DNA of 64,000 nucleotides from Gammaproteobacteria bacterium (GTDB lineage Bacteria > Pseudomonadota > Gammaproteobacteria > SG8-11). This document shows, in pieces, positions 1 to 64,000 of the stretch (position 1 is its first letter; each line of letters begins with the position of its first letter). The notes beneath the pieces were generated by a model, which saw nothing but the letters and a program-made list of their open reading frames with translations, had not been told where the DNA came from and ran no database searches. The DNA lies in contig JANLTU010000245.1 in NCBI GenBank assembly GCA_031363085.1, positions 8,500 through 72,499 on the forward strand, given 5' to 3'. The position numbers were made by a program, and so were the translations under genes.

Positions 1-5
1 ATGCA

Positions 6-995
6 TCACGTGCTCGCCAGTTCGATGGCCTGTTGCAGTGCGGCGGCGAGGCTACCTACATCCGCACCGCCACGCGCGGCCAACTGTAATGCAGTGCCGT
101 GATCCACCGAGGTGCGAATAATAGGTAAGCCCAAGGTGATGTTCACCGCGCTACCGAAGCCGATATATTTCAACACCGGCAAACCCTGGTCGTGGTACAT
201 CGCCAGCACTGCGTCGGCATGGGTGAGGTTCTTTAGTGTGAACAAGGTATCGGCGGCTAATGGCCCGGTCAAATTCATGCCTGCGCTGCGCAATTTATCA
301 AGCACCGGCACGATGATATCGAGCTCTTCGCGGCCCAGATGTCCGCCTTCGCCGGCATGCGGATTCAACCCGCACACCAGAATGCGCGGCTGTGCGATGC
401 GAAACTTCTGCACCAGATCCGCATGCAGCACGCGCAGCACGCGCTCAAGCAAGGGGGCGTTGAGCGCCTTGCTCACTTCGCTGAGCGGTAAATGCGTGGT
501 GGCCAACGCAACGCGTAAGCCCGACGCTGCCAACATCATTACCACCTGTGACGCCTGCGTGAGTTCGGCAAGAAATTCGGTGTGGCCGGTGAAGGCAATA
601 CCCGCGTCGTTGATAACCCCTTTGTGCACCGGACCGGTGACCAGCGCTGCGAATTCGCCGTTGCGGCAGCCGGCGACGGCGCGCCGCAGGGTGTCGAGCA
701 CATAGCGGGCGTTGGCGGCATTCAATTGCCCTGGCTCACATTGCGCGGCGAGCGGAATCGAAATCACGTTTAACACACCGGGGTAGTGCGCCTCGGGCGG
801 TGCATAGGGATCGAACAACAACGTCTGCAACGGCAGGCCAAGCACCTGCGCGCGCGCTTCCAGCAAGTCACGATCCGCGATCACCACCAGCTCGCACGCA
901 TGCGCGCGCTGCGCCAGTTGTATGCACAAGTCCGGGCCGATACCGGCAGGTTCACCGGGCGTGATGACAATACGATGATAATCTATCGGAATCAT
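6..995 (-). CDS. pdxA: 4-hydroxythreonine-4-phosphate dehydrogenase
   Basis: N-terminal [27 protein letters not shown] and RTSVDHGTA motifs; lies downstream of surA as expected. Confidence 0.97.
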
Positions 996-1013
996 GATAG
1001 CGCTTAGCTCACG

Positions 1014-1637
1014 TTAAACGCTGAACCAAGATTTCAGCGCATCTTTCAGCTTGACGAATGCGCGGTCGGAGCAGCGCTGGAGACCGACCTTCTCGCCCAG
1101 ATCGGAATACAACGACGACGACCGCTGCTTGCGGACAAAGCGTATCGCTGCTTCAAGCGCCTCTTTCGGCGCCTGAGGCTTGAGTTCATTCACTACCCAA
1201 TGCCCGTTGTCGATTAGCCAGTTTTTCAAGGCGGGGGTTTTGTCCGCCCATCCAAGCACGGCATCCACATGTGGAGAATCACTCCATACCCAATTCTCCA
1301 GCTCGGGTGCGATCACGATGGCGGCACAACTCGTCCATCCCGATTGGGCGAGCTGGGACTCGATGCCGGACTCCAGCTCCTCCGGGGTAAGCGACTCCTG
1401 CCCACAGCCAGCGTGGTCGAACAGTATCAATGCATGCGCATGGCTTTCGACGAACGGCCGCAAAAAGTCACAACCGCGCTTCAGGCAGCCAGGGTCTCTT
1501 TCCGGGTGGACATACAGGTCGAACGAAAGCTCGCGCATCGCCAACGCATCGCGTCTGGTCAGAATTCCACGCACCGCGAACTCCATATTTTTGTCGGCGA
1601 CAAGGATTACCAAATCCTTGGCGTGCGGTGCATTCAT
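1014..1637 (-). CDS. Putative TOPRIM-like partner of the ABC ATPase (MAD4-like defence protein)
   Basis: Start reset to MNAPHAKDLVILVADKNME (ATG 1637 overlaps the ATPase stop as ATGA); motifs HPERDPG, FDHAGCG, PELENWVW; MAD4 likeness is from recall, not from a search. Confidence 0.65.
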   Translation of the reverse strand: MNAPHAKDLVILVADKNMEFAVRGILTRRDALAMRELSFDLYVHPERDPGCLKRGCDFLRPFVESHAHALILFDHAGCGQESLTPEELESGIESQLAQSGWTSCAAIVIAPELENWVWSDSPHVDAVLGWADKTPALKNWLIDNGHWVVNELKPQAPKEALEAAIRFVRKQRSSSLYSDLGEKVGLQRCSDRAFVKLKDALKSWFSV

Positions 1638-2893
1638 CCCAGCACTCCCGCCGCGAACAGGGTGCCCAAATTGGTTTCGCCCTTCCATCCGATCAAAGCG
1701 GGATGATTGCTGCCTAGAACGATATCCGTCGCGCCATCGGCGGTCTTCGCAAAGCACAATACTTTATCCGCTTCGACCATGCTCAGGATCACGGGTGAAT
1801 GTGTCGCGACCAGGATTTGTGCGCCGTATACCGAGGATAGCGATTGGAACACGGTCTCCACCGCACGCGGGTGAATGCCGTTCTCAGGCTCTTCGATCAG
1901 GTACACACCCGAAAAATCCGGCAGGTACGCAGGCAATGTCAGTGCCAACAGCCGCAGAGTTCCGTCCGAGACCATCCACGAGGGCACATCCAAGCCACTT
2001 TGATAGTCGATGACGAGATAGCGATGGCGATCATCAGGACGTTCGACGGTGCGGATGTTTTTGATGTCCGGGAGCGCGGTACGTAGATGTCGAATCCAGT
2101 TAGCGAAATTGTCTGGGGAACTAGCCTTTAAGCTCTCAATCACCCACGGCAAATTGGAACCGTCCGGTTTGAATCCGCGCACCTGCCCGGGCGGACTGGC
2201 GCGTCGGATCAGCAAACTGTTGAGCACGAACTGCTGTTCGCCTTCCGTCAGAAGCGCCTTGAGCCATGTGGAAACCGGGAACTTGGATTCATCTGCAGGC
2301 AAATTACCCAACGCTGATTTGCGCGGCCCTAGCCTGAAAGACGGCGACCAACCCTTACCCTGCTGTTGAACTTCGGGGAAGAAATTGTCATTTCCACCTT
2401 GCGCTTTACTAAGCACGGCACGCGTGCCTTTCGCCATCTTGCCGGTCATTACCGTTGTGGGTATCTCAGACGACAACGGGAAGAGATTTCGCTGTGTAAC
2501 AAGTGTTTCCGCACTCGCCGTCTTGAGGAGCACCTTTTCGGCCAGGATCATAATCTCACCGCTGTCCTCGACTTGGCCAATGGCGATTTCGTAGCGAACA
2601 ATGTCAAACTCCTTGGCTGCCAACAATGCCCGTCGCTCTCCAGGAATTCGCGCCTCAATCGCAAGCTCAAAGTCGCTCCCGCTGCGTGACCAAAGCAAGT
2701 CCTGGAAATTCCGGGTACGTTCCTGCACTGCTGCATCCAGACCATCCGACACCAGCTTGCCAAGAAAAGCGATCACATCCAGGAACGTGGTCTTGCCGCT
2801 CGCGTTTGGCCCGACCAACACGTGAAAGTTCGAGAGCGGCTGCCGAATGTAACGCAGGCAGCGAAAGTTCTTCGCCTCGATCAGAGTAATCAT
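1634..2893 (-). CDS. ABC/AAA_21-type ATPase (MAD3-like, OLD/PARIS-style defence ATPase)
   Basis: Walker A GPNASGKT, signature VSDGT, Walker B YLIEEPENGIHP, H-loop ATHSP; no TM segments; GAGG RBS upstream. Confidence 0.85.
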   Translation of the reverse strand: MITLIEAKNFRCLRYIRQPLSNFHVLVGPNASGKTTFLDVIAFLGKLVSDGLDAAVQERTRNFQDLLWSRSGSDFELAIEARIPGERRALLAAKEFDIVRYEIAIGQVEDSGEIMILAEKVLLKTASAETLVTQRNLFPLSSEIPTTVMTGKMAKGTRAVLSKAQGGNDNFFPEVQQQGKGWSPSFRLGPRKSALGNLPADESKFPVSTWLKALLTEGEQQFVLNSLLIRRASPPGQVRGFKPDGSNLPWVIESLKASSPDNFANWIRHLRTALPDIKNIRTVERPDDRHRYLVIDYQSGLDVPSWMVSDGTLRLLALTLPAYLPDFSGVYLIEEPENGIHPRAVETVFQSLSSVYGAQILVATHSPVILSMVEADKVLCFAKTADGATDIVLGSNHPALIGWKGETNLGTLFAAGVLG

Positions 2894-2944
2894 TGAGTCA
2901 ATCCTCGTTTCACATTGCCCCTTCGCAACAAACTGACTGATGTG

Positions 2945-4264
2945 TCACGGCCGCAGTTCCACAAACGCTTCGTCGCGCATCTGGCGCAGCCAAGTTTGGG
3001 TTTCTTCTTCGATTTTGCGTTGGCGGATTTCGTCGCGGGCGCGGGTCTTTTTCAACTCGGCGGTGTTGTCGTAATCGCGCCGCTCCAGTACTTGCACGAT
3101 GTGCCAGCCGAACTGGGTGTGAAAGGGTGCGCTGATCTGCTTGAGCTTTAATTGATCCATGGCTTCTTCGAATGCGGGCACCAAGTCACCGGGGCTGACC
3201 CAGCCGACACTGCCGCCGTTCACTGCGGTGGCGCTGTCTTCAGAATGCGAGCGCGCCATTTCGGCGAAGTCATCGCCGGCGGCAATGCGTTGCTTGAGCT
3301 GCTCCAGCTTGCGCTTTGCATCGTCGCTGGAGACCAGCTCGGTGGTGCGAATCAAAATGTGACGTGCTTGCGTTTGCATCACCAGATGATGTTCGTCACT
3401 CTTGCGCTTATCGACCAGCTTGATGATATGAAAACCGCTCGGACTGCGGATCGGCGCACTAATGAGATCACCGCTCTTCATGGTGGTGACAAGATTGCTG
3501 AACAGCGTCGGCAGTTGTCCGAGCTTGCGCCAACCCAAGTCGCCACCTTGCAAGGCTTGCGCACCGCCCGACACGCTTAGCGCCGTCTGCGCGAAGTCGG
3601 CGCCGGCACGCAAGTCCGCGAGCACGCTGTTGGCTTTCTTTTGCGCTGCATCGACTTGTTCGACGGTTGCGGCGTCCGGCACGACAATTAAAATATGACT
3701 TAAGCGAAATTCATCCGTCACCGCACCTTGTACCGCCTGGGTTTCCAGAAATTCGTCGACTTCCTGATCGGTAACGACGATGCGGTTGGTGACTTGCCGT
3801 TGGCGCAATTGGGCCAGCGTCATCTCGGTGCGGATGTTTTCGCGATAGTCTTCAAAGTTGATGCCGTCGCTGTCGAGCGCATTGCGGAATTCGCTGAGCG
3901 ACAATTTGTTTTGCGTGGCGATGTTTAAAATCGTGCGATTTAAGGCTTCGTCGTCGATCTTGACGTGGTTGACACCCGCCAATTGCAACTGCAAGCGCTT
4001 GAGTACAACCCGGTCCAGCACCTGCGTGCGCAGTGTATCGGCCGCCGGCAACGGTGTGTTCTGCGCGCGCAGTTGTAATTTGATCGCGCCCAGCTCCTTG
4101 TCAAGCTCCGACGCCGTAATTACATCATCGTTGACCACCGCGATGATGCGGTCGATGGATTTGGCCGCTTTGCCAATGTCGGCATGCGCAACGGCGTTCG
4201 CCATACCGAGCGCAGCGCATGCGATGATCAGCAGCAAGAGTGAACTAATAACCCGCGATCCCAT
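2945..4264 (-). CDS. surA: Periplasmic chaperone / PPIase SurA
   Basis: Signal peptide, DRIIAVVNDDVI, two parvulin domains (GGDLGW, GGSVGW..FGWHI); follows lptD. Confidence 0.96.
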   Translation of the reverse strand: MGSRVISSLLLLIIACAALGMANAVAHADIGKAAKSIDRIIAVVNDDVITASELDKELGAIKLQLRAQNTPLPAADTLRTQVLDRVVLKRLQLQLAGVNHVKIDDEALNRTILNIATQNKLSLSEFRNALDSDGINFEDYRENIRTEMTLAQLRQRQVTNRIVVTDQEVDEFLETQAVQGAVTDEFRLSHILIVVPDAATVEQVDAAQKKANSVLADLRAGADFAQTALSVSGGAQALQGGDLGWRKLGQLPTLFSNLVTTMKSGDLISAPIRSPSGFHIIKLVDKRKSDEHHLVMQTQARHILIRTTELVSSDDAKRKLEQLKQRIAAGDDFAEMARSHSEDSATAVNGGSVGWVSPGDLVPAFEEAMDQLKLKQISAPFHTQFGWHIVQVLERRDYDNTAELKKTRARDEIRQRKIEEETQTWLRQMRDEAFVELRP

Positions 4265-6530
4265 GTTCCGGTTTCTCCAATAACGTTGTGATGTCTTGAC
4301 CGACGCTCGCCAGTCCTTTTAGTTCCAACTGCAGCATGAACGAATTTTGCAGGGTGGGAGTTTGTGTGGTGCTAGGCAGTACATAACCGTGCGAGACCGC
4401 GCGCAGCGCCCAACAACAGCCATCATACTCCAGACCGGCGATCCACTCTTTATCGCGTGAATCGAGCAGCGAGTAATTGCGGCGGGCGATTAAATTCCAG
4501 TTCGGCAATAACGGCCAGACTACCGAAGCATCGAGTTCCTGCTGGGTGAGTTTTCCAGTGGCCGGATCGCGGTTTAAACGCACGCCGAAATTCATGATCC
4601 TGCGCTTGTGCGGTTGGTAGCGCAGCAGCAAGTTCGCTTGGGTATAGGCCGCCAACGCGTTATTCCACTGCGCCGTCGCGCTGATGTCCAGATAATGCAG
4701 CGGATGCGCGCGCAGCTCGCCGACGATGTCGGAACGCGGCGCGGTATCGGCGCGGGCGCCCGGCGCAACACCCGGCATCGTGACTTCGCGATCACGCAGG
4801 TAGTAAATTCGGCCAACACTCGCGCTCAGTCGTTCGACCCCGGCAGGATCCAGCACCCGCGTGGTCAGCGCGAGACTAAACTGGTTGGCGTCACCGAAGC
4901 GGTCGCCACCCGCGAAACGATTTTCGGCGAACAGTTGCGCGTAACTCAGCCCGCTTAAACCGCAATCGAAACACAGCTCGTTACGCACGCTGCCGTCGAC
5001 CAGCAAGCGCTTTTGGTCACGATAGGGCACGTACAAATAATACAAGCGCGACTCCAGGGTCTGCACAAAGCCGCGCGCGTTAACGTCAAGATCGCGCTCA
5101 AAGCTCAAGCCACTGTCGGTACTGAAGACTGCTAACGTGCGCGTGGGATCATCTGCGGTATCGGTTGCCTGTCGCGTCAACGCATATTGGGTGTGGTGTA
5201 TGCCCAGCTTGGGTCGCAGATATCCCGCCACGCCTTCGATGGGGTAACTCACACTCGGATACAGGGTCACGCGCGTACCGGACACCTTGGTCGGGCGATC
5301 AAAACGCACGGCATCGGCGCTGAGCTGCGGACGCAGGCCAAGGTAATCAGCCTGCGGCTGTGTTTGCAGCGTGAGCTGGGGCAGGATTTTGTAAGGCCGC
5401 GCGTTCTCGATAATGCTGTCGTCCAGCGTTTGGAAATCGATCACTGCCGCCTGCGCAGTCAACCGCTCGCCACGATAACTGAGGCGCGCATTCCGTTCCA
5501 GGTGTACGGTCGCTGCGGTACTCAGACGGTCACCAAAATTAGCAAAGTAATCTTTGTCGGATGCGTACCGGTAATTCAATTCGCTGGTCCATGCGGGTGC
5601 CGGCGACGCGTGGTGGGCATACGCGACATAGCTGCGATCTGCGCCCGCGATTTTGTCCTGCGGCAGATATTCGAAGTTGAGCTGTCCTCCGGAACGCGGA
5701 TTGAGATAGCGAAACTCACCCAGCAGTTGCTGTCCACGCGCGGAGAAATTCTGCACGGTGAAAGTCGCATCGCGGTCCGGCGCGATATTCCAATAAAACG
5801 GCTGTGCCACACGGATGCCGGAGCGCCCGGAACGGCCGAAAGTTGGGAACAACAAGCCTGATTTACGCCCCGCCAACGGAAAATTCAGGTACGGAAAATA
5901 CACAAACGGCACGCTCATGAAATCGATCCACACCTGCGTTGCGGTGCCGATGTTGTCGGCGGTATTTAATATCAAGCTCCCGGCATGCAAACGCCAGACA
6001 TCGTTCTGTTGGTCGCAGGTGGTGTACGTCGTGTGTTGCAAGGTGGTTTGGGTTTTGCTGTCGATCACGATGCGCGCAGCGTCGCCGCGCGCATGACCTT
6101 GCTTCAGAAAAAAGCGCGCGCGTTCGATGACGCCGCGCTCGTGCTCCAAGGAAAATTGCGCCCGCTCGCCCGACAACAGCAGATCGTTTTGCCAAATATT
6201 GACATTACCGCTGGCATCAACATCGGTATGCGCATTGCGGTACGCCACATGATCACCCTGCAACCACTGTGCGCCGCGCTGCAAGGTCACACCACCCGTG
6301 AACGAATACGTCTTCTCGACCTCGCCCTCGACCTGGCTGTTATCGGCGATCACGCGGGTGGTTTGGCCGTCATCGCCCGCCGGAATGGCGAACGGCAACT
6401 GCGGCATCACCACGAATTCGGCCGCACACTGACTGAAAGGCGGATCGCTCGGCAAAATTTCAGCATGTGCAGGGAGCACGGTGGCACCCACCATCGCAAC
6501 CAGGAAAAAGCAGCCAGAGCGAGTGCGCAT
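4245..6530 (-). CDS. lptD: LPS-assembly protein LptD
   Basis: YTTC, RKSGLLFP, PFYWNIAPDRDAT, EYDGCCW, QLELKGL motifs; 761 aa with signal peptide. Confidence 0.96.
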   Translation of the reverse strand: MRTRSGCFFLVAMVGATVLPAHAEILPSDPPFSQCAAEFVVMPQLPFAIPAGDDGQTTRVIADNSQVEGEVEKTYSFTGGVTLQRGAQWLQGDHVAYRNAHTDVDASGNVNIWQNDLLLSGERAQFSLEHERGVIERARFFLKQGHARGDAARIVIDSKTQTTLQHTTYTTCDQQNDVWRLHAGSLILNTADNIGTATQVWIDFMSVPFVYFPYLNFPLAGRKSGLLFPTFGRSGRSGIRVAQPFYWNIAPDRDATFTVQNFSARGQQLLGEFRYLNPRSGGQLNFEYLPQDKIAGADRSYVAYAHHASPAPAWTSELNYRYASDKDYFANFGDRLSTAATVHLERNARLSYRGERLTAQAAVIDFQTLDDSIIENARPYKILPQLTLQTQPQADYLGLRPQLSADAVRFDRPTKVSGTRVTLYPSVSYPIEGVAGYLRPKLGIHHTQYALTRQATDTADDPTRTLAVFSTDSGLSFERDLDVNARGFVQTLESRLYYLYVPYRDQKRLLVDGSVRNELCFDCGLSGLSYAQLFAENRFAGGDRFGDANQFSLALTTRVLDPAGVERLSASVGRIYYLRDREVTMPGVAPGARADTAPRSDIVGELRAHPLHYLDISATAQWNNALAAYTQANLLLRYQPHKRRIMNFGVRLNRDPATGKLTQQELDASVVWPLLPNWNLIARRNYSLLDSRDKEWIAGLEYDGCCWALRAVSHGYVLPSTTQTPTLQNSFMLQLELKGLASVGQDITTLLEKPEHGIAGY

Positions 6531-6533
6531 GCG

Positions 6534-7883
6534 TTATTTGCCGATGCAGAACGAGGCGAATATTTCGCCCAATAAATCGTCGGAAGTAAATTCACCGGTG
6601 ATGCTGCCGAGGTGCTGCTGCGCCAGACGTAAATCTTCCGCCAACAATTCACCGGCGTTGCGCTGTTGCAACTGCGCGGCGCCCTTCGACAAAGCATCGA
6701 GCGCGCGTTGTAGCGCATCCACATGACGGCGCCGTGCCATAAAGGCGCCATCGTTACTGCCGTGATAGCCGATGGCCGCTTTGAGATGCTGTCGTAGTGC
6801 GTCCATACCTTGGTTGGTCTTTGCGCTCAATGCGAGGTGTGCCTGATTATTTTCACGCGTCAGCCCCACTGGACGCCCGGTGAGGTCGGCCTTATTAAAT
6901 ACGAAAGTGAGTTGCGCCGCTGCGGGCATGCGGGCAACCAAGGCACGGTCGATATCCGTGTAGCCAACGCGATCATCGAGCAGTAACAAGATGTGGTCGG
7001 CCTGCTCAATTTGCTGCCACGCGCGGCGCATGCCTTCTTGTTCCACCGGATCGACGCTATCGCGCAACCCGGCGGTGTCGATGATGTGCAAGGGCAAGCC
7101 GTCCAGGTTGATTTCGGCGCGTAACACATCGCGCGTGGTGCCCGGTATTGGCGTCACGATGGCGAGGTCGTGACCGGCGAGCGCATTCAAAAGCGTGGAC
7201 TTTCCTGCATTGGGTTGTCCGACAATCACAACCGTCATACCTTCGCGCACCAAGCGACCTTGGCGCGCGCTGTTGAGCGTGGCTTGCAATTGCGCCATGA
7301 CCTTTTGCAAGCGCAGACCAACTTGACCTTCGGATAAAAAATCAATTTCCTCTTCGGGAAAATCGATGGCGCTCTCAACATAGGCGCGCAACTGAATCAA
7401 CTGCTGCAACAGGGCTTGTACGTGTTGCGAAAACTCACCTTGCAACGAACGCACGGCGAGGCGCGCAGCATGCTCAGAACTGCTGTCGATCAGATCGGCA
7501 ATCGCCTCAGCTTCAGCCAAGTCGATCTTGCCGTTGAGAAACGCGCGCTGGGAAAATTCGCCGGGACGCGCCAAGCGAGCACCCAATTCAAGCACACGTT
7601 TGAGTAATTGGTCCATGACCACCGGGCCACCGTGGCCCTGCAATTCGAGCACGTCTTCGCCGGTGAACGAGTGGGGCGCCGGAAAGTAGAGCGCAAGGCC
7701 GACGTCGATAATGTCTTCCTGTGCCGCCCGGAAGGTGGCGAAGTGCGCTCGACGTGCGAGCGGAAGAGAGCCAATTATGCTGCGTGTGATGGCAGCCGCA
7801 CCGGCGCCCGAGATGCGCACGATGCCGATGCCACCACGTCCTGGGGGAGTAGCAACCGCAGCGATGGTGTCGGGATCGATCAC
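6534..7883 (-). CDS. mnmE: tRNA modification GTPase MnmE
   Basis: [37 protein letters not shown]-terminal FCIGK; start reset to GTG 7883. Confidence 0.97.
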
Positions 7884-7908
7884 AACGCGAGGCGGCGCTG
7901 TAGGGAAC

Positions 7909-9582
7909 TCAGGCCGACGCGGCGCGTTCGATACTGCGGGTGATGTACCACTGTTGGGCAATCGACAACACGTTGTTGACCACCCAATACAGCACCAAGC
8001 CGGAGGGGAAAAACGCGAAGAAAAACAAAAATACGAACGGCAAGGCCATCATGACTTTTTGTTGAATCGGATCAGGCATCTGCGGGTTAAGTTTCTGCTG
8101 GATGAACATCGACGCACCCATCAACGTTGGCAGCACGTAGAAGGGATCTTTACTGGCCAGATCGTGGATCCAAAAAATGAAATCGGCCTGCCGCAGCTCG
8201 ACACTTTCCAACAATACCCAATATAATGCGATGAACACCGGGATTTGCACCGCCATCGGTAAACATCCGCCCAGTGGATTGATTTTCTCTTTTTTGTACA
8301 ACTCCATCAGCCCCTGGCTCATACGCTGCTTGTCATCGGCATAGCGTTCGCGCAAGGCTTGCACCTTGGGTTGCACGCGACGCGTGTGCGCTGTGGACCG
8401 GTAGCTGGCTTGCGACAACTTGTAGAACGCCAGCTTGATCACTATCGTTAAACACACGATGGACCAGCCCCAGTTGCCAAGCATCCGGTAAAAGAAATCC
8501 AATAACCAAAACAGCGGTTGAGCGATGATGGTCAGCACCCCGTAATCGACCACCAATTCGAGATTGGGCGCCACGTCTTTCAAGTGGTGCTGGTCTTTTG
8601 GGCCAGCGTACAAGCGCGCGGTTTGTGTCGTGCCGCCGCTCGTCGGGACGACCAGTTCTTCGGTCATCATGCCGATGATGTATCGGGTTTGATCCAGCAC
8701 ATTGGTATAGTAGTGATTGGCTTGTTCCTGTGGCGGTATCCAAGCGCTGAAAAAATAATGTTGCAGCATTGCTGCCCAACCGCCTTTGTAAAAACTGTCC
8801 TGCGGTTTCCATTCGGCCATGCTTTCGAATTTTATTTTGTCGTATTTATTGCGCTCGGAAGATACCACGCCACCCATGTAGGTGTTGACGAAACTGGATT
8901 GCCCGACTTCGCCGACCTTGGTGCGCTGTAACTGATGATAGACGCGGCCTTTCCATTCTTTGTCGGAATTGTTGGTGATTTCGACTTTCACATCTACTAG
9001 ATAGCTATTGCGACGAAAGGTGTAGGTTTTAACAACCGTAATCCCGTCGGCATGCGTCCAGCGTAGCGGGATGTCGAGCGTGTCGGCGCCGTCAGCAAGT
9101 CGATATTCAGTTTTTTCTGCTGTAAACAGCGCGTCGGCGTCAGGTGCAAGACTACCGCTCCCCACCACGCCAGTTTGGGCAATGAACAAGCTGGGCAGTG
9201 TATCGTTAAATAACTGAAACGGTTCGTTGGGCTTGTCGGTGGCGACCGGATAATGTGTCAAATCAAGGCGTCTTAAATCGCCGCCGGCGGTGTCAATCTC
9301 GGCAACGAACAGATCACTGGTAATGTGAATGCGTTGCGCCGATTTTAAAGTACTGCTCGGTATGGCAGCGGGTTGACTAGCAGCAACACTAGGTGCCGCA
9401 TTCACAGCGACGTTACTTACTGATGGTGTGCTGTCGGCAGGTGCAGGCGTCAGCGTACCACTGGTTGTCGCAGGTGCAGATACTGTTGCTGCCTCTTTAT
9501 GCTTATTGGCTTCCCACGCCTGCCACAAAAACATCAGCACAAGAGAAAGCGCAACAAAGAGAAAAAGTCGCTGGTTGTCCAT
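7909..9582 (-). CDS. yidC: Membrane protein insertase YidC
   Basis: MDNQR N-terminal [29 protein letters not shown]. Confidence 0.97.
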
Positions 9583-9586
9583 AGTC

Positions 9587-9814
9587 TTATACGTGTTGTG
9601 GTTTTTCTGGAGCGGGGTCGATTCCGCCAGTGTGCCAAGGGTGGCAGCGTGATAAGCGTTTTAACGCAAGCCAACTGCCATGCAGGGCACCATGTGAGTG
9701 AATACATTGCTGAGCGTATTCGGAGCAACTCGGATAGAAACGGCAGTGGTGCCCAAGCAACGGACTGATAGCATAACGGTATACACGTAATATCAAGATG
9801 AGGACGTTTTGCAT
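9587..9814 (-). CDS. yidD: Membrane protein insertion efficiency factor YidD
   Basis: [10 protein letters not shown] and RCHPW..GGIDP motifs; between rnpA and yidC. Confidence 0.95.
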
Positions 9815-10200
9815 TGTTCGGCTACTGCATTCCAGTGTGCTAGCAAGGCGCTAAATAATTCCGCATTCGTTTTCATACTGGCGCTTGCAGTGTTCAGCAC
9901 CACGACGTCCAGACCTACCAGTTGCTCGTGATGGCTGCGAAACGATTCTCGGATGATGCGTTTAAGCCGGTTACGCGCGGGCGCCGCAGATAGCTTCTTC
10001 TTCGCAATAGCTAAACCAAGTCGCGCATGGTTAAGTCCGTTCGCTGCCGCTAAAACTGTAACGCCACCATTGTTCGCTTTTCCGCATGAGACGCGGAACA
10101 CCTGCTGAAAGTGTTTTGGTGACGTCAGGCGCCAATGCGAAAGAAACCGCTTCTTGGCTGAAGTCAATGTCTGTGCCTTGTGATTCGTGTTGAAAGGCAC
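9793..10200 (-). CDS. rnpA: Ribonuclease P protein component
   Basis: RLGLAIAKK and [14 protein letters not shown] (RNR motif); exact start uncertain. Confidence 0.93.
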
Positions 10201-10236
10201 TTGAGTTTAGCGTTTATTCACTGACACACTGCGAGT

Positions 10237-10371
10237 TTAAACGCTGACGCGGTGACGACCTTTTGCACGTCGTGCATTAATTACCTTGCGACCACTCTTA
10301 GTGCTCATACGCGCCCGAAACCCATGGGTACGTTTACGCTTGATTTGACTAGGCTGATACGTTCTTTTCAT
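10237..10371 (-). CDS. rpmH: 50S ribosomal protein L34
   Basis: Translated by hand (below the ORF track cutoff): [44 protein letters not shown]. Confidence 0.98.
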
Positions 10372-10434
10372 GGCGTTACCTAACGAAGAATCTGTGAGAC
10401 ATTGTTATTGATGTCGTATTTTTAGGAGGGGCGC

Positions 10435-10464
10435 ACAGTACCGTAGGCATAGGCCGGCTGTCAA
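10435..10464 (-). promoter_or_regulatory. Sigma70 promoter for the rpmH operon
   Basis: Minus strand TTGACA (10464-10459), 18-bp spacer, TACTGT (10440-10435). Confidence 0.6.
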
Positions 10465-10497
10465 TTAAACATCAGTATTTACGGCAACCGGAAGGGG

Positions 10498-10506
10498 TGT
10501 GGATAA
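10498..10506 (-). promoter_or_regulatory. DnaA box in the dnaA promoter (autoregulation)
   Basis: TGTGGATAA is the reverse complement of the consensus TTATCCACA, about 70 bp upstream of dnaA. Confidence 0.85.
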
Positions 10507-10574
10507 GTTAATTTCAACAGTATAGACTCCGTGTTCTCCCACGCCCCACCGATCCAGATTGCGAGGTTACTGCT

Positions 10575-11924
10575 GTGCGCGGTTCACTTTGGCAAAAATG
10601 TGTGCGTCGGTTAGAAGAAGAATTGCCTGCACAGCAGTTCAACACCTGGATACGCCCACTCCATGCTGTGGAAAAAGATTCCACTATTACTTTGCTCGCC
10701 CCGAATAAATTTGTCAGTGAATGGATCAATGAACAATTGCTGGGCCGCATAGAACAAATTGCAAATTCAGTCGGTGACGGTTTGGAACTTCAAATTCGCG
10801 TGCAAGTGGGTAGTAAACAGCTTGCTGCTGACGTCAGCAAAAAAATCGATGTAGCGCCCAAACATACCTTCCGTCGTGTACGCGATAAAGACACCGCGTC
10901 GGTTAACAGTAATCTTAATAAAGATTTTACCTTTGATACTTTCGTTGAAGGCAAATCAAATCAGCTTGCACGTGCGGCTTCGATTCAAGTCGCAGAAAAC
11001 CCGGGTGGAGCCTATAACCCGCTATTTATTTATGGCGGTGTTGGTTTAGGTAAAACACACTTAATGCACGCGATTGGCAACCTGATTATTGCGCGTAATC
11101 CTAATGCGCGTGTTGTGTACTTGCATTCCGAACGTTTTGTGCAGGATATGGTCAAGGCGCTACAACACAATGCCATTAGCGACTTCAAACGTTACTACCG
11201 TTCAGTTAACGCATTGCTGATCGATGACATCCAATTTTTTGCTGGGAAAGAGCGCTCGCAGGAAGAATTCTTCCACACGTTTAATGCGTTGTTGGAAGGA
11301 CAAAACCAAGTGGTATTGACCAGTGATCGTTATCCCAAAGAAGTCTCGGGTTTGGAAGAACGCCTTAAGTCACGCTTCGGCTGGGGACTTACGGTTGCGA
11401 TCGACCCACCGGAACTTGAAACACGTGTGGCCATTTTAATGCGCAAAGCTACTCAGCTTGGCGCCGAACTCCCACAAGAAGTCGCATTTTTTGTCGCGAA
11501 GCGTATTCGTTCAAACATTCGTGAACTTGAAGGTGCGCTTCGTCGTGTGGTCGCTAACGCAAAATTTACCAATCGTTTAATTACCTTGGATTTTGCAAAA
11601 GAGTCATTACGAGACCTCCTCGCATTGCAGGAAAAATTAGTAACCATCGAAAATATTCAAAAAACAGTGGGGGAGTATTTTAAAATTCGAGTCGCCGATT
11701 TGCTGTCGAAGAAACGTAGCCGTTCAATTGCACGTCCACGGCAAGTGGCGATGGCTTTGGCTAAAGAACTTACTAATCACAGCTTGCCGGAAATTGGCGA
11801 TGCTTTTGGCGGGCGGGATCATACAACCGTGTTGCACGCGTGCCGTAAGGTTGTTGAACTACGTCGTAGCGACGCGAAAGTTAGTGAGGATTTTTCAAAT
11901 TTATTGCGAACACTAACAAGCTAG
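10575..11924 (+). CDS. dnaA: Chromosomal replication initiator DnaA
   Basis: [45 protein letters not shown]. Confidence 0.99.
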
Positions 11925-12120
11925 GTGATTAACTGTGGATAAGTTGTTAGTAGCGCAGTGTGCGTTAATTCAATCACAGGTTATACACAAGTAGTAAGTC
12001 GCTTTACGCATACGATATCAAGAGCAGGTTAAGGTCTATAACTTATTGAAATAAAAATTAATAAATTTAAATCAAGCAAGTTACTCTCAACGCCTATAGT
12101 AACTATAAAAGGTAAGACAT
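11925..12120. other. Probable replication origin oriC
   Basis: DnaA boxes TGTGGATAA (11934-11942) and TTATACACA (11981-11989), then an AT-rich tract at about 12040-12075; dnaA-dnaN intergenic position. Confidence 0.8.
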
Positions 12121-13221
12121 ATGAAATTTACTCTTACAAGAGACGCTCTATTAAAACCACTACAAGTGGTTTGTGGGGTCGTAGAACGCCGTCAAACGCT
12201 GCCGATATTGTCAAATGTTCTGGTGTCAGTCAGTAACAATATCCTTAAGTTGGTTACTACCGATTTGGAAGTCGAGTTGGTTACTGAAACACACTTGGAT
12301 GCAGCGGAAGACGGTGAAGTTACGATTGCGGCGCGCAAGCTGCTGGATATCTGTCGCGCGCTTCCAGAAGCTACGCTGCTTGATATTTCTGAAAGTAAGG
12401 GAAAAGTACAGCTTAAGGCGGGGAAAAGTCGGTTTAGTCTGTCGACTCTTCCGGTTGATGAATTTCCAAAAATCCAAGCAATTAACACTAATATCACCGT
12501 TGATATTGTTGGTGCTACTTTAAAGGCTATCATCGATAAAACCTATTTTGCGATGGCACAACAAGATGTTCGTTATTATTTAAATGGGGTTTTATTTGAA
12601 ATTGATGGAGGGCGACTGCGAGCTGTGGCTACTGACGGGCATCGGCTTTCGGTTTGTGATGGTGCAATAAAATCGAATTCGGCAAGTTTGCTTCAGGCCA
12701 TTATTCCGCGTAAAGGGGTGTTAGAGCTGCAAAGATTGCTCAGTGATTCGGAAGGGCAAGTTGTAATCAGTATTAGTGCAAATCACCTGAGAGCAGAATT
12801 TGAGGGAATTATTTATACAACGAAGTTAGTTGACGGCAAATTCCCTGACTATGATCGAGTTATTCCACTGAATCCCACTAAAAAAGTTGTTGCAGAAAGA
12901 GTTATGTTGAAAGATGCACTGCATCGAGCATCGATCCTTTCTAATGAAAAATATCGCGGCGTTCGATTAAAGGTTACTCGTAGCGGGCTGGTGGCAAGTA
13001 CTAGTAACCCAGAGCAAGAAGAAGCTGAAGAGCATATTAATGTTGATTACAGTGGTGATGACCTCGAAATTGGGTTTAATGTCACTTACATTATTGAGGC
13101 ACTGTCAGCGGTGTCCTGCGACGAAATCGAGTTGCTGTTTACCGACGGTAATAGCAGTTGCTTGATTCAGCCGCGTGATAGTAAAGATTGTCGGCATGTC
13201 ATTATGCCAATGCGGCTTTGA
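12121..13221 (+). CDS. dnaN: DNA polymerase III beta clamp
   Basis: VERRQTLPILSN, AQQDVRYYLNG, ATDGHRL, C-terminal IMPMRL. Confidence 0.99.
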   Translation: MKFTLTRDALLKPLQVVCGVVERRQTLPILSNVLVSVSNNILKLVTTDLEVELVTETHLDAAEDGEVTIAARKLLDICRALPEATLLDISESKGKVQLKAGKSRFSLSTLPVDEFPKIQAINTNITVDIVGATLKAIIDKTYFAMAQQDVRYYLNGVLFEIDGGRLRAVATDGHRLSVCDGAIKSNSASLLQAIIPRKGVLELQRLLSDSEGQVVISISANHLRAEFEGIIYTTKLVDGKFPDYDRVIPLNPTKKVVAERVMLKDALHRASILSNEKYRGVRLKVTRSGLVASTSNPEQEEAEEHINVDYSGDDLEIGFNVTYIIEALSAVSCDEIELLFTDGNSSCLIQPRDSKDCRHVIMPMRL

Positions 13222-13326
13222 GTTTTTGTTTTTGAATTTATGCTTCTCGCACGGCATGTTCTATCTATCCGCACGTATGGTTCCGTTTTGCACATCAATA
13301 GCTTCTTGATAAGCCAGTGTTGTAGA

Positions 13327-13342
13327 TGTTCCACGTGAAACA
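13327..13342. promoter_or_regulatory. parS centromere-like site (ParB binding)
   Basis: TGTTCCACGTGAAACA matches the TGTTNCACGTGAAACA consensus; intergenic and about 1.3 kb from oriC. Confidence 0.9.
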
Positions 13343-13372
13343 TATTAACTCCAACCTCATTTATCGAACTAA

Positions 13373-15799
<2,427 letters not shown>

Positions 15800-15801
15800 T
15801 C

Positions 15802-15819
15802 GCCTGTTGGTAAACAGGC
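15802..15819. terminator. Hairpin between convergent gyrB and the TlpA-like gene
   Basis: GCCTGTT-GGTA-AACAGGC; no clear U tract. Confidence 0.45.
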
Positions 15820-15827
15820 ATCTCGGG

Positions 15828-16337
15828 CTACAGCTTTACGCGCAATACCTTACTGATCAGTTCCAGTGACTCGGTATTGTCCCATTGTCTGGAACCGCGA
15901 ATTTTTTGCACCACGCGCCCCTTAGCATCCACCAGCACGGTCAAAGGAATCGCATTCGCGCCTAACATATTTTCGAGTTGTAGCTTGCGGTCGAGATAGT
16001 TATCAAAAGTGATTTGGGCCTGCTGGATGAAGGCTGCAGCGGCATCGGCGTCATCGTCGGTGGAGATGCCGATGACGTTGAATTGTTTGCCAGCATAGCG
16101 ACGTGCGAGTCGCTCCAGCGATCCCATTTCTGCGCGGCAGGGCCCACACCAACTTGCCCATACGTTAATAAGCAGCGGCTTTCCGCGCAGCTCCGAAAGT
16201 TTACGGAAATCACCGGCAAACCCGTACAACGGCGCCTCGCGCAGCAACCCTCCCACCTCGACTTCCCCCGGCGTTGCCGCAAATACGCTGCTTGCAATCA
16301 GGCATAGCCAAACCATTACGTATATTCTGCACTTCAT
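15828..16337 (-). CDS. TlpA-family thiol:disulfide oxidoreductase
   Basis: Signal peptide; INVWASWCGPCRAEM; IPLT cis-Pro loop. Confidence 0.9.
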   Translation of the reverse strand: MKCRIYVMVWLCLIASSVFAATPGEVEVGGLLREAPLYGFAGDFRKLSELRGKPLLINVWASWCGPCRAEMGSLERLARRYAGKQFNVIGISTDDDADAAAAFIQQAQITFDNYLDRKLQLENMLGANAIPLTVLVDAKGRVVQKIRGSRQWDNTESLELISKVLRVKL

Positions 16338-18115
16338 GCGAGCACCCTTTTTTCACCGGTTTGCAGGCGCCAGAGCTCGGCATATATGCCGCCGCTGGCC
16401 AGTAGTTGTTCGTGCGTGCCGGATTCGGCGATGCATCCCCGCTCAAGCACGTGGATGCAATGTGCCGAACGTACCGTAGACAAGCGATGCGCGATGATCA
16501 GGCTGGTGCGTCCTACGACAAGGCGTTCGAGTGAACGCTGAATGGCCGCTTCGGTTTCATTATCGACCGCTGAAGTTGCTTCGTCGAGAATCAGGATCGG
16601 CGGATTTTTAAAGATCGCACGCGCCAGCGCCAAACGTTGCCGTTGCCCCCCCGACAGCTTCATGCCACGTTCGCCGACTTGCGTGTCGTACCCTTGCGGC
16701 AACTTGGCGATGAACTCATGCGCCTCTGCCGCCTGGGCAGCGCTCACAATCGCAGCGCGCGGCGCGTCTGCTATTCCATACGCGATATTTTCCGCCACGC
16801 TTGCGTCGGCCAGAAACGTATCTTGCGCGACATAGCCCATCGCACGGCGCAGATCCTGCAAATTAAGCTCACTGATCACTTGGCCATCGAGCCGGATCGC
16901 GCCCTGTTGCGGTTCGTGAAAGCGCAGCAGTAATTTGGTTAAGGTACTTTTGCCACCGCCCGTGCCGCCGACAAAAGCCACCGTGTCGCCGGCAGGAATG
17001 CGCAGGCTCAGACCATTAATCGCCGCCGCGCCGGCGCCGTCGTAAGTAAATTTCACATCCTCCAGCTCCAGTGCACCGCGCACGCTGCCTACCGGCAAAT
17101 GCTTGCCCTCGTACGGGATCGCCACCGGCGTTTGCAACAGATCCATCACGCGCTGGATCGAAGCCATCGAGCGCTGGTAGAGGTCGGTCATTTCAGCGAG
17201 GCGCGTCAGCGGCCACAACAGCCGCTGCGTTAGATACACCAGCACCGAATAACTGCCAACGCCAATCTCACCATTCAAGGCCATGAAACCGCCGTATAAC
17301 AGCGTCACGGTGAAGCCGGCGAGTATCGCCATGCGGATTACCGGTGTGATCGCCGCCGACCAGCGGATCGCTTCACTGTTGCGCACGCGGTAGGCGTCGG
17401 AGCCGGTGCGGATACGTTCGGCTTCAAATTCCTCGGCGGTGTAAGCCTTCACCGTCGCGATGCCGCTGAGATTATTGTTCAGCCGCGTTGCCAACGCGCC
17501 GGCCGCCTCGCGCACCGCCGTGTAACGCGGCGCAAGCCGTGACTGAAACCAGAACGCGCCGTAAAGGATGAACGGCACCGGTACCAGTGCGAGAAACGCG
17601 AGCTGGCTGGTGATGACAAAGAACACCGCGCCGACCATCAACGAGCCGCAGAACACCTGGATCAAATCATTGGCGCCGCCGTTCAGAAAGCGTTCCATCT
17701 GATTAATATCTTCATTGAGCACTGCCAGCAAATTGCCGGTGCGATTGCGTTCAAAATAAGCCAGCTCCAGTTTTTGTACATGCCGGTAAGCTTCCATGCG
17801 CAAGTCATGCTGAAGGTTCTGCGCCAGGTTGCGCCACCTCACGTCATAGAGGTATTGGAACAGCGACTCGCCGATCCAGATCACCACTGTGATCAGCGCC
17901 AGCAACACGAGCTGGTCTTTGGGGTCGACGACACCGGCACGTGCCAGAAACGAGACTTTTTGATTCACCACCACATCGACGGCCACGCCGATCAAAATTT
18001 CCGGCAACACATCGAAGAGTTTATTCAGCACCGAGTAAAGCGAGGCCATCGCAACCTGGGAGCGATACTGACGAGCGTAGTCAAACAGACGACGGAGTGG
18101 ATGCATGGGTTGCAA
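16334..18115 (-). CDS. ABC exporter, fused permease and ATP-binding domains (MsbA/Atm1-like)
   Basis: N-terminal TM domain; GGTGGGKST, LSGGQRQR, ILDEATS, IAHRLST; start may be 18106. Confidence 0.92.
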   Translation of the reverse strand: MQPMHPLRRLFDYARQYRSQVAMASLYSVLNKLFDVLPEILIGVAVDVVVNQKVSFLARAGVVDPKDQLVLLALITVVIWIGESLFQYLYDVRWRNLAQNLQHDLRMEAYRHVQKLELAYFERNRTGNLLAVLNEDINQMERFLNGGANDLIQVFCGSLMVGAVFFVITSQLAFLALVPVPFILYGAFWFQSRLAPRYTAVREAAGALATRLNNNLSGIATVKAYTAEEFEAERIRTGSDAYRVRNSEAIRWSAAITPVIRMAILAGFTVTLLYGGFMALNGEIGVGSYSVLVYLTQRLLWPLTRLAEMTDLYQRSMASIQRVMDLLQTPVAIPYEGKHLPVGSVRGALELEDVKFTYDGAGAAAINGLSLRIPAGDTVAFVGGTGGGKSTLTKLLLRFHEPQQGAIRLDGQVISELNLQDLRRAMGYVAQDTFLADASVAENIAYGIADAPRAAIVSAAQAAEAHEFIAKLPQGYDTQVGERGMKLSGGQRQRLALARAIFKNPPILILDEATSAVDNETEAAIQRSLERLVVGRTSLIIAHRLSTVRSAHCIHVLERGCIAESGTHEQLLASGGIYAELWRLQTGEKRVLA

Positions 18116-18200
18116 CGGCGTGCGATGTTAGGACGATCTGGACGAGTTGGAAACAGCGTTAGTGTAGCGCCTCAACATCAAAGGAACGTAAACTTTCTAA

Positions 18201-19511
18201 ATGAGCACAGCGCCAACAATCTACGGAAAACATGTCGTGTTACGTGCTCTCGCTGAAATAGACCGCAGCGTAATGGAAGCGAAGCGAAGCTCTGAGTTCC
18301 TTCGAATGGTCGGGACCAACACCGACGAGGTTACAACACCCCATGAAGTGAGGAACGCCTTTGACCAAGCGCTTGCCGATCCTAATCCGTTACATTGGGT
18401 GGTAACTGTCCAGGGTCGCTGCATCGGTACGGCGTTTCTTCATTCGCTAGTGAAAAACGATCAAAGAGCGCGTTACGCCATCGGCATTTTCGAGCCGAGT
18501 GATTGGGGCAGAAATTTTGGTACCGAGACAACCCGCATCGTGCTGGATTACGCATTTGGACAATTGGGGCTACACCGCGTCGATGTGCGCGTGCTGGCGT
18601 ACAACCAACGGGCACTTCGTTGTTATGAAAAGTGCGGCTTCGTATCGGAGCGCGTTGAACGAGAAAGCGCGTGGGTCGACGGCCAATGGCACAACGATAT
18701 AATTATGGGAATCTTGGTGCACGAGCATTTACTCAAAGTAGCCAATTATTCAGCGCAGACTAACCCATCCAACACAACATCACAAAGAGTGATAACGAGA
18801 GGAGATAGCATGGGCGCACAGTGGAAAACCAAAATCAAGGAAGCCGCGTCCGGGACGAAGGGTCGGATCTTTACCAAGCTCGCCCGCGAGATCATGGTGG
18901 CGGCGCGTGCCGGTCCTGATCCGGACATGAACTCGCGCTTGCGCTTGGCGATTGAGCAGGCGAAGAAAGCCTCCATGCCGAAGGATACGGTTGAGCGCGC
19001 AATCAAAAAGGGAGCAGGTCTTGATGATTCTGGGGTGAGTTACCAGCGGCTGATTTACGAAGGCTTCGCGCCGCATAAGGTGCCGGTGATTGTTGAGTGC
19101 TTGACTGACAACGTGAATCGCACCATATCGAACATTCGCGCTTTGTTTCGCAAGGGGCATCTCGGCGCACTGGGATCGGTGTCGTGGGATTTCGACCACC
19201 TCGGCGTAATTGAAGCCACCCCGGAATCCCCGACTGCCGACGCCGAACTTGCCGCGATTGAGGCGGGCGCCCGCGACCTTGAGCCCGGCGAAAATGGCGC
19301 AACGCTGTTTCTGACCGAGCTCACCGACCTGGACGCGGTCACGCACGCGTTACCGAAATATGGTTTTATCGTGCAGACGGCGCAACTGGCCTACCGTTCC
19401 AAAAATCCGATGAAGCTAGCCGATGCGGAACGCGCCGAAGTCGAGGCTTTCCTCGAAGCCATTGATGGCGATGATGACGTGCAGAATGTGTTTGCAGGCT
19501 TGGCCGACTAA
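18201..19511 (+). CDS. In-frame ORF: RimJ/RimL-type GNAT acetyltransferase fused to a YebC/PmpR-family protein
   Basis: GNAT motifs ([27 protein letters not shown]) run without a stop codon into [20 protein letters not shown]. Confidence 0.7.
18810..19511 (+). CDS. YebC/PmpR family protein (internal start)
   Basis: Strong GAGGAG RBS before ATG 18810; [33 protein letters not shown]. Confidence 0.9.
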
Positions 19512-19525
19512 GGCCGGGAAAAGAC

Positions 19526-19551
19526 ACGACCGGACATCGGCGCCCGGTCGT
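19526..19551. terminator. Hairpin between convergent yebC-like gene and fbp
   Basis: ACGACCGG / CCGGTCGT 8-bp stem flanked by A/T-rich bases. Confidence 0.5.
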
Positions 19552-19558
19552 AATTATT

Positions 19559-20566
19559 TCAGACTTCCTTGTGGTACCGAATCACCCGCTCCACTTCGTT
19601 ACGTGAGCCTAGAATCACCGGCACGCGCTGATGCAGGTTGTCAGGCTTGATATCCATGATGCGTTCGCGACCGGTGGTGCATACGCCGCCAGCTTGTTCG
19701 ACGATGAACGAGATCGGATTGGCTTCGTACATCAAACGCAGGCGCCCGGGCTTGGTCAAATCTTTCGTGTCTTTCGGATACATGAAAATTCCGCCGCGCG
19801 TCAGAATGCGGTACACGTCGGCGACCATCGACGCGATCCAGCGCATGTTGAAATCCTTCTCGCGCCCGCCCGCCTTGCCGCCCAGACATTCGCCGATGTA
19901 GCGCGTGACCGGCACTTCCCAGAAGCGGTGATTCGACATGTTGATGGCGAATTCTTTAGTGTCTTCCGGGATGCTCATTTTCGGATGAGTTAACACAAAC
20001 TCGCCGATGTTGCGATCCAGCGTGAAACCGTTCACGCCATTGCCGGTGGTCAACACCATCATGGTGCAGGGGCCGTACAGCGCAAAACCGGCGCACACTT
20101 GCTGCGTCCCCGGCTGTAAAAAATCTTTCGCGGTCGGGTCGGTTACTTCCGGTGGGCAACGCAGAATCGAAAAAATCGTACCGACTGAAATGTTCACGTC
20201 GATGTTCGACGAACCATCGAGCGGATCGAATACCAGCAGGTATTTACCCTTCGGATATTGCGCCGGGATGGGATACATATCGTCCATTTCTTCCGACGCC
20301 ATCCCCGCCAAGTGCCCGGCCCATTCATTCGACTTGAGCATAATGTCGTTGGTGATCACGTCGAGTTTTTTCTGCACCTCGCCTTGCACGTTATCGCTGC
20401 CGGCGCTGCCTAACAGGCCGATCAAGCCACCTTGACTGACCGCATTCGAAATCACCTTGCAAGCGGTTACAATGTCGTTCAGCAACGAGGTAAAATCGCC
20501 TGAAGCACCGCGAATGCGGCGCTGTTCTTCAATCATGAATTGCGTAATCGTGGTACCACTGTGCAT
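19559..20566 (-). CDS. fbp: Class 1 fructose-1,6-bisphosphatase
   Basis: [34 protein letters not shown]. Confidence 0.96.
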
Positions 20567-20750
20567 AGCTATTTACCCTTCACGTGATCCAATCGTTCGA
20601 CTGGCAGAAAAAATAGAGCGGGGATTCTAGCAAAAGCGCCCAGGTTTTTCGAAGCAATTGCCATTTTTAAGGCGCAGACGGCATTTGCGCGCCGCGCGCC
20701 CAGCGCTTAGCATGTGCCCATTCCAATCCTCCAAAATGTTTGAGAGCCGC

Positions 20751-21683
20751 ATGACCCACGCCCCGATCCGTATTGCGACGCGCAAAAGCCCCTTGGCCCT
20801 CTGGCAGGCCGAATTCGTGCGCGACAGTTTGTTGCGCGCCAACCCTGGCTTGCAGATTGAGCTGATCAAAATGACCACGCAGGGCGATAAAATTCTCGAC
20901 ACGCCACTGGCCAAAGTCGGTGGTAAGGGCCTGTTCGTCAAAGAGCTCGAACAAGGCATGTTGCGTGGTGAGGCCGACTTGGCCGTGCATTCGATGAAAG
21001 ATGTGCCAGTCGAATTGCCCGCCGGGCTGCATCTGGCCGCCATTTGCGAACGCGAAGATCCACGCGACGCGTTTGTTTCCAATCGCTACGCCGCGTTTGC
21101 CGAACTGCCGCAGGGCGCGCGCGTTGGCACCTCCAGCCTGCGCCGCCAGTCGCAGATTCGTGCCAGCCGTCCCGACCTGCAAATTTTTGACCTGCGCGGA
21201 AATGTCAATACCCGTCTCGCCAAGCTCGACGCCGGCGACTACGACGCAATCATCCTGGCTGTCGCCGGGCTCAAACGCTTAGGTTTCGAATCCCGCATCC
21301 GCACCGGCATCGCACCGGAAGTCAGCCTGCCCGCCATTGGCCAAGGCGCCGTCGGCATCGAATGCCGCAGCGATGATGAGCGCATCAACGGCCTGCTCGC
21401 GGCGTTGAACCACCCACACACCCGCATTTGTGTGGAAGCCGAACGCGCCATGAACCTGCGCTTACAAGGCGGCTGCCAAGTGCCCATCGGCGGCTACGCG
21501 CTGCTTGAAAATGGCGTGTTGTGGTTGCGCGGCTTGGTCGGTAGCCCCGACGGTTTGCGCGTCATTCGCGGCGAAGTGCGCGGGCCCAGCGCCAAGGCGG
21601 TGGAGTTGGGTGTCACGCTTGCCAACGATTTGCTGGCACGCGGCGCCGCTGAAATATTGCAAGAAGTCTACGCACGTGCCTGA
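20751..21683 (+). CDS. hemC: Hydroxymethylbilane synthase
   Basis: [41 protein letters not shown]; start reset to ATG 20751. Confidence 0.97.
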
Positions 21684-22452
21684 TGTTGACTTACGTGGAC
21701 TCACGGTCGTCGTCACTAGGCCGGAACACCAGGCAGGCAACCTGCGTCAATTGATCGAAGCCGCCGGCGGGCAGGTTATTTTATTCCCAACGCTCGCCAT
21801 CGCCGCACCGCAAAACCGGCCGGCGGTGCTGGCCGTATTGCAGCGCCTTGCTCAATTCGACCTCGCCGTGTTCATTAGCTCCAATGCGGTCGATTACGGC
21901 TTGCGTTACGCCGCCGAAGTTGGTGGCTTGCCGATGCATTTACAGATCGCTGCCGTCGGCGCTGGTACCGCGCGCGCGTTGCACGCCGCCGGTCATCCGC
22001 CCACTCTGGTGCCTGAGCACGACTTCAACAGCGAAGCCCTGCTGGCCCTCGCCGCCTTGCAGCAGGTGGCCGGCAAAAAAGTCATTATCTTCCGTGGCGA
22101 AGGCGGCCGCGAACACTTGGCCGACACACTGCGCAGTCGCGGCGCGCAAGTCGACTACGTACAGGTTTATCGCCGTGAAAAACCACCGGTGGATCGTGCC
22201 GTGCTGCTCGACGCCTGGGTACGTCATGGCATCGGCGCCATCGTCGTAACCAGCAACGAAAGCCTGCAAAACCTGTTCGACATGGTCGGCAGCGAAGGGC
22301 AAGCGTATCTGTGCTACACGCAATTGGTGCTCGTCAGTCAACGCGCAGTTGAACTGGCCCACCGCCTGGGCGTGCAGCGTGCGCCCATCGTCGCAGAGCG
22401 CGCCGGGGATGATGCGATAGTAGCTGCATTAGCGAAGTGCGCCGCACACTAA
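21676..22452 (+). CDS. hemD: Uroporphyrinogen-III synthase
   Basis: VVVTRP, FISSNAV, AVGAGTA, SEALL, RGEGGRE, VYRR; GTG start overlaps the hemC end. Confidence 0.93.
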
Positions 22453-22496
22453 GGCTGTTATTACGTTGGTTCCCCCACCTTAGCAACACATGAATA

Positions 22497-22532
22497 TTGA
22501 CAACTAGTTTCCAGTAAAGGAAACTAGTTGTC
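22497..22532 (+). promoter_or_regulatory. Promoter/operator of the MarR gene
   Basis: TTGACA at 22497 overlapped by a perfect 14-bp inverted repeat GACAACTAGTTTCC-N6-GGAAACTAGTTGTC. Confidence 0.75.
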
Positions 22533-22536
22533 GTTT

Positions 22537-23028
22537 ATGGAGAAAGCAACAGTGACATCCCATCCACAATCCAAAGCTACCCTACTGACCGACCTCATGC
22601 TTGCGGTCTTCCGCGTGAATGGCCGTCTATTGGAAAAAGGTGACCAACTGGTTGAGGGCCTCAACCTCACCAGCGCCCGCTGGCAAGCGCTGGGGGCCGT
22701 GGCACTGGCCGAAAAGTCGCTGTCCGCGCCGCAGATCGCCGAGGCAATGGGCATCACCCGGCAGGGCGCACAGAAGCAGCTCAACAAACTGGAGCAGGAC
22801 GGTTTCTTTGCGCAAGCGCCGAACCCACGCCACCTGCGCTCGCCCGTTTACGCTTTAACTGAACTAGGCGAGCGCACTTTTGCCAAGGCGATGGTTCTGG
22901 AGACGGCTTGGGCCAAAAGCCTAGTTGCCGATCTTGCTCTGCAAGATCTTAAGAGCGCATTGCAAACCCTGAACGCCGTGCATGAAGTGCTCAACGCTCC
23001 GGTTCCAATCAAAGGGGCCAAGTCATGA
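22537..23028 (+). CDS. MarR family transcriptional regulator
   Basis: LTSARWQALG, IAEAMGITRQGAQK HTH, PNPRHLRS wing; start may be 22528, 22537 or 22552. Confidence 0.9.
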   Translation: MEKATVTSHPQSKATLLTDLMLAVFRVNGRLLEKGDQLVEGLNLTSARWQALGAVALAEKSLSAPQIAEAMGITRQGAQKQLNKLEQDGFFAQAPNPRHLRSPVYALTELGERTFAKAMVLETAWAKSLVADLALQDLKSALQTLNAVHEVLNAPVPIKGAKS

Positions 23029-23477
23029 AATCAGTTATTCACGCCATCAGTGGTAGCACCGCGATGTTCATCATCGCCGGCTTCTGGACCTCGACACTGG
23101 TCTCGGAGGTATTGCTGGATGGCGCTGACGTAGCCGCAGTCAAACACGTGATCGCATATGGCTTGATCCTACTGGTGCCGTTCATGGCCGCCACCGGCGG
23201 CTCCGGCTTTGCACTGGGTAAGACCCGGCCGGGACGTCTTCTCGACCAAAAACGAAAGCGCATGGCCATCGTCGGCATCAACGGCGTGTTAGTGATGATC
23301 CCTGCGGCGATCTTTCTTAACGTCAAGGCTGCTGCCGGTGAGTTCGACACCTGGTTCTATGCTGTGCAGGCGGTGGAGCTAAGCGTCGGCGCCATGCAGC
23401 TCACCCTCATGGCTATGAATTTCCGAGATGGGCTGGCATTGTCTGGCAAGCGGCATGTGGCTAGACCGAAGGCGTAA
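23025..23477 (+). CDS. Four-TM membrane protein of unknown function
   Basis: Four hydrophobic segments, ATGGSGF motif; ATGA overlap with MarR. Confidence 0.8.
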   Translation: MKSVIHAISGSTAMFIIAGFWTSTLVSEVLLDGADVAAVKHVIAYGLILLVPFMAATGGSGFALGKTRPGRLLDQKRKRMAIVGINGVLVMIPAAIFLNVKAAAGEFDTWFYAVQAVELSVGAMQLTLMAMNFRDGLALSGKRHVARPKA

Positions 23478-23516
23478 ATGCTGTTTGAAGGTGGTTATAC
23501 AAGCGTGGAGGTGTAC

Positions 23517-24386
23517 GTGTCCCCTATTTACATCATCGGTTGCGGCGACATTGGCCTGCGAGTCGCGTCACGGTGGCAAGCGCGCGGCGCGTCTGTCCAC
23601 GCATTGGCGCGTAGCGCAGCCAGCACGACGGCGTTGCAAGCGCGCGGCATCGCGGTGCTCAACGGTGATTTGGATCAGCCGGAGAATTTACCGCCCCCTG
23701 CTGCACACAGCATTGTTTATTTCTTCGCGCCGCCGCCGCCGCGTGGCGTGACCGATCCGCGCATGCGCAATTTTCTCGATGCGATTCCCAACGACAGCCT
23801 TCCCGAGCGTGTGGTGTACATCAGCACCAGCGGCGTGTACGGCGACGTGCGCGGCGCGTGGGTCACCGAAGACGCGCCGGTCAACCCCACAGTAGACCGC
23901 AGCCGTCGGCGCCTCGACGCCGAGCAGACGTTACAAACCTGGGCGGGGTGCACCGGCGTGCCGGTGGTGATCCTGCGGGTGCCGGGAATTTATGGCCCGG
24001 GCCGATTGCCGGTTGAAATTGTCAAGTCTGGGCGCCCGATTCTGAGTGAAGCTGAATCGCTGTATACCAACCGCATTCACGCCGATGATCTGGCTAACAT
24101 CTGTGTGGTGGCGGGTGAATCGCACCGCCCGCCCGGTATTTACAATGTCAGCGACGGTCACCCCGGCAGCATGGCGCAGTATTTTAAAGCAGTGGCCGAT
24201 CTGCTCGGCGTGCCGCGACCGTCGGAAGTGGGCATGGACGAAGCCAAGCGTGTGTTGAGTGCGGAGTTGATGTCGTACCTGACCGAATCACGGCGCGTGG
24301 ACAACAGCAAAATGCTGCGTGATCTTGGGGTAGTGCTACAGTTTCCGACGCTGGTGGAAGGACTGCGCAATTGCCGTGAAGCTTAA
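23517..24386 (+). CDS. NAD-dependent epimerase / atypical SDR (YeeZ-like)
   Basis: IIGCGDIG, YISTSGVYG, GIYGPGR, NRIHADDL; GGAGG RBS before GTG 23517. Confidence 0.9.
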   Translation: MSPIYIIGCGDIGLRVASRWQARGASVHALARSAASTTALQARGIAVLNGDLDQPENLPPPAAHSIVYFFAPPPPRGVTDPRMRNFLDAIPNDSLPERVVYISTSGVYGDVRGAWVTEDAPVNPTVDRSRRRLDAEQTLQTWAGCTGVPVVILRVPGIYGPGRLPVEIVKSGRPILSEAESLYTNRIHADDLANICVVAGESHRPPGIYNVSDGHPGSMAQYFKAVADLLGVPRPSEVGMDEAKRVLSAELMSYLTESRRVDNSKMLRDLGVVLQFPTLVEGLRNCREA

Positions 24387-24415
24387 GGTGGGCATTCAGT
24401 ATTTGGCGCCGCTGG

Positions 24416-24721
24416 CTATGGCTTACGTCCCCACACATAGCGCAGGCGTGTCGGGCTAAGAGTCTAATTTGTCAAGCCACACCACGTGCAGGTCGCCGAG
24501 CTCGTCCATCGCAATGCTGGGATGCGATCCTCCCAAGTTACGGCTACAGTGCCGCCGCGCGCTGCAATATTTTTGCGACCGGCGGACTCAAGATGATGGA
24601 GAACCTGCTTGCCCGGTGCGGCCGTGACCTCCAGCGGCATGGTAAAACTCCACGGCGCGGCAACTGCCGCTATAGTCAAGCACAGGCTCGTTAATACGCT
24701 GTAATACATGCGTGCCATCAT
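24416..24721 (-). pseudogene. Internally deleted remnant of a secreted BNR/sialidase-like beta-propeller protein
   Basis: Signal peptide plus N-terminus (HHLESAGRKNIA..VAVTWED), joined through frameshifts to C-terminal-like pieces HPSIAMDELGDLHVVWLD and PTRLRYVWGRKP*. Confidence 0.6.
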
Positions 24722-24771
24722 TTCCTTGGCTGCCATAATTCCATTGGATTTTGCGCAAAATAATTAGACCA

Positions 24772-25467
24772 CTATTCCACCCGCTCACCGAAGATCGCCG
24801 TGCCCACCCGTACCAGGGTTGAGCCTTCGGCAATCGCAGCTTCCAGGTCGTCCGACATGCCCATCGATAAAGTGTCAAGCTCATGGCCCGCATGACATAA
24901 CTGTTGATACAGTTCACGCAACATCCGAAATCCAGCACGCTGCTGCTCGAATTCGGCCTGCGCTGCCGGGATCGTCATCAACCCACGCAAGCGCAAGCGC
25001 GGCAAGCCGCGCAGTGTATGTGCCAGCGCCGCGACCTCCGCCACGCGCACGCCCGACTTGCTGGTCTCGCCGCTCACATTCACTTGAATGCAGACATTCA
25101 GCGGCGGCAGCATCGCCGGTCGCTGCGCATGTAGGCGTTGCGCAATTTTGTCGCGCTCGACACTGTGCACCCAGGCGAAGTGGGTTGCGACCGCGCGCGT
25201 TTTGTTCGACTGCAACGGTCCGATAAAATGCCAGTCGAGCGGCAAGTCGGTGACCGCGCTGATCTTTACCAGCGCCTCTTGCAAGTAGCTTTCGCCGAAG
25301 CGCCGTTGGCCCGCCGCATACGCAGCGCGGATCGCCGTTGCCGGATGGGTTTTGCTGACGGCGAGCAAATCCACCGCACCCGGTGCGCGGCCGAAGCGTT
25401 GTTCGGCCTGCGCGATGCGCGCGCGAACCGCAGCAAGGTGTTGGGCGATGGTGTTCGAGTTAATCAA
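24772..25467 (-). CDS. yggS: PLP homeostasis protein YggS
   Basis: LLAVSKT, FGESYLQE, WHFIGPLQSNK, LSMGMSDD, VRVGTAIFG; start reset to TTG 25467; divergent from pilT. Confidence 0.95.
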   Translation of the reverse strand: MINSNTIAQHLAAVRARIAQAEQRFGRAPGAVDLLAVSKTHPATAIRAAYAAGQRRFGESYLQEALVKISAVTDLPLDWHFIGPLQSNKTRAVATHFAWVHSVERDKIAQRLHAQRPAMLPPLNVCIQVNVSGETSKSGVRVAEVAALAHTLRGLPRLRLRGLMTIPAAQAEFEQQRAGFRMLRELYQQLCHAGHELDTLSMGMSDDLEAAIAEGSTLVRVGTAIFGERVE

Positions 25468-25557
25468 GAGGTGTCCGGGTGCCGTTATAGCGGGAGGTGG
25501 TCGAACCTGCCGCTGTTTGGGCAGCCTGCAAGTACAGAACACGATTATAGGTGACCG

Positions 25558-26595
25558 ATGGATATCGCAGAACTCCTGGCCTTCAGTGTTAAGAACGGTG
25601 CTTCCGATTTGCACCTGTCGGCGGGTGTGCCGCCGATGATTCGCGTCGACGGCGACATGCGCCGCATCAATCTGCCGGCGCTGGATCACAAGACCGTGCA
25701 CGGCTTGATTTACGACATCATGAACGACAAGCAGCGCAAGGACTACGAAGAATTTCTGGAAACCGATTTCTCGTTCGAGATTCCCAGTCTGGCGCGTTTT
25801 CGCGTGAACGCATTCAACCAGAATCGCGGCGCAGGCGCGGTGTTTCGCACCATTCCCACCAACATTCTTACGCTCGAAGAACTCGGCTGTCCGGCGGTAT
25901 TCAAGGAGATTGCCAAGAATCCGCGCGGGCTGGTGCTGGTGACCGGGCCGACCGGTTCGGGCAAATCGACCACGTTGGCGGCGATGGTGAACTTCGTCAA
26001 CGAGAGTGATTACGCGCATATCTTGACCATTGAAGACCCAATTGAATTCGTGCACGAAAGCAAAAAATGTCTGGTCAACCAGCGCGAGGTGCACCGCGAC
26101 ACGCTCGGTTTCGCTGAATCACTGCGCTCGGCCTTGCGCGAAGATCCCGATATCATTCTGGTCGGTGAAATGCGCGACCCGGAAACCATTGGTCTGGCGC
26201 TGACGGCGTCCGAAACCGGTCACTTGGTGTTCGGCACTTTGCACACCAGTTCGGCGGCGAAAACGGTGGACCGCATCATTGACGTGTTCCCGGCGGCGGA
26301 AAAAGAAATGGTGCGCTCGATGCTGTCGGAATCGATGCGCGCGGTGATTTCGCAGACGCTATTGAAAAAAGCCAGCGGCGGCCGCGTGGCCGCGCACGAA
26401 ATCATGGTCGGCACGCCGGCGATTCGTAACCTGATTCGCGAAAACAAAATTCCGCAAATGTATTCGGCGATCCAGACCGGGCAACAATACGGCATGCAAA
26501 CGCTGGATCAGAATCTGGCCGAGCTGGTGAAGAAAGGCGCGGTCAGCAAACAAGAGGCACGCACCAAGGCGGCGAACAAAGATTCCTTTAACTAG
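25558..26595 (+). CDS. pilT: Type IV pilus retraction ATPase PilT
   Basis: ASDLHLSAG, GPTGSGKST, TIEDPIE, AIRNLIRE motif. Confidence 0.98.
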   Translation: MDIAELLAFSVKNGASDLHLSAGVPPMIRVDGDMRRINLPALDHKTVHGLIYDIMNDKQRKDYEEFLETDFSFEIPSLARFRVNAFNQNRGAGAVFRTIPTNILTLEELGCPAVFKEIAKNPRGLVLVTGPTGSGKSTTLAAMVNFVNESDYAHILTIEDPIEFVHESKKCLVNQREVHRDTLGFAESLRSALREDPDIILVGEMRDPETIGLALTASETGHLVFGTLHTSSAAKTVDRIIDVFPAAEKEMVRSMLSESMRAVISQTLLKKASGGRVAAHEIMVGTPAIRNLIRENKIPQMYSAIQTGQQYGMQTLDQNLAELVKKGAVSKQEARTKAANKDSFN

Positions 26596-26688
26596 CAGCC
26601 TGTCGAGCTTAGGACGGCGGGGCTGCAATCAATGGAACTGACTAATGAAAAGACCAGGCCCCGCGTTTGCCGTGCGCGTGTATGAACA

Positions 26689-27828
26689 ATGAATAACGTC
26701 GAAGACTTCCACGCCTTGCTGCGCGCCATGGTCGAGAAGCAGGCATCCGACCTGTTCCTCACCGCCGGCCTGCCGCCGTGTTTGAAAGTTCACGGCAGTC
26801 TGCTGCCGATTGGTATTGAAACGCTCAGCCCCCATCAAGTGCGCGCGCTGGCGTATCAAATCATGAACGACGATCAACGCCACGAATTCGAAACCACCCA
26901 GGAATGTAATTTCGCGCTGTCGGACCCCAGCATCGGCCGCTTTCGCGTCAACGTGTTCGTGCAGAAATACCAAGTCGGCATGGTGCTGCGCAAAATCGAA
27001 ACTAGAATCCCAACGCTCGCCGATTTGCGCGCACCGCCGACGCTCGCTGAGCTGGCGATGAGCAAGCGCGGCTTGATCGTGATCGTCGGCGCCACCGGTT
27101 CGGGTAAGTCCACCACACTGGCGGCCATGATCGGCCACCGCAACCAGAACAGCAGCGGCCACATCATCACCATCGAAGACCCGATTGAGTTCATTCACGA
27201 ACATGTCGGCTGTGTGATCACGCAACGCGAAGTTGGCGTCGACACGCAGTCGTTTGAAAGCGCACTGAAGAACACGCTACGCCAAGCGCCGGATGTCATT
27301 TTGATCGGCGAAATCCGCACTCGCGAGACCATGTCGCACGCGATTGCATTTACCGAGACCGGACACCTGTGTTTTGCAACGCTGCATGCCAACAACGCCA
27401 ACCAAGCGTTGGACCGCATCGTCAACTTCTTCCCCGACGACCGCCGCAACCAATTGCTGCTGGATTTATCGCTCAATCTCAAGGCCGTGGTCGCCCAACA
27501 ACTGGTGCCCACGCCAGATCGTCAGGGCCGCCGCCTCGCGCTGGAAATTTTACTCAACACACCGCTGATGGCGCAGCTCATCCACAAGGGTGAATTCCAC
27601 AAACTCAAGGAAGTGATGAAGAAATCCACCACCCTGGGCATGCAGACCTTCGATCAGGCGCTGCTGCAACTGTACGAAGCCGCAGAAATTTCCTATGACG
27701 ACGCCCTGCACCACGCCGACGCGCCCAACGAGCTGCGCTTATTAGTCAAGCTCGGCAAAGACGGTGGCATCGACAAGCTGCAATCGGCGCTGGACGGAAT
27801 GGAGTTGATTGAGCCGCGCCGCACTTGA
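26689..27828 (+). CDS. pilU: Type IV pilus retraction ATPase PilU
   Basis: ASDLFLTAG, GATGSGKST, HANNANQALDRI, GMQTFDQAL; follows pilT. Confidence 0.93.
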   Translation: MNNVEDFHALLRAMVEKQASDLFLTAGLPPCLKVHGSLLPIGIETLSPHQVRALAYQIMNDDQRHEFETTQECNFALSDPSIGRFRVNVFVQKYQVGMVLRKIETRIPTLADLRAPPTLAELAMSKRGLIVIVGATGSGKSTTLAAMIGHRNQNSSGHIITIEDPIEFIHEHVGCVITQREVGVDTQSFESALKNTLRQAPDVILIGEIRTRETMSHAIAFTETGHLCFATLHANNANQALDRIVNFFPDDRRNQLLLDLSLNLKAVVAQQLVPTPDRQGRRLALEILLNTPLMAQLIHKGEFHKLKEVMKKSTTLGMQTFDQALLQLYEAAEISYDDALHHADAPNELRLLVKLGKDGGIDKLQSALDGMELIEPRRT

Positions 27829-27863
27829 TTTTACGACGAGTGCGGTCCCCTTGAGGCATGGGG

Positions 27864-28316
27864 TTAGGTGTCGTCGGTGCCCAGCGCCACGAATTCGCCT
27901 TCGAGCTGACCGGCAACTTGCCCGGCGTATTCGACAACGCAGGATACCGTGATTCTCGCCCGACCTTTGCGTTTCAACATGCGTGTGAATGACTCCCAGG
28001 CGGCTTCAGTCGCGATGAACGAACGCGCGGTGAACGTGCCCGAGATCGGCAGTGCGTAATGCATGGAGTTGCGCTGAATCACCAGGCGACTTGAAATACT
28101 CAAGCTCGCGAGACGTGTGTGGAGCAGTGACCACGCCGCCAAAATTGCTACCGCTGAGGCACTCCCGCCAAAGACCGTGTCGCGATGATTGATATTGGCA
28201 GCCAAGGGTGCGCTGAGCGTGACGCCTTCGGGTTGCACGCTGACAACCGAAACCTGCATCGCCTTGGACAGCGGGATGTGGTCGTATAAATATTTCTCAA
28301 GTTCGATGCAGTTCAT
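27864..28316 (-). CDS. YiiD C-terminal-type hotdog thioesterase
   Basis: IPLSKAM, APLAANINHRDTVFGGS, GKARI-like KGRARI. Confidence 0.85.
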   Translation of the reverse strand: MNCIELEKYLYDHIPLSKAMQVSVVSVQPEGVTLSAPLAANINHRDTVFGGSASAVAILAAWSLLHTRLASLSISSRLVIQRNSMHYALPISGTFTARSFIATEAAWESFTRMLKRKGRARITVSCVVEYAGQVAGQLEGEFVALGTDDT

Positions 28317-28383
28317 GATGACTCGCTTTGGCCCACAGGATGGGAAAAGGTTGCCTGCGTCGACCCGTCATCGACTTCAAGCG

Positions 28384-28451
28384 GCGCAGCGCTGTGTCCG
28401 CCCTGATCCCACGTACTAAATCGTGGGTTGTCGTGATCGCGAAACAACGCT
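28384..28451 (-). pseudogene. Relics of an older higB-higA toxin-antitoxin pair
   Basis: 28418-28451 encodes ALFRDHDNPRF (intact HigB: ALFRDQDNMRF, 33405-33438); 28384-28413 encodes RGIRADTALR (intact HigA: RGITADTALR, 33004-33033). Confidence 0.75.
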
Positions 28452-28460
28452 CAGAAGCTT

Positions 28461-28529
28461 TTAGCCGAAAACCGCTGACACATCAAACACCGGTCCATCT
28501 ACACACACCTGTTTCATCGCCACACCGGC
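28461..28529 (-). repeat. Third, displaced copy of the pyrK 3' end
   Basis: Encodes AGVAMKQVCVDGPVFDVSAVFG*, versus TGVYMKRVCVDGPVFDAQAVFS* in the intact gene. Confidence 0.88.
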
Positions 28530-28632
28530 GATTTGTAACCTGATTTGCGAAAACAAAATTCCGCTTATCGTCAGGGTCGCCCCCTCCTCGCGCTGGGAAT
28601 TTTACTCAGCTCACCGCTCGTGGCGCAGCTCA
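28521..28632 (+). pseudogene. Relics of duplicated pilT and pilU
   Basis: 28521-28564 matches pilT 26412-26455 at 41/44 nt; 28567-28632 matches pilU 27518-27580 with a 3-nt insertion and substitutions. Confidence 0.88.
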
Positions 28633-28665
28633 GCGGCGGCAAGCCATGCTCAGAAATAATCTGCT

Positions 28666-28682
28666 TTTAATGTTGAGTTAAC
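28666..28682 (+). promoter_or_regulatory. Possible QseB/PmrA-type binding box upstream of the multicopper oxidase
   Basis: TTTAAT-GTTGA-GTTAAC: TTAA direct repeat with 11-bp period. Confidence 0.4.
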
Positions 28683-28797
28683 TTGGACCCAAACCCACAA
28701 GTGTTATCAATGGCTTGCTTCACGTAAACCCTTAGACAGTAGATGCAAATCTGCGACCGGGGCGTGAGGCTATTTTCAACTCTATATAGGTGGGGCC

Positions 28798-30660
28798 ATG
28801 CAGAAAGTCAGAAATTCAAGTGCGGGAATTGCGCTGTTGGTTGTTACAGCGCAGGCATTTCCCGTGTTCGCCGCAGTTCCTTTGGACCCGTTGACGATTC
28901 CTAAATTCGTTACGCCGTTCGAGGTGCCACCGGCGTTCACGCCGATGCTATTGACCGATCCGGTGACGGGAGCAGTCACGAGTCATCTATACCAGATCAG
29001 TGTCACACAGTTTCAGCAACAGGTGCTGCCAGCCGGATTCCCCCAGACAACGGTGTGGGGCTATGGCGGAAACATGGTAGACGCCGCAGGTGTCAAGACC
29101 TACTACCAGCACTTCCCCGCCGCGACCATTAGCGCGACGCGTGGCGTTCCGGTCAATGTTCAGTGGGTGAACAATTTGGTGGACCCTGTTACCGGCGCGC
29201 CGCTTCCGCATTTATTTCCGGTCGACCCGACCCTGCATTGGGCCAATCCGAACAACATGGGCATGCCCATGCCGCCGTTCGCGCCTGAATACTTGGCGGC
29301 GCAGTCGCCGGTGCCCATCGTGACGCATTTGCACGGCGGCGAAGTGGAATCCGCCAGCGATGGAAATACGCAAGCGTGGTTTACGCCGAATCAGGTTTTG
29401 ACTGGGCCGTCGTTTGTGAAATCCCTTTATACCTATCCCAACACACAACCGGCAGCAACGTTGTGGTATCACGACCACACGCTTGGGATTACGCGTCAAA
29501 ACGTGTACGCGGGTCTGGCGGGTTTTTATCTGCTGCGCGATCCGGCCGATGTACTCGCCGCGCAATTGCCGTCCGGGAACTACGACGTTCCGCTCGTCAT
29601 TCAGGACCGTCTGTTCAACACCGACGGCTCACTGAATTTTCCCAGCGTTGGCGTGAATCCGGATATCCACCCGTATTGGTCGCCGGAAACATTCGGCAAC
29701 ACCATCGTCGTTAATGGCAAGACCTGGCCCAACATGAACGTGGAACGCCGCGCCTACCGGTTTCGTCTGTTGAACGGTTCCAATGCGCGGGTTTTCACAC
29801 TGTCGTTGTCCAATGGTAGATGGTTTACCCAGATTGCCTCCGACGGCGGTTATCTACCCGTACCTGCAAGACTGTCGTCGCTGACGCTCGCTCCCGGCGA
29901 GCGCGCCGAAGTCATCATTGATTTCTCTACCATGAATCCCGGCAGAATCATCGTTCGCAATAGCGCTGCTGCGCCGTTTCCTATTGGTGTAGCTGCCGAT
30001 CCGCTGACCGTCGGGCAAGTTATGCAGTTCACGGCGTTGCCCGGCAAGGCCGCAGGTACAAAGATTCCGGCGGTCTTGAATAGGATGCCTGCGCTTACCG
30101 CCAACGCGCCGACGCGCACGCTGACCTTGAACGAAGCGATGGGCCCACTCGGACCGGTTGCGGTGCTGTTGAACGGCCAGATGTATGACAGCGCCATTTC
30201 TGAGTTGCCGCGCGTGGGCGCTACCGAAATCTGGGAAGTCGTTAACACAACGGTGGATATGCATCCCATCCATCTGCATTTAGTGCAATTCCAGGTGCTC
30301 AACCGTCAAGCTTACAATACCGTTGGCTATGCCGCCGCGTGGGATGCCCTGAACGGTGGCGGCATGTTGCCGTTGATGACGCCGACCGTGCCTCTGTCGC
30401 CAGCCGCCTATCTGTTGGGGCCAGTCCAGCTTCCGGCGGCCTCCGAGCGCGGCTGGAAAGACACGGTCCGCATGAATCCTGGCGAAGTGACACGCATCAT
30501 GGTGCGTTATGCGCCGGTTGAGGCGCCAGTGGCGACAACTGTACCGGGTGTGAATCTCTACGCATTCAATCCAAGTGTCGGCCCGGGCTACGTGTGGCAT
30601 TGCCATATCCTGGATCATGAAGACAACGAGATGATGCGGCCGCTGCAAGTTTTGCCGTAA
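28798..30660 (+). CDS. Secreted multicopper oxidase (CotA / bilirubin oxidase-like)
   Basis: Copper motifs THLHG, WYHDH, HPIHLH, WHCHILDHEDNEM; N-terminal signal peptide. Confidence 0.93.
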   Translation: MQKVRNSSAGIALLVVTAQAFPVFAAVPLDPLTIPKFVTPFEVPPAFTPMLLTDPVTGAVTSHLYQISVTQFQQQVLPAGFPQTTVWGYGGNMVDAAGVKTYYQHFPAATISATRGVPVNVQWVNNLVDPVTGAPLPHLFPVDPTLHWANPNNMGMPMPPFAPEYLAAQSPVPIVTHLHGGEVESASDGNTQAWFTPNQVLTGPSFVKSLYTYPNTQPAATLWYHDHTLGITRQNVYAGLAGFYLLRDPADVLAAQLPSGNYDVPLVIQDRLFNTDGSLNFPSVGVNPDIHPYWSPETFGNTIVVNGKTWPNMNVERRAYRFRLLNGSNARVFTLSLSNGRWFTQIASDGGYLPVPARLSSLTLAPGERAEVIIDFSTMNPGRIIVRNSAAAPFPIGVAADPLTVGQVMQFTALPGKAAGTKIPAVLNRMPALTANAPTRTLTLNEAMGPLGPVAVLLNGQMYDSAISELPRVGATEIWEVVNTTVDMHPIHLHLVQFQVLNRQAYNTVGYAAAWDALNGGGMLPLMTPTVPLSPAAYLLGPVQLPAASERGWKDTVRMNPGEVTRIMVRYAPVEAPVATTVPGVNLYAFNPSVGPGYVWHCHILDHEDNEMMRPLQVLP

Positions 30661-30687
30661 CATTGCAGTGCCGAAGTTGATTTATCC

Positions 30688-30720
30688 ATGGGCCACGCTA
30701 ACGTGGCCCATTTTCTTTTT
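30688..30720 (+). terminator. Rho-independent terminator
   Basis: ATGGGCCACG-CTAA-CGTGGCCCAT followed by TTTCTTTTT. Confidence 0.85.
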
Positions 30721-30730
30721 GGGGGTGTAG

Positions 30731-31384
30731 ATGCGTATCTTGGTCGTGGAAGACGACGAGGCGCTGGGGAATGGTGTGCAGACCTGGTTACGTCTCAAAG
30801 GGTACTCCGTCGATTTATTCCGCGACGGTCATGCTGCGCAACAGGCGCTGAAAGCCGTCGCTTACCGCCTAGTGATTTTGGATCTTGGCCTGCCCACCAT
30901 GGACGGTCTGACCTTGCTGCGTTGGATACGGGATCGTGCCGACCTGACACCGGTGATGGTGATCACTGCGCGTGACACATTAAAAGATCGTCTGCGTGGT
31001 CTGGACGGCGGTGCCGATGACTACTTGGTGAAGCCCTTCGAAATGGAAGAGCTTGCCGCGCGTATCCGCGCGCTGGAGCGTCGACTTAACCAGCGCGCCA
31101 GCCCGCTGCTGTGTCACGGCCCGGTGGTACTGGACCCCGCCGCGATGACCGTAGCGCTGGACGGCGCGAAGCTGAACGTCTCGCGCCGCGAGTTCGTGGT
31201 GTTGCGCGAGTTGCTTGAAAACAAGGGGAAACCGGTGTCACGCGATCAACTTGATCACCTGCTCTATGCCTGGGGCGAAGAGGTTGAAAGCAACACCGTC
31301 AGTGTTCACATTCACAATCTGCGCAAGAAACTCGGTGAGAATTTTATCGTTACCCGGCGCGGGTTCGGTTACCTCGTGGTGTAA
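30731..31384 (+). CDS. OmpR-family response regulator (QseB/PmrA-like)
   Basis: MRILVVEDD, LDLGLP, GADDYLVKPF, ESNTVSVHIHNLRKKL. Confidence 0.93.
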   Translation: MRILVVEDDEALGNGVQTWLRLKGYSVDLFRDGHAAQQALKAVAYRLVILDLGLPTMDGLTLLRWIRDRADLTPVMVITARDTLKDRLRGLDGGADDYLVKPFEMEELAARIRALERRLNQRASPLLCHGPVVLDPAAMTVALDGAKLNVSRREFVVLRELLENKGKPVSRDQLDHLLYAWGEEVESNTVSVHIHNLRKKLGENFIVTRRGFGYLVV

Positions 31385-31387
31385 CTC

Positions 31388-32782
31388 ATGCACGTTTCGC
31401 TGCGGCGCCGCTTCCTGACAGTAATGCTGTCTGTGTTCTCAATGGCATGGATCGCCGCAACGGCTGGAATTTATCTCGACAGTTTTCACGAAACTGCGGA
31501 ATTGTTGGACGCGGAATTGCGGCGCACGGCCAGTGTCGTTATGGGAATGAGCCTGCACGAGTTGGAGGAGGAGCTGTTGTCGCGCGGTACCCGCACGCTA
31601 GACATCGCAGGATATGAAAATGTGGTCACCAGCGCTGAGGCGAAGATCGCGTTCCAGGTCTGGCTCGCCAACGGCCAGTTGGCGGTGCGTACCGATAACG
31701 CGCCGCTCACTCCGTTGCCCAGCACGACCGGCGGGTTTGTCGATTCCGCCGTAGGCAACGAATATTGGCGTGTCTACGCGTTGGTCGATGCACGTACCGG
31801 GATTACCGTTCGGGTGGGCGAGCATGAGAGCGTGCGCCATAAAATGTCGAGCGATGTCGCTTTTCGCACGGTGCTGTCGCTGATGGTAATCGTGCCCATC
31901 ATCGGATTGATGACGTGGATCGGCGTTGGCCGCGCAATGGAACCGCTGGGCCGCCTGACCGATCAGGTCGCACGCCGACAGCCCCACGACTTCAGTGCGG
32001 TCGGCCTCAAGGGTTCGCCGCGCGAGATCGAACCGTTAATCAACGCGCTGAACCGGTTGTTCACCTGCCTGAAACTGGCGTTCGAAAATACGCGTCGTTT
32101 CACCGCCGACGCCGCGCACGAACTGCGTACCCCGTTGAGCGCGATGGCGGTGCAAACCGACGTGGCGATACTGGCGACGGATGAGGAAGTGCGTGCTACA
32201 GCATTGAATTATTTGAAGAAATCGATTCGCGACATGACGCAATTAGTGCATCAATTGCTGACCCTCGCGCGCTGGGACGGCAATGTGATCGACCTGCACC
32301 GATGCCTCCTGAATCTTGCCGAGACCGTGCACGCGGTTGTGAGTAAACTGGAAGATCAGGCGCGTGCGCGGGATATCCGCCTTACTGTGACTGTCAGTGC
32401 CGAACCATTGCTGCTGGCGGATGAAACGGCCATCCATCTGGTGGTGCGCAATCTGCTCGACAACGCCATTCGCTATACCCCGGTCGGTGGCCAAGTGAGC
32501 GTGGAGGTTAATGTGGTCGCCGGATACGCTACGCTGCACGTGGCAGACACCGGGCCGGGCATTGCCCCGGAACAGCGTGAGCGGTTATTTCAGCGTTTTT
32601 ACCGCGCAGGACGCAGCGACGGCGGGGGTAGCGGGCTAGGTCTTTCGATCACGCAGCGCTGTATCGAACTGCATCAGGGTACTATCGAAATTGACAGCGC
32701 CGACGGTGGTGGGTTGGCCGTGACGGTGTATCTGCCGCTGCCAAAAACAGGAATCGGCGGACGTCCTTCAGCGAAATCCTGA
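31388..32782 (+). CDS. Sensor histidine kinase (QseC/PmrB-like)
   Basis: Two TM segments, EIFDAQL-like ELLDAEL, H-box ADAAHELRTPL, NLLDNAIRY, DTGPG, GSGLGL. Confidence 0.93.
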   Translation: MHVSLRRRFLTVMLSVFSMAWIAATAGIYLDSFHETAELLDAELRRTASVVMGMSLHELEEELLSRGTRTLDIAGYENVVTSAEAKIAFQVWLANGQLAVRTDNAPLTPLPSTTGGFVDSAVGNEYWRVYALVDARTGITVRVGEHESVRHKMSSDVAFRTVLSLMVIVPIIGLMTWIGVGRAMEPLGRLTDQVARRQPHDFSAVGLKGSPREIEPLINALNRLFTCLKLAFENTRRFTADAAHELRTPLSAMAVQTDVAILATDEEVRATALNYLKKSIRDMTQLVHQLLTLARWDGNVIDLHRCLLNLAETVHAVVSKLEDQARARDIRLTVTVSAEPLLLADETAIHLVVRNLLDNAIRYTPVGGQVSVEVNVVAGYATLHVADTGPGIAPEQRERLFQRFYRAGRSDGGGSGLGLSITQRCIELHQGTIEIDSADGGGLAVTVYLPLPKTGIGGRPSAKS

Positions 32783-32790
32783 AGTAGCGC

Positions 32791-32874
32791 TCACGAAAAT
32801 ACGCTGGCCGCATCAAACACCGGCCCATCCACACACACGCGCTTCATCGCCGCTTCGTGCTCGGTCTTGACTTC
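32791..32874 (-). repeat. Second, displaced copy of the pyrK 3' end (84 bp)
   Basis: Encodes EVKTEHEAAMKRVCVDGPVFDAASVFS*, same length as 33548-33631 (EVKTDTGVYMKRVCVDGPVFDAQAVFS*). Confidence 0.92.
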
Positions 32875-32877
32875 AAG

Positions 32878-33183
32878 TTAGGCTGCGTGACGATGTACAC
32901 GCTTCTCCACTTCCGCACCCACCGTGCGCTGGGCCAAGCGCAAGTCATAATCCGCCTGGAGTCCCATCCAAACTTCGGGTGATACGCCAAAGTATTTTCC
33001 CAGACGTAATGCCGTATCTGCCGTGATTCCACGCTTTCCGTTCACAATGGCGCTGATGCGCCCCGGCGGCACCACGATCTCGCGCGCCAAGCGGTTGATG
33101 CTGATGTCCATCGGCTGCATGAATTCTTCGAAAAGAATCTCACCGGGGTGGATTGGAGTAAGTAGTTTTGATTTAGCTGCCAT
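32878..33183 (-). CDS. higA: HigA-family antitoxin
   Basis: PIHPGEILFEEF, RGITADTALRL, WMGLQADYDL. Confidence 0.93.
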   Translation of the reverse strand: MAAKSKLLTPIHPGEILFEEFMQPMDISINRLAREIVVPPGRISAIVNGKRGITADTALRLGKYFGVSPEVWMGLQADYDLRLAQRTVGAEVEKRVHRHAA

Positions 33184-33191
33184 AGTTCACC

Positions 33192-33470
33192 TTAGTGGTA
33201 ATCGACTATTTCGACGTCGTAAGCATCTCCATCCTTCCAGCTAAAGCAAAGACGCCATTGGTCGTTGACGCGAACACTGTATTGTCCTTTGCGGTTGGCT
33301 TTAAGTGCTTCTAGACGGTTTCCCGGTGGTGCGCGCAGATCGTCCAGCACTTTTGCGCGATGCAGATACAGCAATTTGCGGCGTGCAACGCGTTCGATTG
33401 CTCGAAACCGCATATTGTCCTGATCGCGAAACAACGCTTCGGTATCGCTACAATTGAAGGATCGGATCAT
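33192..33470 (-). CDS. higB: HigB (RelE-family) toxin
   Basis: MIRSF, DLRAPPGNRLEAL, GQYSVRVNDQWR, C-terminal EIVDYH; toxin-first gene order. Confidence 0.93.
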   Translation of the reverse strand: MIRSFNCSDTEALFRDQDNMRFRAIERVARRKLLYLHRAKVLDDLRAPPGNRLEALKANRKGQYSVRVNDQWRLCFSWKDGDAYDVEIVDYH

Positions 33471-33483
33471 GATTGAGGTAGAC

Positions 33484-33508
33484 TATGACGCGCTGCGTAA
33501 TATGTAAA
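33484..33508 (-). promoter_or_regulatory. higBA promoter with HigA-type operator
   Basis: Imperfect palindrome TATGACGC-GCT-GCGTAATA next to a minus-strand TTTACA. Confidence 0.55.
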
Positions 33509-33547
33509 GCGATCTAGTCTATATTCCGGCTAGGAGATATGCCACAG

Positions 33548-34423
33548 TCAGCTAAAGACTGCCTGCGCATCAAACACCGGCCCATCCACACACACACGCT
33601 TCATGTACACACCGGTATCGGTCTTGACTTCTACGGTGCAACCCGCACAACCGCCAACGGCGCAGGCCATGAATTCTTCCAGCGATACTTGGCAGGGCAA
33701 GGCAAATTCGCCGGCCAGTTTAGCGGTGGCGTGCAGCATTGGGTGTGGGCCGCAGGCGAAGATTTCCACTTCGTTGCGTTGCGCGGGGGTCAGCGTGTTA
33801 AGCCAAGCGCGTGCGACATCGGTGACGTAGCCGTCGAAACAGCCGGGGTAATTTTGTTGGCTGGCGAGGCGGCTTGCGATGCCCCAGTCTTCCATTAACG
33901 GCATCGCGGCGATGACGCCGGGCGGCATGCCGGGCACGATGATATGCGAGGGCCGCGTGGTGAACGGGAACGGCACTTCCGAGCCCATGATGACGAATGG
34001 CTTGTAAGTTTTATCGGTGCGCAGATGCTCGGCCAGAAATACCATCGGTGGTATGCCGACGCCGCCACCGATCAGCAATGCGCGCGGCCGTTCGAGGTGC
34101 GGTGTGAACGGTACGCCGATGGGGCCAAGAATTGACAAACTCTCGCCGATTTTGCGCGTTGCGAGCAAGCGCGTGCCCTCGCCCAGGACTTTGTACAGAA
34201 AATCCACCCAGCCTTCCTGCGTGCTCACGCGCATGATCGACAGCGGCCGCCGCATCGGCAGCATGTCAGCGCAGCGGATGTGCACAAAGCTGCCCGGCTG
34301 CGCGCGCGCAGCGACACGCGGTGCATGGACACGCAACACGTATTGATCACCCGGATGCGCGCTGTGCGCGAGGATGTGCGCGTCGTCTTCGAGGCAGATG
34401 CTGTTGCGGTGGGGTTGGTTCAT
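33548..34423 (-). CDS. pyrK: Dihydroorotate dehydrogenase electron-transfer subunit (PyrK-like)
   Basis: RRPLSI, GGGVGIPP, ACGP, EEFMACAVGGCAGC..CVDGPVF [2Fe-2S] motif; start reset to ATG 34423. Confidence 0.88.
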   Translation of the reverse strand: MNQPHRNSICLEDDAHILAHSAHPGDQYVLRVHAPRVAARAQPGSFVHIRCADMLPMRRPLSIMRVSTQEGWVDFLYKVLGEGTRLLATRKIGESLSILGPIGVPFTPHLERPRALLIGGGVGIPPMVFLAEHLRTDKTYKPFVIMGSEVPFPFTTRPSHIIVPGMPPGVIAAMPLMEDWGIASRLASQQNYPGCFDGYVTDVARAWLNTLTPAQRNEVEIFACGPHPMLHATAKLAGEFALPCQVSLEEFMACAVGGCAGCTVEVKTDTGVYMKRVCVDGPVFDAQAVFS

Positions 34424-34450
34424 GACTTGTGCTCCGGCGGGTTTCGCACC

Positions 34451-34474
34451 AGGGTGCGGCAAGCAGCGCCCTAC
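34451..34474 (-). repeat. REP-like palindrome
   Basis: Minus strand GTAGGGCGCTGCTTGCCGCACCCT: GTAG tetranucleotide followed by a GC stem. Confidence 0.5.
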
Positions 34475-34476
34475 GT

Positions 34477-35751
34477 TTAATTTTGAAAGACGATGCGGCC
34501 GCCGACCAGCGTGTAACACACGCGCCCCTGTAATTCCCAGCCGCTAAAGGGGGTGTTGCGTCCTTGGCTGACGAGCTGGGTTTCGCTCACGGTCCAAAAC
34601 GCGTGCGGATCGTAGATACACAGGTCGGCGGCGACGCCGATGTTCAGCGTGCCGGCGTTGATGCCCAGAATCTTGGCGGGGCCGTAGGTTATGCGGTTGA
34701 TGAGGTCGCTGAGTCGCATGCCGGCTTCTTCGCCCGCGCGCAGACTCAGCGGCAACAAGGTTTCGAGCGCCGAGATACCGGGTTCGGTTTCGGCGAACGG
34801 CGCCAGTTTGGCGTCGGCGTCGTGCGGCTGGTGGTCGGAGCAGATCGCCGCGAGCGTGCCGCGCAAAAGTCCGGTGAGCAAGCCGGCACGATCACGCGCA
34901 CTGCGCAGTGGGGGCCGGATGTGACAATGGGTATTGAAGTCGGCGACGTCCATGTCGGTGAGGTGCAAATGGTGGGCGGTGACGTCGGTGCTGATCGGCA
35001 CGCCGTCGTATTGCACGCGTGCCACCATCTGCACCGCGCGCGCGGTCGACAGATTGCCGAAGTGGGCGCGCACGCCAGTCTGCTGGATCAGCAGCAGGTC
35101 GCGGCCCACCGCAACGGTCTCGGCGGTTTCCGGAATTCCGGTCAAGCCCAGGCGCACGCTCACCGCGCTTTCGTGCATCACGCCACCACCCAGCCAGGGA
35201 TCTTCGCTATGCAAAAATACCGTGAGATCGAGGCTCGCGGCGTATTCCAGCGCGCGGCGCATGACCTGGGTGTCGGTGATCGCATGGAGCGCGTTGCTGA
35301 CGCCGACGCAGCCGGCTTGTTTGAGCGCGTGCATTTCGGAAAGCTGCGTGCCCTGCAAGCCTTGCGTCAACGCACCTAATGTCACAACCCGCGCCTTGCC
35401 GGCAAGTCCAGCGCGGTGATGAATCAGATCGGCGACCGCCGGGTTGTCGATCACCGGGTCGGTGTCGGGCGGGCAGCACAGCGTGGTCACACCGCCCGCC
35501 ACCGCAGCCGCGCATTCGCTGGCGATGGTGCCTTTGTGTTCGTGGCCCGGTTCACGGGGACGCGCGCGCAAGTCCACTAGCCCGGGGCACAGCACCAAGC
35601 CGGCCGCTTCAATGACGTGTTCGGCGGCAAAACCCAGCGGCGCATGCAGCACGCCGGCGATGCGGCCGTCGGCAATCCACACGTCGCCGAGCTGGTCGAT
35701 TTGATTGGCCGGGTCGACGACGCGGGCACCGCGAATATGGATGCGTTTCAC
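34477..35751 (-). CDS. pyrC: Dihydroorotase-like protein, probably the inactive PyrC' partner of ATCase
   Basis: Amidohydrolase fold (PGLVDL..REPG, SDHQPH), but the metal-binding HxH is replaced by RAR. Confidence 0.88.
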
Positions 35752-36749
35752 CGTGTGTCCCCACTGCGGCGGGCCTCGCCGTCATCGTTGTTCGCGCCGC
35801 GCCCCAGCACCATCGCCATGACCGCCATGCGCACCGCGATGCCGTTGGTCACTTGTTCGAGAATCACCGAGCGCGGGCCGTCAGCCACGCGTGAGTCGAT
35901 TTCGACGCCGCGATTGATCGGGCCGGGGTGCATCACGATGGCGTCGGGTTTGGCGCAGGAAAGTTTGTCTTCGGTCAGGCCGTAGAGTTGGTAGTACTCG
36001 TGTTCGCTGGGCAAGAACGCGCCTTGCATGCGTTCCTTTTGCACGCGCAGCATCATCACCACGTCGACATCGGCAAGCCCGGTGCGCAGATCGTGAAACA
36101 CATGCACGCCGAAGGTGCCGACATCGCGCGGGATTAATGTTTTGGGGCCGATGACACGAATTTCGTGGGTGCCCAGCAGTGACAAGGCGTGAATCTGCGA
36201 GCGTGCCACGCGCGAGTGCAGAATATCGCCGACAATCGCGATGCGCAGTTTATGAAACTCACCCTTGTGCTGGCGGATGGTGAACATGTCGAGCATCGCC
36301 TGAGTGGGGTGCGCGTGGCAGCCGTCGCCGGCGTTGACCACGCTGATGTGCGGCGCCACGTGGCGCGCGATGAAGTGCGCCGCGCCGCTGCTCGCATGGC
36401 GCACCACAAACATGTCGCAGTGCATCGCTTCCAGATTGCGCAGCATGTCCAACATGCTCTCGCCCTTGCTGGTTGCCGAAGTGGAAATGTTGATATTGAG
36501 CACGTCGGCCGACAGGCGTTTGGCTGCCAGCTCAAAGGTGGTGCGGGTGCGCGTGCTGGCTTCGAAAAATAAATTGGTGATGGTCTTGCCGCGCAGCAGC
36601 GGGACTTTTTTTACCGCTTGCGCGCCGACCCCGGCGAACGACTCAGCGGTGTCGAGAATTTCGGTGAGTATCGGCCGGGTTAAACCTTCAACCGTGAGAA
36701 AGTGGCGCAGCCGACCCTTGTCGTCGAGTTGGAGATTGCGCGTGGTCAT
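35748..36749 (-). CDS. pyrB: Aspartate carbamoyltransferase
   Basis: [34 protein letters not shown]. Confidence 0.97.
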
Positions 36750-37252
36750 GGCGATTCCAATACCGTGAGTTTAAGCGGCTCGGGGCCGCTGAGCTTGACA
36801 TGCTCGTGCGCGGCGAGCGGCATGCGCTCACCCACCACGCAGGCTTCGACCGGCAGTTCACGGCCACCGCGATCCACCAGCACCACCAGCAACACCGACG
36901 CCGGTCGGCCCCAGTCAAAAATTTCGTTGAGCGCGGCGCGCACGGTGCGGCCGGTGTGCAACACGTCGTCGACCAGAATGACGTGTTGGTCGTCGAGGGT
37001 GTGCGGCAAGCGCGACGGTTTGACTTGCGGATTAATGCCGATGCGGGTGAAGTCGTCGCGGTAAAAAGAAATGTCAAGCTCGCCCAACGGCTGGCTCAGG
37101 CCGAGGCGCTGATGCAGTTGCCGTGCGATCCACACGCCACCGGTGTGGATGCCCACCATGGTCGGCGCACGTATCGCGCGTTGCTCAAGCAACGCTTTGA
37201 GCTCGGCCGCCATGCGGTCCAGGAGGGCATTGAGGTCGCGGGTCGTCGGCAT
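36746..37252 (-). CDS. pyrR: Pyrimidine operon regulator / UPRTase PyrR
   Basis: [33 protein letters not shown]; TAATG overlap with ruvX. Confidence 0.94.
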
Positions 37253-37659
37253 TAGCGCTGCTGCTCCAACCAACTTTGCAGGATCAATTGGGCGGCGAGT
37301 TTATCAGAATCGCGGTCGCGCTTGGAGCCCGACTGCGCCAGGATGCGCTGCGCCTCGATGGTCGACAAACGTTCGTCCATGCTGTGCACCGGGAGCCGGT
37401 AACGCTCGCGCAACTGATTGCCGAAGCGTCGCGCAAACGCGGTGCGTGGATTTTCACTGTCGTCCATGTTCAGCGGCAGGCCCACCACCAGGGCGGCGGG
37501 TTGCCAGTCGGCGATCAGCCGCGCGATGCCGTTCCAGTCGGGTTGGTTGTTGACCGATTGCAAGGTCACCACGCCGGTGGCGGTGCGGGTGATCTCCTGC
37601 CCGACTGCAACGCCGATGCGCCGGGTGCCATAGTCAAAACCGAGATAAGAGTTGGGCAT
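37252..37659 (-). CDS. ruvX: Holliday-junction resolvase-like / pre-16S rRNA nuclease YqgF
   Basis: GFDYGTRRIGVA, VVGLP, DERLST. Confidence 0.95.
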   Translation of the reverse strand: MPNSYLGFDYGTRRIGVAVGQEITRTATGVVTLQSVNNQPDWNGIARLIADWQPAALVVGLPLNMDDSENPRTAFARRFGNQLRERYRLPVHSMDERLSTIEAQRILAQSGSKRDRDSDKLAAQLILQSWLEQQR

Positions 37660-37662
37660 GGG

Positions 37663-37769
37663 GTGACGGCGTAATGTTGAATGCTTAATGGTAAATGTTT
37701 AGTGGAAGTGTGCGCAGAGCGCACTGCGTAATTAAACATTCAAAATTCAGTATTCAAACTTGCCGTCAC
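37663..37769. repeat. Heptamer-armed long imperfect hairpin, copy 1
   Basis: GTGACGGC..AATGTTG AATGCTT AATGGTA AATGTTT..GTGCGC-AGA-GCGCAC..AAACATT CAAAATT CAGTATT CAAACTT GCCGTCAC. Confidence 0.75.
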
Positions 37770-38329
37770 GCATGTCCGATGTCGTTCGACATGCGCGACA
37801 GATCGATGCCCAGCGATGCGGCGGCCACCTCCCAGCGCTTGTCCACTGGGGTGTCGAACATGACCTTGACGTCGGCCGGTCCGCTTAGCCACGCGTTTTC
37901 GGCCATTTCTTTTTCCAGTTGGCCGGCGCCCCAGCCGGCGTAGCCCAGTGCGATCAGCGCTTGCTTCGGCCCCTTGCCCGCCGCTACCGCCGCCACGATG
38001 TCGCGCGAGGTGGTCACGCCGATGCGACTGGCGACGCGCAAGGTGGATTCCCACTTGCCGATCGGCTTGTGGATTACGAAGCCACGGTCGGTATGCACCG
38101 GCCCGCCCAAAAACACTGCCTGCTGCGATATGTCGGGGTTCGCGCCTTCAATCTTCATCTGCTCCAACACCTCGCCGAATTTCAGGTCCAGCGGACGGTT
38201 GATCACAATGCCCATGGCACCGCTGGGATTGTGTTCGCAAATGTAGGTGACGCTGTGATGGAAATTCGGATCAGCCAAAGCCGGCATGGCGATCAGGAAG
38301 TGATTGGTCAAGGAGGTGAATTCAGTCAT
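37766..38329 (-). CDS. yqgE: YqgE/AlgH family protein
   Basis: FLIAMP, GGPV, LGYAGWGAGQLE, ENAWL, GHA C-terminus. Confidence 0.95.
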   Translation of the reverse strand: MTEFTSLTNHFLIAMPALADPNFHHSVTYICEHNPSGAMGIVINRPLDLKFGEVLEQMKIEGANPDISQQAVFLGGPVHTDRGFVIHKPIGKWESTLRVASRIGVTTSRDIVAAVAAGKGPKQALIALGYAGWGAGQLEKEMAENAWLSGPADVKVMFDTPVDKRWEVAAASLGIDLSRMSNDIGHA

Positions 38330-38380
38330 AGCCCTAGCTTCGCATGTGACATGCACGCATACAACAAATCCGACAGGCTA

Positions 38381-39283
38381 CTAGCGGGTATCGACGATAC
38401 CGCCCGGTAAAAATTGCCAGGTGCGAGTGATATGCAGCACCGTAAAATCTTTCCTAAAGCTGGGCGGGAATGGTGCGAACGGCGCGGCTAAATGCACGAT
38501 GCGGCGTGCGGCGTCGTCCAGTATTTTTTGGCCCGACGAGCGCCGGATGGTGACATCCACGATGGTGCCGTCGGGATTGATCGCGACGTCTAACAGCAGA
38601 TCGCCCTTTAAATTGCGCCGCCGTGCTTCATCGGGGAAGTTCACGCTGCCGACTTTTTCGATCTTGCGCTCCCAGTCCGCCAAGTACGACGCGTATTTGT
38701 ATTCCTTCGCGTTCGCTCCGGTAATGAATTTGGGTTTAGGACGTTTGGCGCTGACTTCGAGCTGCTCGCCCAGCGAGGCGTTCAAGCGTGCGATTTCCTG
38801 GCCGCGCCGCACCAAGTCTGCCGCGCTGGGTGTTTTCATTTCCGGGATTTCCGGGCTCTGTGGTTTTTTGTTCGGCGCCACGTAGTCGGAGCGCGTTGCG
38901 GTGAGCACCTCGCGCTGCACGTCATCCGGTCGCGGCTGTTGTTTGATCTGCGGCATGAATTCCGGCGAGGTGGTGTCGTCGGCGGTGGTGATCATGGAGG
39001 GATTAGGTGTGGTCGGCCGACGCTTGTCGGGCGCCTCGCCGCCGCCTTCTTGGTTGGACTGTGCCAAAAAATCCGCTTTCTCGGGCGCACGGTCGGAACG
39101 ATTGGGCACCAGAATAACTTCTAGCGTCGGTGACATGCTGTCGTTGTCGTTGTGATCGAGCGGATTGAAGGTGACGCCCAAAATAATAATGACGTTGATC
39201 AGCGCCGATAAGAACAGCGTGAAGCCGAAACGATCCCCAGCGGAAATGCGCGGCGATTTATAGACCGGAGGTACTGTGCTCAT
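38381..39283 (-). CDS. TonB-family protein (TonB3-like)
   Basis: N-terminal TM, ADFLAQSNQEGGG, TonB_C domain SSGQKILDDAA..ITRTWQF. Confidence 0.85.
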   Translation of the reverse strand: MSTVPPVYKSPRISAGDRFGFTLFLSALINVIIILGVTFNPLDHNDNDSMSPTLEVILVPNRSDRAPEKADFLAQSNQEGGGEAPDKRRPTTPNPSMITTADDTTSPEFMPQIKQQPRPDDVQREVLTATRSDYVAPNKKPQSPEIPEMKTPSAADLVRRGQEIARLNASLGEQLEVSAKRPKPKFITGANAKEYKYASYLADWERKIEKVGSVNFPDEARRRNLKGDLLLDVAINPDGTIVDVTIRRSSGQKILDDAARRIVHLAAPFAPFPPSFRKDFTVLHITRTWQFLPGGIVDTR

Positions 39284-39837
39284 ACGGATGCGGCTTCCAA
39301 ACGTTTAATGACAACATCGGCGACAGCGCCGCTTGCGACGCCAAACACCAGGGAGACGGTTAATAATATCGGTAGCAAGTGGAATAAACCTTCATGCGGT
39401 ACAAACAGCGCATAGGCTACCCAGAATTGTCCCACCATGTGCGCCCACGCCGCCAGCACGCTTAAGCCGATAGGCCCCGGTGCCCAACGTGGTGCCCAGC
39501 GTGCCACCCAAGCTGCCGGACCCAATACTAGTAACGCACAAAATGCCCCGGACAAGCTTAAGACAAACGTCGGCGACAAAAATGTGCCCAACAGCAAAGA
39601 ACCTGCCAGCACCCGCAGGCCGTTTACCCACGCGGCCGTCGCCCAGCCGTAGCGACACAACACCACAATCGTCACCACATTGGCCAGCCCCGGCTTCACG
39701 CCCGGCAGCGGACTGGGCAGCGCACTTTCCATAATATGGATGGTGATTGCCAGCGCCGCAAGCCAAGCGATGCGGTGATCGGTACGCGTCGTCAGTAATA
39801 CGACGTGCGCAGCGGGCTTCGGGTTCACGCCGCGCAC
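39280..39837 (-). CDS. Gx transporter family / heptaprenyl-PP synthase component I-like membrane protein
   Basis: PLPGVKPGLAN, GLS...AWAHMVGQ motifs; multiple TM segments. Confidence 0.85.
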   Translation of the reverse strand: MRGVNPKPAAHVVLLTTRTDHRIAWLAALAITIHIMESALPSPLPGVKPGLANVVTIVVLCRYGWATAAWVNGLRVLAGSLLLGTFLSPTFVLSLSGAFCALLVLGPAAWVARWAPRWAPGPIGLSVLAAWAHMVGQFWVAYALFVPHEGLFHLLPILLTVSLVFGVASGAVADVVIKRLEAASV

Positions 39838-40206
39838 TTAAAAATTAATCGAATCATAATAGTCGCCACCCGCCCCCTGCCCGAGCACGCTGACACTAAC
39901 GCGGTTCGGCACGCAGGCGATAAACTCCCCGCCGCGTTTCGCCCAGCCGGAACGCACGCACTGTTGGCCCTGGCAGGGCGAATGGGTGAAGCGAATCTGG
40001 CCGGCGCGCACTTCGATCTCGCTGATGCCAAGCACACCGGGCACGCGGTACACCTGTGCACGGGACAACGGCACCTGCGCGTAGATCGAATTGCCGACCG
40101 TGATGCGTGCCTGCGTACCGCTGCTGCCCGGCAGGCCGTAGCGCACAAACAGCGCCGGCAAGGCGAGTGCGCACAACCCCAGCACGGCGTAGTCGCCGCG
40201 CGTCAC
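39838..40206 (-). CDS. NusG domain II-containing (DUF1312-like) protein
   Basis: N-terminal TM; SPCQGQQCVRSGW and IACVPNRV motifs. Confidence 0.85.
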   Translation of the reverse strand: MTRGDYAVLGLCALALPALFVRYGLPGSSGTQARITVGNSIYAQVPLSRAQVYRVPGVLGISEIEVRAGQIRFTHSPCQGQQCVRSGWAKRGGEFIACVPNRVSVSVLGQGAGGDYYDSINF

Positions 40207-41249
40207 AATGACTCGCTGAGCACCACCTGCGGCGGCGGATCGATTTCGAAGTGAATGCGTTTGGCGGTGGCCGGGTCCATGTACACGCGTCCCGCCGCAT
40301 CCACCAGCATGGCGGACTTGACGCCCATCGCTTTCGCCACCGCGTACCAGTCTTTAATACCCGCCACCATCAGCGCCGTGGCGGCGGCATCGGCAAATGT
40401 GGCTTCCGCGTCGATCACGGTGGCGGACGCAGCACCTTGTGTCGGCAGGCCGGTGCGCGGGTCCAGAATATGGTGATAGCGCTTGCCGTCATAAATATAA
40501 AAACGTTCGTAATCGCCCGAGGTCACCACGCTCTCGTCGCGATTCATTTGCAGTGATGCCAGCACCCCTGCGCCGCGCGGATTACGGATGCCGATACGCC
40601 ATGGTTGTGCGCCGTGGCTGCCGAGCACACGCACGTCGCCGCTGATATTAACAATCGCGTTGTGGATGCCGGCCAGCTTGAAGCCTTCGATCAGCACGTC
40701 GGCGGCATAACCTTGCGCGATGCCGCCGAAGTCCAAGATCACGGCCGGGTTATGGCTTTCGATTTCTACGCCGGTCACTTGCAGGTCGCTCATGCGTGGC
40801 TGTTGCGCCAACACGGCGGCGATGTGCGCTGGGGTCGGTGGCGGTCCCGCCGGCGGCGGATCGTCGGTTTGAAACCCCCACAGGCGAATCAGATTGCCGA
40901 TGGCGGGATTGAACAGCCCGCCGCTGCGTCGCGACAGCTCGGTGCTCTTGGCGATCAGCGGCAACACCGAAGTTGCGGCGGTAAAACGTCCGCCCAATGC
41001 AAACAGCGAATTCATACGCGCCAGCGAACCCGGATGCCAGGGGTCGAAATTTCCGTGCATAAACTTCAGGTCGCTTTGCGCGCTCGCCACAGCAGCTTTG
41101 GCACGCGCGGCGTCGACGCCGTACACGGTGAACTCCACCAACGCACCCATCGCATAGCCGGATTCTTTGTAGAGCGTGTCATTGCCGGGTGAGCAGGCAC
41201 ACAAACCGAACAGCGCAATGCAGACGAAGGCGAGAGCATCGCAGCGCAT
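40203..41249 (-). CDS. apbE: FAD:protein FMN transferase ApbE (lipoprotein)
   Basis: Lipobox LCAC, DFGGIAQGY, TSGDYER, HHILDPRTG, ADAAATAL. Confidence 0.93.
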   Translation of the reverse strand: MRCDALAFVCIALFGLCACSPGNDTLYKESGYAMGALVEFTVYGVDAARAKAAVASAQSDLKFMHGNFDPWHPGSLARMNSLFALGGRFTAATSVLPLIAKSTELSRRSGGLFNPAIGNLIRLWGFQTDDPPPAGPPPTPAHIAAVLAQQPRMSDLQVTGVEIESHNPAVILDFGGIAQGYAADVLIEGFKLAGIHNAIVNISGDVRVLGSHGAQPWRIGIRNPRGAGVLASLQMNRDESVVTSGDYERFYIYDGKRYHHILDPRTGLPTQGAASATVIDAEATFADAAATALMVAGIKDWYAVAKAMGVKSAMLVDAAGRVYMDPATAKRIHFEIDPPPQVVLSESL

Positions 41250-42538
41250 TATTTGTAGACAGCGATCTCGCGCGCCGCAGCGACCAAGGCCAAGCGTGCC
41301 ACCACGCCATAGGCATAAAAGCGATTAACGCGCGCATCCGGTGCTTGAGTGCTGTCCGGTGCATTGCAGGGTTCGGCGAAGGCCAGAGGTTCAAAGTGCA
41401 TACCTGGCGCATTGAGATTTTCGGTGACGCCGCGCCCTTTATGCACGCGATAAAATCCGCCGACCACGAAATGGTCGATCATGTACACCACCGGTTCGGT
41501 CACCGCGCCGTCCCAGGTTTCAAAGGTGTATACGCCTTCTTGCACGATCACTTTTGAAACCGACTGCCCGCCTTTCGACGCCGCCATCTTGGTGCGTTGT
41601 TTGCGGTTGAGCTCAAAAATTTCGTCGGGGCTTTCGACCATCATGACGCTCATGCCGTAGGTGCCGGCGTCGGCTTTCACGACCACAAACGGTTTTCGAT
41701 CCAGCTTGTATTCGTCGTATTTAAGCTGGATTGCCTTAAGTAAGGTGTCGGCGTTGCGCGCCATGCAGTCTTCACCTTCGCGTTTCATGAAGTCGATTTC
41801 GCCGCAGTTGCGAAACAGCGGGTCGACCAGCCATGGATCAATGTCGACCAGCGCTGCAAACTCCGCCGCCACATCGCGGTAGCAATTAAAATGCACCGAC
41901 TTCAGACGCCGCCACCAACCCAGCTCCATTGGTGGCACAATCGGCTGCTCGATATTTTCCAAAATCTCCGGCCGGCCGCTGGACAAATCGTTGTTGAGTA
42001 ACACCACGCACGGTTCGTAATCGCCGACGCTCACTAGTTTGCCGGCGCGCGTGACTGGTTCGAGTACGATATGGCGGCCTGACGGTAAATCGACTTTCAG
42101 CGGCGCGCTCAAGTCGGGCAACAACGAGCCGACGCGAATTTCGTAACCGGCCTTGGCCACGATGTCGACGAAGGTCGCGATGTTATCGAGATAGTGCAGG
42201 TTGCGCGTGTGGTTCTCGGGTACCAGCAAAACTTTTCCGGCGGTGGGACACACGCGCTCAATTGCCGTTTGCACCGCTTGGATACACAAGGTCAGAAACG
42301 CGGGATTGAGATTATTGAAGCCGGCGGGAAATAAATTCGTGTCCACCGGAGCAAGCTTGAAACCGGCGTTGCGTAAATCTACCGAGCAATAAAATGGCGC
42401 GGGTGTGGTGCGCCATTGATCGCGGAACCAGCGCTCAATAGTCGCTTGTTTATCGAGAAAATGGCTCTCCAACTGCAACAGCGGGCCAGTGAGCGCCGTA
42501 GTAAGATGTGGGACTGCGGCGTGTTCGAGTGCAGCCAT
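41249..42538 (-). CDS. gshA: Glutamate-cysteine ligase (Acidithiobacillus/Neisseria-type GshA)
   Basis: VPHLTTALTGPL, SVDLRNAGFKLAPVDTNLFPAGFNNL, KADAGTYGM, NLNAPGM. Confidence 0.93.
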   Translation of the reverse strand: MAALEHAAVPHLTTALTGPLLQLESHFLDKQATIERWFRDQWRTTPAPFYCSVDLRNAGFKLAPVDTNLFPAGFNNLNPAFLTLCIQAVQTAIERVCPTAGKVLLVPENHTRNLHYLDNIATFVDIVAKAGYEIRVGSLLPDLSAPLKVDLPSGRHIVLEPVTRAGKLVSVGDYEPCVVLLNNDLSSGRPEILENIEQPIVPPMELGWWRRLKSVHFNCYRDVAAEFAALVDIDPWLVDPLFRNCGEIDFMKREGEDCMARNADTLLKAIQLKYDEYKLDRKPFVVVKADAGTYGMSVMMVESPDEIFELNRKQRTKMAASKGGQSVSKVIVQEGVYTFETWDGAVTEPVVYMIDHFVVGGFYRVHKGRGVTENLNAPGMHFEPLAFAEPCNAPDSTQAPDARVNRFYAYGVVARLALVAAAREIAVYK

Positions 42539-43011
42539 GATTTAGCTCCTGATCACAACGCGCGTTGCGTGTGCGTGGCGCATTGTGCAACAACACCGAG
42601 CGGCTTTACCATCGCTGCACACGCATGATTCTTCAGGTGATGTGACATCGTGCCGATAACGACGCGATTGGAATGTGCGACGATAGTGTGCTAAAAATTT
42701 AAGTAATACTAAAGATTCGCGCGGAAGATTTTTTTGATTCGTCTTGTTGGGCAGCTCGCGCCGGGAAAGTAACGCAGGTCAAAGTAGAACGGGTCGGCAG
42801 GGAGTGCTAAAAAACGGGGTCCGCTGCTTGCGAAATTTTTACGAGCACCCGATTCGCATTAAATATCTCACCGATTCCTGTCGTTAATGTTGACGAGCGT
42901 ATGCAATGCAGCGCTAATCGCGCTGCCCACCCGTATGCGGCGCGCGCGAAACAGTCGAGTTGTTTACACTATCGGCTTAGTGTCTAACTGATGAGTCGTG
43001 AGGTGCGTTAA

Positions 43012-43407
43012 GTGAGCGAAGCAGCAGAAGGCAGTTTGACCGGCATCAAAGTCATGGTCATCGACGACAGCAAGACCATTCGGCGTACCGCCGAAACCTT
43101 GTTGAAGAAAGAAGGCTGCGAAGTTATTACCGCGACCGACGGTTTCGAGGCGCTGTCGAAAATTACCGACCATCGTCCCGACATTATTTTCATCGACATC
43201 ATGATGCCGCGTCTGGACGGCTATCAAACCTGTGCATTAATTAAGCGCAACAAAAGTTACAAGGAAACCCCGGTAATTTTATTGACCAGCAAAGACGGCT
43301 TGTTCGACCGCGCGCGCGGACGCATCGTCGGCTCGGATCAATACCTTACCAAACCGTTTACGCGCGAAGAGTTGCTCGGCGCGATCAAACAATATGTACG
43401 TAAATGA
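43012..43407 (+). CDS. pilG: Twitching motility response regulator PilG
   Basis: IDDSKTIRRTAETLL, KDGLFDRARGRIVGS. Confidence 0.96.
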   Translation: MSEAAEGSLTGIKVMVIDDSKTIRRTAETLLKKEGCEVITATDGFEALSKITDHRPDIIFIDIMMPRLDGYQTCALIKRNKSYKETPVILLTSKDGLFDRARGRIVGSDQYLTKPFTREELLGAIKQYVRK

Positions 43408-43444
43408 CGCTTCATTAACTCATTTTGCGATGGGAGATTAAGTA

Positions 43445-43810
43445 ATGGCTACAGTGTTAATCGTCGATGACTCACCCACGGAAGTGCACGTGCTCAAAAC
43501 CATGCTGGAGAAAAACGGCTACAGCGTGATTTCTGCAACCAGCGGTGAGCAAGGTATCGCGGTGGCAAAAGAGCGTAAGCCCGACGTGGTGCTGATGGAT
43601 ATTGTCATGCCCGGGCTCAACGGCTTTCAGGCAACGCGCCAGCTCACCACCAATCCGGAAACCGCGCATATTCCGGTGTTGATCGTCACGACCAAAAATC
43701 AAGAAACGGATCGGGTCTGGGGCATGCGCCAAGGCGCGAAGGATTACCTCACCAAACCCGTGAGCGAACAAGAGCTCATCGGTAAAGTAAGAACCGTGCT
43801 CGGTGGCTAA
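43445..43810 (+). CDS. pilH: Twitching motility response regulator PilH
   Basis: VDDSPTE, NGFQATRQL, TDRVWGMRQGA. Confidence 0.96.
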   Translation: MATVLIVDDSPTEVHVLKTMLEKNGYSVISATSGEQGIAVAKERKPDVVLMDIVMPGLNGFQATRQLTTNPETAHIPVLIVTTKNQETDRVWGMRQGAKDYLTKPVSEQELIGKVRTVLGG

Positions 43811-43820
43811 GAGAAAAAAT

Positions 43821-44366
43821 ATGAGTCCGTCCGAGCAGCTCACGCCGTTCGATGTGTTGCGTCAACTCGAAAACGTTTACCAGCAGCGTGCGGCGGGGTT
43901 GCCGCAGCAACGCGCCACCACCAAGCCGTGGACCGGCATCGGGTTTCGCATCGGTGACGTGAACTTGGTGGCGGCGGTCGGCGATGTAAGCGAAATACTT
44001 TACTACCCGCGCTTGGCCGTGGTACCGGGGGCCAAAGGTTGGGTGCGCGGCGTTGCCAATATCCGCGGCACGCTGATGCCGATCATCGATCTCAAACACT
44101 ATTTGGGACAGGCGCCGGTTGATCTCAATGCGCGTTCGCGGGTGTTGATCATTCACTACGAAGAGCTTTGGGCGGGGCTGTTGGTGGATGCCGTGGCCGG
44201 CTTGAAACACTTTCAGCAAGACAACAGTCGTGCGGTCGCCGACGAATTGCACGCGACATTGAAGAATTATCTTGTCGGCGCATATCAGCACCAGAATACC
44301 GATTGGTATGTATTCAGTTTTAAGGATCTGGCCGAAAGTCCGGAGTTCGTACGCATCGCCGCATAA
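43821..44366 (+). CDS. pilI: CheW-like adaptor PilI
   Basis: WTGIGFRIG, VPGAKGWVRGVANIRG; position in the pil-chp cluster. Confidence 0.93.
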   Translation: MSPSEQLTPFDVLRQLENVYQQRAAGLPQQRATTKPWTGIGFRIGDVNLVAAVGDVSEILYYPRLAVVPGAKGWVRGVANIRGTLMPIIDLKHYLGQAPVDLNARSRVLIIHYEELWAGLLVDAVAGLKHFQQDNSRAVADELHATLKNYLVGAYQHQNTDWYVFSFKDLAESPEFVRIAA

Positions 44367-44458
44367 CTTTTAAACAGGCGGAGCGTGCGCGCGAGGAGCT
44401 AAAGATTTTTCCTATTCATCCGTAACCAGCAAGCAATGACCCATCGGGCTAGGGAGCC

Positions 44459-46549
44459 GTGAGCATGAAAAAGATTAAAAACATCAAAATGAAAGACGCG
44501 ATGGCCGCCGGCGGTGACGTTGTGTCACGACTGGTCGAGAACAAGCGGCAGGCGATTGTCGGTGGCGTGTTGCTGCTGCTGATTATCGCGATGGGTGCGA
44601 CCTTCCTGTATGTCGCGATCCAGTCCGGACACGACAAAGAATACATCAGCAAAACCGGTGAGCTGCGCGTATTGTCGCAAAACATCGTGAAAAACGCTGC
44701 CGAAGCTTCTTCGGCGCGTGTGGAAGCCTTCCCGTTGCTGAACGAGTCGCGCAATCATTTCGATACTATTTTAAGCAACCTGCAAACCGGCGACGCCGCG
44801 AAAGGCACACCGGCATCGCCGGCAGAGGTCGCCGCGCAACTGGAATCGCTGGTCGCGCGCTGGGCCGCCTTTCGGCAATACGCCGACCAGATTTTGAAAG
44901 CCGAAGGCGCGATCCGCCAGATCAACGAATTCGTCGCCCACATCAACAACTCCATGCCCAACCTGCTGGCGCTGTCCGACGAAGTCGTGCAGATCATGAT
45001 CGACATCAACGCCAAGCCGCAGCAGGTGTACATCGTCAGCCGCCAGTTGATGCTGTCGCAACGTATGTCGTTCAACGTCAGCAAGATTTTGCAAGGCGGT
45101 CAGGGTGCCGCCACCGCCGCTGATCGTTTCGGTCGTGACGCGGCACTTTTCGGTAAGGTTCTGGATGCCATGATCAAGGGCAACAAAGCCATGGGCATTC
45201 AAAAAATGACTGACCCGGACACCCTGGAAAAACTCCAGGAAGTGAACGAGGCGTATCTGGAAATTAGCGTGCTGGTGACGAAGATTCTGGAAAAGACGCC
45301 CGAGTTGTTCAAGGCGCAAGATGCCGCGAATGCGATGTTCACTAGTTCGGAAGATTTCTTGAAAGACGCCACCGCGCTGATGGGCAGCTACGTATTTTTA
45401 GGTGAAACGCGCGGCATCTACTCCGCCTTGGGCGGTATCTTCGGCGTGTTGTCGCTGGTCATGCTGGTATTCCTGGGCTACGAGCTCAATCGTGAAACCA
45501 CCAAGCGCCTGCGTGAAACCGAGGAACGTACTCGCGAAACCGAGCAGCAAAACAAAGAAAACCAACAGGCTATCATGCGCTTGCTGGATGAAATCGGCGA
45601 TCTGGCCGACGGTGACTTAACCGCCCACGCGACCGTCACCGAGAGTTTCACCGGCGCCATCGCCGACGCTATAAACTTCGCCATCGACGCGCTGCGTCAA
45701 TTGGTCACGACCATTAACGAAACCACGGTGCAGGTGTCGGCGGCCGCGCAAGAAACGCAGGCCACCGCGATGCATCTGGCGGAAGCGTCAGATCATCAGG
45801 CGCAGCAGATCACGGCGGTGTCGGCGGCCGTGAATCAAATGGCGGCGTCCATCGAACAAGTGTCCAACAACGCGATTTCATCCACCGAAGTGGCGCAAAA
45901 AGCCGTATCCATCGCCAACAAAGGCACGTCGGCAGTGCAGAACACCATCAAAGGTATGGACTCGATTCGCGAGACCATTCAAGAGACCTCCAAGCGCATC
46001 AAGCGTCTGGGTGAAAGCTCGCAGGAAATCGGCGACATCATCGAACTGATTTCCGACATCGCCGACCAGACCAACATTCTGGCCTTGAACGCCGCCATTC
46101 AGGCGGCCATGGCCGGCGACGCGGGGCGCGGCTTCGCGGTGGTGGCGGATGAAGTGCAACGCCTCGCGGAACGCGCCACCGATGCGACCAAGCAGATTGA
46201 AAGCTTGGTGCGCACCATTCAATCCGACACCAAAGAAGCGGTGGCGTCGATGGAACAAAGTACGGCGGGCGTGGTAAACGGCGCCAAGCTGGCACAAAAC
46301 GCCGGCGGCTCGCTGGAAGAAATCGAAACCGTGTCGAACCATCTGGCCGAAATCATTCAAAACATCACCGATGCCGCGCAACAGCAGGCGACGGCGGCGA
46401 CCAGCATTTCCGACACGATGAATGTCATTCAGGAAGTCACCACCCAGACCTCGGCCGGTACCAACGAAACGGCGGTGTCGATCGGTAATCTGGCGGAATT
46501 GGCGAATGAGCTGCGCAAGTCGGTTTCCGGCTTCAAGTTGCCTGCATAG
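44459..46549 (+). CDS. pilJ: Methyl-accepting chemotaxis protein PilJ
   Basis: Two TM segments, NQQAIMRLLDE, QTNILALNAAIQA..GRGFAVVADEV; start may be 44465. Confidence 0.95.
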   Translation: MSMKKIKNIKMKDAMAAGGDVVSRLVENKRQAIVGGVLLLLIIAMGATFLYVAIQSGHDKEYISKTGELRVLSQNIVKNAAEASSARVEAFPLLNESRNHFDTILSNLQTGDAAKGTPASPAEVAAQLESLVARWAAFRQYADQILKAEGAIRQINEFVAHINNSMPNLLALSDEVVQIMIDINAKPQQVYIVSRQLMLSQRMSFNVSKILQGGQGAATAADRFGRDAALFGKVLDAMIKGNKAMGIQKMTDPDTLEKLQEVNEAYLEISVLVTKILEKTPELFKAQDAANAMFTSSEDFLKDATALMGSYVFLGETRGIYSALGGIFGVLSLVMLVFLGYELNRETTKRLRETEERTRETEQQNKENQQAIMRLLDEIGDLADGDLTAHATVTESFTGAIADAINFAIDALRQLVTTINETTVQVSAAAQETQATAMHLAEASDHQAQQITAVSAAVNQMAASIEQVSNNAISSTEVAQKAVSIANKGTSAVQNTIKGMDSIRETIQETSKRIKRLGESSQEIGDIIELISDIADQTNILALNAAIQAAMAGDAGRGFAVVADEVQRLAERATDATKQIESLVRTIQSDTKEAVASMEQSTAGVVNGAKLAQNAGGSLEEIETVSNHLAEIIQNITDAAQQQATAATSISDTMNVIQEVTTQTSAGTNETAVSIGNLAELANELRKSVSGFKLPA

Positions 46550-46595
46550 CCCGGTCGCGGTGCGTGGGTGTAACTAACGCAAAAGGTAGCGACGC

Positions 46596-47498
46596 ATGGC
46601 GATCGCGATAGCCCTCATGAGCGCGGTGGCGATTCCGGAAATTATGCAAACCAGCATTGATGACCAAGAATTTGCGCTGTGGACTGAGCTGTTGGGGCGA
46701 CGTATCGGCTTGCGCGATAGCGCCGTGCGTAAAGCGTTTTTGCTGCAATGCATCGAAACACGTGTGCGCAAACGCGGCTTTGCATCGCGGCGCGCCTATT
46801 TCGATTTGTTGCGCGCGCATTCCGGAAATGACGAAGAATGGGACAGCCTGATCGACCTGCTGCCGCTGCATGAAACACGTTTTTTGCGCCATGCCAGTTC
46901 GTTGGCCTTGCTCACCGGCTATATTCAGCAGCGTTGTGCTGCGGAAAAAAAACGCCCCACTACGTTGACTGCCTGGAGTGCAGGTTGCTCCACCGGCGAG
47001 GAAGCGTATTCGTTGGCCATCGTTATGGATCAAGCCCTCGCATCCATCGAGCCGCGTCCGCGCATCAACGTGATCGGCAGCGATCTGAGTCGTAACTCGC
47101 TGAACAAGGCGCGACACGGTAGTTATCAACGGCGCCAACTCACCAATCTGAGCCCGGCTCAGATCGCGCAATATTTTGATCAAGTCGACGGCGAAACCTT
47201 CATCGTTAAAACGACGTTACGTGAACGCACGCAATATCTGTCGATCAATTTGCACGAGCTGGACAGCGGCAACAGCGGTATGGTTGGCCCGGTGGACATT
47301 GTGTATTGCCAGAATGTGTTGATTTATTTCGACAATGCCGAACGTGAACGCATCGTCAATCAGTTGGCCGAGCATGTCGCGCCGGGCGGTGTGCTGGTGC
47401 TGGGCGGCGGCGAGTTGTTGCGCTGGAACCGGCCCGAGTTCAAACGCATCGCAACCGACGACACACTGGCATACAAAAGATTATCGGCACTCATTTAG
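46596..47498 (+). CDS. pilK: CheR-type methyltransferase PilK
   Basis: HETRFLRH, WSAGCSTGEEAYSLA, CQNVLIYF; exact start uncertain. Confidence 0.9.
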   Translation: MAIAIALMSAVAIPEIMQTSIDDQEFALWTELLGRRIGLRDSAVRKAFLLQCIETRVRKRGFASRRAYFDLLRAHSGNDEEWDSLIDLLPLHETRFLRHASSLALLTGYIQQRCAAEKKRPTTLTAWSAGCSTGEEAYSLAIVMDQALASIEPRPRINVIGSDLSRNSLNKARHGSYQRRQLTNLSPAQIAQYFDQVDGETFIVKTTLRERTQYLSINLHELDSGNSGMVGPVDIVYCQNVLIYFDNAERERIVNQLAEHVAPGGVLVLGGGELLRWNRPEFKRIATDDTLAYKRLSALI

Positions 47499-47507
47499 GA
47501 TTCAATT

Positions 47508-50500
47508 ATGGCTTCCGGCAGTGGTATCGACATAAAAGCCCTGAGTTGGGTCAAGACCGAGATTAGCGAGGCGCTGGATCAGGTTCGTCAGGCACTTGAA
47601 ACTCATGTCGAGACTCCAGACCCAGCTAAGCTCGACTTTATCGCTGCGCATTTGCATCAAATTACCGGCACGCTGCACATCGTGGAATTATTCGGCCCGG
47701 CGTTGTTGGCCGAAGAAATGGAGCAGTTGGCGCAGGCTTTAAAAAACATGCAGATCAAACAAAAGCAGGATGCTTTTGAAGTGCTCACGCGCGGCATTCT
47801 GCAATTGCCCGCCTATTTGGAGCATCTAAGTCACGGTCATCAGGACCGACCGGTGCTGTTGCTGGCCTTGCTTAACGATTTACGCGCCGCGCGTGGATTG
47901 CCGTTGCTGTCCGAAAATGCGCTGTTTGCCCCGGATCTAACGGTGCTGCCGCCGCCCAAAACGGCACCGGCCGGCAGCACCGACGTGCGCGCGCTGATCA
48001 AGAAATTGCGCTCGGCGTATCAGGTGGCCTTGGTTGCGGTGATTCGCGGCAATGAGCTGCCCGCGCAAACCAAAAAACTTGCGACCGTGCTCGCCCAACT
48101 TAACGGCGCCTGCCACAGCGCAACCGTGCGCCAGCTCTGGTGGGCCGCGCAAGGTGTGGTGGAGGCGATCATCGAACACGGTCTCGACACCAGTGTTGCA
48201 GTGAAGACCTTGCTTGGTCAGTTGGATCGCCAATTGAAAATACTGGTCGACCAAGGCGAAGCGGCGCTGCAAAAAGCGCCCGCCAAAGAATTAGTCAAGA
48301 ATCTACTGTTCTATGTCGCGCAAGCAACCTCCCACGGCGCGCGCGTTACCGAACTTAAAAGAGCGTTCAAGCTTGATCAATTGATGCCCAACGCCGGCGC
48401 GTTGAGCCAAGCGCAGGACGAGTTGTTGGGCGTTGGCGCCGGCGTGATGGAGCATGTCGCCGCTGCGCTGAAAGAAGACCTGCTGCAGATCAAGGAAACC
48501 GTCGATCTGTTCGTGCGTACCAAGGATCGGCCGCTGTCCGAGTTGGAGCCAGTCATCGCCAAGCTGCGCACGGTCGCCGACACGCTCGGCATGCTTGGCC
48601 TGGGGCGCTTGCGCCAGCCGGTGACCGAGCAAGAAAATGTATTGAAGAGCGTATTGGACGGTAGCCAAGCACTGACGGACGACATCATCATGGGTGTTGC
48701 CGGTGCGCTGTTGTTTGTCGAATCGTCGTTGGGCGACTTGCACGCCGTGCCGCCTGCCGGTGGTACTGAAACCGCCGGCATTGCGTCCGACACCGCCCTG
48801 CCCGACGCCGAGTACCGCAGCTTGGTTGGTTTGACCACGCAAGAAGCCCGTGCGGTACTGGCAAGCGTCAAAGACGCCGTGCTGCAATTCGCCGCGCTAC
48901 CGACCGCATTCGAGCTGTTGCAACCCGCCGCCGAGCACATCAACAACATCAAAGGTGCGTTGCTGATTCTAGGCTATGAACAGGCGGCCGACTTGTTGGG
49001 GCGCACCGGACAGTTTCTCGCCACCGAGCTGCTTGAAAAGCACGCGGAGCTTTCTGCGCGCAGCCTCGACACCCTGGCCGATGTCATCACCGGTTTCGAA
49101 TATTTTCTGGAGTCGGCCGCCGATGATCCGGTGGGTGCGCGTAACGGGTTGAACACGGTACGCGACGGTTTGGCGCTGTTGGGCTACGCAGCCGAACCGG
49201 TGCCCGAAGTTACGGCGCCCGTGCATGACATGGCAATGGCTGCATTCGTCGCGCCGGTTGCAGCAAGCACCGCAACTACGCTGCCTGCGCCCGCAGCGGT
49301 GCAAGCGCACCCTGCCACACCGGCGCCGCAGAGCGACGAGCCGCCGCCGGTCGATCCCGAAGTGCTGGAAATTTTCCTCGAAGAAGCCAGCGAGGAATGC
49401 ATCAACGTGGCAACGCAATTGGCATTGTGGAAAAAGAACCCTGCCGACGAAAACGCACTGCGCACGCTGCGGCGTTCTTTTCATACGGTCAAAGGCAGCG
49501 GCCGGATTGTCGGCGCAATGGAGATTGGCGAATTCGCCTGGGCGGTGGAGAGCATGCTCAACCGCGTGCTCGACCGCACGATTGATGTTACGCCTGCGGT
49601 CTATGTCGTGCTGGAACAGGCGCGGGATTTAATGCCGTTATTGGTCGAGGAGTTGCGTGCCGGTCGCAAGGGCAAGGTCGCAACACATCCGTTGATCGAG
49701 CGCGCGCAGCGTGTCGCCAAGGGCGGATCGCTCGATGAGCTCGCACCGTTACCGGCGCCTGAGCTTGTCAATATCGAAGCCGCCGCAGTGGCGGAGGCGG
49801 CCGAAGATGTCATCTTGGATGCCGACCCCGACCGACCCGCGCCGCGCCACGTCGATGCGGTGCTGGCGGAAATATTCGTCAATGAAACGCGCACCCACCT
49901 CGGCGCAATAAACGCCTTTATCGAGCAGTGCTCTGCGCCCGATGCACACTGCACGCTGAATGAAGATCTGATTCGCGGCCTGCACACCCTGCATGGCAGC
50001 GCGCGCATGGCCAATATCGAAGAAATTGCCGACGTCGCGGACGCACTGGAAAAATGGGCCAAGCTGCTTGCGGAAAATCACGACCCCGTCAGTGCCGATG
50101 TGCTTGCGACCTTACGCAACGGTTGCGATTTCGTAACCGAAGTGTTGCGCGATTTGAGCGATACCCATAACACGCACGCGCGCAAGCTCGCCTTGCTCGA
50201 ACACATTGCCGGGTTGCATCGCATTGCCGCAGAGCAGCAACACGAACGTCTGCAGAATGTCGCGGTGACCCCGCACGAAGCAACTCAGGTTCAAGCCGCG
50301 CTCGATGCCAGTCCCGACGACGAGGTCGATGTCGAGTTGGTGAATGTGTTTTTGCTGGAAGCAACCGACTTGGTCGGTCGCAGCGTTGCCGAGGCGGAAG
50401 TCTGGGTTGAGGTGCCGCAGCGCGATGATTATATCGACGAGATCCGGCGCCGCTTCAGCACCTTGCACGGCGGCGCGCGTATCGCGAATCTGATGCCGAT

Positions 50501-53500
50501 TGCCACGACCTGCGGCGCGGCCAACACACTGCTAAACCAGTTACTGGGCAACCCGGCGCTGCGCCGCGCGGAAGCGGTGCGCCTGATTTTGCGGGTGCTG
50601 GCTTGGGTGAATGAAGCACTGTCGTGCACCCGTGAACAGCGTCCGCTGGCAACGCCGTCGGAGTTGCTTGATCTGCTCGAATCCTACAGCGCCAACGTGC
50701 CGGACACGACGATTTCGGAACCGGAAACCCAGATCCCAGCCACCGACCCCGATGCCGAATTGCGCGGCGTGTTTCTCGACGAGGCGGTGGAGATTCTTCA
50801 TGCGCTCGATGAGGTCATGCCGCGCTGGCATTCCTCATTGCACGACATGGCGATCCTCACCGAAGTGCAACGCGCGTTACACACCATTAAGGGCGGCGCC
50901 AACATGGCGCGCATTGCGCCCATGGGTGACCTGTGTCACCAGGTCGAGACTTTATTACAACGCATCAGCGAGGGGTTGTTACCGGCTAACGGTGCAGCAT
51001 TTGACGCGGTGCAAGCGGCGCACGACTGGTTAGCGCGCAGCGTCGAAATTCTGCGACAGGGCGCAAACGTGGAGCCCAGCGACGCACTGTCGCGCCAAAT
51101 CGATGCCGTGATGGCGGCTCCGGTGCAGGTCGTCGTAGTCGAACCTGAACCTGAGATCGAGTACGAAGCGATGGCCGCCGCCGTGACTGAAGCCACGCCG
51201 CTACCAGACGTTGATGAGCGTCAGGCGATGCCATTGCCGCACCCAGCCGAGCCGGTGCATGCGGAAGTAACCGACAGCGACGGTGACAGCGATCTGCTCG
51301 ATGTATTTTTGGAGGAAGCCAACGAAATTGTCGCGACCATGGACGACCTGATCGCGCGTTGGGTGGCGGATACGAGCAACACCCGGGTGGTTGGCGAACT
51401 ACAACGCGCCCTGCACACCATCAAAGGCGGTGCGCGCATGGCAAAAATTGCGCCCATTGGCAATCTCAGCCACAGCATCGAGAGTATTTTTGAAGGTATT
51501 GCGCAGGGTCGGGTCAAGGCCAATGCCGCACTGATCGATGTGATGCACACTGCCTACGACTGGCTGTCGAGTGCGCTGGAACGGGTGCGTGACAAAGTGA
51601 AGTTGGATTCGGCCGAGCCGCTGATTCAACAAATTGAAGTGGCCGTCGGTTTGCGTGAAGCCGCCCCAAAACCTGTTGAGGAAGTTTGGATGCCGGAGAC
51701 TCCGGTGCTGCCGGAGGCAGTGCGCGTTGTGCCGGCGCCCATGCCCGTCGCGCTGGATGCCGGGCAGCCGGCACAAAAGGCTAAGGTCGCCGAAGAACAG
51801 GTGCGTGTCGCGCTGGGGTTGTTGGACGACCTAGTAAACAACGCCGGTGAAGTGTCGATCTACCGCTCGCGCATCGAGTTGCAACTCAATTCCGTGAACT
51901 TCAACTTGGTCGAGCTGGCGCAAACCGTGAACCGCCTGCGCGAGCAACTGCGCAAATTCGAAATCGAAGCCGAAGCGCAAATGCTGTTCCGCTATGAAAA
52001 ATCCGGCGTCAGCGACCAGGAAGAATTCGATCCGCTCGAACTTGACCGTTTCTCCAACATGCAGCAGCTCTCGCGCAGTCTGGTGGAAAGCGTCGGTGAT
52101 CTGGGCAGCATTCAGAAGCTGCTCGACAACCTGACGCGCGAGTCCGAAATCCTGTTGTTGCAGCAGTCGCGTGTGGCAACTGCGTTGCAAGACGGCTTGA
52201 TGCGCACGCGCTTGGTACAGTTTTCCAGTGTCGTGCCGCGCATGCGCCGCATCGTGCGGCAAACTTCCAAGGAGCTGGGTAAGCAGATCGAGTTACACTT
52301 GTTGGGCGCCGAAGGCGAAATGGATCGCTCGGTGCTGAATCGTTTGACCCCGGCGCTGGAGCACATGCTGCGCAACGCGGTTGACCACGGTATTGAAGGG
52401 CCGCAGCTACGCAAGCAAGCAGGCAAGCCGGAGGACGGAAATATCACGCTCAAATTCTGGCGTGAAGGGGCGGAAATCGTGCTCAGCATTACCGATGACG
52501 GCGCCGGTATGGACTTAGCGGCGATCCGCAGCAAGGCGCTCGAACGCGGTTTGATGGATCAGAATTCCGAGCTCACCGACAATGAGATCACCCAGTTTGT
52601 GCTGGAGGCCGGCTTCTCCACCGCGAAGCAAATCACGCAGATTTCCGGGCGTGGTGTCGGCATGGATGTGGTCAACAACCAGATCAAGCAGCTCAACGGC
52701 ACCTTGCAAATTTCCACCACGCCGCGCCAGGGCACGACATTTATTGTGCGTTTGCCGCTCACGGTATCGGTCAATCAAGCCTTGATGGTGCATGTGGGCG
52801 AGCAAACCTATGCCATTCCGCTTACGGTGATTGACGGCGTGGTGCGCGCCGGTCGTGAGGAGCTGGAAAAACTGCAACGCGATGAACATGTACGCTACGA
52901 GTACGGCGGACACAGCTACAAGTTTTTCCATCTGGGCACGGTGCTCAATATTTCGCAGCCCCAGTTGCCGGACAGCGGGGTAAAGATTCCGTTGATTCTG
53001 GCGCGCGCCGGCGATCATCGCGTGGCGCTGCATGTCGAAGCCATCGTGGCGCGTCAGGAAGTGGTCATAAAGTCGGTCGGCCCGCAGGTCGCGACCGTGA
53101 TCGGAATCTCCGGCGCCACCATCATGAACGACGGCGGCGTCGCGCTGATTCTCGATCTGGCCTCGTTGATTCGCGCTGGCATCGCCCACACCAAGCGCGA
53201 GCATGCACAGGCGCCGCTTGTGGCACGTGTCTCAAGCATCATGATCGTCGACGACTCGATCACCGTGCGCAAGGTCACCGAGCGTTTGATGACGCGCAAC
53301 GGTTTCGAAACCGTCACCGCCAAAGACGGCGTGGATGCCTTGGCCAAATTGCAGGAGTACTTGCCCGACGTCATGCTGCTCGATATCGAAATGCCGCGCA
53401 TGGATGGTTACGAGCTGGCGACCGCCATGCGCAATGACGTGCGTTTGAAGCACATTCCGATCATCATGATCACCTCGCGTACCGGCGACAAACACCGCGA

Positions 53501-53603
53501 CCGCGCCATGGCCATCGGTGTCAACATGTACATGGGCAAGCCCTACCAGGACAAGGAACTGTTGGAAAACATCAACACGTTATTACATGCACGTGGACAC
53601 TGA
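47508..53603 (+). CDS. chpA: Chemosensory histidine kinase ChpA
   Basis: Multiple Hpt domains (FHTVKGS, LHTIKGG), HMLRNAVDHG, ISGRGVGMDVV, CheW domain and C-terminal REC. Confidence 0.95.
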   Translation: MASGSGIDIKALSWVKTEISEALDQVRQALETHVETPDPAKLDFIAAHLHQITGTLHIVELFGPALLAEEMEQLAQALKNMQIKQKQDAFEVLTRGILQLPAYLEHLSHGHQDRPVLLLALLNDLRAARGLPLLSENALFAPDLTVLPPPKTAPAGSTDVRALIKKLRSAYQVALVAVIRGNELPAQTKKLATVLAQLNGACHSATVRQLWWAAQGVVEAIIEHGLDTSVAVKTLLGQLDRQLKILVDQGEAALQKAPAKELVKNLLFYVAQATSHGARVTELKRAFKLDQLMPNAGALSQAQDELLGVGAGVMEHVAAALKEDLLQIKETVDLFVRTKDRPLSELEPVIAKLRTVADTLGMLGLGRLRQPVTEQENVLKSVLDGSQALTDDIIMGVAGALLFVESSLGDLHAVPPAGGTETAGIASDTALPDAEYRSLVGLTTQEARAVLASVKDAVLQFAALPTAFELLQPAAEHINNIKGALLILGYEQAADLLGRTGQFLATELLEKHAELSARSLDTLADVITGFEYFLESAADDPVGARNGLNTVRDGLALLGYAAEPVPEVTAPVHDMAMAAFVAPVAASTATTLPAPAAVQAHPATPAPQSDEPPPVDPEVLEIFLEEASEECINVATQLALWKKNPADENALRTLRRSFHTVKGSGRIVGAMEIGEFAWAVESMLNRVLDRTIDVTPAVYVVLEQARDLMPLLVEELRAGRKGKVATHPLIERAQRVAKGGSLDELAPLPAPELVNIEAAAVAEAAEDVILDADPDRPAPRHVDAVLAEIFVNETRTHLGAINAFIEQCSAPDAHCTLNEDLIRGLHTLHGSARMANIEEIADVADALEKWAKLLAENHDPVSADVLATLRNGCDFVTEVLRDLSDTHNTHARKLALLEHIAGLHRIAAEQQHERLQNVAVTPHEATQVQAALDASPDDEVDVELVNVFLLEATDLVGRSVAEAEVWVEVPQRDDYIDEIRRRFSTLHGGARIANLMPIATTCGAANTLLNQLLGNPALRRAEAVRLILRVLAWVNEALSCTREQRPLATPSELLDLLESYSANVPDTTISEPETQIPATDPDAELRGVFLDEAVEILHALDEVMPRWHSSLHDMAILTEVQRALHTIKGGANMARIAPMGDLCHQVETLLQRISEGLLPANGAAFDAVQAAHDWLARSVEILRQGANVEPSDALSRQIDAVMAAPVQVVVVEPEPEIEYEAMAAAVTEATPLPDVDERQAMPLPHPAEPVHAEVTDSDGDSDLLDVFLEEANEIVATMDDLIARWVADTSNTRVVGELQRALHTIKGGARMAKIAPIGNLSHSIESIFEGIAQGRVKANAALIDVMHTAYDWLSSALERVRDKVKLDSAEPLIQQIEVAVGLREAAPKPVEEVWMPETPVLPEAVRVVPAPMPVALDAGQPAQKAKVAEEQVRVALGLLDDLVNNAGEVSIYRSRIELQLNSVNFNLVELAQTVNRLREQLRKFEIEAEAQMLFRYEKSGVSDQEEFDPLELDRFSNMQQLSRSLVESVGDLGSIQKLLDNLTRESEILLLQQSRVATALQDGLMRTRLVQFSSVVPRMRRIVRQTSKELGKQIELHLLGAEGEMDRSVLNRLTPALEHMLRNAVDHGIEGPQLRKQAGKPEDGNITLKFWREGAEIVLSITDDGAGMDLAAIRSKALERGLMDQNSELTDNEITQFVLEAGFSTAKQITQISGRGVGMDVVNNQIKQLNGTLQISTTPRQGTTFIVRLPLTVSVNQALMVHVGEQTYAIPLTVIDGVVRAGREELEKLQRDEHVRYEYGGHSYKFFHLGTVLNISQPQLPDSGVKIPLILARAGDHRVALHVEAIVARQEVVIKSVGPQVATVIGISGATIMNDGGVALILDLASLIRAGIAHTKREHAQAPLVARVSSIMIVDDSITVRKVTERLMTRNGFETVTAKDGVDALAKLQEYLPDVMLLDIEMPRMDGYELATAMRNDVRLKHIPIIMITSRTGDKHRDRAMAIGVNMYMGKPYQDKELLENINTLLHARGH

Positions 53604-54669
53604 TTCGAGCGCTCCGCTGCGCGTTGCGATTCTGTATACCTCGGAAAAGCGCATGTCGGATCTTGCCCGGGTGTTGGCCAAGCATGACCTCGTGGTGGTT
53701 GGCCGCCATCCGGTTGGCTCGGTGACATTGGAGCAGGTGAATGCGGTGCGGGCCGATGTGATTCTGGTCGACCTCGACGAGTCTGCTGACCAGGTTCTTG
53801 ACATATTGCAGAATCTGCTCGAAAACGCGCAATTGCCCATCGTATTCAATGACAGTGCGACCACCGAGCTGTCGCTCAATTTGGCCAATCCAGAATGGGG
53901 TCGAAGATTGACCGTTAAGTTGTGGTCGATCACCCGGCGCCGGCGCCCGCCGCCCAAGAAGGTCACCCCACTGGCGCTCAAAGTGCCGCCCAAACCGGCC
54001 GCACCGCTGGTCAAAAGCCTGCCGATCAAACCGGCGCGCGAGCTGCCGGCGGAAGATGCGATGTCTGGCTACCACCTGTTGCAGCACTTGTGTGTGCTGG
54101 GTGCGTCGTTGGGCGGCCCGTTGGCGGTGCGCGAATTTCTCGGCAAATTGCCGGGTGACTTGCCGGTCGCGTTTGTCTTGGTGCAACACATCGGCGCCAG
54201 CCATCTGGATTTGCTGGCCGAGCAACTGGATCGCGTCACGCCCCTGAATGTATTCGTTGCCAAAGCCGGGCAGATGTTGAAACACCAGGACGTCGTGTTG
54301 GCACCGGTGAACGAACGCATCTTGGTGGATAGCCTTGGCCGTGTGGTACTCATGGAGAAACAAGAGTACTCAATCTACAGTCCCAGCATCGACCTCGTGA
54401 TGCAAGACATGGCGCAACGTTACGGTAAATCTTGCGGCGCGATCATATTCAGCGGCATGGGTAACGATGGCGAGCTGGGCTGTCACGCGATCGCGGCAGC
54501 CGGCGGCGAAATATGGGCCCAAGATGCCGAGAGTTGTGTGATCAGCAGCATGCCGGACAACGCGCGCAAAACCGGTCATGTAAGCTTCAGCGGTACGCCG
54601 GAAGAGCTTGCCAGTGCGTTGGTTAATCGATTCAAAGACAAAATGTCAAAACCTGTTAAAGATAATTAA
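53587..54669 (+). CDS. chpB: CheB-type methylesterase ChpB
   Basis: GASLGG, VQHI, SGMGNDG catalytic motifs; degenerate N-terminal REC; start reset to ATG 53587. Confidence 0.88.
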   Translation: MHVDTDSSAPLRVAILYTSEKRMSDLARVLAKHDLVVVGRHPVGSVTLEQVNAVRADVILVDLDESADQVLDILQNLLENAQLPIVFNDSATTELSLNLANPEWGRRLTVKLWSITRRRRPPPKKVTPLALKVPPKPAAPLVKSLPIKPARELPAEDAMSGYHLLQHLCVLGASLGGPLAVREFLGKLPGDLPVAFVLVQHIGASHLDLLAEQLDRVTPLNVFVAKAGQMLKHQDVVLAPVNERILVDSLGRVVLMEKQEYSIYSPSIDLVMQDMAQRYGKSCGAIIFSGMGNDGELGCHAIAAAGGEIWAQDAESCVISSMPDNARKTGHVSFSGTPEELASALVNRFKDKMSKPVKDN

Positions 54670-54700
54670 TTTTGAAATTGCATGCAATGGAGCGATGATC

Positions 54701-55177
54701 ATGTCGAACGAACGCACGGTAATTCACAGCCAGCTTATTGCACTGCAGAACCAGAATTTTCTGTTGCCCAACACCGTGATTGCCGAGATCGTCCACTATG
54801 CCGCACCCCAGGCTGCGGATAATTCCCCCGGCTGGTTATTGGGTACGATGGTGTGGCGAGGATTGCGTATTCCAGTCGTGTCTTACGAGCGCGCCGTAGG
54901 CGAAGCAGCCACGAACTATGACAGCAACGCGCGCATTGCGGTGCTTAATGGCGTGCACAGCGGCACAGCCTTGGAATTTTATGCGGTGGTGATTCGCAAT
55001 AACCCGCGCTTGCTGAAAGTAAAGCGCGACGACCTGCGTAAAGAAAGCGGGGCCGAGCGCGACAAATTTCAGTTGCAACAAGTTAATGTGAATAATATTA
55101 CTGCGATTATTCCCGACCTCGCCGCGCTTGAGCAGTTGATCTGCAGCGCGAGCATTCAAACCGAGCGAGTTCACTGA
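54701..55177 (+). CDS. chpC: CheW-like protein ChpC
   Basis: LLPNTVIAEI, WLLG...WRG..IPVVSYE, RIAVLN; GGAG RBS. Confidence 0.88.
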   Translation: MSNERTVIHSQLIALQNQNFLLPNTVIAEIVHYAAPQAADNSPGWLLGTMVWRGLRIPVVSYERAVGEAATNYDSNARIAVLNGVHSGTALEFYAVVIRNNPRLLKVKRDDLRKESGAERDKFQLQQVNVNNITAIIPDLAALEQLICSASIQTERVH

Positions 55178-56517
55178 GTCGCGTGTTCAATCGCCGCACT
55201 CGCCACGTGCGCCAACAGTGCAATTTCTTCCGGTGTGATCACGTACGGCGGCATGAAATAAATCACGTCGCCCAGCGGCCGCAACAGCACACCGGCACGC
55301 AGCGCGTACTCATAAACGCGCCGTCCCCGGCGTTCTTGCCACGGAAACGGTGTGCGCGTGGCCTTGTCCTTCACCAACTCAAGTGCCAGGATCATGCCGG
55401 TTTGCCGCACTTCGGCAACGTGTGGGTGATCGTTGAGATGCGCGGTGGCGGTGCGCATGACACGCGCCAGCTCGCGATTATTGTCGAGCACAGGCTCGTC
55501 ATGAAAAATCTGCAACGTTGCCAACGCCGCTGCACACGCCAGCGGGTTGCCGGTGTAACTGTGCGAATGCAGAAACGCACTGAGCTTGTGGTAGTCGTCG
55601 TAGAACGCTGCGTAGATCGCCTCGCCGCACAGCACCACCGACAACGGTAAAAAGCCACCGGTCAAACCTTTCGACAAACACAAAAAATCCGGCGTGATCG
55701 CCGCCTGTTCGCACGCGAACAAGGTGCCGGTGCGGCCGAAGCCCACGGCGATTTCATCAGCGATCAACAACACGCTGTGGGCGTCGCAGGCGCGGCGCAG
55801 CAGTTGCAGATACAGCGGTGCATACATGCGCATGCCGCCGGCGCACTGCACCAGCGGCTCGATGATCACCGCGCACACTTCATGCGCATGTTGTTCCAGG
55901 GCACGCTGCATGTGCGCGAACATGCGTTGCGCGCAGTCGCTGGCGCTTTCGCCGGGCGCGCGCTGATAGGCGTCGGGTGTTGGCACGGTGATGGCCTGCA
56001 TCAGCAACGGCGCGTAGGTTTGCTTGTACAGCGCCACATCGCCGACCGCGAGCGCACCCAGAGTTTCGCCGTGATAGCTGTTGCTCAGCGTGATGAATCT
56101 GCTCTTGGCGGGTTGCCCGCGATTACGCCAGTAGTGGTAGCTCATCTTGAGCGCGACCTCGACCGCTGACGAACCGTTGTCGGCGTAGAAGCAGCGCGTC
56201 AAGCCAGGGGGCGCAATCTTGACCAATTGCTCGGAAAGTTCAATGACGGGAGCATGGGTAAAGCCCGCCAACAACACATGTTCAAGCTGGTCCAGTTGCG
56301 CATGCAACGCGGCCTGGATGCGCGGCTGCGCATGGCCGAACAAATTCACCCACCAGGAGCTGATCGCATCGAGGTATCGCTTGCCCTCAAAATCCTCCAA
56401 CCATACGCCGTGCCCGCTGCGGATCGGGATCAGCGGCAGGGTCTCGTGATCTTTCATTTGCGTGCAGGGATGCCAGACCACGGCAAGGTCGCGTGCTATC
56501 CATTCCGAATTATTCAT
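55171..56517 (-). CDS. bioA: Adenosylmethionine-8-amino-7-oxononanoate aminotransferase
   Basis: VWHPCTQM, DAISSWWVN, YHGET, IADEIAVGFGRTG, SKGLTGG, YFMPPY. Confidence 0.96.
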   Translation of the reverse strand: MNNSEWIARDLAVVWHPCTQMKDHETLPLIPIRSGHGVWLEDFEGKRYLDAISSWWVNLFGHAQPRIQAALHAQLDQLEHVLLAGFTHAPVIELSEQLVKIAPPGLTRCFYADNGSSAVEVALKMSYHYWRNRGQPAKSRFITLSNSYHGETLGALAVGDVALYKQTYAPLLMQAITVPTPDAYQRAPGESASDCAQRMFAHMQRALEQHAHEVCAVIIEPLVQCAGGMRMYAPLYLQLLRRACDAHSVLLIADEIAVGFGRTGTLFACEQAAITPDFLCLSKGLTGGFLPLSVVLCGEAIYAAFYDDYHKLSAFLHSHSYTGNPLACAAALATLQIFHDEPVLDNNRELARVMRTATAHLNDHPHVAEVRQTGMILALELVKDKATRTPFPWQERRGRRVYEYALRAGVLLRPLGDVIYFMPPYVITPEEIALLAHVASAAIEHATQ

Positions 56518-56714
56518 GACAGGGCACCTTTGTGGGGAAAAAACTAATTGTAGAGCGCTTAACTCACAGCGACGTTCGCCGATATAACAAGCATCCGCCA
56601 TAACCGCAAACATTTATTTTTGTCGCATACAGGCACTTTTGATTGCCCAGGCAGTGATTCCGGAAGCAGAGCCTCGCGCGTTCATGAGACGGATATTTTT
56701 TAGGAACGTCATGC

Positions 56715-58439
56715 ATGACACGTCGTGATTTTATAAAAATGTTAGCCGCCGCCAGTGCGTCCGGATTGGTATTGCCGTATCACGGCTACGCAGGCTCGGG
56801 CTCCCTGCCCGAGCTTTACGACCCACCGCCGTTTGGCCAGCTCACGCTCATGCACATGACCGATTGCCACGCGCAATTGGTGCCGAGCCATTTTCGCGAG
56901 CCGTCGATCAACCTTGGTGTGGGTGCGGCACGCGGTCGCTTGCCGCACGTGGTGGGCGCCAAGCTCCTTAAGTCGATGGGCTTAAAGTCCGGCAGTCTCT
57001 CTGCGCACGCATTTTCGCATATTGGGTTTGCCGAGCTTGCAAAGGTGTACGGTAAGTCCGGTGGTTTTGCGCACCTTGCCACGCTCGTGAAACATCTGCG
57101 CGCCACCCGCCCCGGACGTACTTTGCTGCTCGACGGTGGCGACACCTGGCAAGGCTCGGCCACCGCGTTGTGGACCAATGGCCAGGACATGATCGATGCC
57201 ACCAAGTTGCTGGGTGTCGACATTATGACCGGGCACTGGGAATTCACCTACGGCGCAGCGCGGGTGAAGCACGTCATCGAAAAGGATTTTAAAGGCAGCA
57301 TCGAATTCGTCGCACAGAATGTCGTCGACAAAGCCTTCGGCGATCCGGTTTTCAAACCTTACGCCTTGCGCACTCTCAACGGTATCCGCGTTGGCGTGAT
57401 TGGCCAGGCATTTCCCTACACGCCGGTCGCCAATCCCGGCTACTTGATTCCTGACTGGACGTTTGGCATCCAGGAAGAGCGCATGCAAAAAATGGCTGAT
57501 GAGGTGCGTGCCAAAGGCGCGCAGATCGTTGTGCTGCTGTCCCACGACGGCATGGATGTGGATTTAAAAATCGCCTCGCGCGTGACCGGTATTGACTTGA
57601 TCATGGGCGGCCACACGCATGACGCCTTGATCAACCCGCAGGTAGTGAGCAATGCCAAGGGAAAAACCTTGGTGATGAATTCCGGATGCAACGGAAAATT
57701 TCTGTCGCTGCTGGACCTCGAAGTTAAAGAGGGCAAGATCAAAGACTACCAATATCGGCTATTACCGATATTTTCCAATCTGCTTCCACCCGACCAAGAC
57801 ATGGCGGCGTACATCGCAAAAGTACGAGCGCCGTTCACCGCAAAACTGGATGAGAAGCTGGCGGTCACCGAAGAGCTGTTATATCGGCGCGGCAATTTTA
57901 ACGGCACGTCGGATCAGTTGATTGTGGATGCCTTGTGCGAAATCAAAGGGACCGATTTTGCATTCTCGCCGGGTTTTCGCTGGGGCACGACTTTGTTGCC
58001 CGGCGACGCCATCACCATGGAACACCTGATGAATCTCACCGCAATCACTTACCCGACGGTGACGACACTCGAACGCAGCGGCGAAGAGCTGAAATTCATG
58101 CTGGAAAACATCGCCGACAATCTGTTCAACAAAGATCCCTACTTGCAGCAAGGCGGCGACATGGTGCGCACCGGCGCGCTGCGTTATGTGATCGACCCGA
58201 ATCAAGAGATGGGCCGGCGCATTTTGCGTATGGAAAACGGTAAGGGCAAGCTGATCGAGGCTAATAAAAAATACACCATCGCCACCTGGGGCGGCGTCGG
58301 GCAACCCGCCGAGGGGACGCCGGTCTGGGATGTAGTGGCAGAATATTTACGGCATCATAAAACAGTCAAGATCAAGCGCCCTAACTTGCCCAAGGTCGTC
58401 AATATCAAAGACAATCCCGGCATCGACATCGCTGTGTAG
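56715..58439 (+). CDS. soxB: Thiosulfohydrolase SoxB
   Basis: Tat signal TRRDFIK; TDCHAQL..REPS, DGGDTWQGS, GHWEF, IGQAFPY, RRGNFNG, SPGFRWG, QQGGDMVR. Confidence 0.93.
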   Translation: MTRRDFIKMLAAASASGLVLPYHGYAGSGSLPELYDPPPFGQLTLMHMTDCHAQLVPSHFREPSINLGVGAARGRLPHVVGAKLLKSMGLKSGSLSAHAFSHIGFAELAKVYGKSGGFAHLATLVKHLRATRPGRTLLLDGGDTWQGSATALWTNGQDMIDATKLLGVDIMTGHWEFTYGAARVKHVIEKDFKGSIEFVAQNVVDKAFGDPVFKPYALRTLNGIRVGVIGQAFPYTPVANPGYLIPDWTFGIQEERMQKMADEVRAKGAQIVVLLSHDGMDVDLKIASRVTGIDLIMGGHTHDALINPQVVSNAKGKTLVMNSGCNGKFLSLLDLEVKEGKIKDYQYRLLPIFSNLLPPDQDMAAYIAKVRAPFTAKLDEKLAVTEELLYRRGNFNGTSDQLIVDALCEIKGTDFAFSPGFRWGTTLLPGDAITMEHLMNLTAITYPTVTTLERSGEELKFMLENIADNLFNKDPYLQQGGDMVRTGALRYVIDPNQEMGRRILRMENGKGKLIEANKKYTIATWGGVGQPAEGTPVWDVVAEYLRHHKTVKIKRPNLPKVVNIKDNPGIDIAV

Positions 58440-58451
58440 GCCATACCAAGA

Positions 58452-60539
58452 TCATACCTTGCCGTACGCCATGGCGTTGCCCACCCAGCGCGCAACCAGT
58501 CCGTCGACGTAGTGTGGATGCTGCTCCAGCAGCACCTGCGCCGCGTGTGCAACCTGTGGGATCAGCGCTTGATCGCGCTGCAAATCGGCGATGCGCAAAG
58601 CCGTCAAGCCGGTCTGCTTTGTGCCCAGCACTTCGCCCGGCCCGCGTTGTTCCAGATCGCGGCGCGCGATTTCAAAACCGTCGTTGGTGTCCCGCAACGC
58701 CGCCAAACGCAGTCGCGCCGGTTGCGACAGCGGCGCACGGTATAGCAGCACACAGGCACTGGCGGTGGCGCCGCGCCCGACGCGTCCGCGCAGTTGGTGC
58801 AACTGCGCCAGACCCAGGCGTTCAGCATTTTCAACGATAATCAGGCTGGCATTGGGCACATCCACACCTACTTCAATGACGGTGGTCGCGACCAGCACGT
58901 GCAACTCGCGCGCGTGAAAGCGCGCCATCACCTGCTCTTTTTCCGCCGCCTTCATCCGGCCGTGGATCAGTCCAATTTGCAGCTCGGCCAGCGCGGCTTG
59001 CAATTGCAACGCGGTGTCTTGCGCCGCCTGCGCCTGCAAGGTTTCGGATTCTTCGATCAGCGTACAGACCCAATACGCCTGACGGCCGGCAACGCAGGCG
59101 GTGCGGATGCGTTGCACGACTTCATCGCGGCGCGTGTCCGGCACCACCACGGTGTCGACCGGGGTGCGGCCCGGCGGCAGCTCGTCGATGACGGAACAGT
59201 CAAGATCGGCGTAGACGGTCATGGCGAGCGTGCGCGGAATCGGCGTGGCCGTCATGATGAGTTGGTGCGGATGTGCGCCGTCGTGCTGGCCTTTTTCGCG
59301 CAACGCCAAACGTTGGTGCACGCCGAAACGATGTTGCTCGTCGACGATCACCAAACCGAGTTTGGCGAACACCACCTGCTCTTGAAATAGGGCATGCGTG
59401 CCAATCACCACGCGTGCCGTGCCGTCGGCGATACGCTCCAGCGTGGCGCGACGCTGCTGGGTCTTGACTTTTCCGGATAGCCACGCGATTTCGACCTGCA
59501 ATGGCGCCAGCCAGCGGGTAAAGTTCTTGAAGTGCTGCTCCGCCAGCAACTCGGTGGGCATCATGAATGCCGCTTGATAACCGGCCTCAACCGCGTGCAA
59601 CGCAGCGTGCGCCGCAACAATGGTTTTGCCGCAACCCACGTCGCCTTGCACCAGGCGTTGCATCGGCTGGTTGCGCATCAGATCGGCGCTGATGTCCGCG
59701 ATGGTACGGCGTTGCGCGCCGGTCAATGCAAACGGCAGACTGTCGATAAATTGTCGAGTCATGCCGCTATTGGGCAGCAAGGCGGGCGCGCGGTGGCGTT
59801 GCGCCGCTTCGCGCAGGCGTCGCAACGCCAAATGCTGCGCGAGCAATTCCTCGAAAATCAGCCGCTGCTGCGCCGGATGCTGCTTGGTTTCAAGCAAAGC
59901 CTGATCGGCGTTCGGCGGCGGCCGATGCACGAACGGAATCACCTCGGCCAAATACGGCAGCCGAAATTGTCGCAGCAACGCATCGGGTAACGAATCGGCG
60001 CGTTGTGCGGCATGTTGCTGCCACCATTGCAACGCGTGTGCGGTCAGCCGTCGCAGACCGTGCTGGTTTAAACCTTCGGTGGCAGGATAAATTGGCGTGA
60101 GATAGGCTTCGGCCGGTGCTGGCGTATCGGCACTGACGACACGATATTCGGGGTGAATCATTTCCAGCGTGTGATCACGACCGCGCGCCTCGCCGTAACA
60201 GCGCACCCGTGCTCCGCGCGCCAAGGCTTCTTTTTGTTGCGCGTTGAAATGATAAAACCGCAGGGTGACGGAACCGGTGCCGTCCGCGATGCGCGACAGC
60301 AGCGTGGAGCGTTTGCCGAGTTTAACCTCGGTGAGTAACACCTCGCCCTCAATCACCGCGTCGTCCCCGGCGCGCAAACTGCCGATTGGTACGACACGGG
60401 TGCGGTCTTGATAACGCAGTGGAAGATGCAGCAACAAATCGTCGATGGAATGAATGCCCAGGCGCGCGAGTTTTTCGAGCACGCGTGGGCCGACGCCTTT
60501 GAGACGGCGTACGGAATTTTGCTCGGCTTCCGTACGCAT
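58452..60539 (-). CDS. recG: ATP-dependent DNA helicase RecG
   Basis: QGDVGCGKT, DEQHRFGV, MTATPIPR, QLHQLRGRVGRG; start reset to ATG 60539. Confidence 0.97.
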   Translation of the reverse strand: MRTEAEQNSVRRLKGVGPRVLEKLARLGIHSIDDLLLHLPLRYQDRTRVVPIGSLRAGDDAVIEGEVLLTEVKLGKRSTLLSRIADGTGSVTLRFYHFNAQQKEALARGARVRCYGEARGRDHTLEMIHPEYRVVSADTPAPAEAYLTPIYPATEGLNQHGLRRLTAHALQWWQQHAAQRADSLPDALLRQFRLPYLAEVIPFVHRPPPNADQALLETKQHPAQQRLIFEELLAQHLALRRLREAAQRHRAPALLPNSGMTRQFIDSLPFALTGAQRRTIADISADLMRNQPMQRLVQGDVGCGKTIVAAHAALHAVEAGYQAAFMMPTELLAEQHFKNFTRWLAPLQVEIAWLSGKVKTQQRRATLERIADGTARVVIGTHALFQEQVVFAKLGLVIVDEQHRFGVHQRLALREKGQHDGAHPHQLIMTATPIPRTLAMTVYADLDCSVIDELPPGRTPVDTVVVPDTRRDEVVQRIRTACVAGRQAYWVCTLIEESETLQAQAAQDTALQLQAALAELQIGLIHGRMKAAEKEQVMARFHARELHVLVATTVIEVGVDVPNASLIIVENAERLGLAQLHQLRGRVGRGATASACVLLYRAPLSQPARLRLAALRDTNDGFEIARRDLEQRGPGEVLGTKQTGLTALRIADLQRDQALIPQVAHAAQVLLEQHPHYVDGLVARWVGNAMAYGKV

Positions 60540-60549
60540 CGGCTTGGCA

Positions 60550-60936
60550 TTATTTGCCGAGATGCAACACCCCGTCGATTTCAACACGCGCACCGCGCGG
60601 CAACGCGGCGACACCCACAGCGGCGCGCGCCGGATAAGGAGTTTGCAGATACTGCCCCATGACTTCATTGACCACCGGAAAATCTTTCAGGTCGGTCAGA
60701 TAGACATTCAGTTTGACGGCGTCTTGCAGCGTGCCGCCGGCGGCTTGCGCAACCGCACGCAGATTTTCAAACACTTGGCGGATCTGCGCCGCGATGTCGC
60801 CTGCAACCAACTCCATGGTCTGCGGCAGCAACGGAATCTGGCCGGAAAGATATACCGTGTCGCCGATCTTGATCGCCTGCGAATAGGTGCCGATGGCCTT
60901 GGGTGCGCGCTCGGTATGGATGATTTCACGTGACAT
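60550..60936 (-). CDS. ridA: RidA family enamine/imine deaminase
   Basis: [25 protein letters not shown]. Confidence 0.93.
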
Positions 60937-60952
60937 AGGAAGCCTCGACGGA

Positions 60953-61012
60953 AAAATTAAATGCTTAATGGTGAATTGCAGTGTGCGCGTAGCGCACGCC
61001 TAAATTGACCAT
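60953..61012. repeat. Heptamer-armed hairpin, copy 2 (shorter)
   Basis: AATGCTT AATGGTG AATT..GTGTGCGC-GTA-GCGCAC..AATTGACCAT; shares AATGCTTAATGGT and the core stem with 37663-37769. Confidence 0.7.
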
Positions 61013-61024
61013 GGTCCTTTCCGA

Positions 61025-63256
61025 TTATCCTTTGCCGCGATTGATGCGCGCAACCGGTTCCAGTTTGCGCAGGCGGCGCATGATGTTGGCGAGGTGCACG
61101 CGATTTTGTACTTCGATGGTGAAGCTCACGGTGCTGTACTTGCCGTCGCGTTCGGTGATGTTGACGTTGTCGATGTTCGCGTCCATCTCGGCAATTTCGG
61201 CGGCCAGGATCGCGAGCACGCCGCGCTTGTTGAGCACTTCCAGACGGATATCGACCGAAAACTCGCCCTTGGCTTCGGGCGCCCACTGCACGTCGATCCA
61301 CTTGTCCGGGCGCTTGCGTAATTCAATTGCGTTTTTACATGACTCGGTATGCACCACGATGCCCCGTTCAGCGGTCACCACGCCGATGATCGGGTCGCCC
61401 GGGATCGGGCGGCAGCATTTGGCGTAGTTCACCACCATACCTTCGGTGCCGGTGATGAGGAGTGGGCGGGTCGACTCCTTTCCGCCCTTGAATAGTCCTG
61501 GCACGTAGCGCGTCAAGACATTTTTAATTCCGCGTGCCGGCTTGAGCACCTGCGCTGCCGCATCGGCATCGGGCCGGGTCAGGTGTGAAACCAACTGCTG
61601 TGCGGTCAGCGTGGCCACGCGGTGCCCAAGCGCAATATCTTCCAGCAAGCTTTCCAAGCGTGGAACGCCCAGCTCGGAAATCGCCATTTCCAGTTGTATT
61701 GCGGGAATATTTTCCAGGGTGGTTGAGTAGGTTGTCAGCGCTTTGTTTAACATGCGCCGGCCCAGTTCCACTGCCTCGTCGGCTTTCAGATTTTTCAAAA
61801 ACAAACGAATGCTGGTGCGCGCCTTGGCCGAGACGACGAAATCCAGCCATAGCGGATTGGGTCGCGCGCCGGGTGCGGTAATGATCTCCACCGTTTGCCC
61901 ATTGAGCAGTTCAGTACGCAGCGGCATCAAGCGCCGATCAATTTTGGCCGCCACGCAGGAGTTGCCGACATCGGTGTGCACCGCATAGGCGAAGTCCACG
62001 GCGGTCGCGCTGCGCGGCATTTCCTTGATCTCACCCTTGGGCGTAAACACGTACACGACATCGGGAAAAAGATCGACCTTGACATTTTCCAGAAACTCTA
62101 GCGAATTGCCGGCGCCCTGCTGCATTTCCAACACGCCGCGCAACCATTGGCGTGCATGTTCCTGCGAGCTTGCACTGCCGCCGACATCGCCGGTTTTGTA
62201 GACCCAGTGCGCGGCAATGCCGGCCTCCGCCACTTTGTTCATGTCCTCCGAGCGGATTTGCACTTCGATGGGTACGCCGTAGGGGCCGAACAAAATGGTG
62301 TGCAGCGATTGATAGCCGTTGGTTTTAGGAATGGCGATGTAGTCTTTGAATTTTCCCGGCACCGGCTTGTAAAGATTGTGCACCAACCCCAGCGTACGGT
62401 AGCAGGAATCGACATTATTGACCACGATGCGAAACGCGTAGACATCGAACACTTCGCTGAAGGGCAGCACCTTGGTGAGCATTTTTTTGTAAATGCTGTA
62501 CAGATGTTTTTCGCGCCCCAGCACGTGGGCATTGACGCCTTCTTGGCGCAGGCGTTCGATGATGGATGCCTCAATGCGTGACACGATTTCCTTGCGGTTG
62601 CCGCGCGCTTTTTTTACCGATTCATCCAGAATCCGGTAACGCATCGGGTAGAGCGCCTGAAAGCCCAGCTCTTCCAATTCCAAACGCACTTTGTTCATGC
62701 CCAACCGATAGGCAATCGGCGCGTAAATTTCCAGCGTCTCGCGTGCGATGCGACGGCGCTTGTCGGCGCGCATCACGCTCAAGGTGCGCATGTTATGCAG
62801 TCGGTCCGCAAGCTTGACTAATATCACGCGGATGTCGCGCACCATCGCCAGCATCATCTTGCGAAAGTTTTCCGCCTGCGCTTCGGCGTGATTGTCGAAC
62901 TTGACCTGGGTGAGTTTACTGACGCCGTCGACCAGTTCGGCGACCTCGTGACCGAACTCCTCGACGATCTGTTCTTTGGGAATGTCGGTGTCTTCGATGA
63001 CGTCGTGCAAGATCGCGGCAATGATGCTTTTTTCATCCATACGCACTTCGGCAAGAATTTTCGCAACCGCCAACGGATGCTGGATGTACGGTTCACCGCT
63101 GACGCGACTCTGCCCGGCATGCGCGCGTGCGCTGAATTCGTACGCGCGTGCCACTTGCGCCACTTGAGTAGCATCCAGGTAGGTGCTGAGCATCGTGCAC
63201 AAATCGTCGATGCCCAGGGCAGAGCTAGGTTCTTTGGGGGCGATCACTGTAGACAT
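61025..63256 (-). CDS. spoT: Bifunctional (p)ppGpp synthetase/hydrolase SpoT
   Basis: Intact HD motif (ILHDVIED), KLADRLHNMRT, YQSLHT, TGS and ACT domains; follows rpoZ. Confidence 0.96.
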   Translation of the reverse strand: MSTVIAPKEPSSALGIDDLCTMLSTYLDATQVAQVARAYEFSARAHAGQSRVSGEPYIQHPLAVAKILAEVRMDEKSIIAAILHDVIEDTDIPKEQIVEEFGHEVAELVDGVSKLTQVKFDNHAEAQAENFRKMMLAMVRDIRVILVKLADRLHNMRTLSVMRADKRRRIARETLEIYAPIAYRLGMNKVRLELEELGFQALYPMRYRILDESVKKARGNRKEIVSRIEASIIERLRQEGVNAHVLGREKHLYSIYKKMLTKVLPFSEVFDVYAFRIVVNNVDSCYRTLGLVHNLYKPVPGKFKDYIAIPKTNGYQSLHTILFGPYGVPIEVQIRSEDMNKVAEAGIAAHWVYKTGDVGGSASSQEHARQWLRGVLEMQQGAGNSLEFLENVKVDLFPDVVYVFTPKGEIKEMPRSATAVDFAYAVHTDVGNSCVAAKIDRRLMPLRTELLNGQTVEIITAPGARPNPLWLDFVVSAKARTSIRLFLKNLKADEAVELGRRMLNKALTTYSTTLENIPAIQLEMAISELGVPRLESLLEDIALGHRVATLTAQQLVSHLTRPDADAAAQVLKPARGIKNVLTRYVPGLFKGGKESTRPLLITGTEGMVVNYAKCCRPIPGDPIIGVVTAERGIVVHTESCKNAIELRKRPDKWIDVQWAPEAKGEFSVDIRLEVLNKRGVLAILAAEIAEMDANIDNVNITERDGKYSTVSFTIEVQNRVHLANIMRRLRKLEPVARINRGKG

Positions 63257-63331
63257 GGGTGCGTTGCTTGAATTATCCAGAAATTCATGATGCTACCGGG
63301 GCCGGGCAAAGGCAACTTGCGGACGATAAGC

Positions 63332-63366
63332 CGCCTTCCGCGACCTTGGTCAGGTCGCGGAAGGCG
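63332..63366. other. Perfect 15-bp hairpin between rpoZ and spoT
   Basis: CGCCTTCCGCGACCT-TGGTC-AGGTCGCGGAAGGCG. Confidence 0.7.
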
Positions 63367-63438
63367 CGGATTAACTCAAGCGAAAGTTAAGGTGGCGAGA
63401 AGGCTAAAGCAAGAAGATAAGACGCACTGGCCAATAGA

Positions 63439-63684
63439 TTATTCGGTAGGCGGAATCGGCGCCGGCGGCGGTGGCGGCACGTGGTCCGGTTGCAGCAAAA
63501 TGGCCGGTCCGATTAACCCTGCCGCAATTTCACGCAGGGCCACCACAGTGGCTTTATCGTTTTCCCACGGCAGCATCGGTTCTTTACCAAGCGTGATTTC
63601 GCGCGCGCGTTTTGATGCGACCAACACCAGTTGAAAGCGATTCTCTACATTTTCCAAACAATCTTCGACGGTGACGCGCGCCAT
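63439..63684 (-). CDS. rpoZ: RNA polymerase omega subunit
   Basis: [35 protein letters not shown]. Confidence 0.97.
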
Positions 63685-63754
63685 GGGTTAAGCCTCTTAA
63701 TTTCAGGATGAATGCAGGGCGGTTAGTCTACTCAAGAATGTCCATGCACGCCAG

Positions 63755-64000
63755 TTAAGACGTGGCTAATAGGCCCGGCAACAGTGGTGCAAGACGCTTT
63801 TGGCTGGTGCGCAAACGCAGCCGTTGCACGGCGACGATAGCGTGCAGGTCGAGCAAGGCGCGCTGGAAATCGTCGTTGATCACCACAAACTCGAATTCAT
63901 CGTGGTGCGACATATCGCTCACCGCATCGCACAGGCGCCGGTTGATGACGGCGTCGCTGTCGGTGTTGCGGTTGCGCAGGCGTTGTTCTAATACGGCGCG
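63755..64000 (-). CDS. gmk: Guanylate kinase (3' part; runs off the window)
   Basis: Hand translation ..LEQRLRNRNTDSDAVINRRL..EFEFVVINDDFQRALLDL..*; gmk-rpoZ-spoT synteny. Confidence 0.92.
   Translation of the reverse strand, partial: RAVLEQRLRNRNTDSDAVINRRLCDAVSDMSHHDEFEFVVINDDFQRALLDLHAIVAVQRLRLRTSQKRLAPLLPGLLATS

Follow-up and report, generated by a model that had tools for sequence, protein, structure and literature searches.

Gene content of the locus

The locus described here lies within a stretch of 64,000 nucleotides (the window) from the genome of an uncultured sediment bacterium of the Gammaproteobacteria. On its left are pilT (25558..26595, plus strand; Pfam T2SSE, E 1.5e-53), whose product shares 98–99% amino acid identity with those of two genomes of the same genus, G001 and G005, and pilU (26689..27828, plus strand; Pfam T2SSE), which is native-like up to its stop codon; a sliding-window comparison with G005 and G001 revealed no mosaic break in the pilT-pilU pair. 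On its right, all on the minus strand and all intact, are higA (32878-33183; TIGR02607, 109.5 bits), higB (33192-33470; PF05015) and a gene for a FAD/NAD/Fe-S protein (33548..34519; PF10418), which is located upstream of a dihydroorotase gene. The resident higA and higB are orthologous to those of G001 and G005, with 94–95% and 92% amino acid identity, respectively. We call the third gene pyrK-like because the name rests on its PF10418 Fe-S domain and on the dihydroorotase neighbour (530.5 bits, cut-off 442), the NCBIfam pyrK models having scored below their cut-offs (134.5 versus 314).

Between these flanks lie genes that we regard as cargo. The first codes for a yiiD-like thioesterase (27864..28316, minus strand; PF09500, E 9e-43; TIGR02447, 140.5 bits with a cut-off of 97.1). 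It was found in none of the five other genomes of the genus that were searched, and in a protein search of genome and metagenome contigs its closest homologues elsewhere were 75–77% identical. The second is a plus-strand block (28798..32782) in which Pfam recognizes a multicopper oxidase, encoded at 28798-30660, a response regulator and a histidine kinase. At a threshold of E <= 1e-140 or stricter, no close orthologue of the oxidase was found in the 11 other genomes of the order (a set of 12 including the present one) or in 399 other sampled genomes of the class (a sample of 400, with one more unscored). No integrase or transposase is in sight at the locus.

The yiiD-like and oxidase genes are divergent, and the spacer that separates them is 481 nt long. 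For the 67 nt upstream of yiiD (28317..28383) no homology was detected nearby, and the 165 nt upstream of the oxidase gene (28633..28797) show none to the neighbouring genes. The remainder, 28384-28632, is the subject of this report.

Five gene relics in the spacer

The stretch 28384-28632 contains five short relics, of higA, higB, the pyrK-like 3΄ end, pilT and pilU, each on the same strand as its intact counterpart. When 28320-28680 was searched with blastn-short against the rest of the window, all matches being plus/plus, the pilT piece aligned with 26416-26455 (38/40, E 1e-12), the pilU piece with 27534-27580 (42/47, E 1e-9), the higB piece with 33415-33438 (23/24, E 2e-5) and the pyrK piece both with the resident 3΄ end at 33568-33595 (26/28, E 2e-5) and with a further copy of that end at 32811-32851 (36/41, E 5e-6); the next match after these five had an E of only 1.1. 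In a search of the complete genome (4.31 Mb in 266 contigs), nothing but these five nearby places matched at E <= 0.0013, and the next match stood at 0.39. Among 200 dinucleotide-preserving shuffles of the relic none gave a match of 36 bits or more (maximum 32.2), against observed scores of 63.9, 54.0, 42.1, 40.1 and 40.1.

The higA relic (28384..28413, minus strand) corresponds to antitoxin residues 51–60, with 21/30 nucleotides and 9/10 residues identical, and more than 7 of the 10 residues were matched in none of 2000 shuffles of the higA segment; seven of its nine differences fall at third codon positions. The higB relic (28418..28451, minus strand; toxin residues 11–21) is identical at 28/34 nucleotides, with a core of 23/24, and four of its six differences are at third positions. 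With just 30 and 34 nt left, the two do not make up a functional HigBA pair. The third relic, the pyrK-like tip that we call k (28461..28528, minus strand), comprises the stop codon, retained at 28461-28463, and 21–22 codons that lie in frame and are free of stops as far as that codon; it is identical at 50/66 positions to the resident gene and at 49–51/66 to the genes of G005 and G001, and 9 of the 16 differences are at third positions.

The two remaining relics are on the plus strand. That of pilT (28517..28564, approximately residues 285–299) corresponds to gene positions 851–898, that is 26408-26455, and is identical at 44/48; its differences lie at codon positions 2, 3, 1 and 1 and include two Arg-to-Cys changes. 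In separately assembled contigs that cover this piece (X1, X3 and X5, described below), position 28546 is a C, as in the resident gene. That of pilU (28567..28632, approximately residues 277–297; counterpart 27518-27580) matches 56 of 63 gene positions and carries one 3-nt insertion, and in its ungapped 54-nt part only one of the seven differences is at a third position.

A first-pass annotation, made from the letters of the window without database searches, had already called these five relics, and short-word BLASTN, extended alignments and shuffles bear out every call, the matches being better than the shuffled controls. The details that it gave hold as well, namely the peptides RGIRADTALR for higA and ALFRDHDNPRF for higB, a pilT match of 41/44 whose three differences are all transitions, and the excess of third-position differences in higA. 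Two open reading frames of 71 and 76 aa (28328-28543 and 28189-28419) were considered as genes and rejected; they match no Pfam family and straddle the joints between relics.

The stretch is genuine DNA

The stretch recurs in contigs assembled separately from three public runs that belong to two studies. A contig of run X1 spans 27163-33789 in 6627 nt with 4 differences and even depth; one of run X3 covers 27163-28667 in 1505 nt with 3 differences; and one of run X5, from the other study, covers 28130-29449 in 1320 nt with 33 differences and 4 gaps. The relic stretch is genuine DNA, and it is also present in a strain about 2.5% diverged. A chimeric contig, stitched by the assembler from related metagenome strains, had to be considered, given that the genome assembly is made of 266 contigs and that related strains with a simpler arrangement live in the same habitats. 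The agreement of three runs from two studies, with one contig running from 27163 to 33789, argues strongly against such a chimera, as does the nature of the pieces, since diverged in-frame gene fragments are not something that assemblers create; we consider that an artefact can practically be dismissed.

An ancestral unit with a variable slot

In both G001 and G005, pilT, pilU and, on the minus strand, higA, higB, pyrK and the dihydroorotase gene follow one another in one run. The stops of pilU and higA lie 4 nt from one another in G001; G005 carries a short TonB-C-terminal-like gene behind pilU. These gene orders show that pilT-pilU-higA-higB-pyrK is one contiguous ancestral unit within the genus. 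In more distant relatives pilT still faces pyrK in convergent orientation, sometimes with pilU and sometimes without, and the genes in between differ: a TonB-like gene in G003, a hybrid kinase in G006 and nothing in G009. Since the intervening genes vary among relatives, the gap between pilU and pyrK is a variable cargo slot. In contigs of the public runs X5 and X7 the end of pilU (27818-27821) is joined straight to higA (at 33084 or 32867), so the simple arrangement also persists in sister populations that share these habitats.

Six relatives were examined for similar debris in this slot, and at E <= 0.01 none of the slots held pieces of the flanking genes. In G005 there is a possible copy of the pilU end beside the higA stop (28/35; 31/46 ungapped), which falls short of that threshold. 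The first-pass annotation had suggested a search for less-eroded intermediates; relatives with the ancestral unit were found, while the genome itself holds no matches elsewhere and the six relatives' slots no relics at this threshold.

The yiiD-like protein led to 80 loci in metagenome contigs, at most 77% identical, and to 80 in genome contigs, at most 75% identical; in none of the latter 80 were pilT, pilU, higA, higB, pyrK or the oxidase gene present within 6 kb.

A head-to-tail junction with microhomology

Read from left to right, the islands run higA, higB, pyrK end, and then pilT, pilU. This is not the order of the source loci, as the first-pass annotation had it; the present gene order, in which pilT and pilU come before higA, higB and pyrK, has been permuted cyclically. 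Taken with the order of the unit in G001 and G005, the island order implies a head-to-tail junction between two copies of the unit. The proposal of two separate old units, one of pyrK and higBA and another a second pilT-pilU, gives way to a single junction that would join copies of one contiguous unit.

The junction itself can be located. Similarity to pyrK extends as far as 28528, and similarity to pilT is present from 28521 and perhaps already from 28517, so that the pyrK tip and the pilT fragment share an 8-nt overlap at 28521..28528, CACRCCGG, which agrees at 7/8 positions with the resident pilT and is identical, at 8/8, between pilT and the pyrK genes of G001 and G005. We interpret 28521-28528 as the microhomology joint of an illegitimate event. 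Because the two homologies meet there, the junction itself would have fixed both how far the pyrK piece reaches and where the pilT piece starts on its left (gene position 851).

The rest of the two copies has been lost by degrees. Between the higA and higB relics there are 4 nt instead of 371; the start of the relic higB and the 109 nt that should separate it from the pyrK stop have shrunk to 9 nt; and the pilT and pilU relics are 2 nt apart instead of 1062. The higA copy has also lost 126 nt at its 3΄ end, and the pilU copy its final 248 nt. The implied precursor, composed of higA, higB and 68 nt of pyrK (738 nt) and of 1421 nt that begin at pilT position 851 and end with the pilU stop, measured about 2.16 kb, and 249 nt are left. 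Such shrinkage would have taken at least five deletions. The idea that serial deletions collapsed this region, put forward in the first-pass annotation, therefore stands as regards the trimming of redundant copies; the pyrK and pilT pieces, however, seem to have been cut by the junction and not whittled down from whole genes.

Two divergence histories

The relics differ from the resident genes in two ways. Those of higA, higB and pyrK together carry 31 differences in 130 positions (24%), with 20 of the 31 at third codon positions (binomial p 4e-4). In the pilT and pilU relics there are 11 differences in 102 positions (11%) and one indel; only 2 of the 11 are at third positions, and the two Arg-to-Cys changes are accompanied by several further replacements. 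The two sets differ both in amount (Fisher p 0.010) and in position bias (Fisher p 0.013), values that rest on 42 differences in short islands. The contrast between a diverged higA and a nearly identical pilT, which had been noticed at first pass, is thus real, with 20/31 against 2/11 third-position differences.

The comparison with other genomes adds to this picture. The pyrK tip k is about equally far (76–79% identical) from the resident gene, from those of G001 and G005 and from that of another genus. The pilU relic is closer to its own pilU (87%) than to those of G001 (80%) and G005 (78%), and the pilT relic is 88–92% identical to every pilT compared, a range that assigns it to no particular lineage. 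The higA, higB and pyrK relics appear, from the placement of their differences, to be alleles that diverged while they were functional, and those of pilT and pilU appear to be near-identical copies of the resident type that decayed afterwards.

In a tandem duplication, the end of a segment is joined head-to-tail to its start at a few shared bases. If the resident pilT-pilU-higA-higB-pyrK segment had been duplicated in this way within the lineage, if yiiD and the oxidase cluster had then entered one copy each by separate insertions, and if deletions had come later, the head-to-tail order and the microhomology would be explained equally well, and the pilT and pilU relics do resemble decayed resident copies. 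Of the alternatives, this scenario comes closest to the interpretation given at first pass. However, copies made in a single event should diverge equally, and here the joined copies are not alike: one side, made up of diverged alleles, differs by 24% with a third-position bias, and the other by 11%. The pilT and pilU relics are neutral and yet less diverged than their companions are at synonymous sites, an outcome that one duplication of resident DNA cannot give. The pyrK tip, at 50/66, is no closer to the resident gene than to those of other species (49–51/66), and the model would further require the allelic replacement of one higBA-pyrK copy and two independent insertions at the same spot. 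We regard this origin as unlikely. The contrasting divergence patterns favour instead the joining of two different haplotypes.

The same patterns weigh against a single replicative repair event, in which serial template switching (microhomology-mediated break-induced replication) would have copied nearby pieces into a break. The islands are indeed short (30–66 nt), come from within 6 kb and from one strand, and show microhomology at one joint or more. Copies made in this way start identical, yet the higA and pyrK pieces are 24–30% diverged with a bias of the synonymous type; the pyrK piece keeps its reading frame and its stop; and the islands follow the ancestral unit in strict collinearity, as deletions predict and jumps between templates do not. 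Template switching is accordingly very unlikely to have produced the stretch.

A second displaced pyrK 3΄ end

The further pyrK copy found by blastn-short is a second displaced 3΄ tip, which we call k-prime (32791..32875, minus strand). It has 28 codons in frame with its own stop, lies 8 nt from the stop of the kinase gene, and its upstream edge abuts the higA stop. This third pyrK 3΄ end of the locus was absent from the first-pass annotation. It is identical at 50/68 positions to the resident end and at 47/68 to k, and the three ends (33548-, 32791-32875 and 28461-28528) agree mutually at 45–51 of 65–68 positions; all are in frame, each has its stop, and the peptide motif VCVDGPVFD is kept in all three. 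At the joint between k-prime and the higA flank, the bases CTTC are common to the native flank of G005, four bases being weak evidence.

From its sequence and position, k-prime may mark a second, earlier junction of the same kind. The oxidase cluster would once have lain directly against the pyrK gene of another allele, and an illegitimate event that preceded the main junction would then have linked the cluster, together with k-prime, to the higA flank.

Could the relics have a role?

It was also proposed at first pass that a transcript through the region acts as a composite antisense RNA. A minus-strand transcript, for example the leader of the yiiD mRNA, could pair with the pilT and pilU mRNAs and regulate them, and a plus-strand one could do the same with those of higA, higB and pyrK. 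Complementarity exists by construction (44/48 and 56/63), the relics lie between divergent genes and are likely to be at least partly transcribed, and the region is kept in the strain about 2.5% diverged. Retention at that distance is nevertheless expected from descent alone. No Rfam family matched at E <= 1, a scan found no promoter-like or terminator-like site inside the relic (28384-28632), both strands fold no better than their shuffles (z −1.02 and −0.70), and the pilT and pilU islands carry random-looking changes of the replacement type and an indel. Judged by these scans the antisense proposal finds no support, and we hold a co-opted regulatory RNA to be highly improbable.

In a related speculative vein, the relics might serve as the divergent control region of the yiiD and oxidase genes, with a putative leader (28632-28517) containing 48- and 66-nt segments antisense to pilT and pilU, or, in a more sober version, the locus might be a natural stacking site that works without an integrase. 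This is a long shot. If the leader were real, newly acquired cargo would be coupled to the expression of the twitching-motility ATPases; if the stacking site were, cargo would accumulate by one-sided recombination and the displaced pyrK tips would be a readable log of the events.

Discussion

We propose that the stretch 28384-28632 is non-functional debris, a fossil seam left where two versions of a single variable locus became linked head to tail, and we give this reading a probability of roughly 0.7. The starting point would be the conserved frame of the genus, pilT-pilU, a cargo slot behind pilU and then, on the opposite strand, higA-higB-pyrK. One haplotype would have combined the yiiD-like thioesterase gene with diverged alleles of its own for higA, higB and the pyrK 3΄ end. 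In the second haplotype the oxidase, the response regulator, the kinase and the older pyrK tip would have been followed by higA-higB-pyrK of the type usual in the genus. An illegitimate crossover at CACRCCGG would then have placed the last 66–68 nt of pyrK from the first haplotype onto position 851 of pilT from the second. In the product, pilT-pilU would have been whole on the left side and higBA-pyrK whole on the right side, and the middle would have held a surplus higBA pair, part of pilT and another copy of pilU. Five or more subsequent deletions may have reduced some 2.2 kb of redundant DNA to islands of 30–66 nt, so that one higBA pair and one pilU were lost piecemeal.

The most likely process is one-sided homologous recombination combined with an illegitimate second join, in a cell that had taken up DNA of a close relative. 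Homology-facilitated illegitimate recombination (HFIR), a RecA-dependent integration of incoming linear DNA, is such a process. The flanks on both outer sides have a native appearance, and the donor and recipient haplotypes are indistinguishable from one another. According to PMC3240628, HFIR in Streptococcus pneumoniae, Acinetobacter baylyi and Pseudomonas stutzeri produces an illegitimate joint with 3–10 bp of microhomology. The locus resembles HFIR in several respects: new DNA, here foreign to the genus sample (yiiD and the oxidase), has been added beside a conserved flank, the joint has 7–8 nt of microhomology, and the combination of one homologous and one illegitimate joint is the geometry that we propose too. 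It departs from laboratory HFIR in what happened to the resident DNA. There, by the same account, recipient DNA is usually deleted, in an amount similar to the insertion; here nothing of the ancestral unit is missing, and some 1.4 kb, starting at pilT position 851 and ending with the pilU stop, was present twice. The duplications described in PMC3240628 came from single crossovers of circular molecules, and a crossover of a circularised fragment, or an unequal exchange, would fit our locus better on this point. The pathway may thus have been HFIR or, as an equally good route, the single crossover of a circularised fragment.

Other observations also weigh against the joining of two haplotypes. 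Neither parental haplotype was found, whether with yiiD in genome contigs or with the oxidase in the order and the sampled class genomes, and the slots of the six relatives are free of comparable relics at the threshold given above. The islands are short and few differences are available to the statistics, and the GC profile shows no clear foreign signature or anomaly.

The stack of pyrK ends invites comparison with loci of another sort. Kirchberger et al. (PMC5361080) propose HFIR for T6SS arrays as well, in which an incoming module displaces the old 3΄ end and leaves orphan genes behind, and tie these arrays to the 'C-terminal displacement' of Rhs. Our locus resembles T6SS effector–immunity and Rhs/CDI arrays in having displaced 3΄ tips stacked in the same orientation downstream of an intact gene. 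Unlike in those arrays, the gene concerned is a housekeeping-type pyrK-like oxidoreductase with no polymorphic toxin domain, its tips are 22–28 codons long and contain no variable domain, and selection for diversity is not evident. The locus thus presents, in a gene of the housekeeping type, a stack of displaced 3΄ ends that has mostly been described for polymorphic toxin loci.

In decaying genomes, for example those of Rickettsia and Mycobacterium leprae, successive deletions in unselected intergenic DNA leave short islands of genes. The relics described here look similar, and they differ from those remnants in that only the redundant copies of one rearrangement have decayed in a genome that is otherwise ordinary, and in that the intact originals stand at a distance of 1–5 kb, which makes the history directly legible.

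What does such a scar mean? For annotators it is a caution, since the short open frames that occur in it are not genes. The footprints of illegitimate and one-sided recombination have been much studied in the laboratory and are seldom so legible in wild genomes; at this locus the relics can be read beside the intact originals, the joint with its microhomology and the ancestral gene order of the relatives. The feature is of a known kind, unusually readable, and it opens no new question; its value is that of a tidy record of genome history. In it may be read how an uncultured sediment bacterium would have gained a thioesterase and a copper-oxidase/two-component cluster, and would then have removed the redundancy left behind.

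Junctions and copies in the slot between pilU and pyrK

A third pyrK-like 3΄ end lies at window positions 32791-32875, where 28 codons and the stop are kept in frame. The stop of the histidine-kinase gene is only 8 nt away from this tip, and its other edge adjoins the higA stop. The tip marks a putative second, older junction. The first-pass annotation had not mentioned it.

In the same-genus relative G005 (locus L020), the slot after pilU carries a gene for a TonB-C-terminal-like protein of 172 aa (L020 4930-5448), of which about 180 nt are 83% identical to a gene that the same contig carries ~6 kb further downstream (L020 11125-11425). The G005 slot is another case in which a copy of a nearby gene occupies the slot after pilU. 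In addition, the sequence directly before the higA stop of G005 may be copied from the 3΄ end of pilU (L020 ~5413-5458; 31/46 ungapped matches, with a core of ~28/35). Since this candidate did not reach the threshold of E <= 0.01 in the search of the relatives' slots for relics of flanking genes, it does no more than hint at a scar of this type in a relative.

Within the relic (28384-28632), two polymorphic sites were found among the contig differences listed for the public sequencing runs: position 28455 is G in the X1 and X3 contigs, and position 28546 is C, the base of the resident pilT, in those of X1, X3 and X5.

Neighbouring genes and the state of higB

The listed ORF of 440 aa for a YggS-like PLP protein (24772-26094, minus strand) overlaps pilT (25558-26595, plus strand). 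Its long start was rejected as spurious, because the Pfam domain match is limited to residues 219-437 and the alignments of the relatives cover a 232-aa version. The source genome encodes three more paralogues of the window's multicopper oxidase, on contigs C119 and C36 (48-49% identity to it), and two of them are side by side on C119.

In G005, the match to higB (L020 5790-6064) splits into two overlapping pieces, which suggests a frameshift or a small duplication. One X5 contig has 26 other nucleotides in place of window 33192-33547, so that the whole of higB is gone, and its higA match begins only at 33084. Among relatives, higB, which encodes the toxin, appears to be damaged; the places concerned are the G005 locus and, for runs X5 and X7, window 33084-33547.

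Follow-up and report, generated by a model that had tools for sequence, protein, structure and literature searches.

Tandem accessory-gene blocks with displaced pyrK-like gene ends between pilU and a pyrK-like gene: a probable recombinase-free hotspot in an uncultured sediment bacterium

The window, i.e., the whole 64,000-nucleotide stretch of DNA analysed here, comes from an uncultured sediment bacterium whose genome is a metagenome-assembled genome (MAG) of 4.3 Mb in 266 contigs. Within it, three blocks of accessory genes lie in tandem between two convergent genes, pilU and a pyrK-like gene, which flank the cargo interval. The left conserved flank comprises pilT (25558..26595, plus strand; Pfam T2SSE, 1.5e-53), whose product is 98-99% identical to its orthologues in the related genomes G001 and G005, and pilU (26689..27828, plus strand; T2SSE, 3.1e-41). 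The right flank is the pyrK-like gene (33548..34423, minus strand), with an intact ORF (291/323 aa) and 85-89% amino acid identity to same-genus orthologues; the final 43 residues of its product form an Fe-S binding domain (PF10418, residues 281-321 of the 323-aa ORF). The first-pass annotation had named this gene pyrK. Its score of 135 bits is far below the NCBIfam PyrK cut-off of 314 bits, and we therefore call the gene pyrK-like.

Next to pilU, block 1 consists of a gene for a YiiD_C-type thioesterase (27864..28316, minus strand; PF09500, 9e-43; TIGR02447, 3e-41), which was found in none of five same-genus genomes. Block 2 encodes a multicopper oxidase with three Cu-oxidase Pfam domains (28798..30660), an OmpR-type response regulator (30731-31384) and a QseC/CopS-like histidine kinase (31388-32782), all on the plus strand; the last two were assigned from Pfam, their best NCBIfam names all being below cut-offs. 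No close orthologue of the oxidase occurs among 11 other genomes of the order, and its best relatives elsewhere, mostly in Bacillota and archaea, are at most 64% identical. Block 3 is an intact type II toxin-antitoxin pair on the minus strand, higA (32878-33183; HigA TIGR02607, 5e-32) and higB (33192-33470; HigB PF05015, 1.4e-17).

Three 3' ends of pyrK in the same orientation had been reported in the first-pass annotation, and a repeat search and blastn-short confirmed all three, on the minus strand. Copy A is the final 84 nt of the intact gene (33548-33631). Relic B (32791-32874) is also 84 nt long and in frame, with its stop codon kept (translation EVKTEHEAAMKRVCVDGPVFDAASVFS, then the stop); its stop lies 8 nt from that of the histidine kinase (32780-32782), and its inner edge 3 nt from that of higA (32878-32880). 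Relic C (28461-28528; translation ..GVAMKQVCVDGPVFDVSAVFG, then the stop) comprises about 66 nt including the stop. This copy had been placed at 28461-28529; it is present there, but its similarity to pyrK extends for about 66 nt from the stop, not for a clean 69. In the repeat search (family D1), A and B were 85% identical, and C and B 61% over 66 nt; within the window, blastn-short gave two matches, one of 39 nt (97%; E = 6e-15) and one of 28 nt (93%; E = 6e-6). A run of 29 nt is identical in A and B (32808-32836 / 33565-33593). When 93 nt of A were searched against the full 4.3-Mb genome, relics B (E = 9e-15) and C (E = 1e-7) were recovered and no other pyrK-like end, the next matches being at E ≥ 0.65.

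Relic C directly abuts fragments of both left-flank genes, highly telling pieces that the first-pass annotation had overlooked: pilT' (48 nt; 28516-28564, plus strand), 92% identical to 26408-26455 in pilT, its source type, and, after a gap of 2 nt, pilU' (66 nt; 28567-28632, plus strand), 85% identical over 66 nt to 27518-27580 (E = 5e-15; repeat family D5, 87% over 54 nt). On its other side lie the remains of a collapsed higBA pair. The higB' relic (28419-28455, minus strand) matches higB in tblastx, and 28428-28451 is 96% identical (23/24 nt) to 33415-33438 (repeat family D19); the higA' relic (28376-28414, minus strand) is weak, with tblastx E values of 0.003 against the window's higA (32996-33034) and 2e-5 against G001 higA. 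The order and orientation higA'-higB'-relic C match those of intact higA-higB-pyrK. Because relic C is fused to pilT'/pilU' and preceded by higA'/higB', we read the units as collapsed copies of the whole pilT..pyrK locus and not as arms of an element. At the joint between C and pilT' there is an 8-nt microhomology, CACRCCGG (plus strand), common to pilT and the G001/G005 pyrK alleles; at joint B it is 4 nt, CTTC, common to pyrK at -84 and the sequence 3' of higA (seen in G005). By itself, a 4-nt microhomology is weak evidence. Relative to the pyrK stop, the two joints occupy different positions, about -66 and -84.

The first-pass annotation had proposed mapping reads across the joints. In Logan contigs, which stand here in place of raw or long reads, every joint is crossed in two samples, and joint C also in a second study. 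Run X1 may be the source; there, a single contig of 6627 nt spans 27163-33789 at a uniform depth of 19.7. In X3, from the same study but a different sample, all joints are crossed by three contigs (27163-28667, 30055-32948 and 32933-33640), and in X5, from the different study, a 1320-nt contig covering 28130-29449 (33 letters differ, about 97.5% identity) runs from the thioesterase through relic C and pilT'/pilU' into the oxidase. It is extremely improbable that an assembler stitched together strains with different cargo via the shared pyrK-end repeat. Such a chimera would suit a MAG of 266 contigs, the X8 contigs that connect the pilU end with either the higA end or the 29-nt run of pyrK (alternative alleles), and the G004 contig that ends within pyrK, at residue 268. 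However, the overlap of each joint with its would-be partner amounts to just 4-8 nt, which a k-mer assembler could not cross, and the whole array is given by an independent k=31-type contig set in X1. The array structure is real, not an assembly artefact.

Of its 84 nt, relic B has 20 that differ from A; 3 codons are changed synonymously and 7 non-synonymously, and an AGC/TCG serine switch is among the differences. All seven non-synonymous differences fall at variable positions, and all 13 conserved residues are kept. The alleles nearest to B are not A but those of G003 (48/57) and G002 (47/57; 21/27 upstream), and B is G002/G003-like on either side of the 29-nt run that it shares with A. By its sequence, relic B is a selection-shaped allele of functional type, resembling those of the sister species G002/G003, rather than a decayed A, in line with the earlier proposal that the copies are alleles and not simple duplicates. 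Between relic C and A, 17 of 63 nt differ; 7 codons are changed synonymously and 5 non-synonymously, and the changes include R>Q and A>V at positions otherwise conserved.

These comparisons bear on the alternative that illegitimate recombination duplicated the stretch from the 3' part of pilT to the pyrK 3' end in tandem and in place, the redundant copies then decaying and cargo being differentially gained or lost, with no foreign alleles. The C/pilT' joint, with its 8-nt microhomology, is the exact novel joint expected of a pilT(3')..pyrK(3' end) copy; the higA'-higB'-pyrK' relics repeat the intact order; and changes that are non-synonymous in three of four cases in pilT', together with an indel in pilU', are as expected under neutral decay. 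However, the left neighbour of relic B is the kinase stop, with no higBA copy, so that joint B is no simple duplication joint. In addition, B has kept frame, stop and conserved residues despite its distance from A and is G002/G003-like, synonymous changes in C are more numerous than expected from neutral decay, and cargo differs in all three units, none being common to them. We consider an origin by duplication unlikely.

As the first-pass annotation had anticipated, interval cargo varies in relatives. Of 92 related loci, 55 have a convergent pilU 3' of pyrK, with a pilU-pyrK spacing of 9 to 5268 bp (≤ 141 bp in 23), and the four readable same-genus genomes all differ in cargo: higBA; TonB_C plus higBA; a ParE pair; and TonB_C. 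Duplicated ends, also expected to recur, do so weakly: 2 of 90 sequences that include a pyrK end carry a pyrK-end relic, and 1 of 54 loci carries a relic of the pilU end. The latter is a mirror scar in G005, where a 33-nt pilU 3'-end relic (27/33 to that genome's own pilU end) lies between the TonB_C gene and higA. Two relics in one genome exceed what would be expected from independent rare events. In the sister species G001 and G005, too, higBA adjoins pyrK, in G001 at the same place without a relic, and divergence of higBA-pyrK from these genomes is core-like (79-95 versus 74-94 identical per 100 nt in flanking core genes). No recombination breakpoint was visible in the flanks, of which the left is flat, save an allele-type switch in the final ~100 nt of pyrK (92/90 identical to G005/G001 versus 78/77 to G002/G003). 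Neither parental allele, pilU/oxidase-RR-HK/pyrK(B) or pilU/thioesterase/higBA/pyrK(C), was present in the sampled genomes, and all 80 metagenome loci were at most 74% identical.

In profile scans, 0 of 49 scanned ORFs of the window matched an integrase or transposase family, and the earlier statement that the window holds no recombinase or tRNA is supported. A genome search for a matching integrase, also proposed, gave eight PF00589 matches, none of them on this contig or beside any pyrK-like end. Integrase and transposase families were absent from the 41 cargo ORFs of 23 loci; 14 of the 41 have no Pfam family and may include an unrecognised recombinase. The pyrK end motif occurred in no IMG/VR contig, and no plasmid or phage match covered the pyrK ends. 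All this weighs against CIME-like accretion, in which the pyrK-like 3' end would be an att site and the blocks integrase-less remnants flanked by attL/attR, stacked by a recombinase that acted in trans or has since been lost. Same-orientation gene 3'-end repeats bounding cargo do match the topology of CIME/IME accretion as outlined in PMC5704250, and the 29-nt A/B run, the presence of two relics in a single genome although relics are rare overall, and the cargo ORFs of unknown family would also suit it. However, relic B is of one type on both sides of that run and not a hybrid of element arm and host end; the unequal repeat boundaries fall in microhomology to the chromosomal sequence around them; fragments of pilT and pilU form the end of one block; G001 has higBA at this spot with no relic; and the genome has only three copies. 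We regard such accretion as very unlikely.

We think it probable, though far from certain, that the spot between pilU and the pyrK-like gene is a recombinase-free hotspot at which whole interval alleles derived from related genomes became strung together by recombination that was homologous on one side and illegitimate on the other, similar to homology-facilitated illegitimate recombination (HFIR). Three alleles would have been joined end to end instead of replaced: unit 1, with the thioesterase, the higA'B' relic and pyrK end C; unit 2, with the pilT'/pilU' fragments, oxidase-regulator-kinase and pyrK end B; and unit 3, with higBA and the intact pyrK-like gene. Each block would be of foreign origin, and each joint would reflect one-sided illegitimate joining guided by microhomology, with a presumed homologous crossover in the conserved flank on the other side, i.e., an HFIR-type event on chromosomal DNA of related species. 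The 8-nt and 4-nt microhomologies and the pilT'/pilU' fragments fit this origin, which had been suggested earlier. Only events that gave a complete replacement pyrK end, or spared the resident one, would have survived, and displaced ends would for that reason persist as in-frame relics. If so, the scar left by foreign DNA spliced in without a mobile-element enzyme is readable here; the process is known, but rarely so clear.

The first-pass annotation also held that the newest cargo lies beside pyrK and that older cargo was pushed outward. This order is not established, because higBA-pyrK is common to G001 and G005 at core-like divergence. Equally, each relic could be a gene end that came along from the donor, pilT/pilU having served as the homologous anchor, and the stacking order would then be reversed. 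Nor is the proximity of pilTU evidence for transformation: the genome has ComEC and DprA, yet these also match in 10 and 11, respectively, of 14 control genomes. We infer, rather than observe, both the order of events and the route by which DNA would have entered.

Among known systems, integrase-free hotspots turn over via recombination at flanking core genes, as outlined by Oliveira et al. 2017 (PMC5635113), and are likewise fixed spots between syntenic core flanks with different accessory genes and no integrase or recognisable mobile element. The model outlined there is double homologous recombination, in which content is replaced and no scar remains, whereas here blocks were added next to one another, displaced gene ends persist and the joints show microhomology, so that at least one side of each event would have been illegitimate. 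In CIME/IME tandem accretion, new blocks enter at a gene 3' end (Pavlovic et al. 2004; outlined in PMC5704250). The present locus is similar in its gene 3'-end repeats in one orientation, its separate integrase-less blocks and its intact target gene, but differs in having no cognate recombinase, unequal boundaries, a relic that is no hybrid, and chromosomal pilT/pilU fragments inside a block; transfer or mobilisation remnants are absent. SPDIR also places short ectopic stretches at microhomologies, and the 48-nt pilT' and 66-nt pilU' are of that size class. However, SPDIR yields isolated microindels, whereas these patches stand in locus order beside kilobase-scale cargo, and remnants of deleted full-length copies fit better. 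In HFIR, as outlined in PMC6382021 from de Vries & Wackernagel 2002, Prudhomme et al. 2002 and Meier & Wackernagel 2003, heterologous DNA enters via one homologous anchor and microhomologies of 3-10 bp, and the joints here, with 8 and 4 nt, are alike. HFIR was defined in laboratory transformation assays, whereas here it is deduced from scars in an uncultured genome, with anchor, RecA dependence and uptake presumed, and the 'foreign' DNA is apparently the same locus of related species, giving heterologous tandem copies.

The 3' end of a pyrK-like gene is present three times, in one orientation, where the first-pass annotation had placed it. The intact gene lies on the minus strand at 33548–34423 (a longer ORF extends to 34519), and its end, copy A, reads GVYMKRVCVDGPVFDAQAVFS followed by the stop codon. 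Two further copies of this end have the same orientation: relic B (32791–32874; 84 nt), which reads EVKTEHEAAMKRVCVDGPVFDAASVFS and stop, and relic C (28461–28528; about 66 nt), which ends in GVAMKQVCVDGPVFDVSAVFG and stop. A search of the whole source genome (a MAG of 266 contigs, 97% complete) with a 93-nt query from copy A recovered only B (E = 9e-15) and C (E = 1e-7), the next-best matches having E values of at least 0.65; the three-fold presence of this end is therefore far beyond chance. We call the gene pyrK-like because its protein scored 135 bits with the best NCBIfam PyrK model, below the equivalog cut-off of 314, and because the sole domain to pass was the Fe-S domain PF10418 (residues 281–321 of the 323-aa ORF). 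That domain makes up the last 43 residues of the protein, and both relics fall within it; we take their last cysteine to be a ligand of the Fe-S cluster.

Around these copies the genes form an ordered array. The plus-strand genes pilT (25558–26595) and pilU (26689–27828) are followed on the minus strand by a YiiD_C thioesterase gene (27864–28316), a weak higA relic (28376–28414), a higB relic (28419–28455) and relic C. Next come plus-strand fragments of pilT (28516–28564; 92% identical to 26408–26455) and pilU (28567–28632; 85% identical over 66 nt to 27518–27580), and then, also on the plus strand, genes for a multicopper oxidase (28798–30660), a response regulator (30731–31384) and a histidine kinase (31388–32782). 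Relic B lies 8 nt from the kinase stop and 3 nt from the higA stop, adjacencies that hold as first described, and is followed on the minus strand by intact higA (32878–33183) and higB (33192–33470) and the pyrK-like gene. The higBA pair is a type II toxin-antitoxin system, with the gene for a HigB-like RelE-fold toxin (PF05015, 1.4e-17) preceding that for a HigA HTH antitoxin (TIGR02607, 5e-32), both over their cut-offs. Judged from the order of relics and fragments across 25558–34423, the array looks like three whole versions of the pilT-to-pyrK locus set end to end, with the redundant parts deleted.

The higA stop (in the region 32875–32880) and relic B share a reading frame, a single codon separating them, and readthrough would append 28 residues to HigA (the intervening codon and 27 of relic B); this shared frame is probably a coincidence. 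A scan for terminators and promoters gave signals at or under shuffle expectation. GC content is 0.51–0.62 in the cargo and 0.55–0.68 in the flanks, and is not diagnostic.

Support for the junctions came from Logan contigs placed on 25500–34600, not from raw or long reads. In run X1, possibly the source sample, a single contig of 6627 nt (depth 19.7) covers 27163–33789 with 4 differing letters, and in X3, another sample of the same study, three contigs (27163–28667, 30055–32948 and 32933–33640) bridge joint C, joint B and the higB–pyrK spacer. Run X5, from a different study, contains a 1320-nt contig (28130–29449) that spans the thioesterase gene, relic C, the pilT and pilU fragments and the oxidase gene with 33 differing letters; joint C is thus common to a population about 2.5% diverged. 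Another X5 contig stops within relic B at 32836, before joint B, and parts of the array are without listed cover in X5 and X8, a further run of that study. Every joint is therefore bridged in X1 and X3, and joint C also in X5. It is highly improbable that the array is a chimera assembled from different strains: the joints share just 4–8 nt with their would-be partners, below the reach of a k-mer assembler, and independent contigs reproduce the whole array in X1 and bridge every joint in X3.

The second study also holds other variants of the interval. One X5 contig (33192–33547) has, in place of higB, 26 letters that match the spacer downstream of pyrK in the same-genus genome G001, and a higBA population about 90% identical is present. 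In X8, contigs (27818–32867) connect the end of pilU to the end of higA or to a 29-nt pyrK run. These joints (27818 to 32807 and 27821 to 32867) have short sides of 29 and 32 nt with unknown letters between, and give only a hint of alternative alleles.

The substitutions separating the copies bear on their origin. Of the 84 nt of copy A, 20 are different in B, changing 3 codons synonymously and 7 non-synonymously; all of the latter lie in variable stretches (DTGVY/EHEAA and QA/AS). Relic B keeps the 13 conserved residues, and the serine that closes both copies is encoded by AGC in A and by TCG in B. The nearest alleles of A are those of G005 (53/57) and G001 (51/57). Relic B is closest to G003 (48/57) and G002 (47/57, and 21/27 upstream), as against 46/57 and 18/27 to A. 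Because B is closer to G003 and G002 than to A, and its changes are confined to variable positions, it appears to have been shaped as the functional end of such a gene belonging to another lineage or allele class. Relic C differs from A at 17 of 63 nt (7 synonymous and 5 non-synonymous codons), and two of its replacements, R>Q and A>V, affect residues that the compared relatives conserve; this suggests that it came from a functional allele and then underwent some neutral decay. The pilT fragment, in which three of four changes are non-synonymous, and the pilU fragment, with one indel, also look neutrally decayed. The first-pass view that the copies are alleles from relatives and not simple duplicates is thus borne out for B, which is of the G002/G003 type with conserved residues kept. 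In-place tandem duplication would account well for joint C, but it fails to explain either the context of relic B or its pattern of substitutions, and we consider it unlikely.

The joint between relic C and the pilT fragment lies in CACRCCGG (plus strand), 8 nt exactly common to the resident pilT and to the pyrK alleles of G001 and G005. That between relic B and higA lies at CTTC, 4 nt: pyrK at –84 reads GACTTC/TAC, and G005 downstream of higA reads GGCTTC/AAGTTA, as does the window. G001, G005 and the resident pilT serve here as proxies for the parental sequences. What fits best is concatenation by events of the type of homology-facilitated illegitimate recombination (HFIR), described in PMC6382021 as one homologous anchor plus 3–10 bp microhomologies, within an integrase-free hotspot between core genes of the kind treated by Oliveira et al. 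(PMC5635113). Interval alleles from related genomes would have been concatenated whole, side by side, each event pairing a homologous crossover in one conserved flank with an illegitimate joint guided by microhomology. Since the Fe-S domain lies at the very end of the protein, only events that kept or supplied a complete gene end would survive, which would account for the relics being in frame. We infer the homologous anchor on one side of the insert from the intact flanks. Sliding-window identity of both flanks to the five same-genus genomes revealed no clear breakpoint except in the last ~100 nt of pyrK, where the allele type switches; the left flank had none, the genomes compared being few and distant.

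In relatives, the pilT-pilU pair faces pyrK convergently in each of the four same-genus genomes that can be read and at 55 of the 92 related loci examined; the pyrK and pilU stops are 9 to 5268 bp apart (at most 141 bp in 23 loci), and intervals overall extend from 9 bp to 5.7 kb. The cargo differs in each genome of the genus that can be read: the interval of G001 is tight and without a relic (pilU, higA-higB, pyrK), G002 has a ParE-type pair, G003 a TonB_C gene, G005 a TonB_C gene, a 33-nt pilU-end relic and higA-higB (frameshifted) between pilU and pyrK, and the source genome three blocks. G004 was uninformative, its contig ending inside pyrK at residue 268 with no end assembled elsewhere. 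Cargo thus varies in relatives, as expected, but duplicated ends are rare: pyrK-end relics were found only in the window and at one distant locus, L106 (2 of 90; 93 sequences were searched, 3 of them without a pyrK end). At L106, where pyrK is 66% identical, the relic (9000–9035) ends in RICVDGPVFDA and stop, 127 nt past the intact stop, and is followed by an unknown ORF, a Usp gene, a membrane protein gene and pilU. A pilU-end relic was seen at 1 of 54 loci, in G005 (contig C33, 5421–5476), between the TonB_C gene and higA; it is identical to that genome's own pilU end at 27 of 33 positions, and higB there is frameshifted. This relic is the mirror image of the pyrK-end relics, a scar of their type at the opposite flank.

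The interpretation first placed on the array, as distinct from the observation, which was confirmed, is supported in part. The proposed order, with the anchor in pyrK and the most recent block closest to it, agrees with decay being more advanced near joint C. However, G001 and G005 also have higBA beside pyrK, and its divergence from theirs is like that of core genes (79–95 identical per 100 nt for higBA, 74–94 for pyrK-pyrC-pyrB), so that higBA need not be the newest block. The relics may instead be ends co-transferred from the donor, with the anchor in pilT/pilU; the order would then be reversed, and the pilT and pilU fragments would be what is left of the genes first resident there. Scanning metagenomes with the pyrK-like protein returned 80 loci, all at most 74% identical, among them no same-genus contig or parental allele. 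No close orthologue of the oxidase turned up in the order's 11 other genomes; among 75 genome loci its nearest relatives, mostly from Bacillota and archaea, reach no more than 64% identity, and they did not point to a donor locus. The thioesterase was not found in the five same-genus genomes in a search without a positive control. A multicopper oxidase gene occupies the pilU/pyrK interval of another distant locus (L088, 9794–11587), in the opposite orientation. ComEC and DprA, considered as signs of a transformation route, are present, but their families also match in 10 and 11 of 14 control genomes, and are therefore uninformative.

The stated lack of an integrase or tRNA stood up in the window: a scan of 49 of the 54 non-overlapping ORFs of at least 90 aa, plus pilT, revealed no recombinase family (the other five ORFs were named by reading alone), and no tRNA was found. 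Of 56 interval ORFs, 16 were set aside (the higBA genes of G001 and G005, and ORFs that were short or overlapped others) and one was added in corrected form. None of the resulting 41 cargo ORFs, from 23 loci, matched a recombinase family of any kind, integrases and transposases included, and 14 matched no family. The pyrK-end motif was found in no IMG/VR contig, the only plasmid matches were distant ones to higBA that stopped short of the pyrK ends, and phages yielded no match. The genome has eight matches to the tyrosine recombinase family PF00589, all of them on other contigs, and lacks a fourth pyrK-like end, although at 97% completeness the MAG may be missing a contig. These results bear on site-specific accretion of integrase-less element remnants at a gene end (CIMEs), whose topology, as given in PMC5704250, resembles that of the array. 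As for the att repeats of such remnants, A and B share an identical run of 29 nt, C differs within it (83% identical to A over 48 nt), and the outer boundaries are unequal, at about –66 (C) and –84 (B) from the stop. Relic B is not a hybrid of element arm and host, being G002-like upstream (21/27) and G002/G003-like downstream (47–48/57) of the shared run, and pilT and pilU fragments lie inside the array. Given the lack of a cognate recombinase in the window or on the contig, the non-hybrid relic and these fragments, we regard such accretion as improbable. Just as doubtful is a reading in which the pyrK-like 3' end is a recurrent insertion site for integrase-less cassettes, moved by an unrecognised recombinase or host function that would be encoded elsewhere or among the cargo ORFs without a family. 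It would be favoured by the occurrence of two relics in a single genome when the base rate is about 2/90, by the 29-nt run and by the independent relic at L106; on this reading the relics would be att scars belonging to a novel kind of cassette system, not accidents of illegitimate recombination. Mixed or unrecognised histories take up the remaining probability.

Elsewhere in the window, a 247-aa ORF of unknown family and an AAA_21/AAA_15 ATPase (putative AbiEii toxin in Pfam) lie between pdxA and surA (1014–2893, minus strand), and look like a small accessory or defence-like insert in a conserved row. The replication-origin row occupies 9793–15799, with rnpA, yidC and mnmE on one strand and dnaA, dnaN and gyrB on the other; the hotspot is about 20 kb from dnaA. 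A 436-aa ORF (18201–19511, plus strand) that joins an N-terminal GNAT acetyltransferase to a YebC/TACO1 regulator represents a fusion, unless the ORF was called too long. A Pil-Chp-type chemosensory cluster at 43012–55177 encodes a receiver, CheW, a PilJ-type MCP, CheR, a ChpA-like kinase (2031 aa, four Hpt stretches), CheB and CheW.

In a limited search of the literature, we found no description of stacked gene-end relics at a pilU/pyrK site. Integrase-free hotspots are common, but the way in which they acquire genes is for the most part deduced statistically. In this locus the scars are legible, as displaced in-frame ends, fragments of genes from the opposite flank and microhomology joints, and they would mean that blocks can enter by one-sided recombination and not only by a double-crossover swap. 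If parental alleles were found in the same sediments, the array would allow successive transfers in an uncultured lineage to be dated, and would let HFIR be tested in nature as well as in the laboratory; without them it is an instructive case of known processes, not a new system. With integrase-free hotspots the locus shares flank synteny, varying cargo and a spot free of recombinases, and with HFIR it shares short joints in the range of 3–10 nt (8 nt at relic C/pilT and 4 nt at relic B/higA-downstream). The locus is a new natural example of these known processes, and stands out because its scars can be read so clearly and because three alleles are stacked in it.
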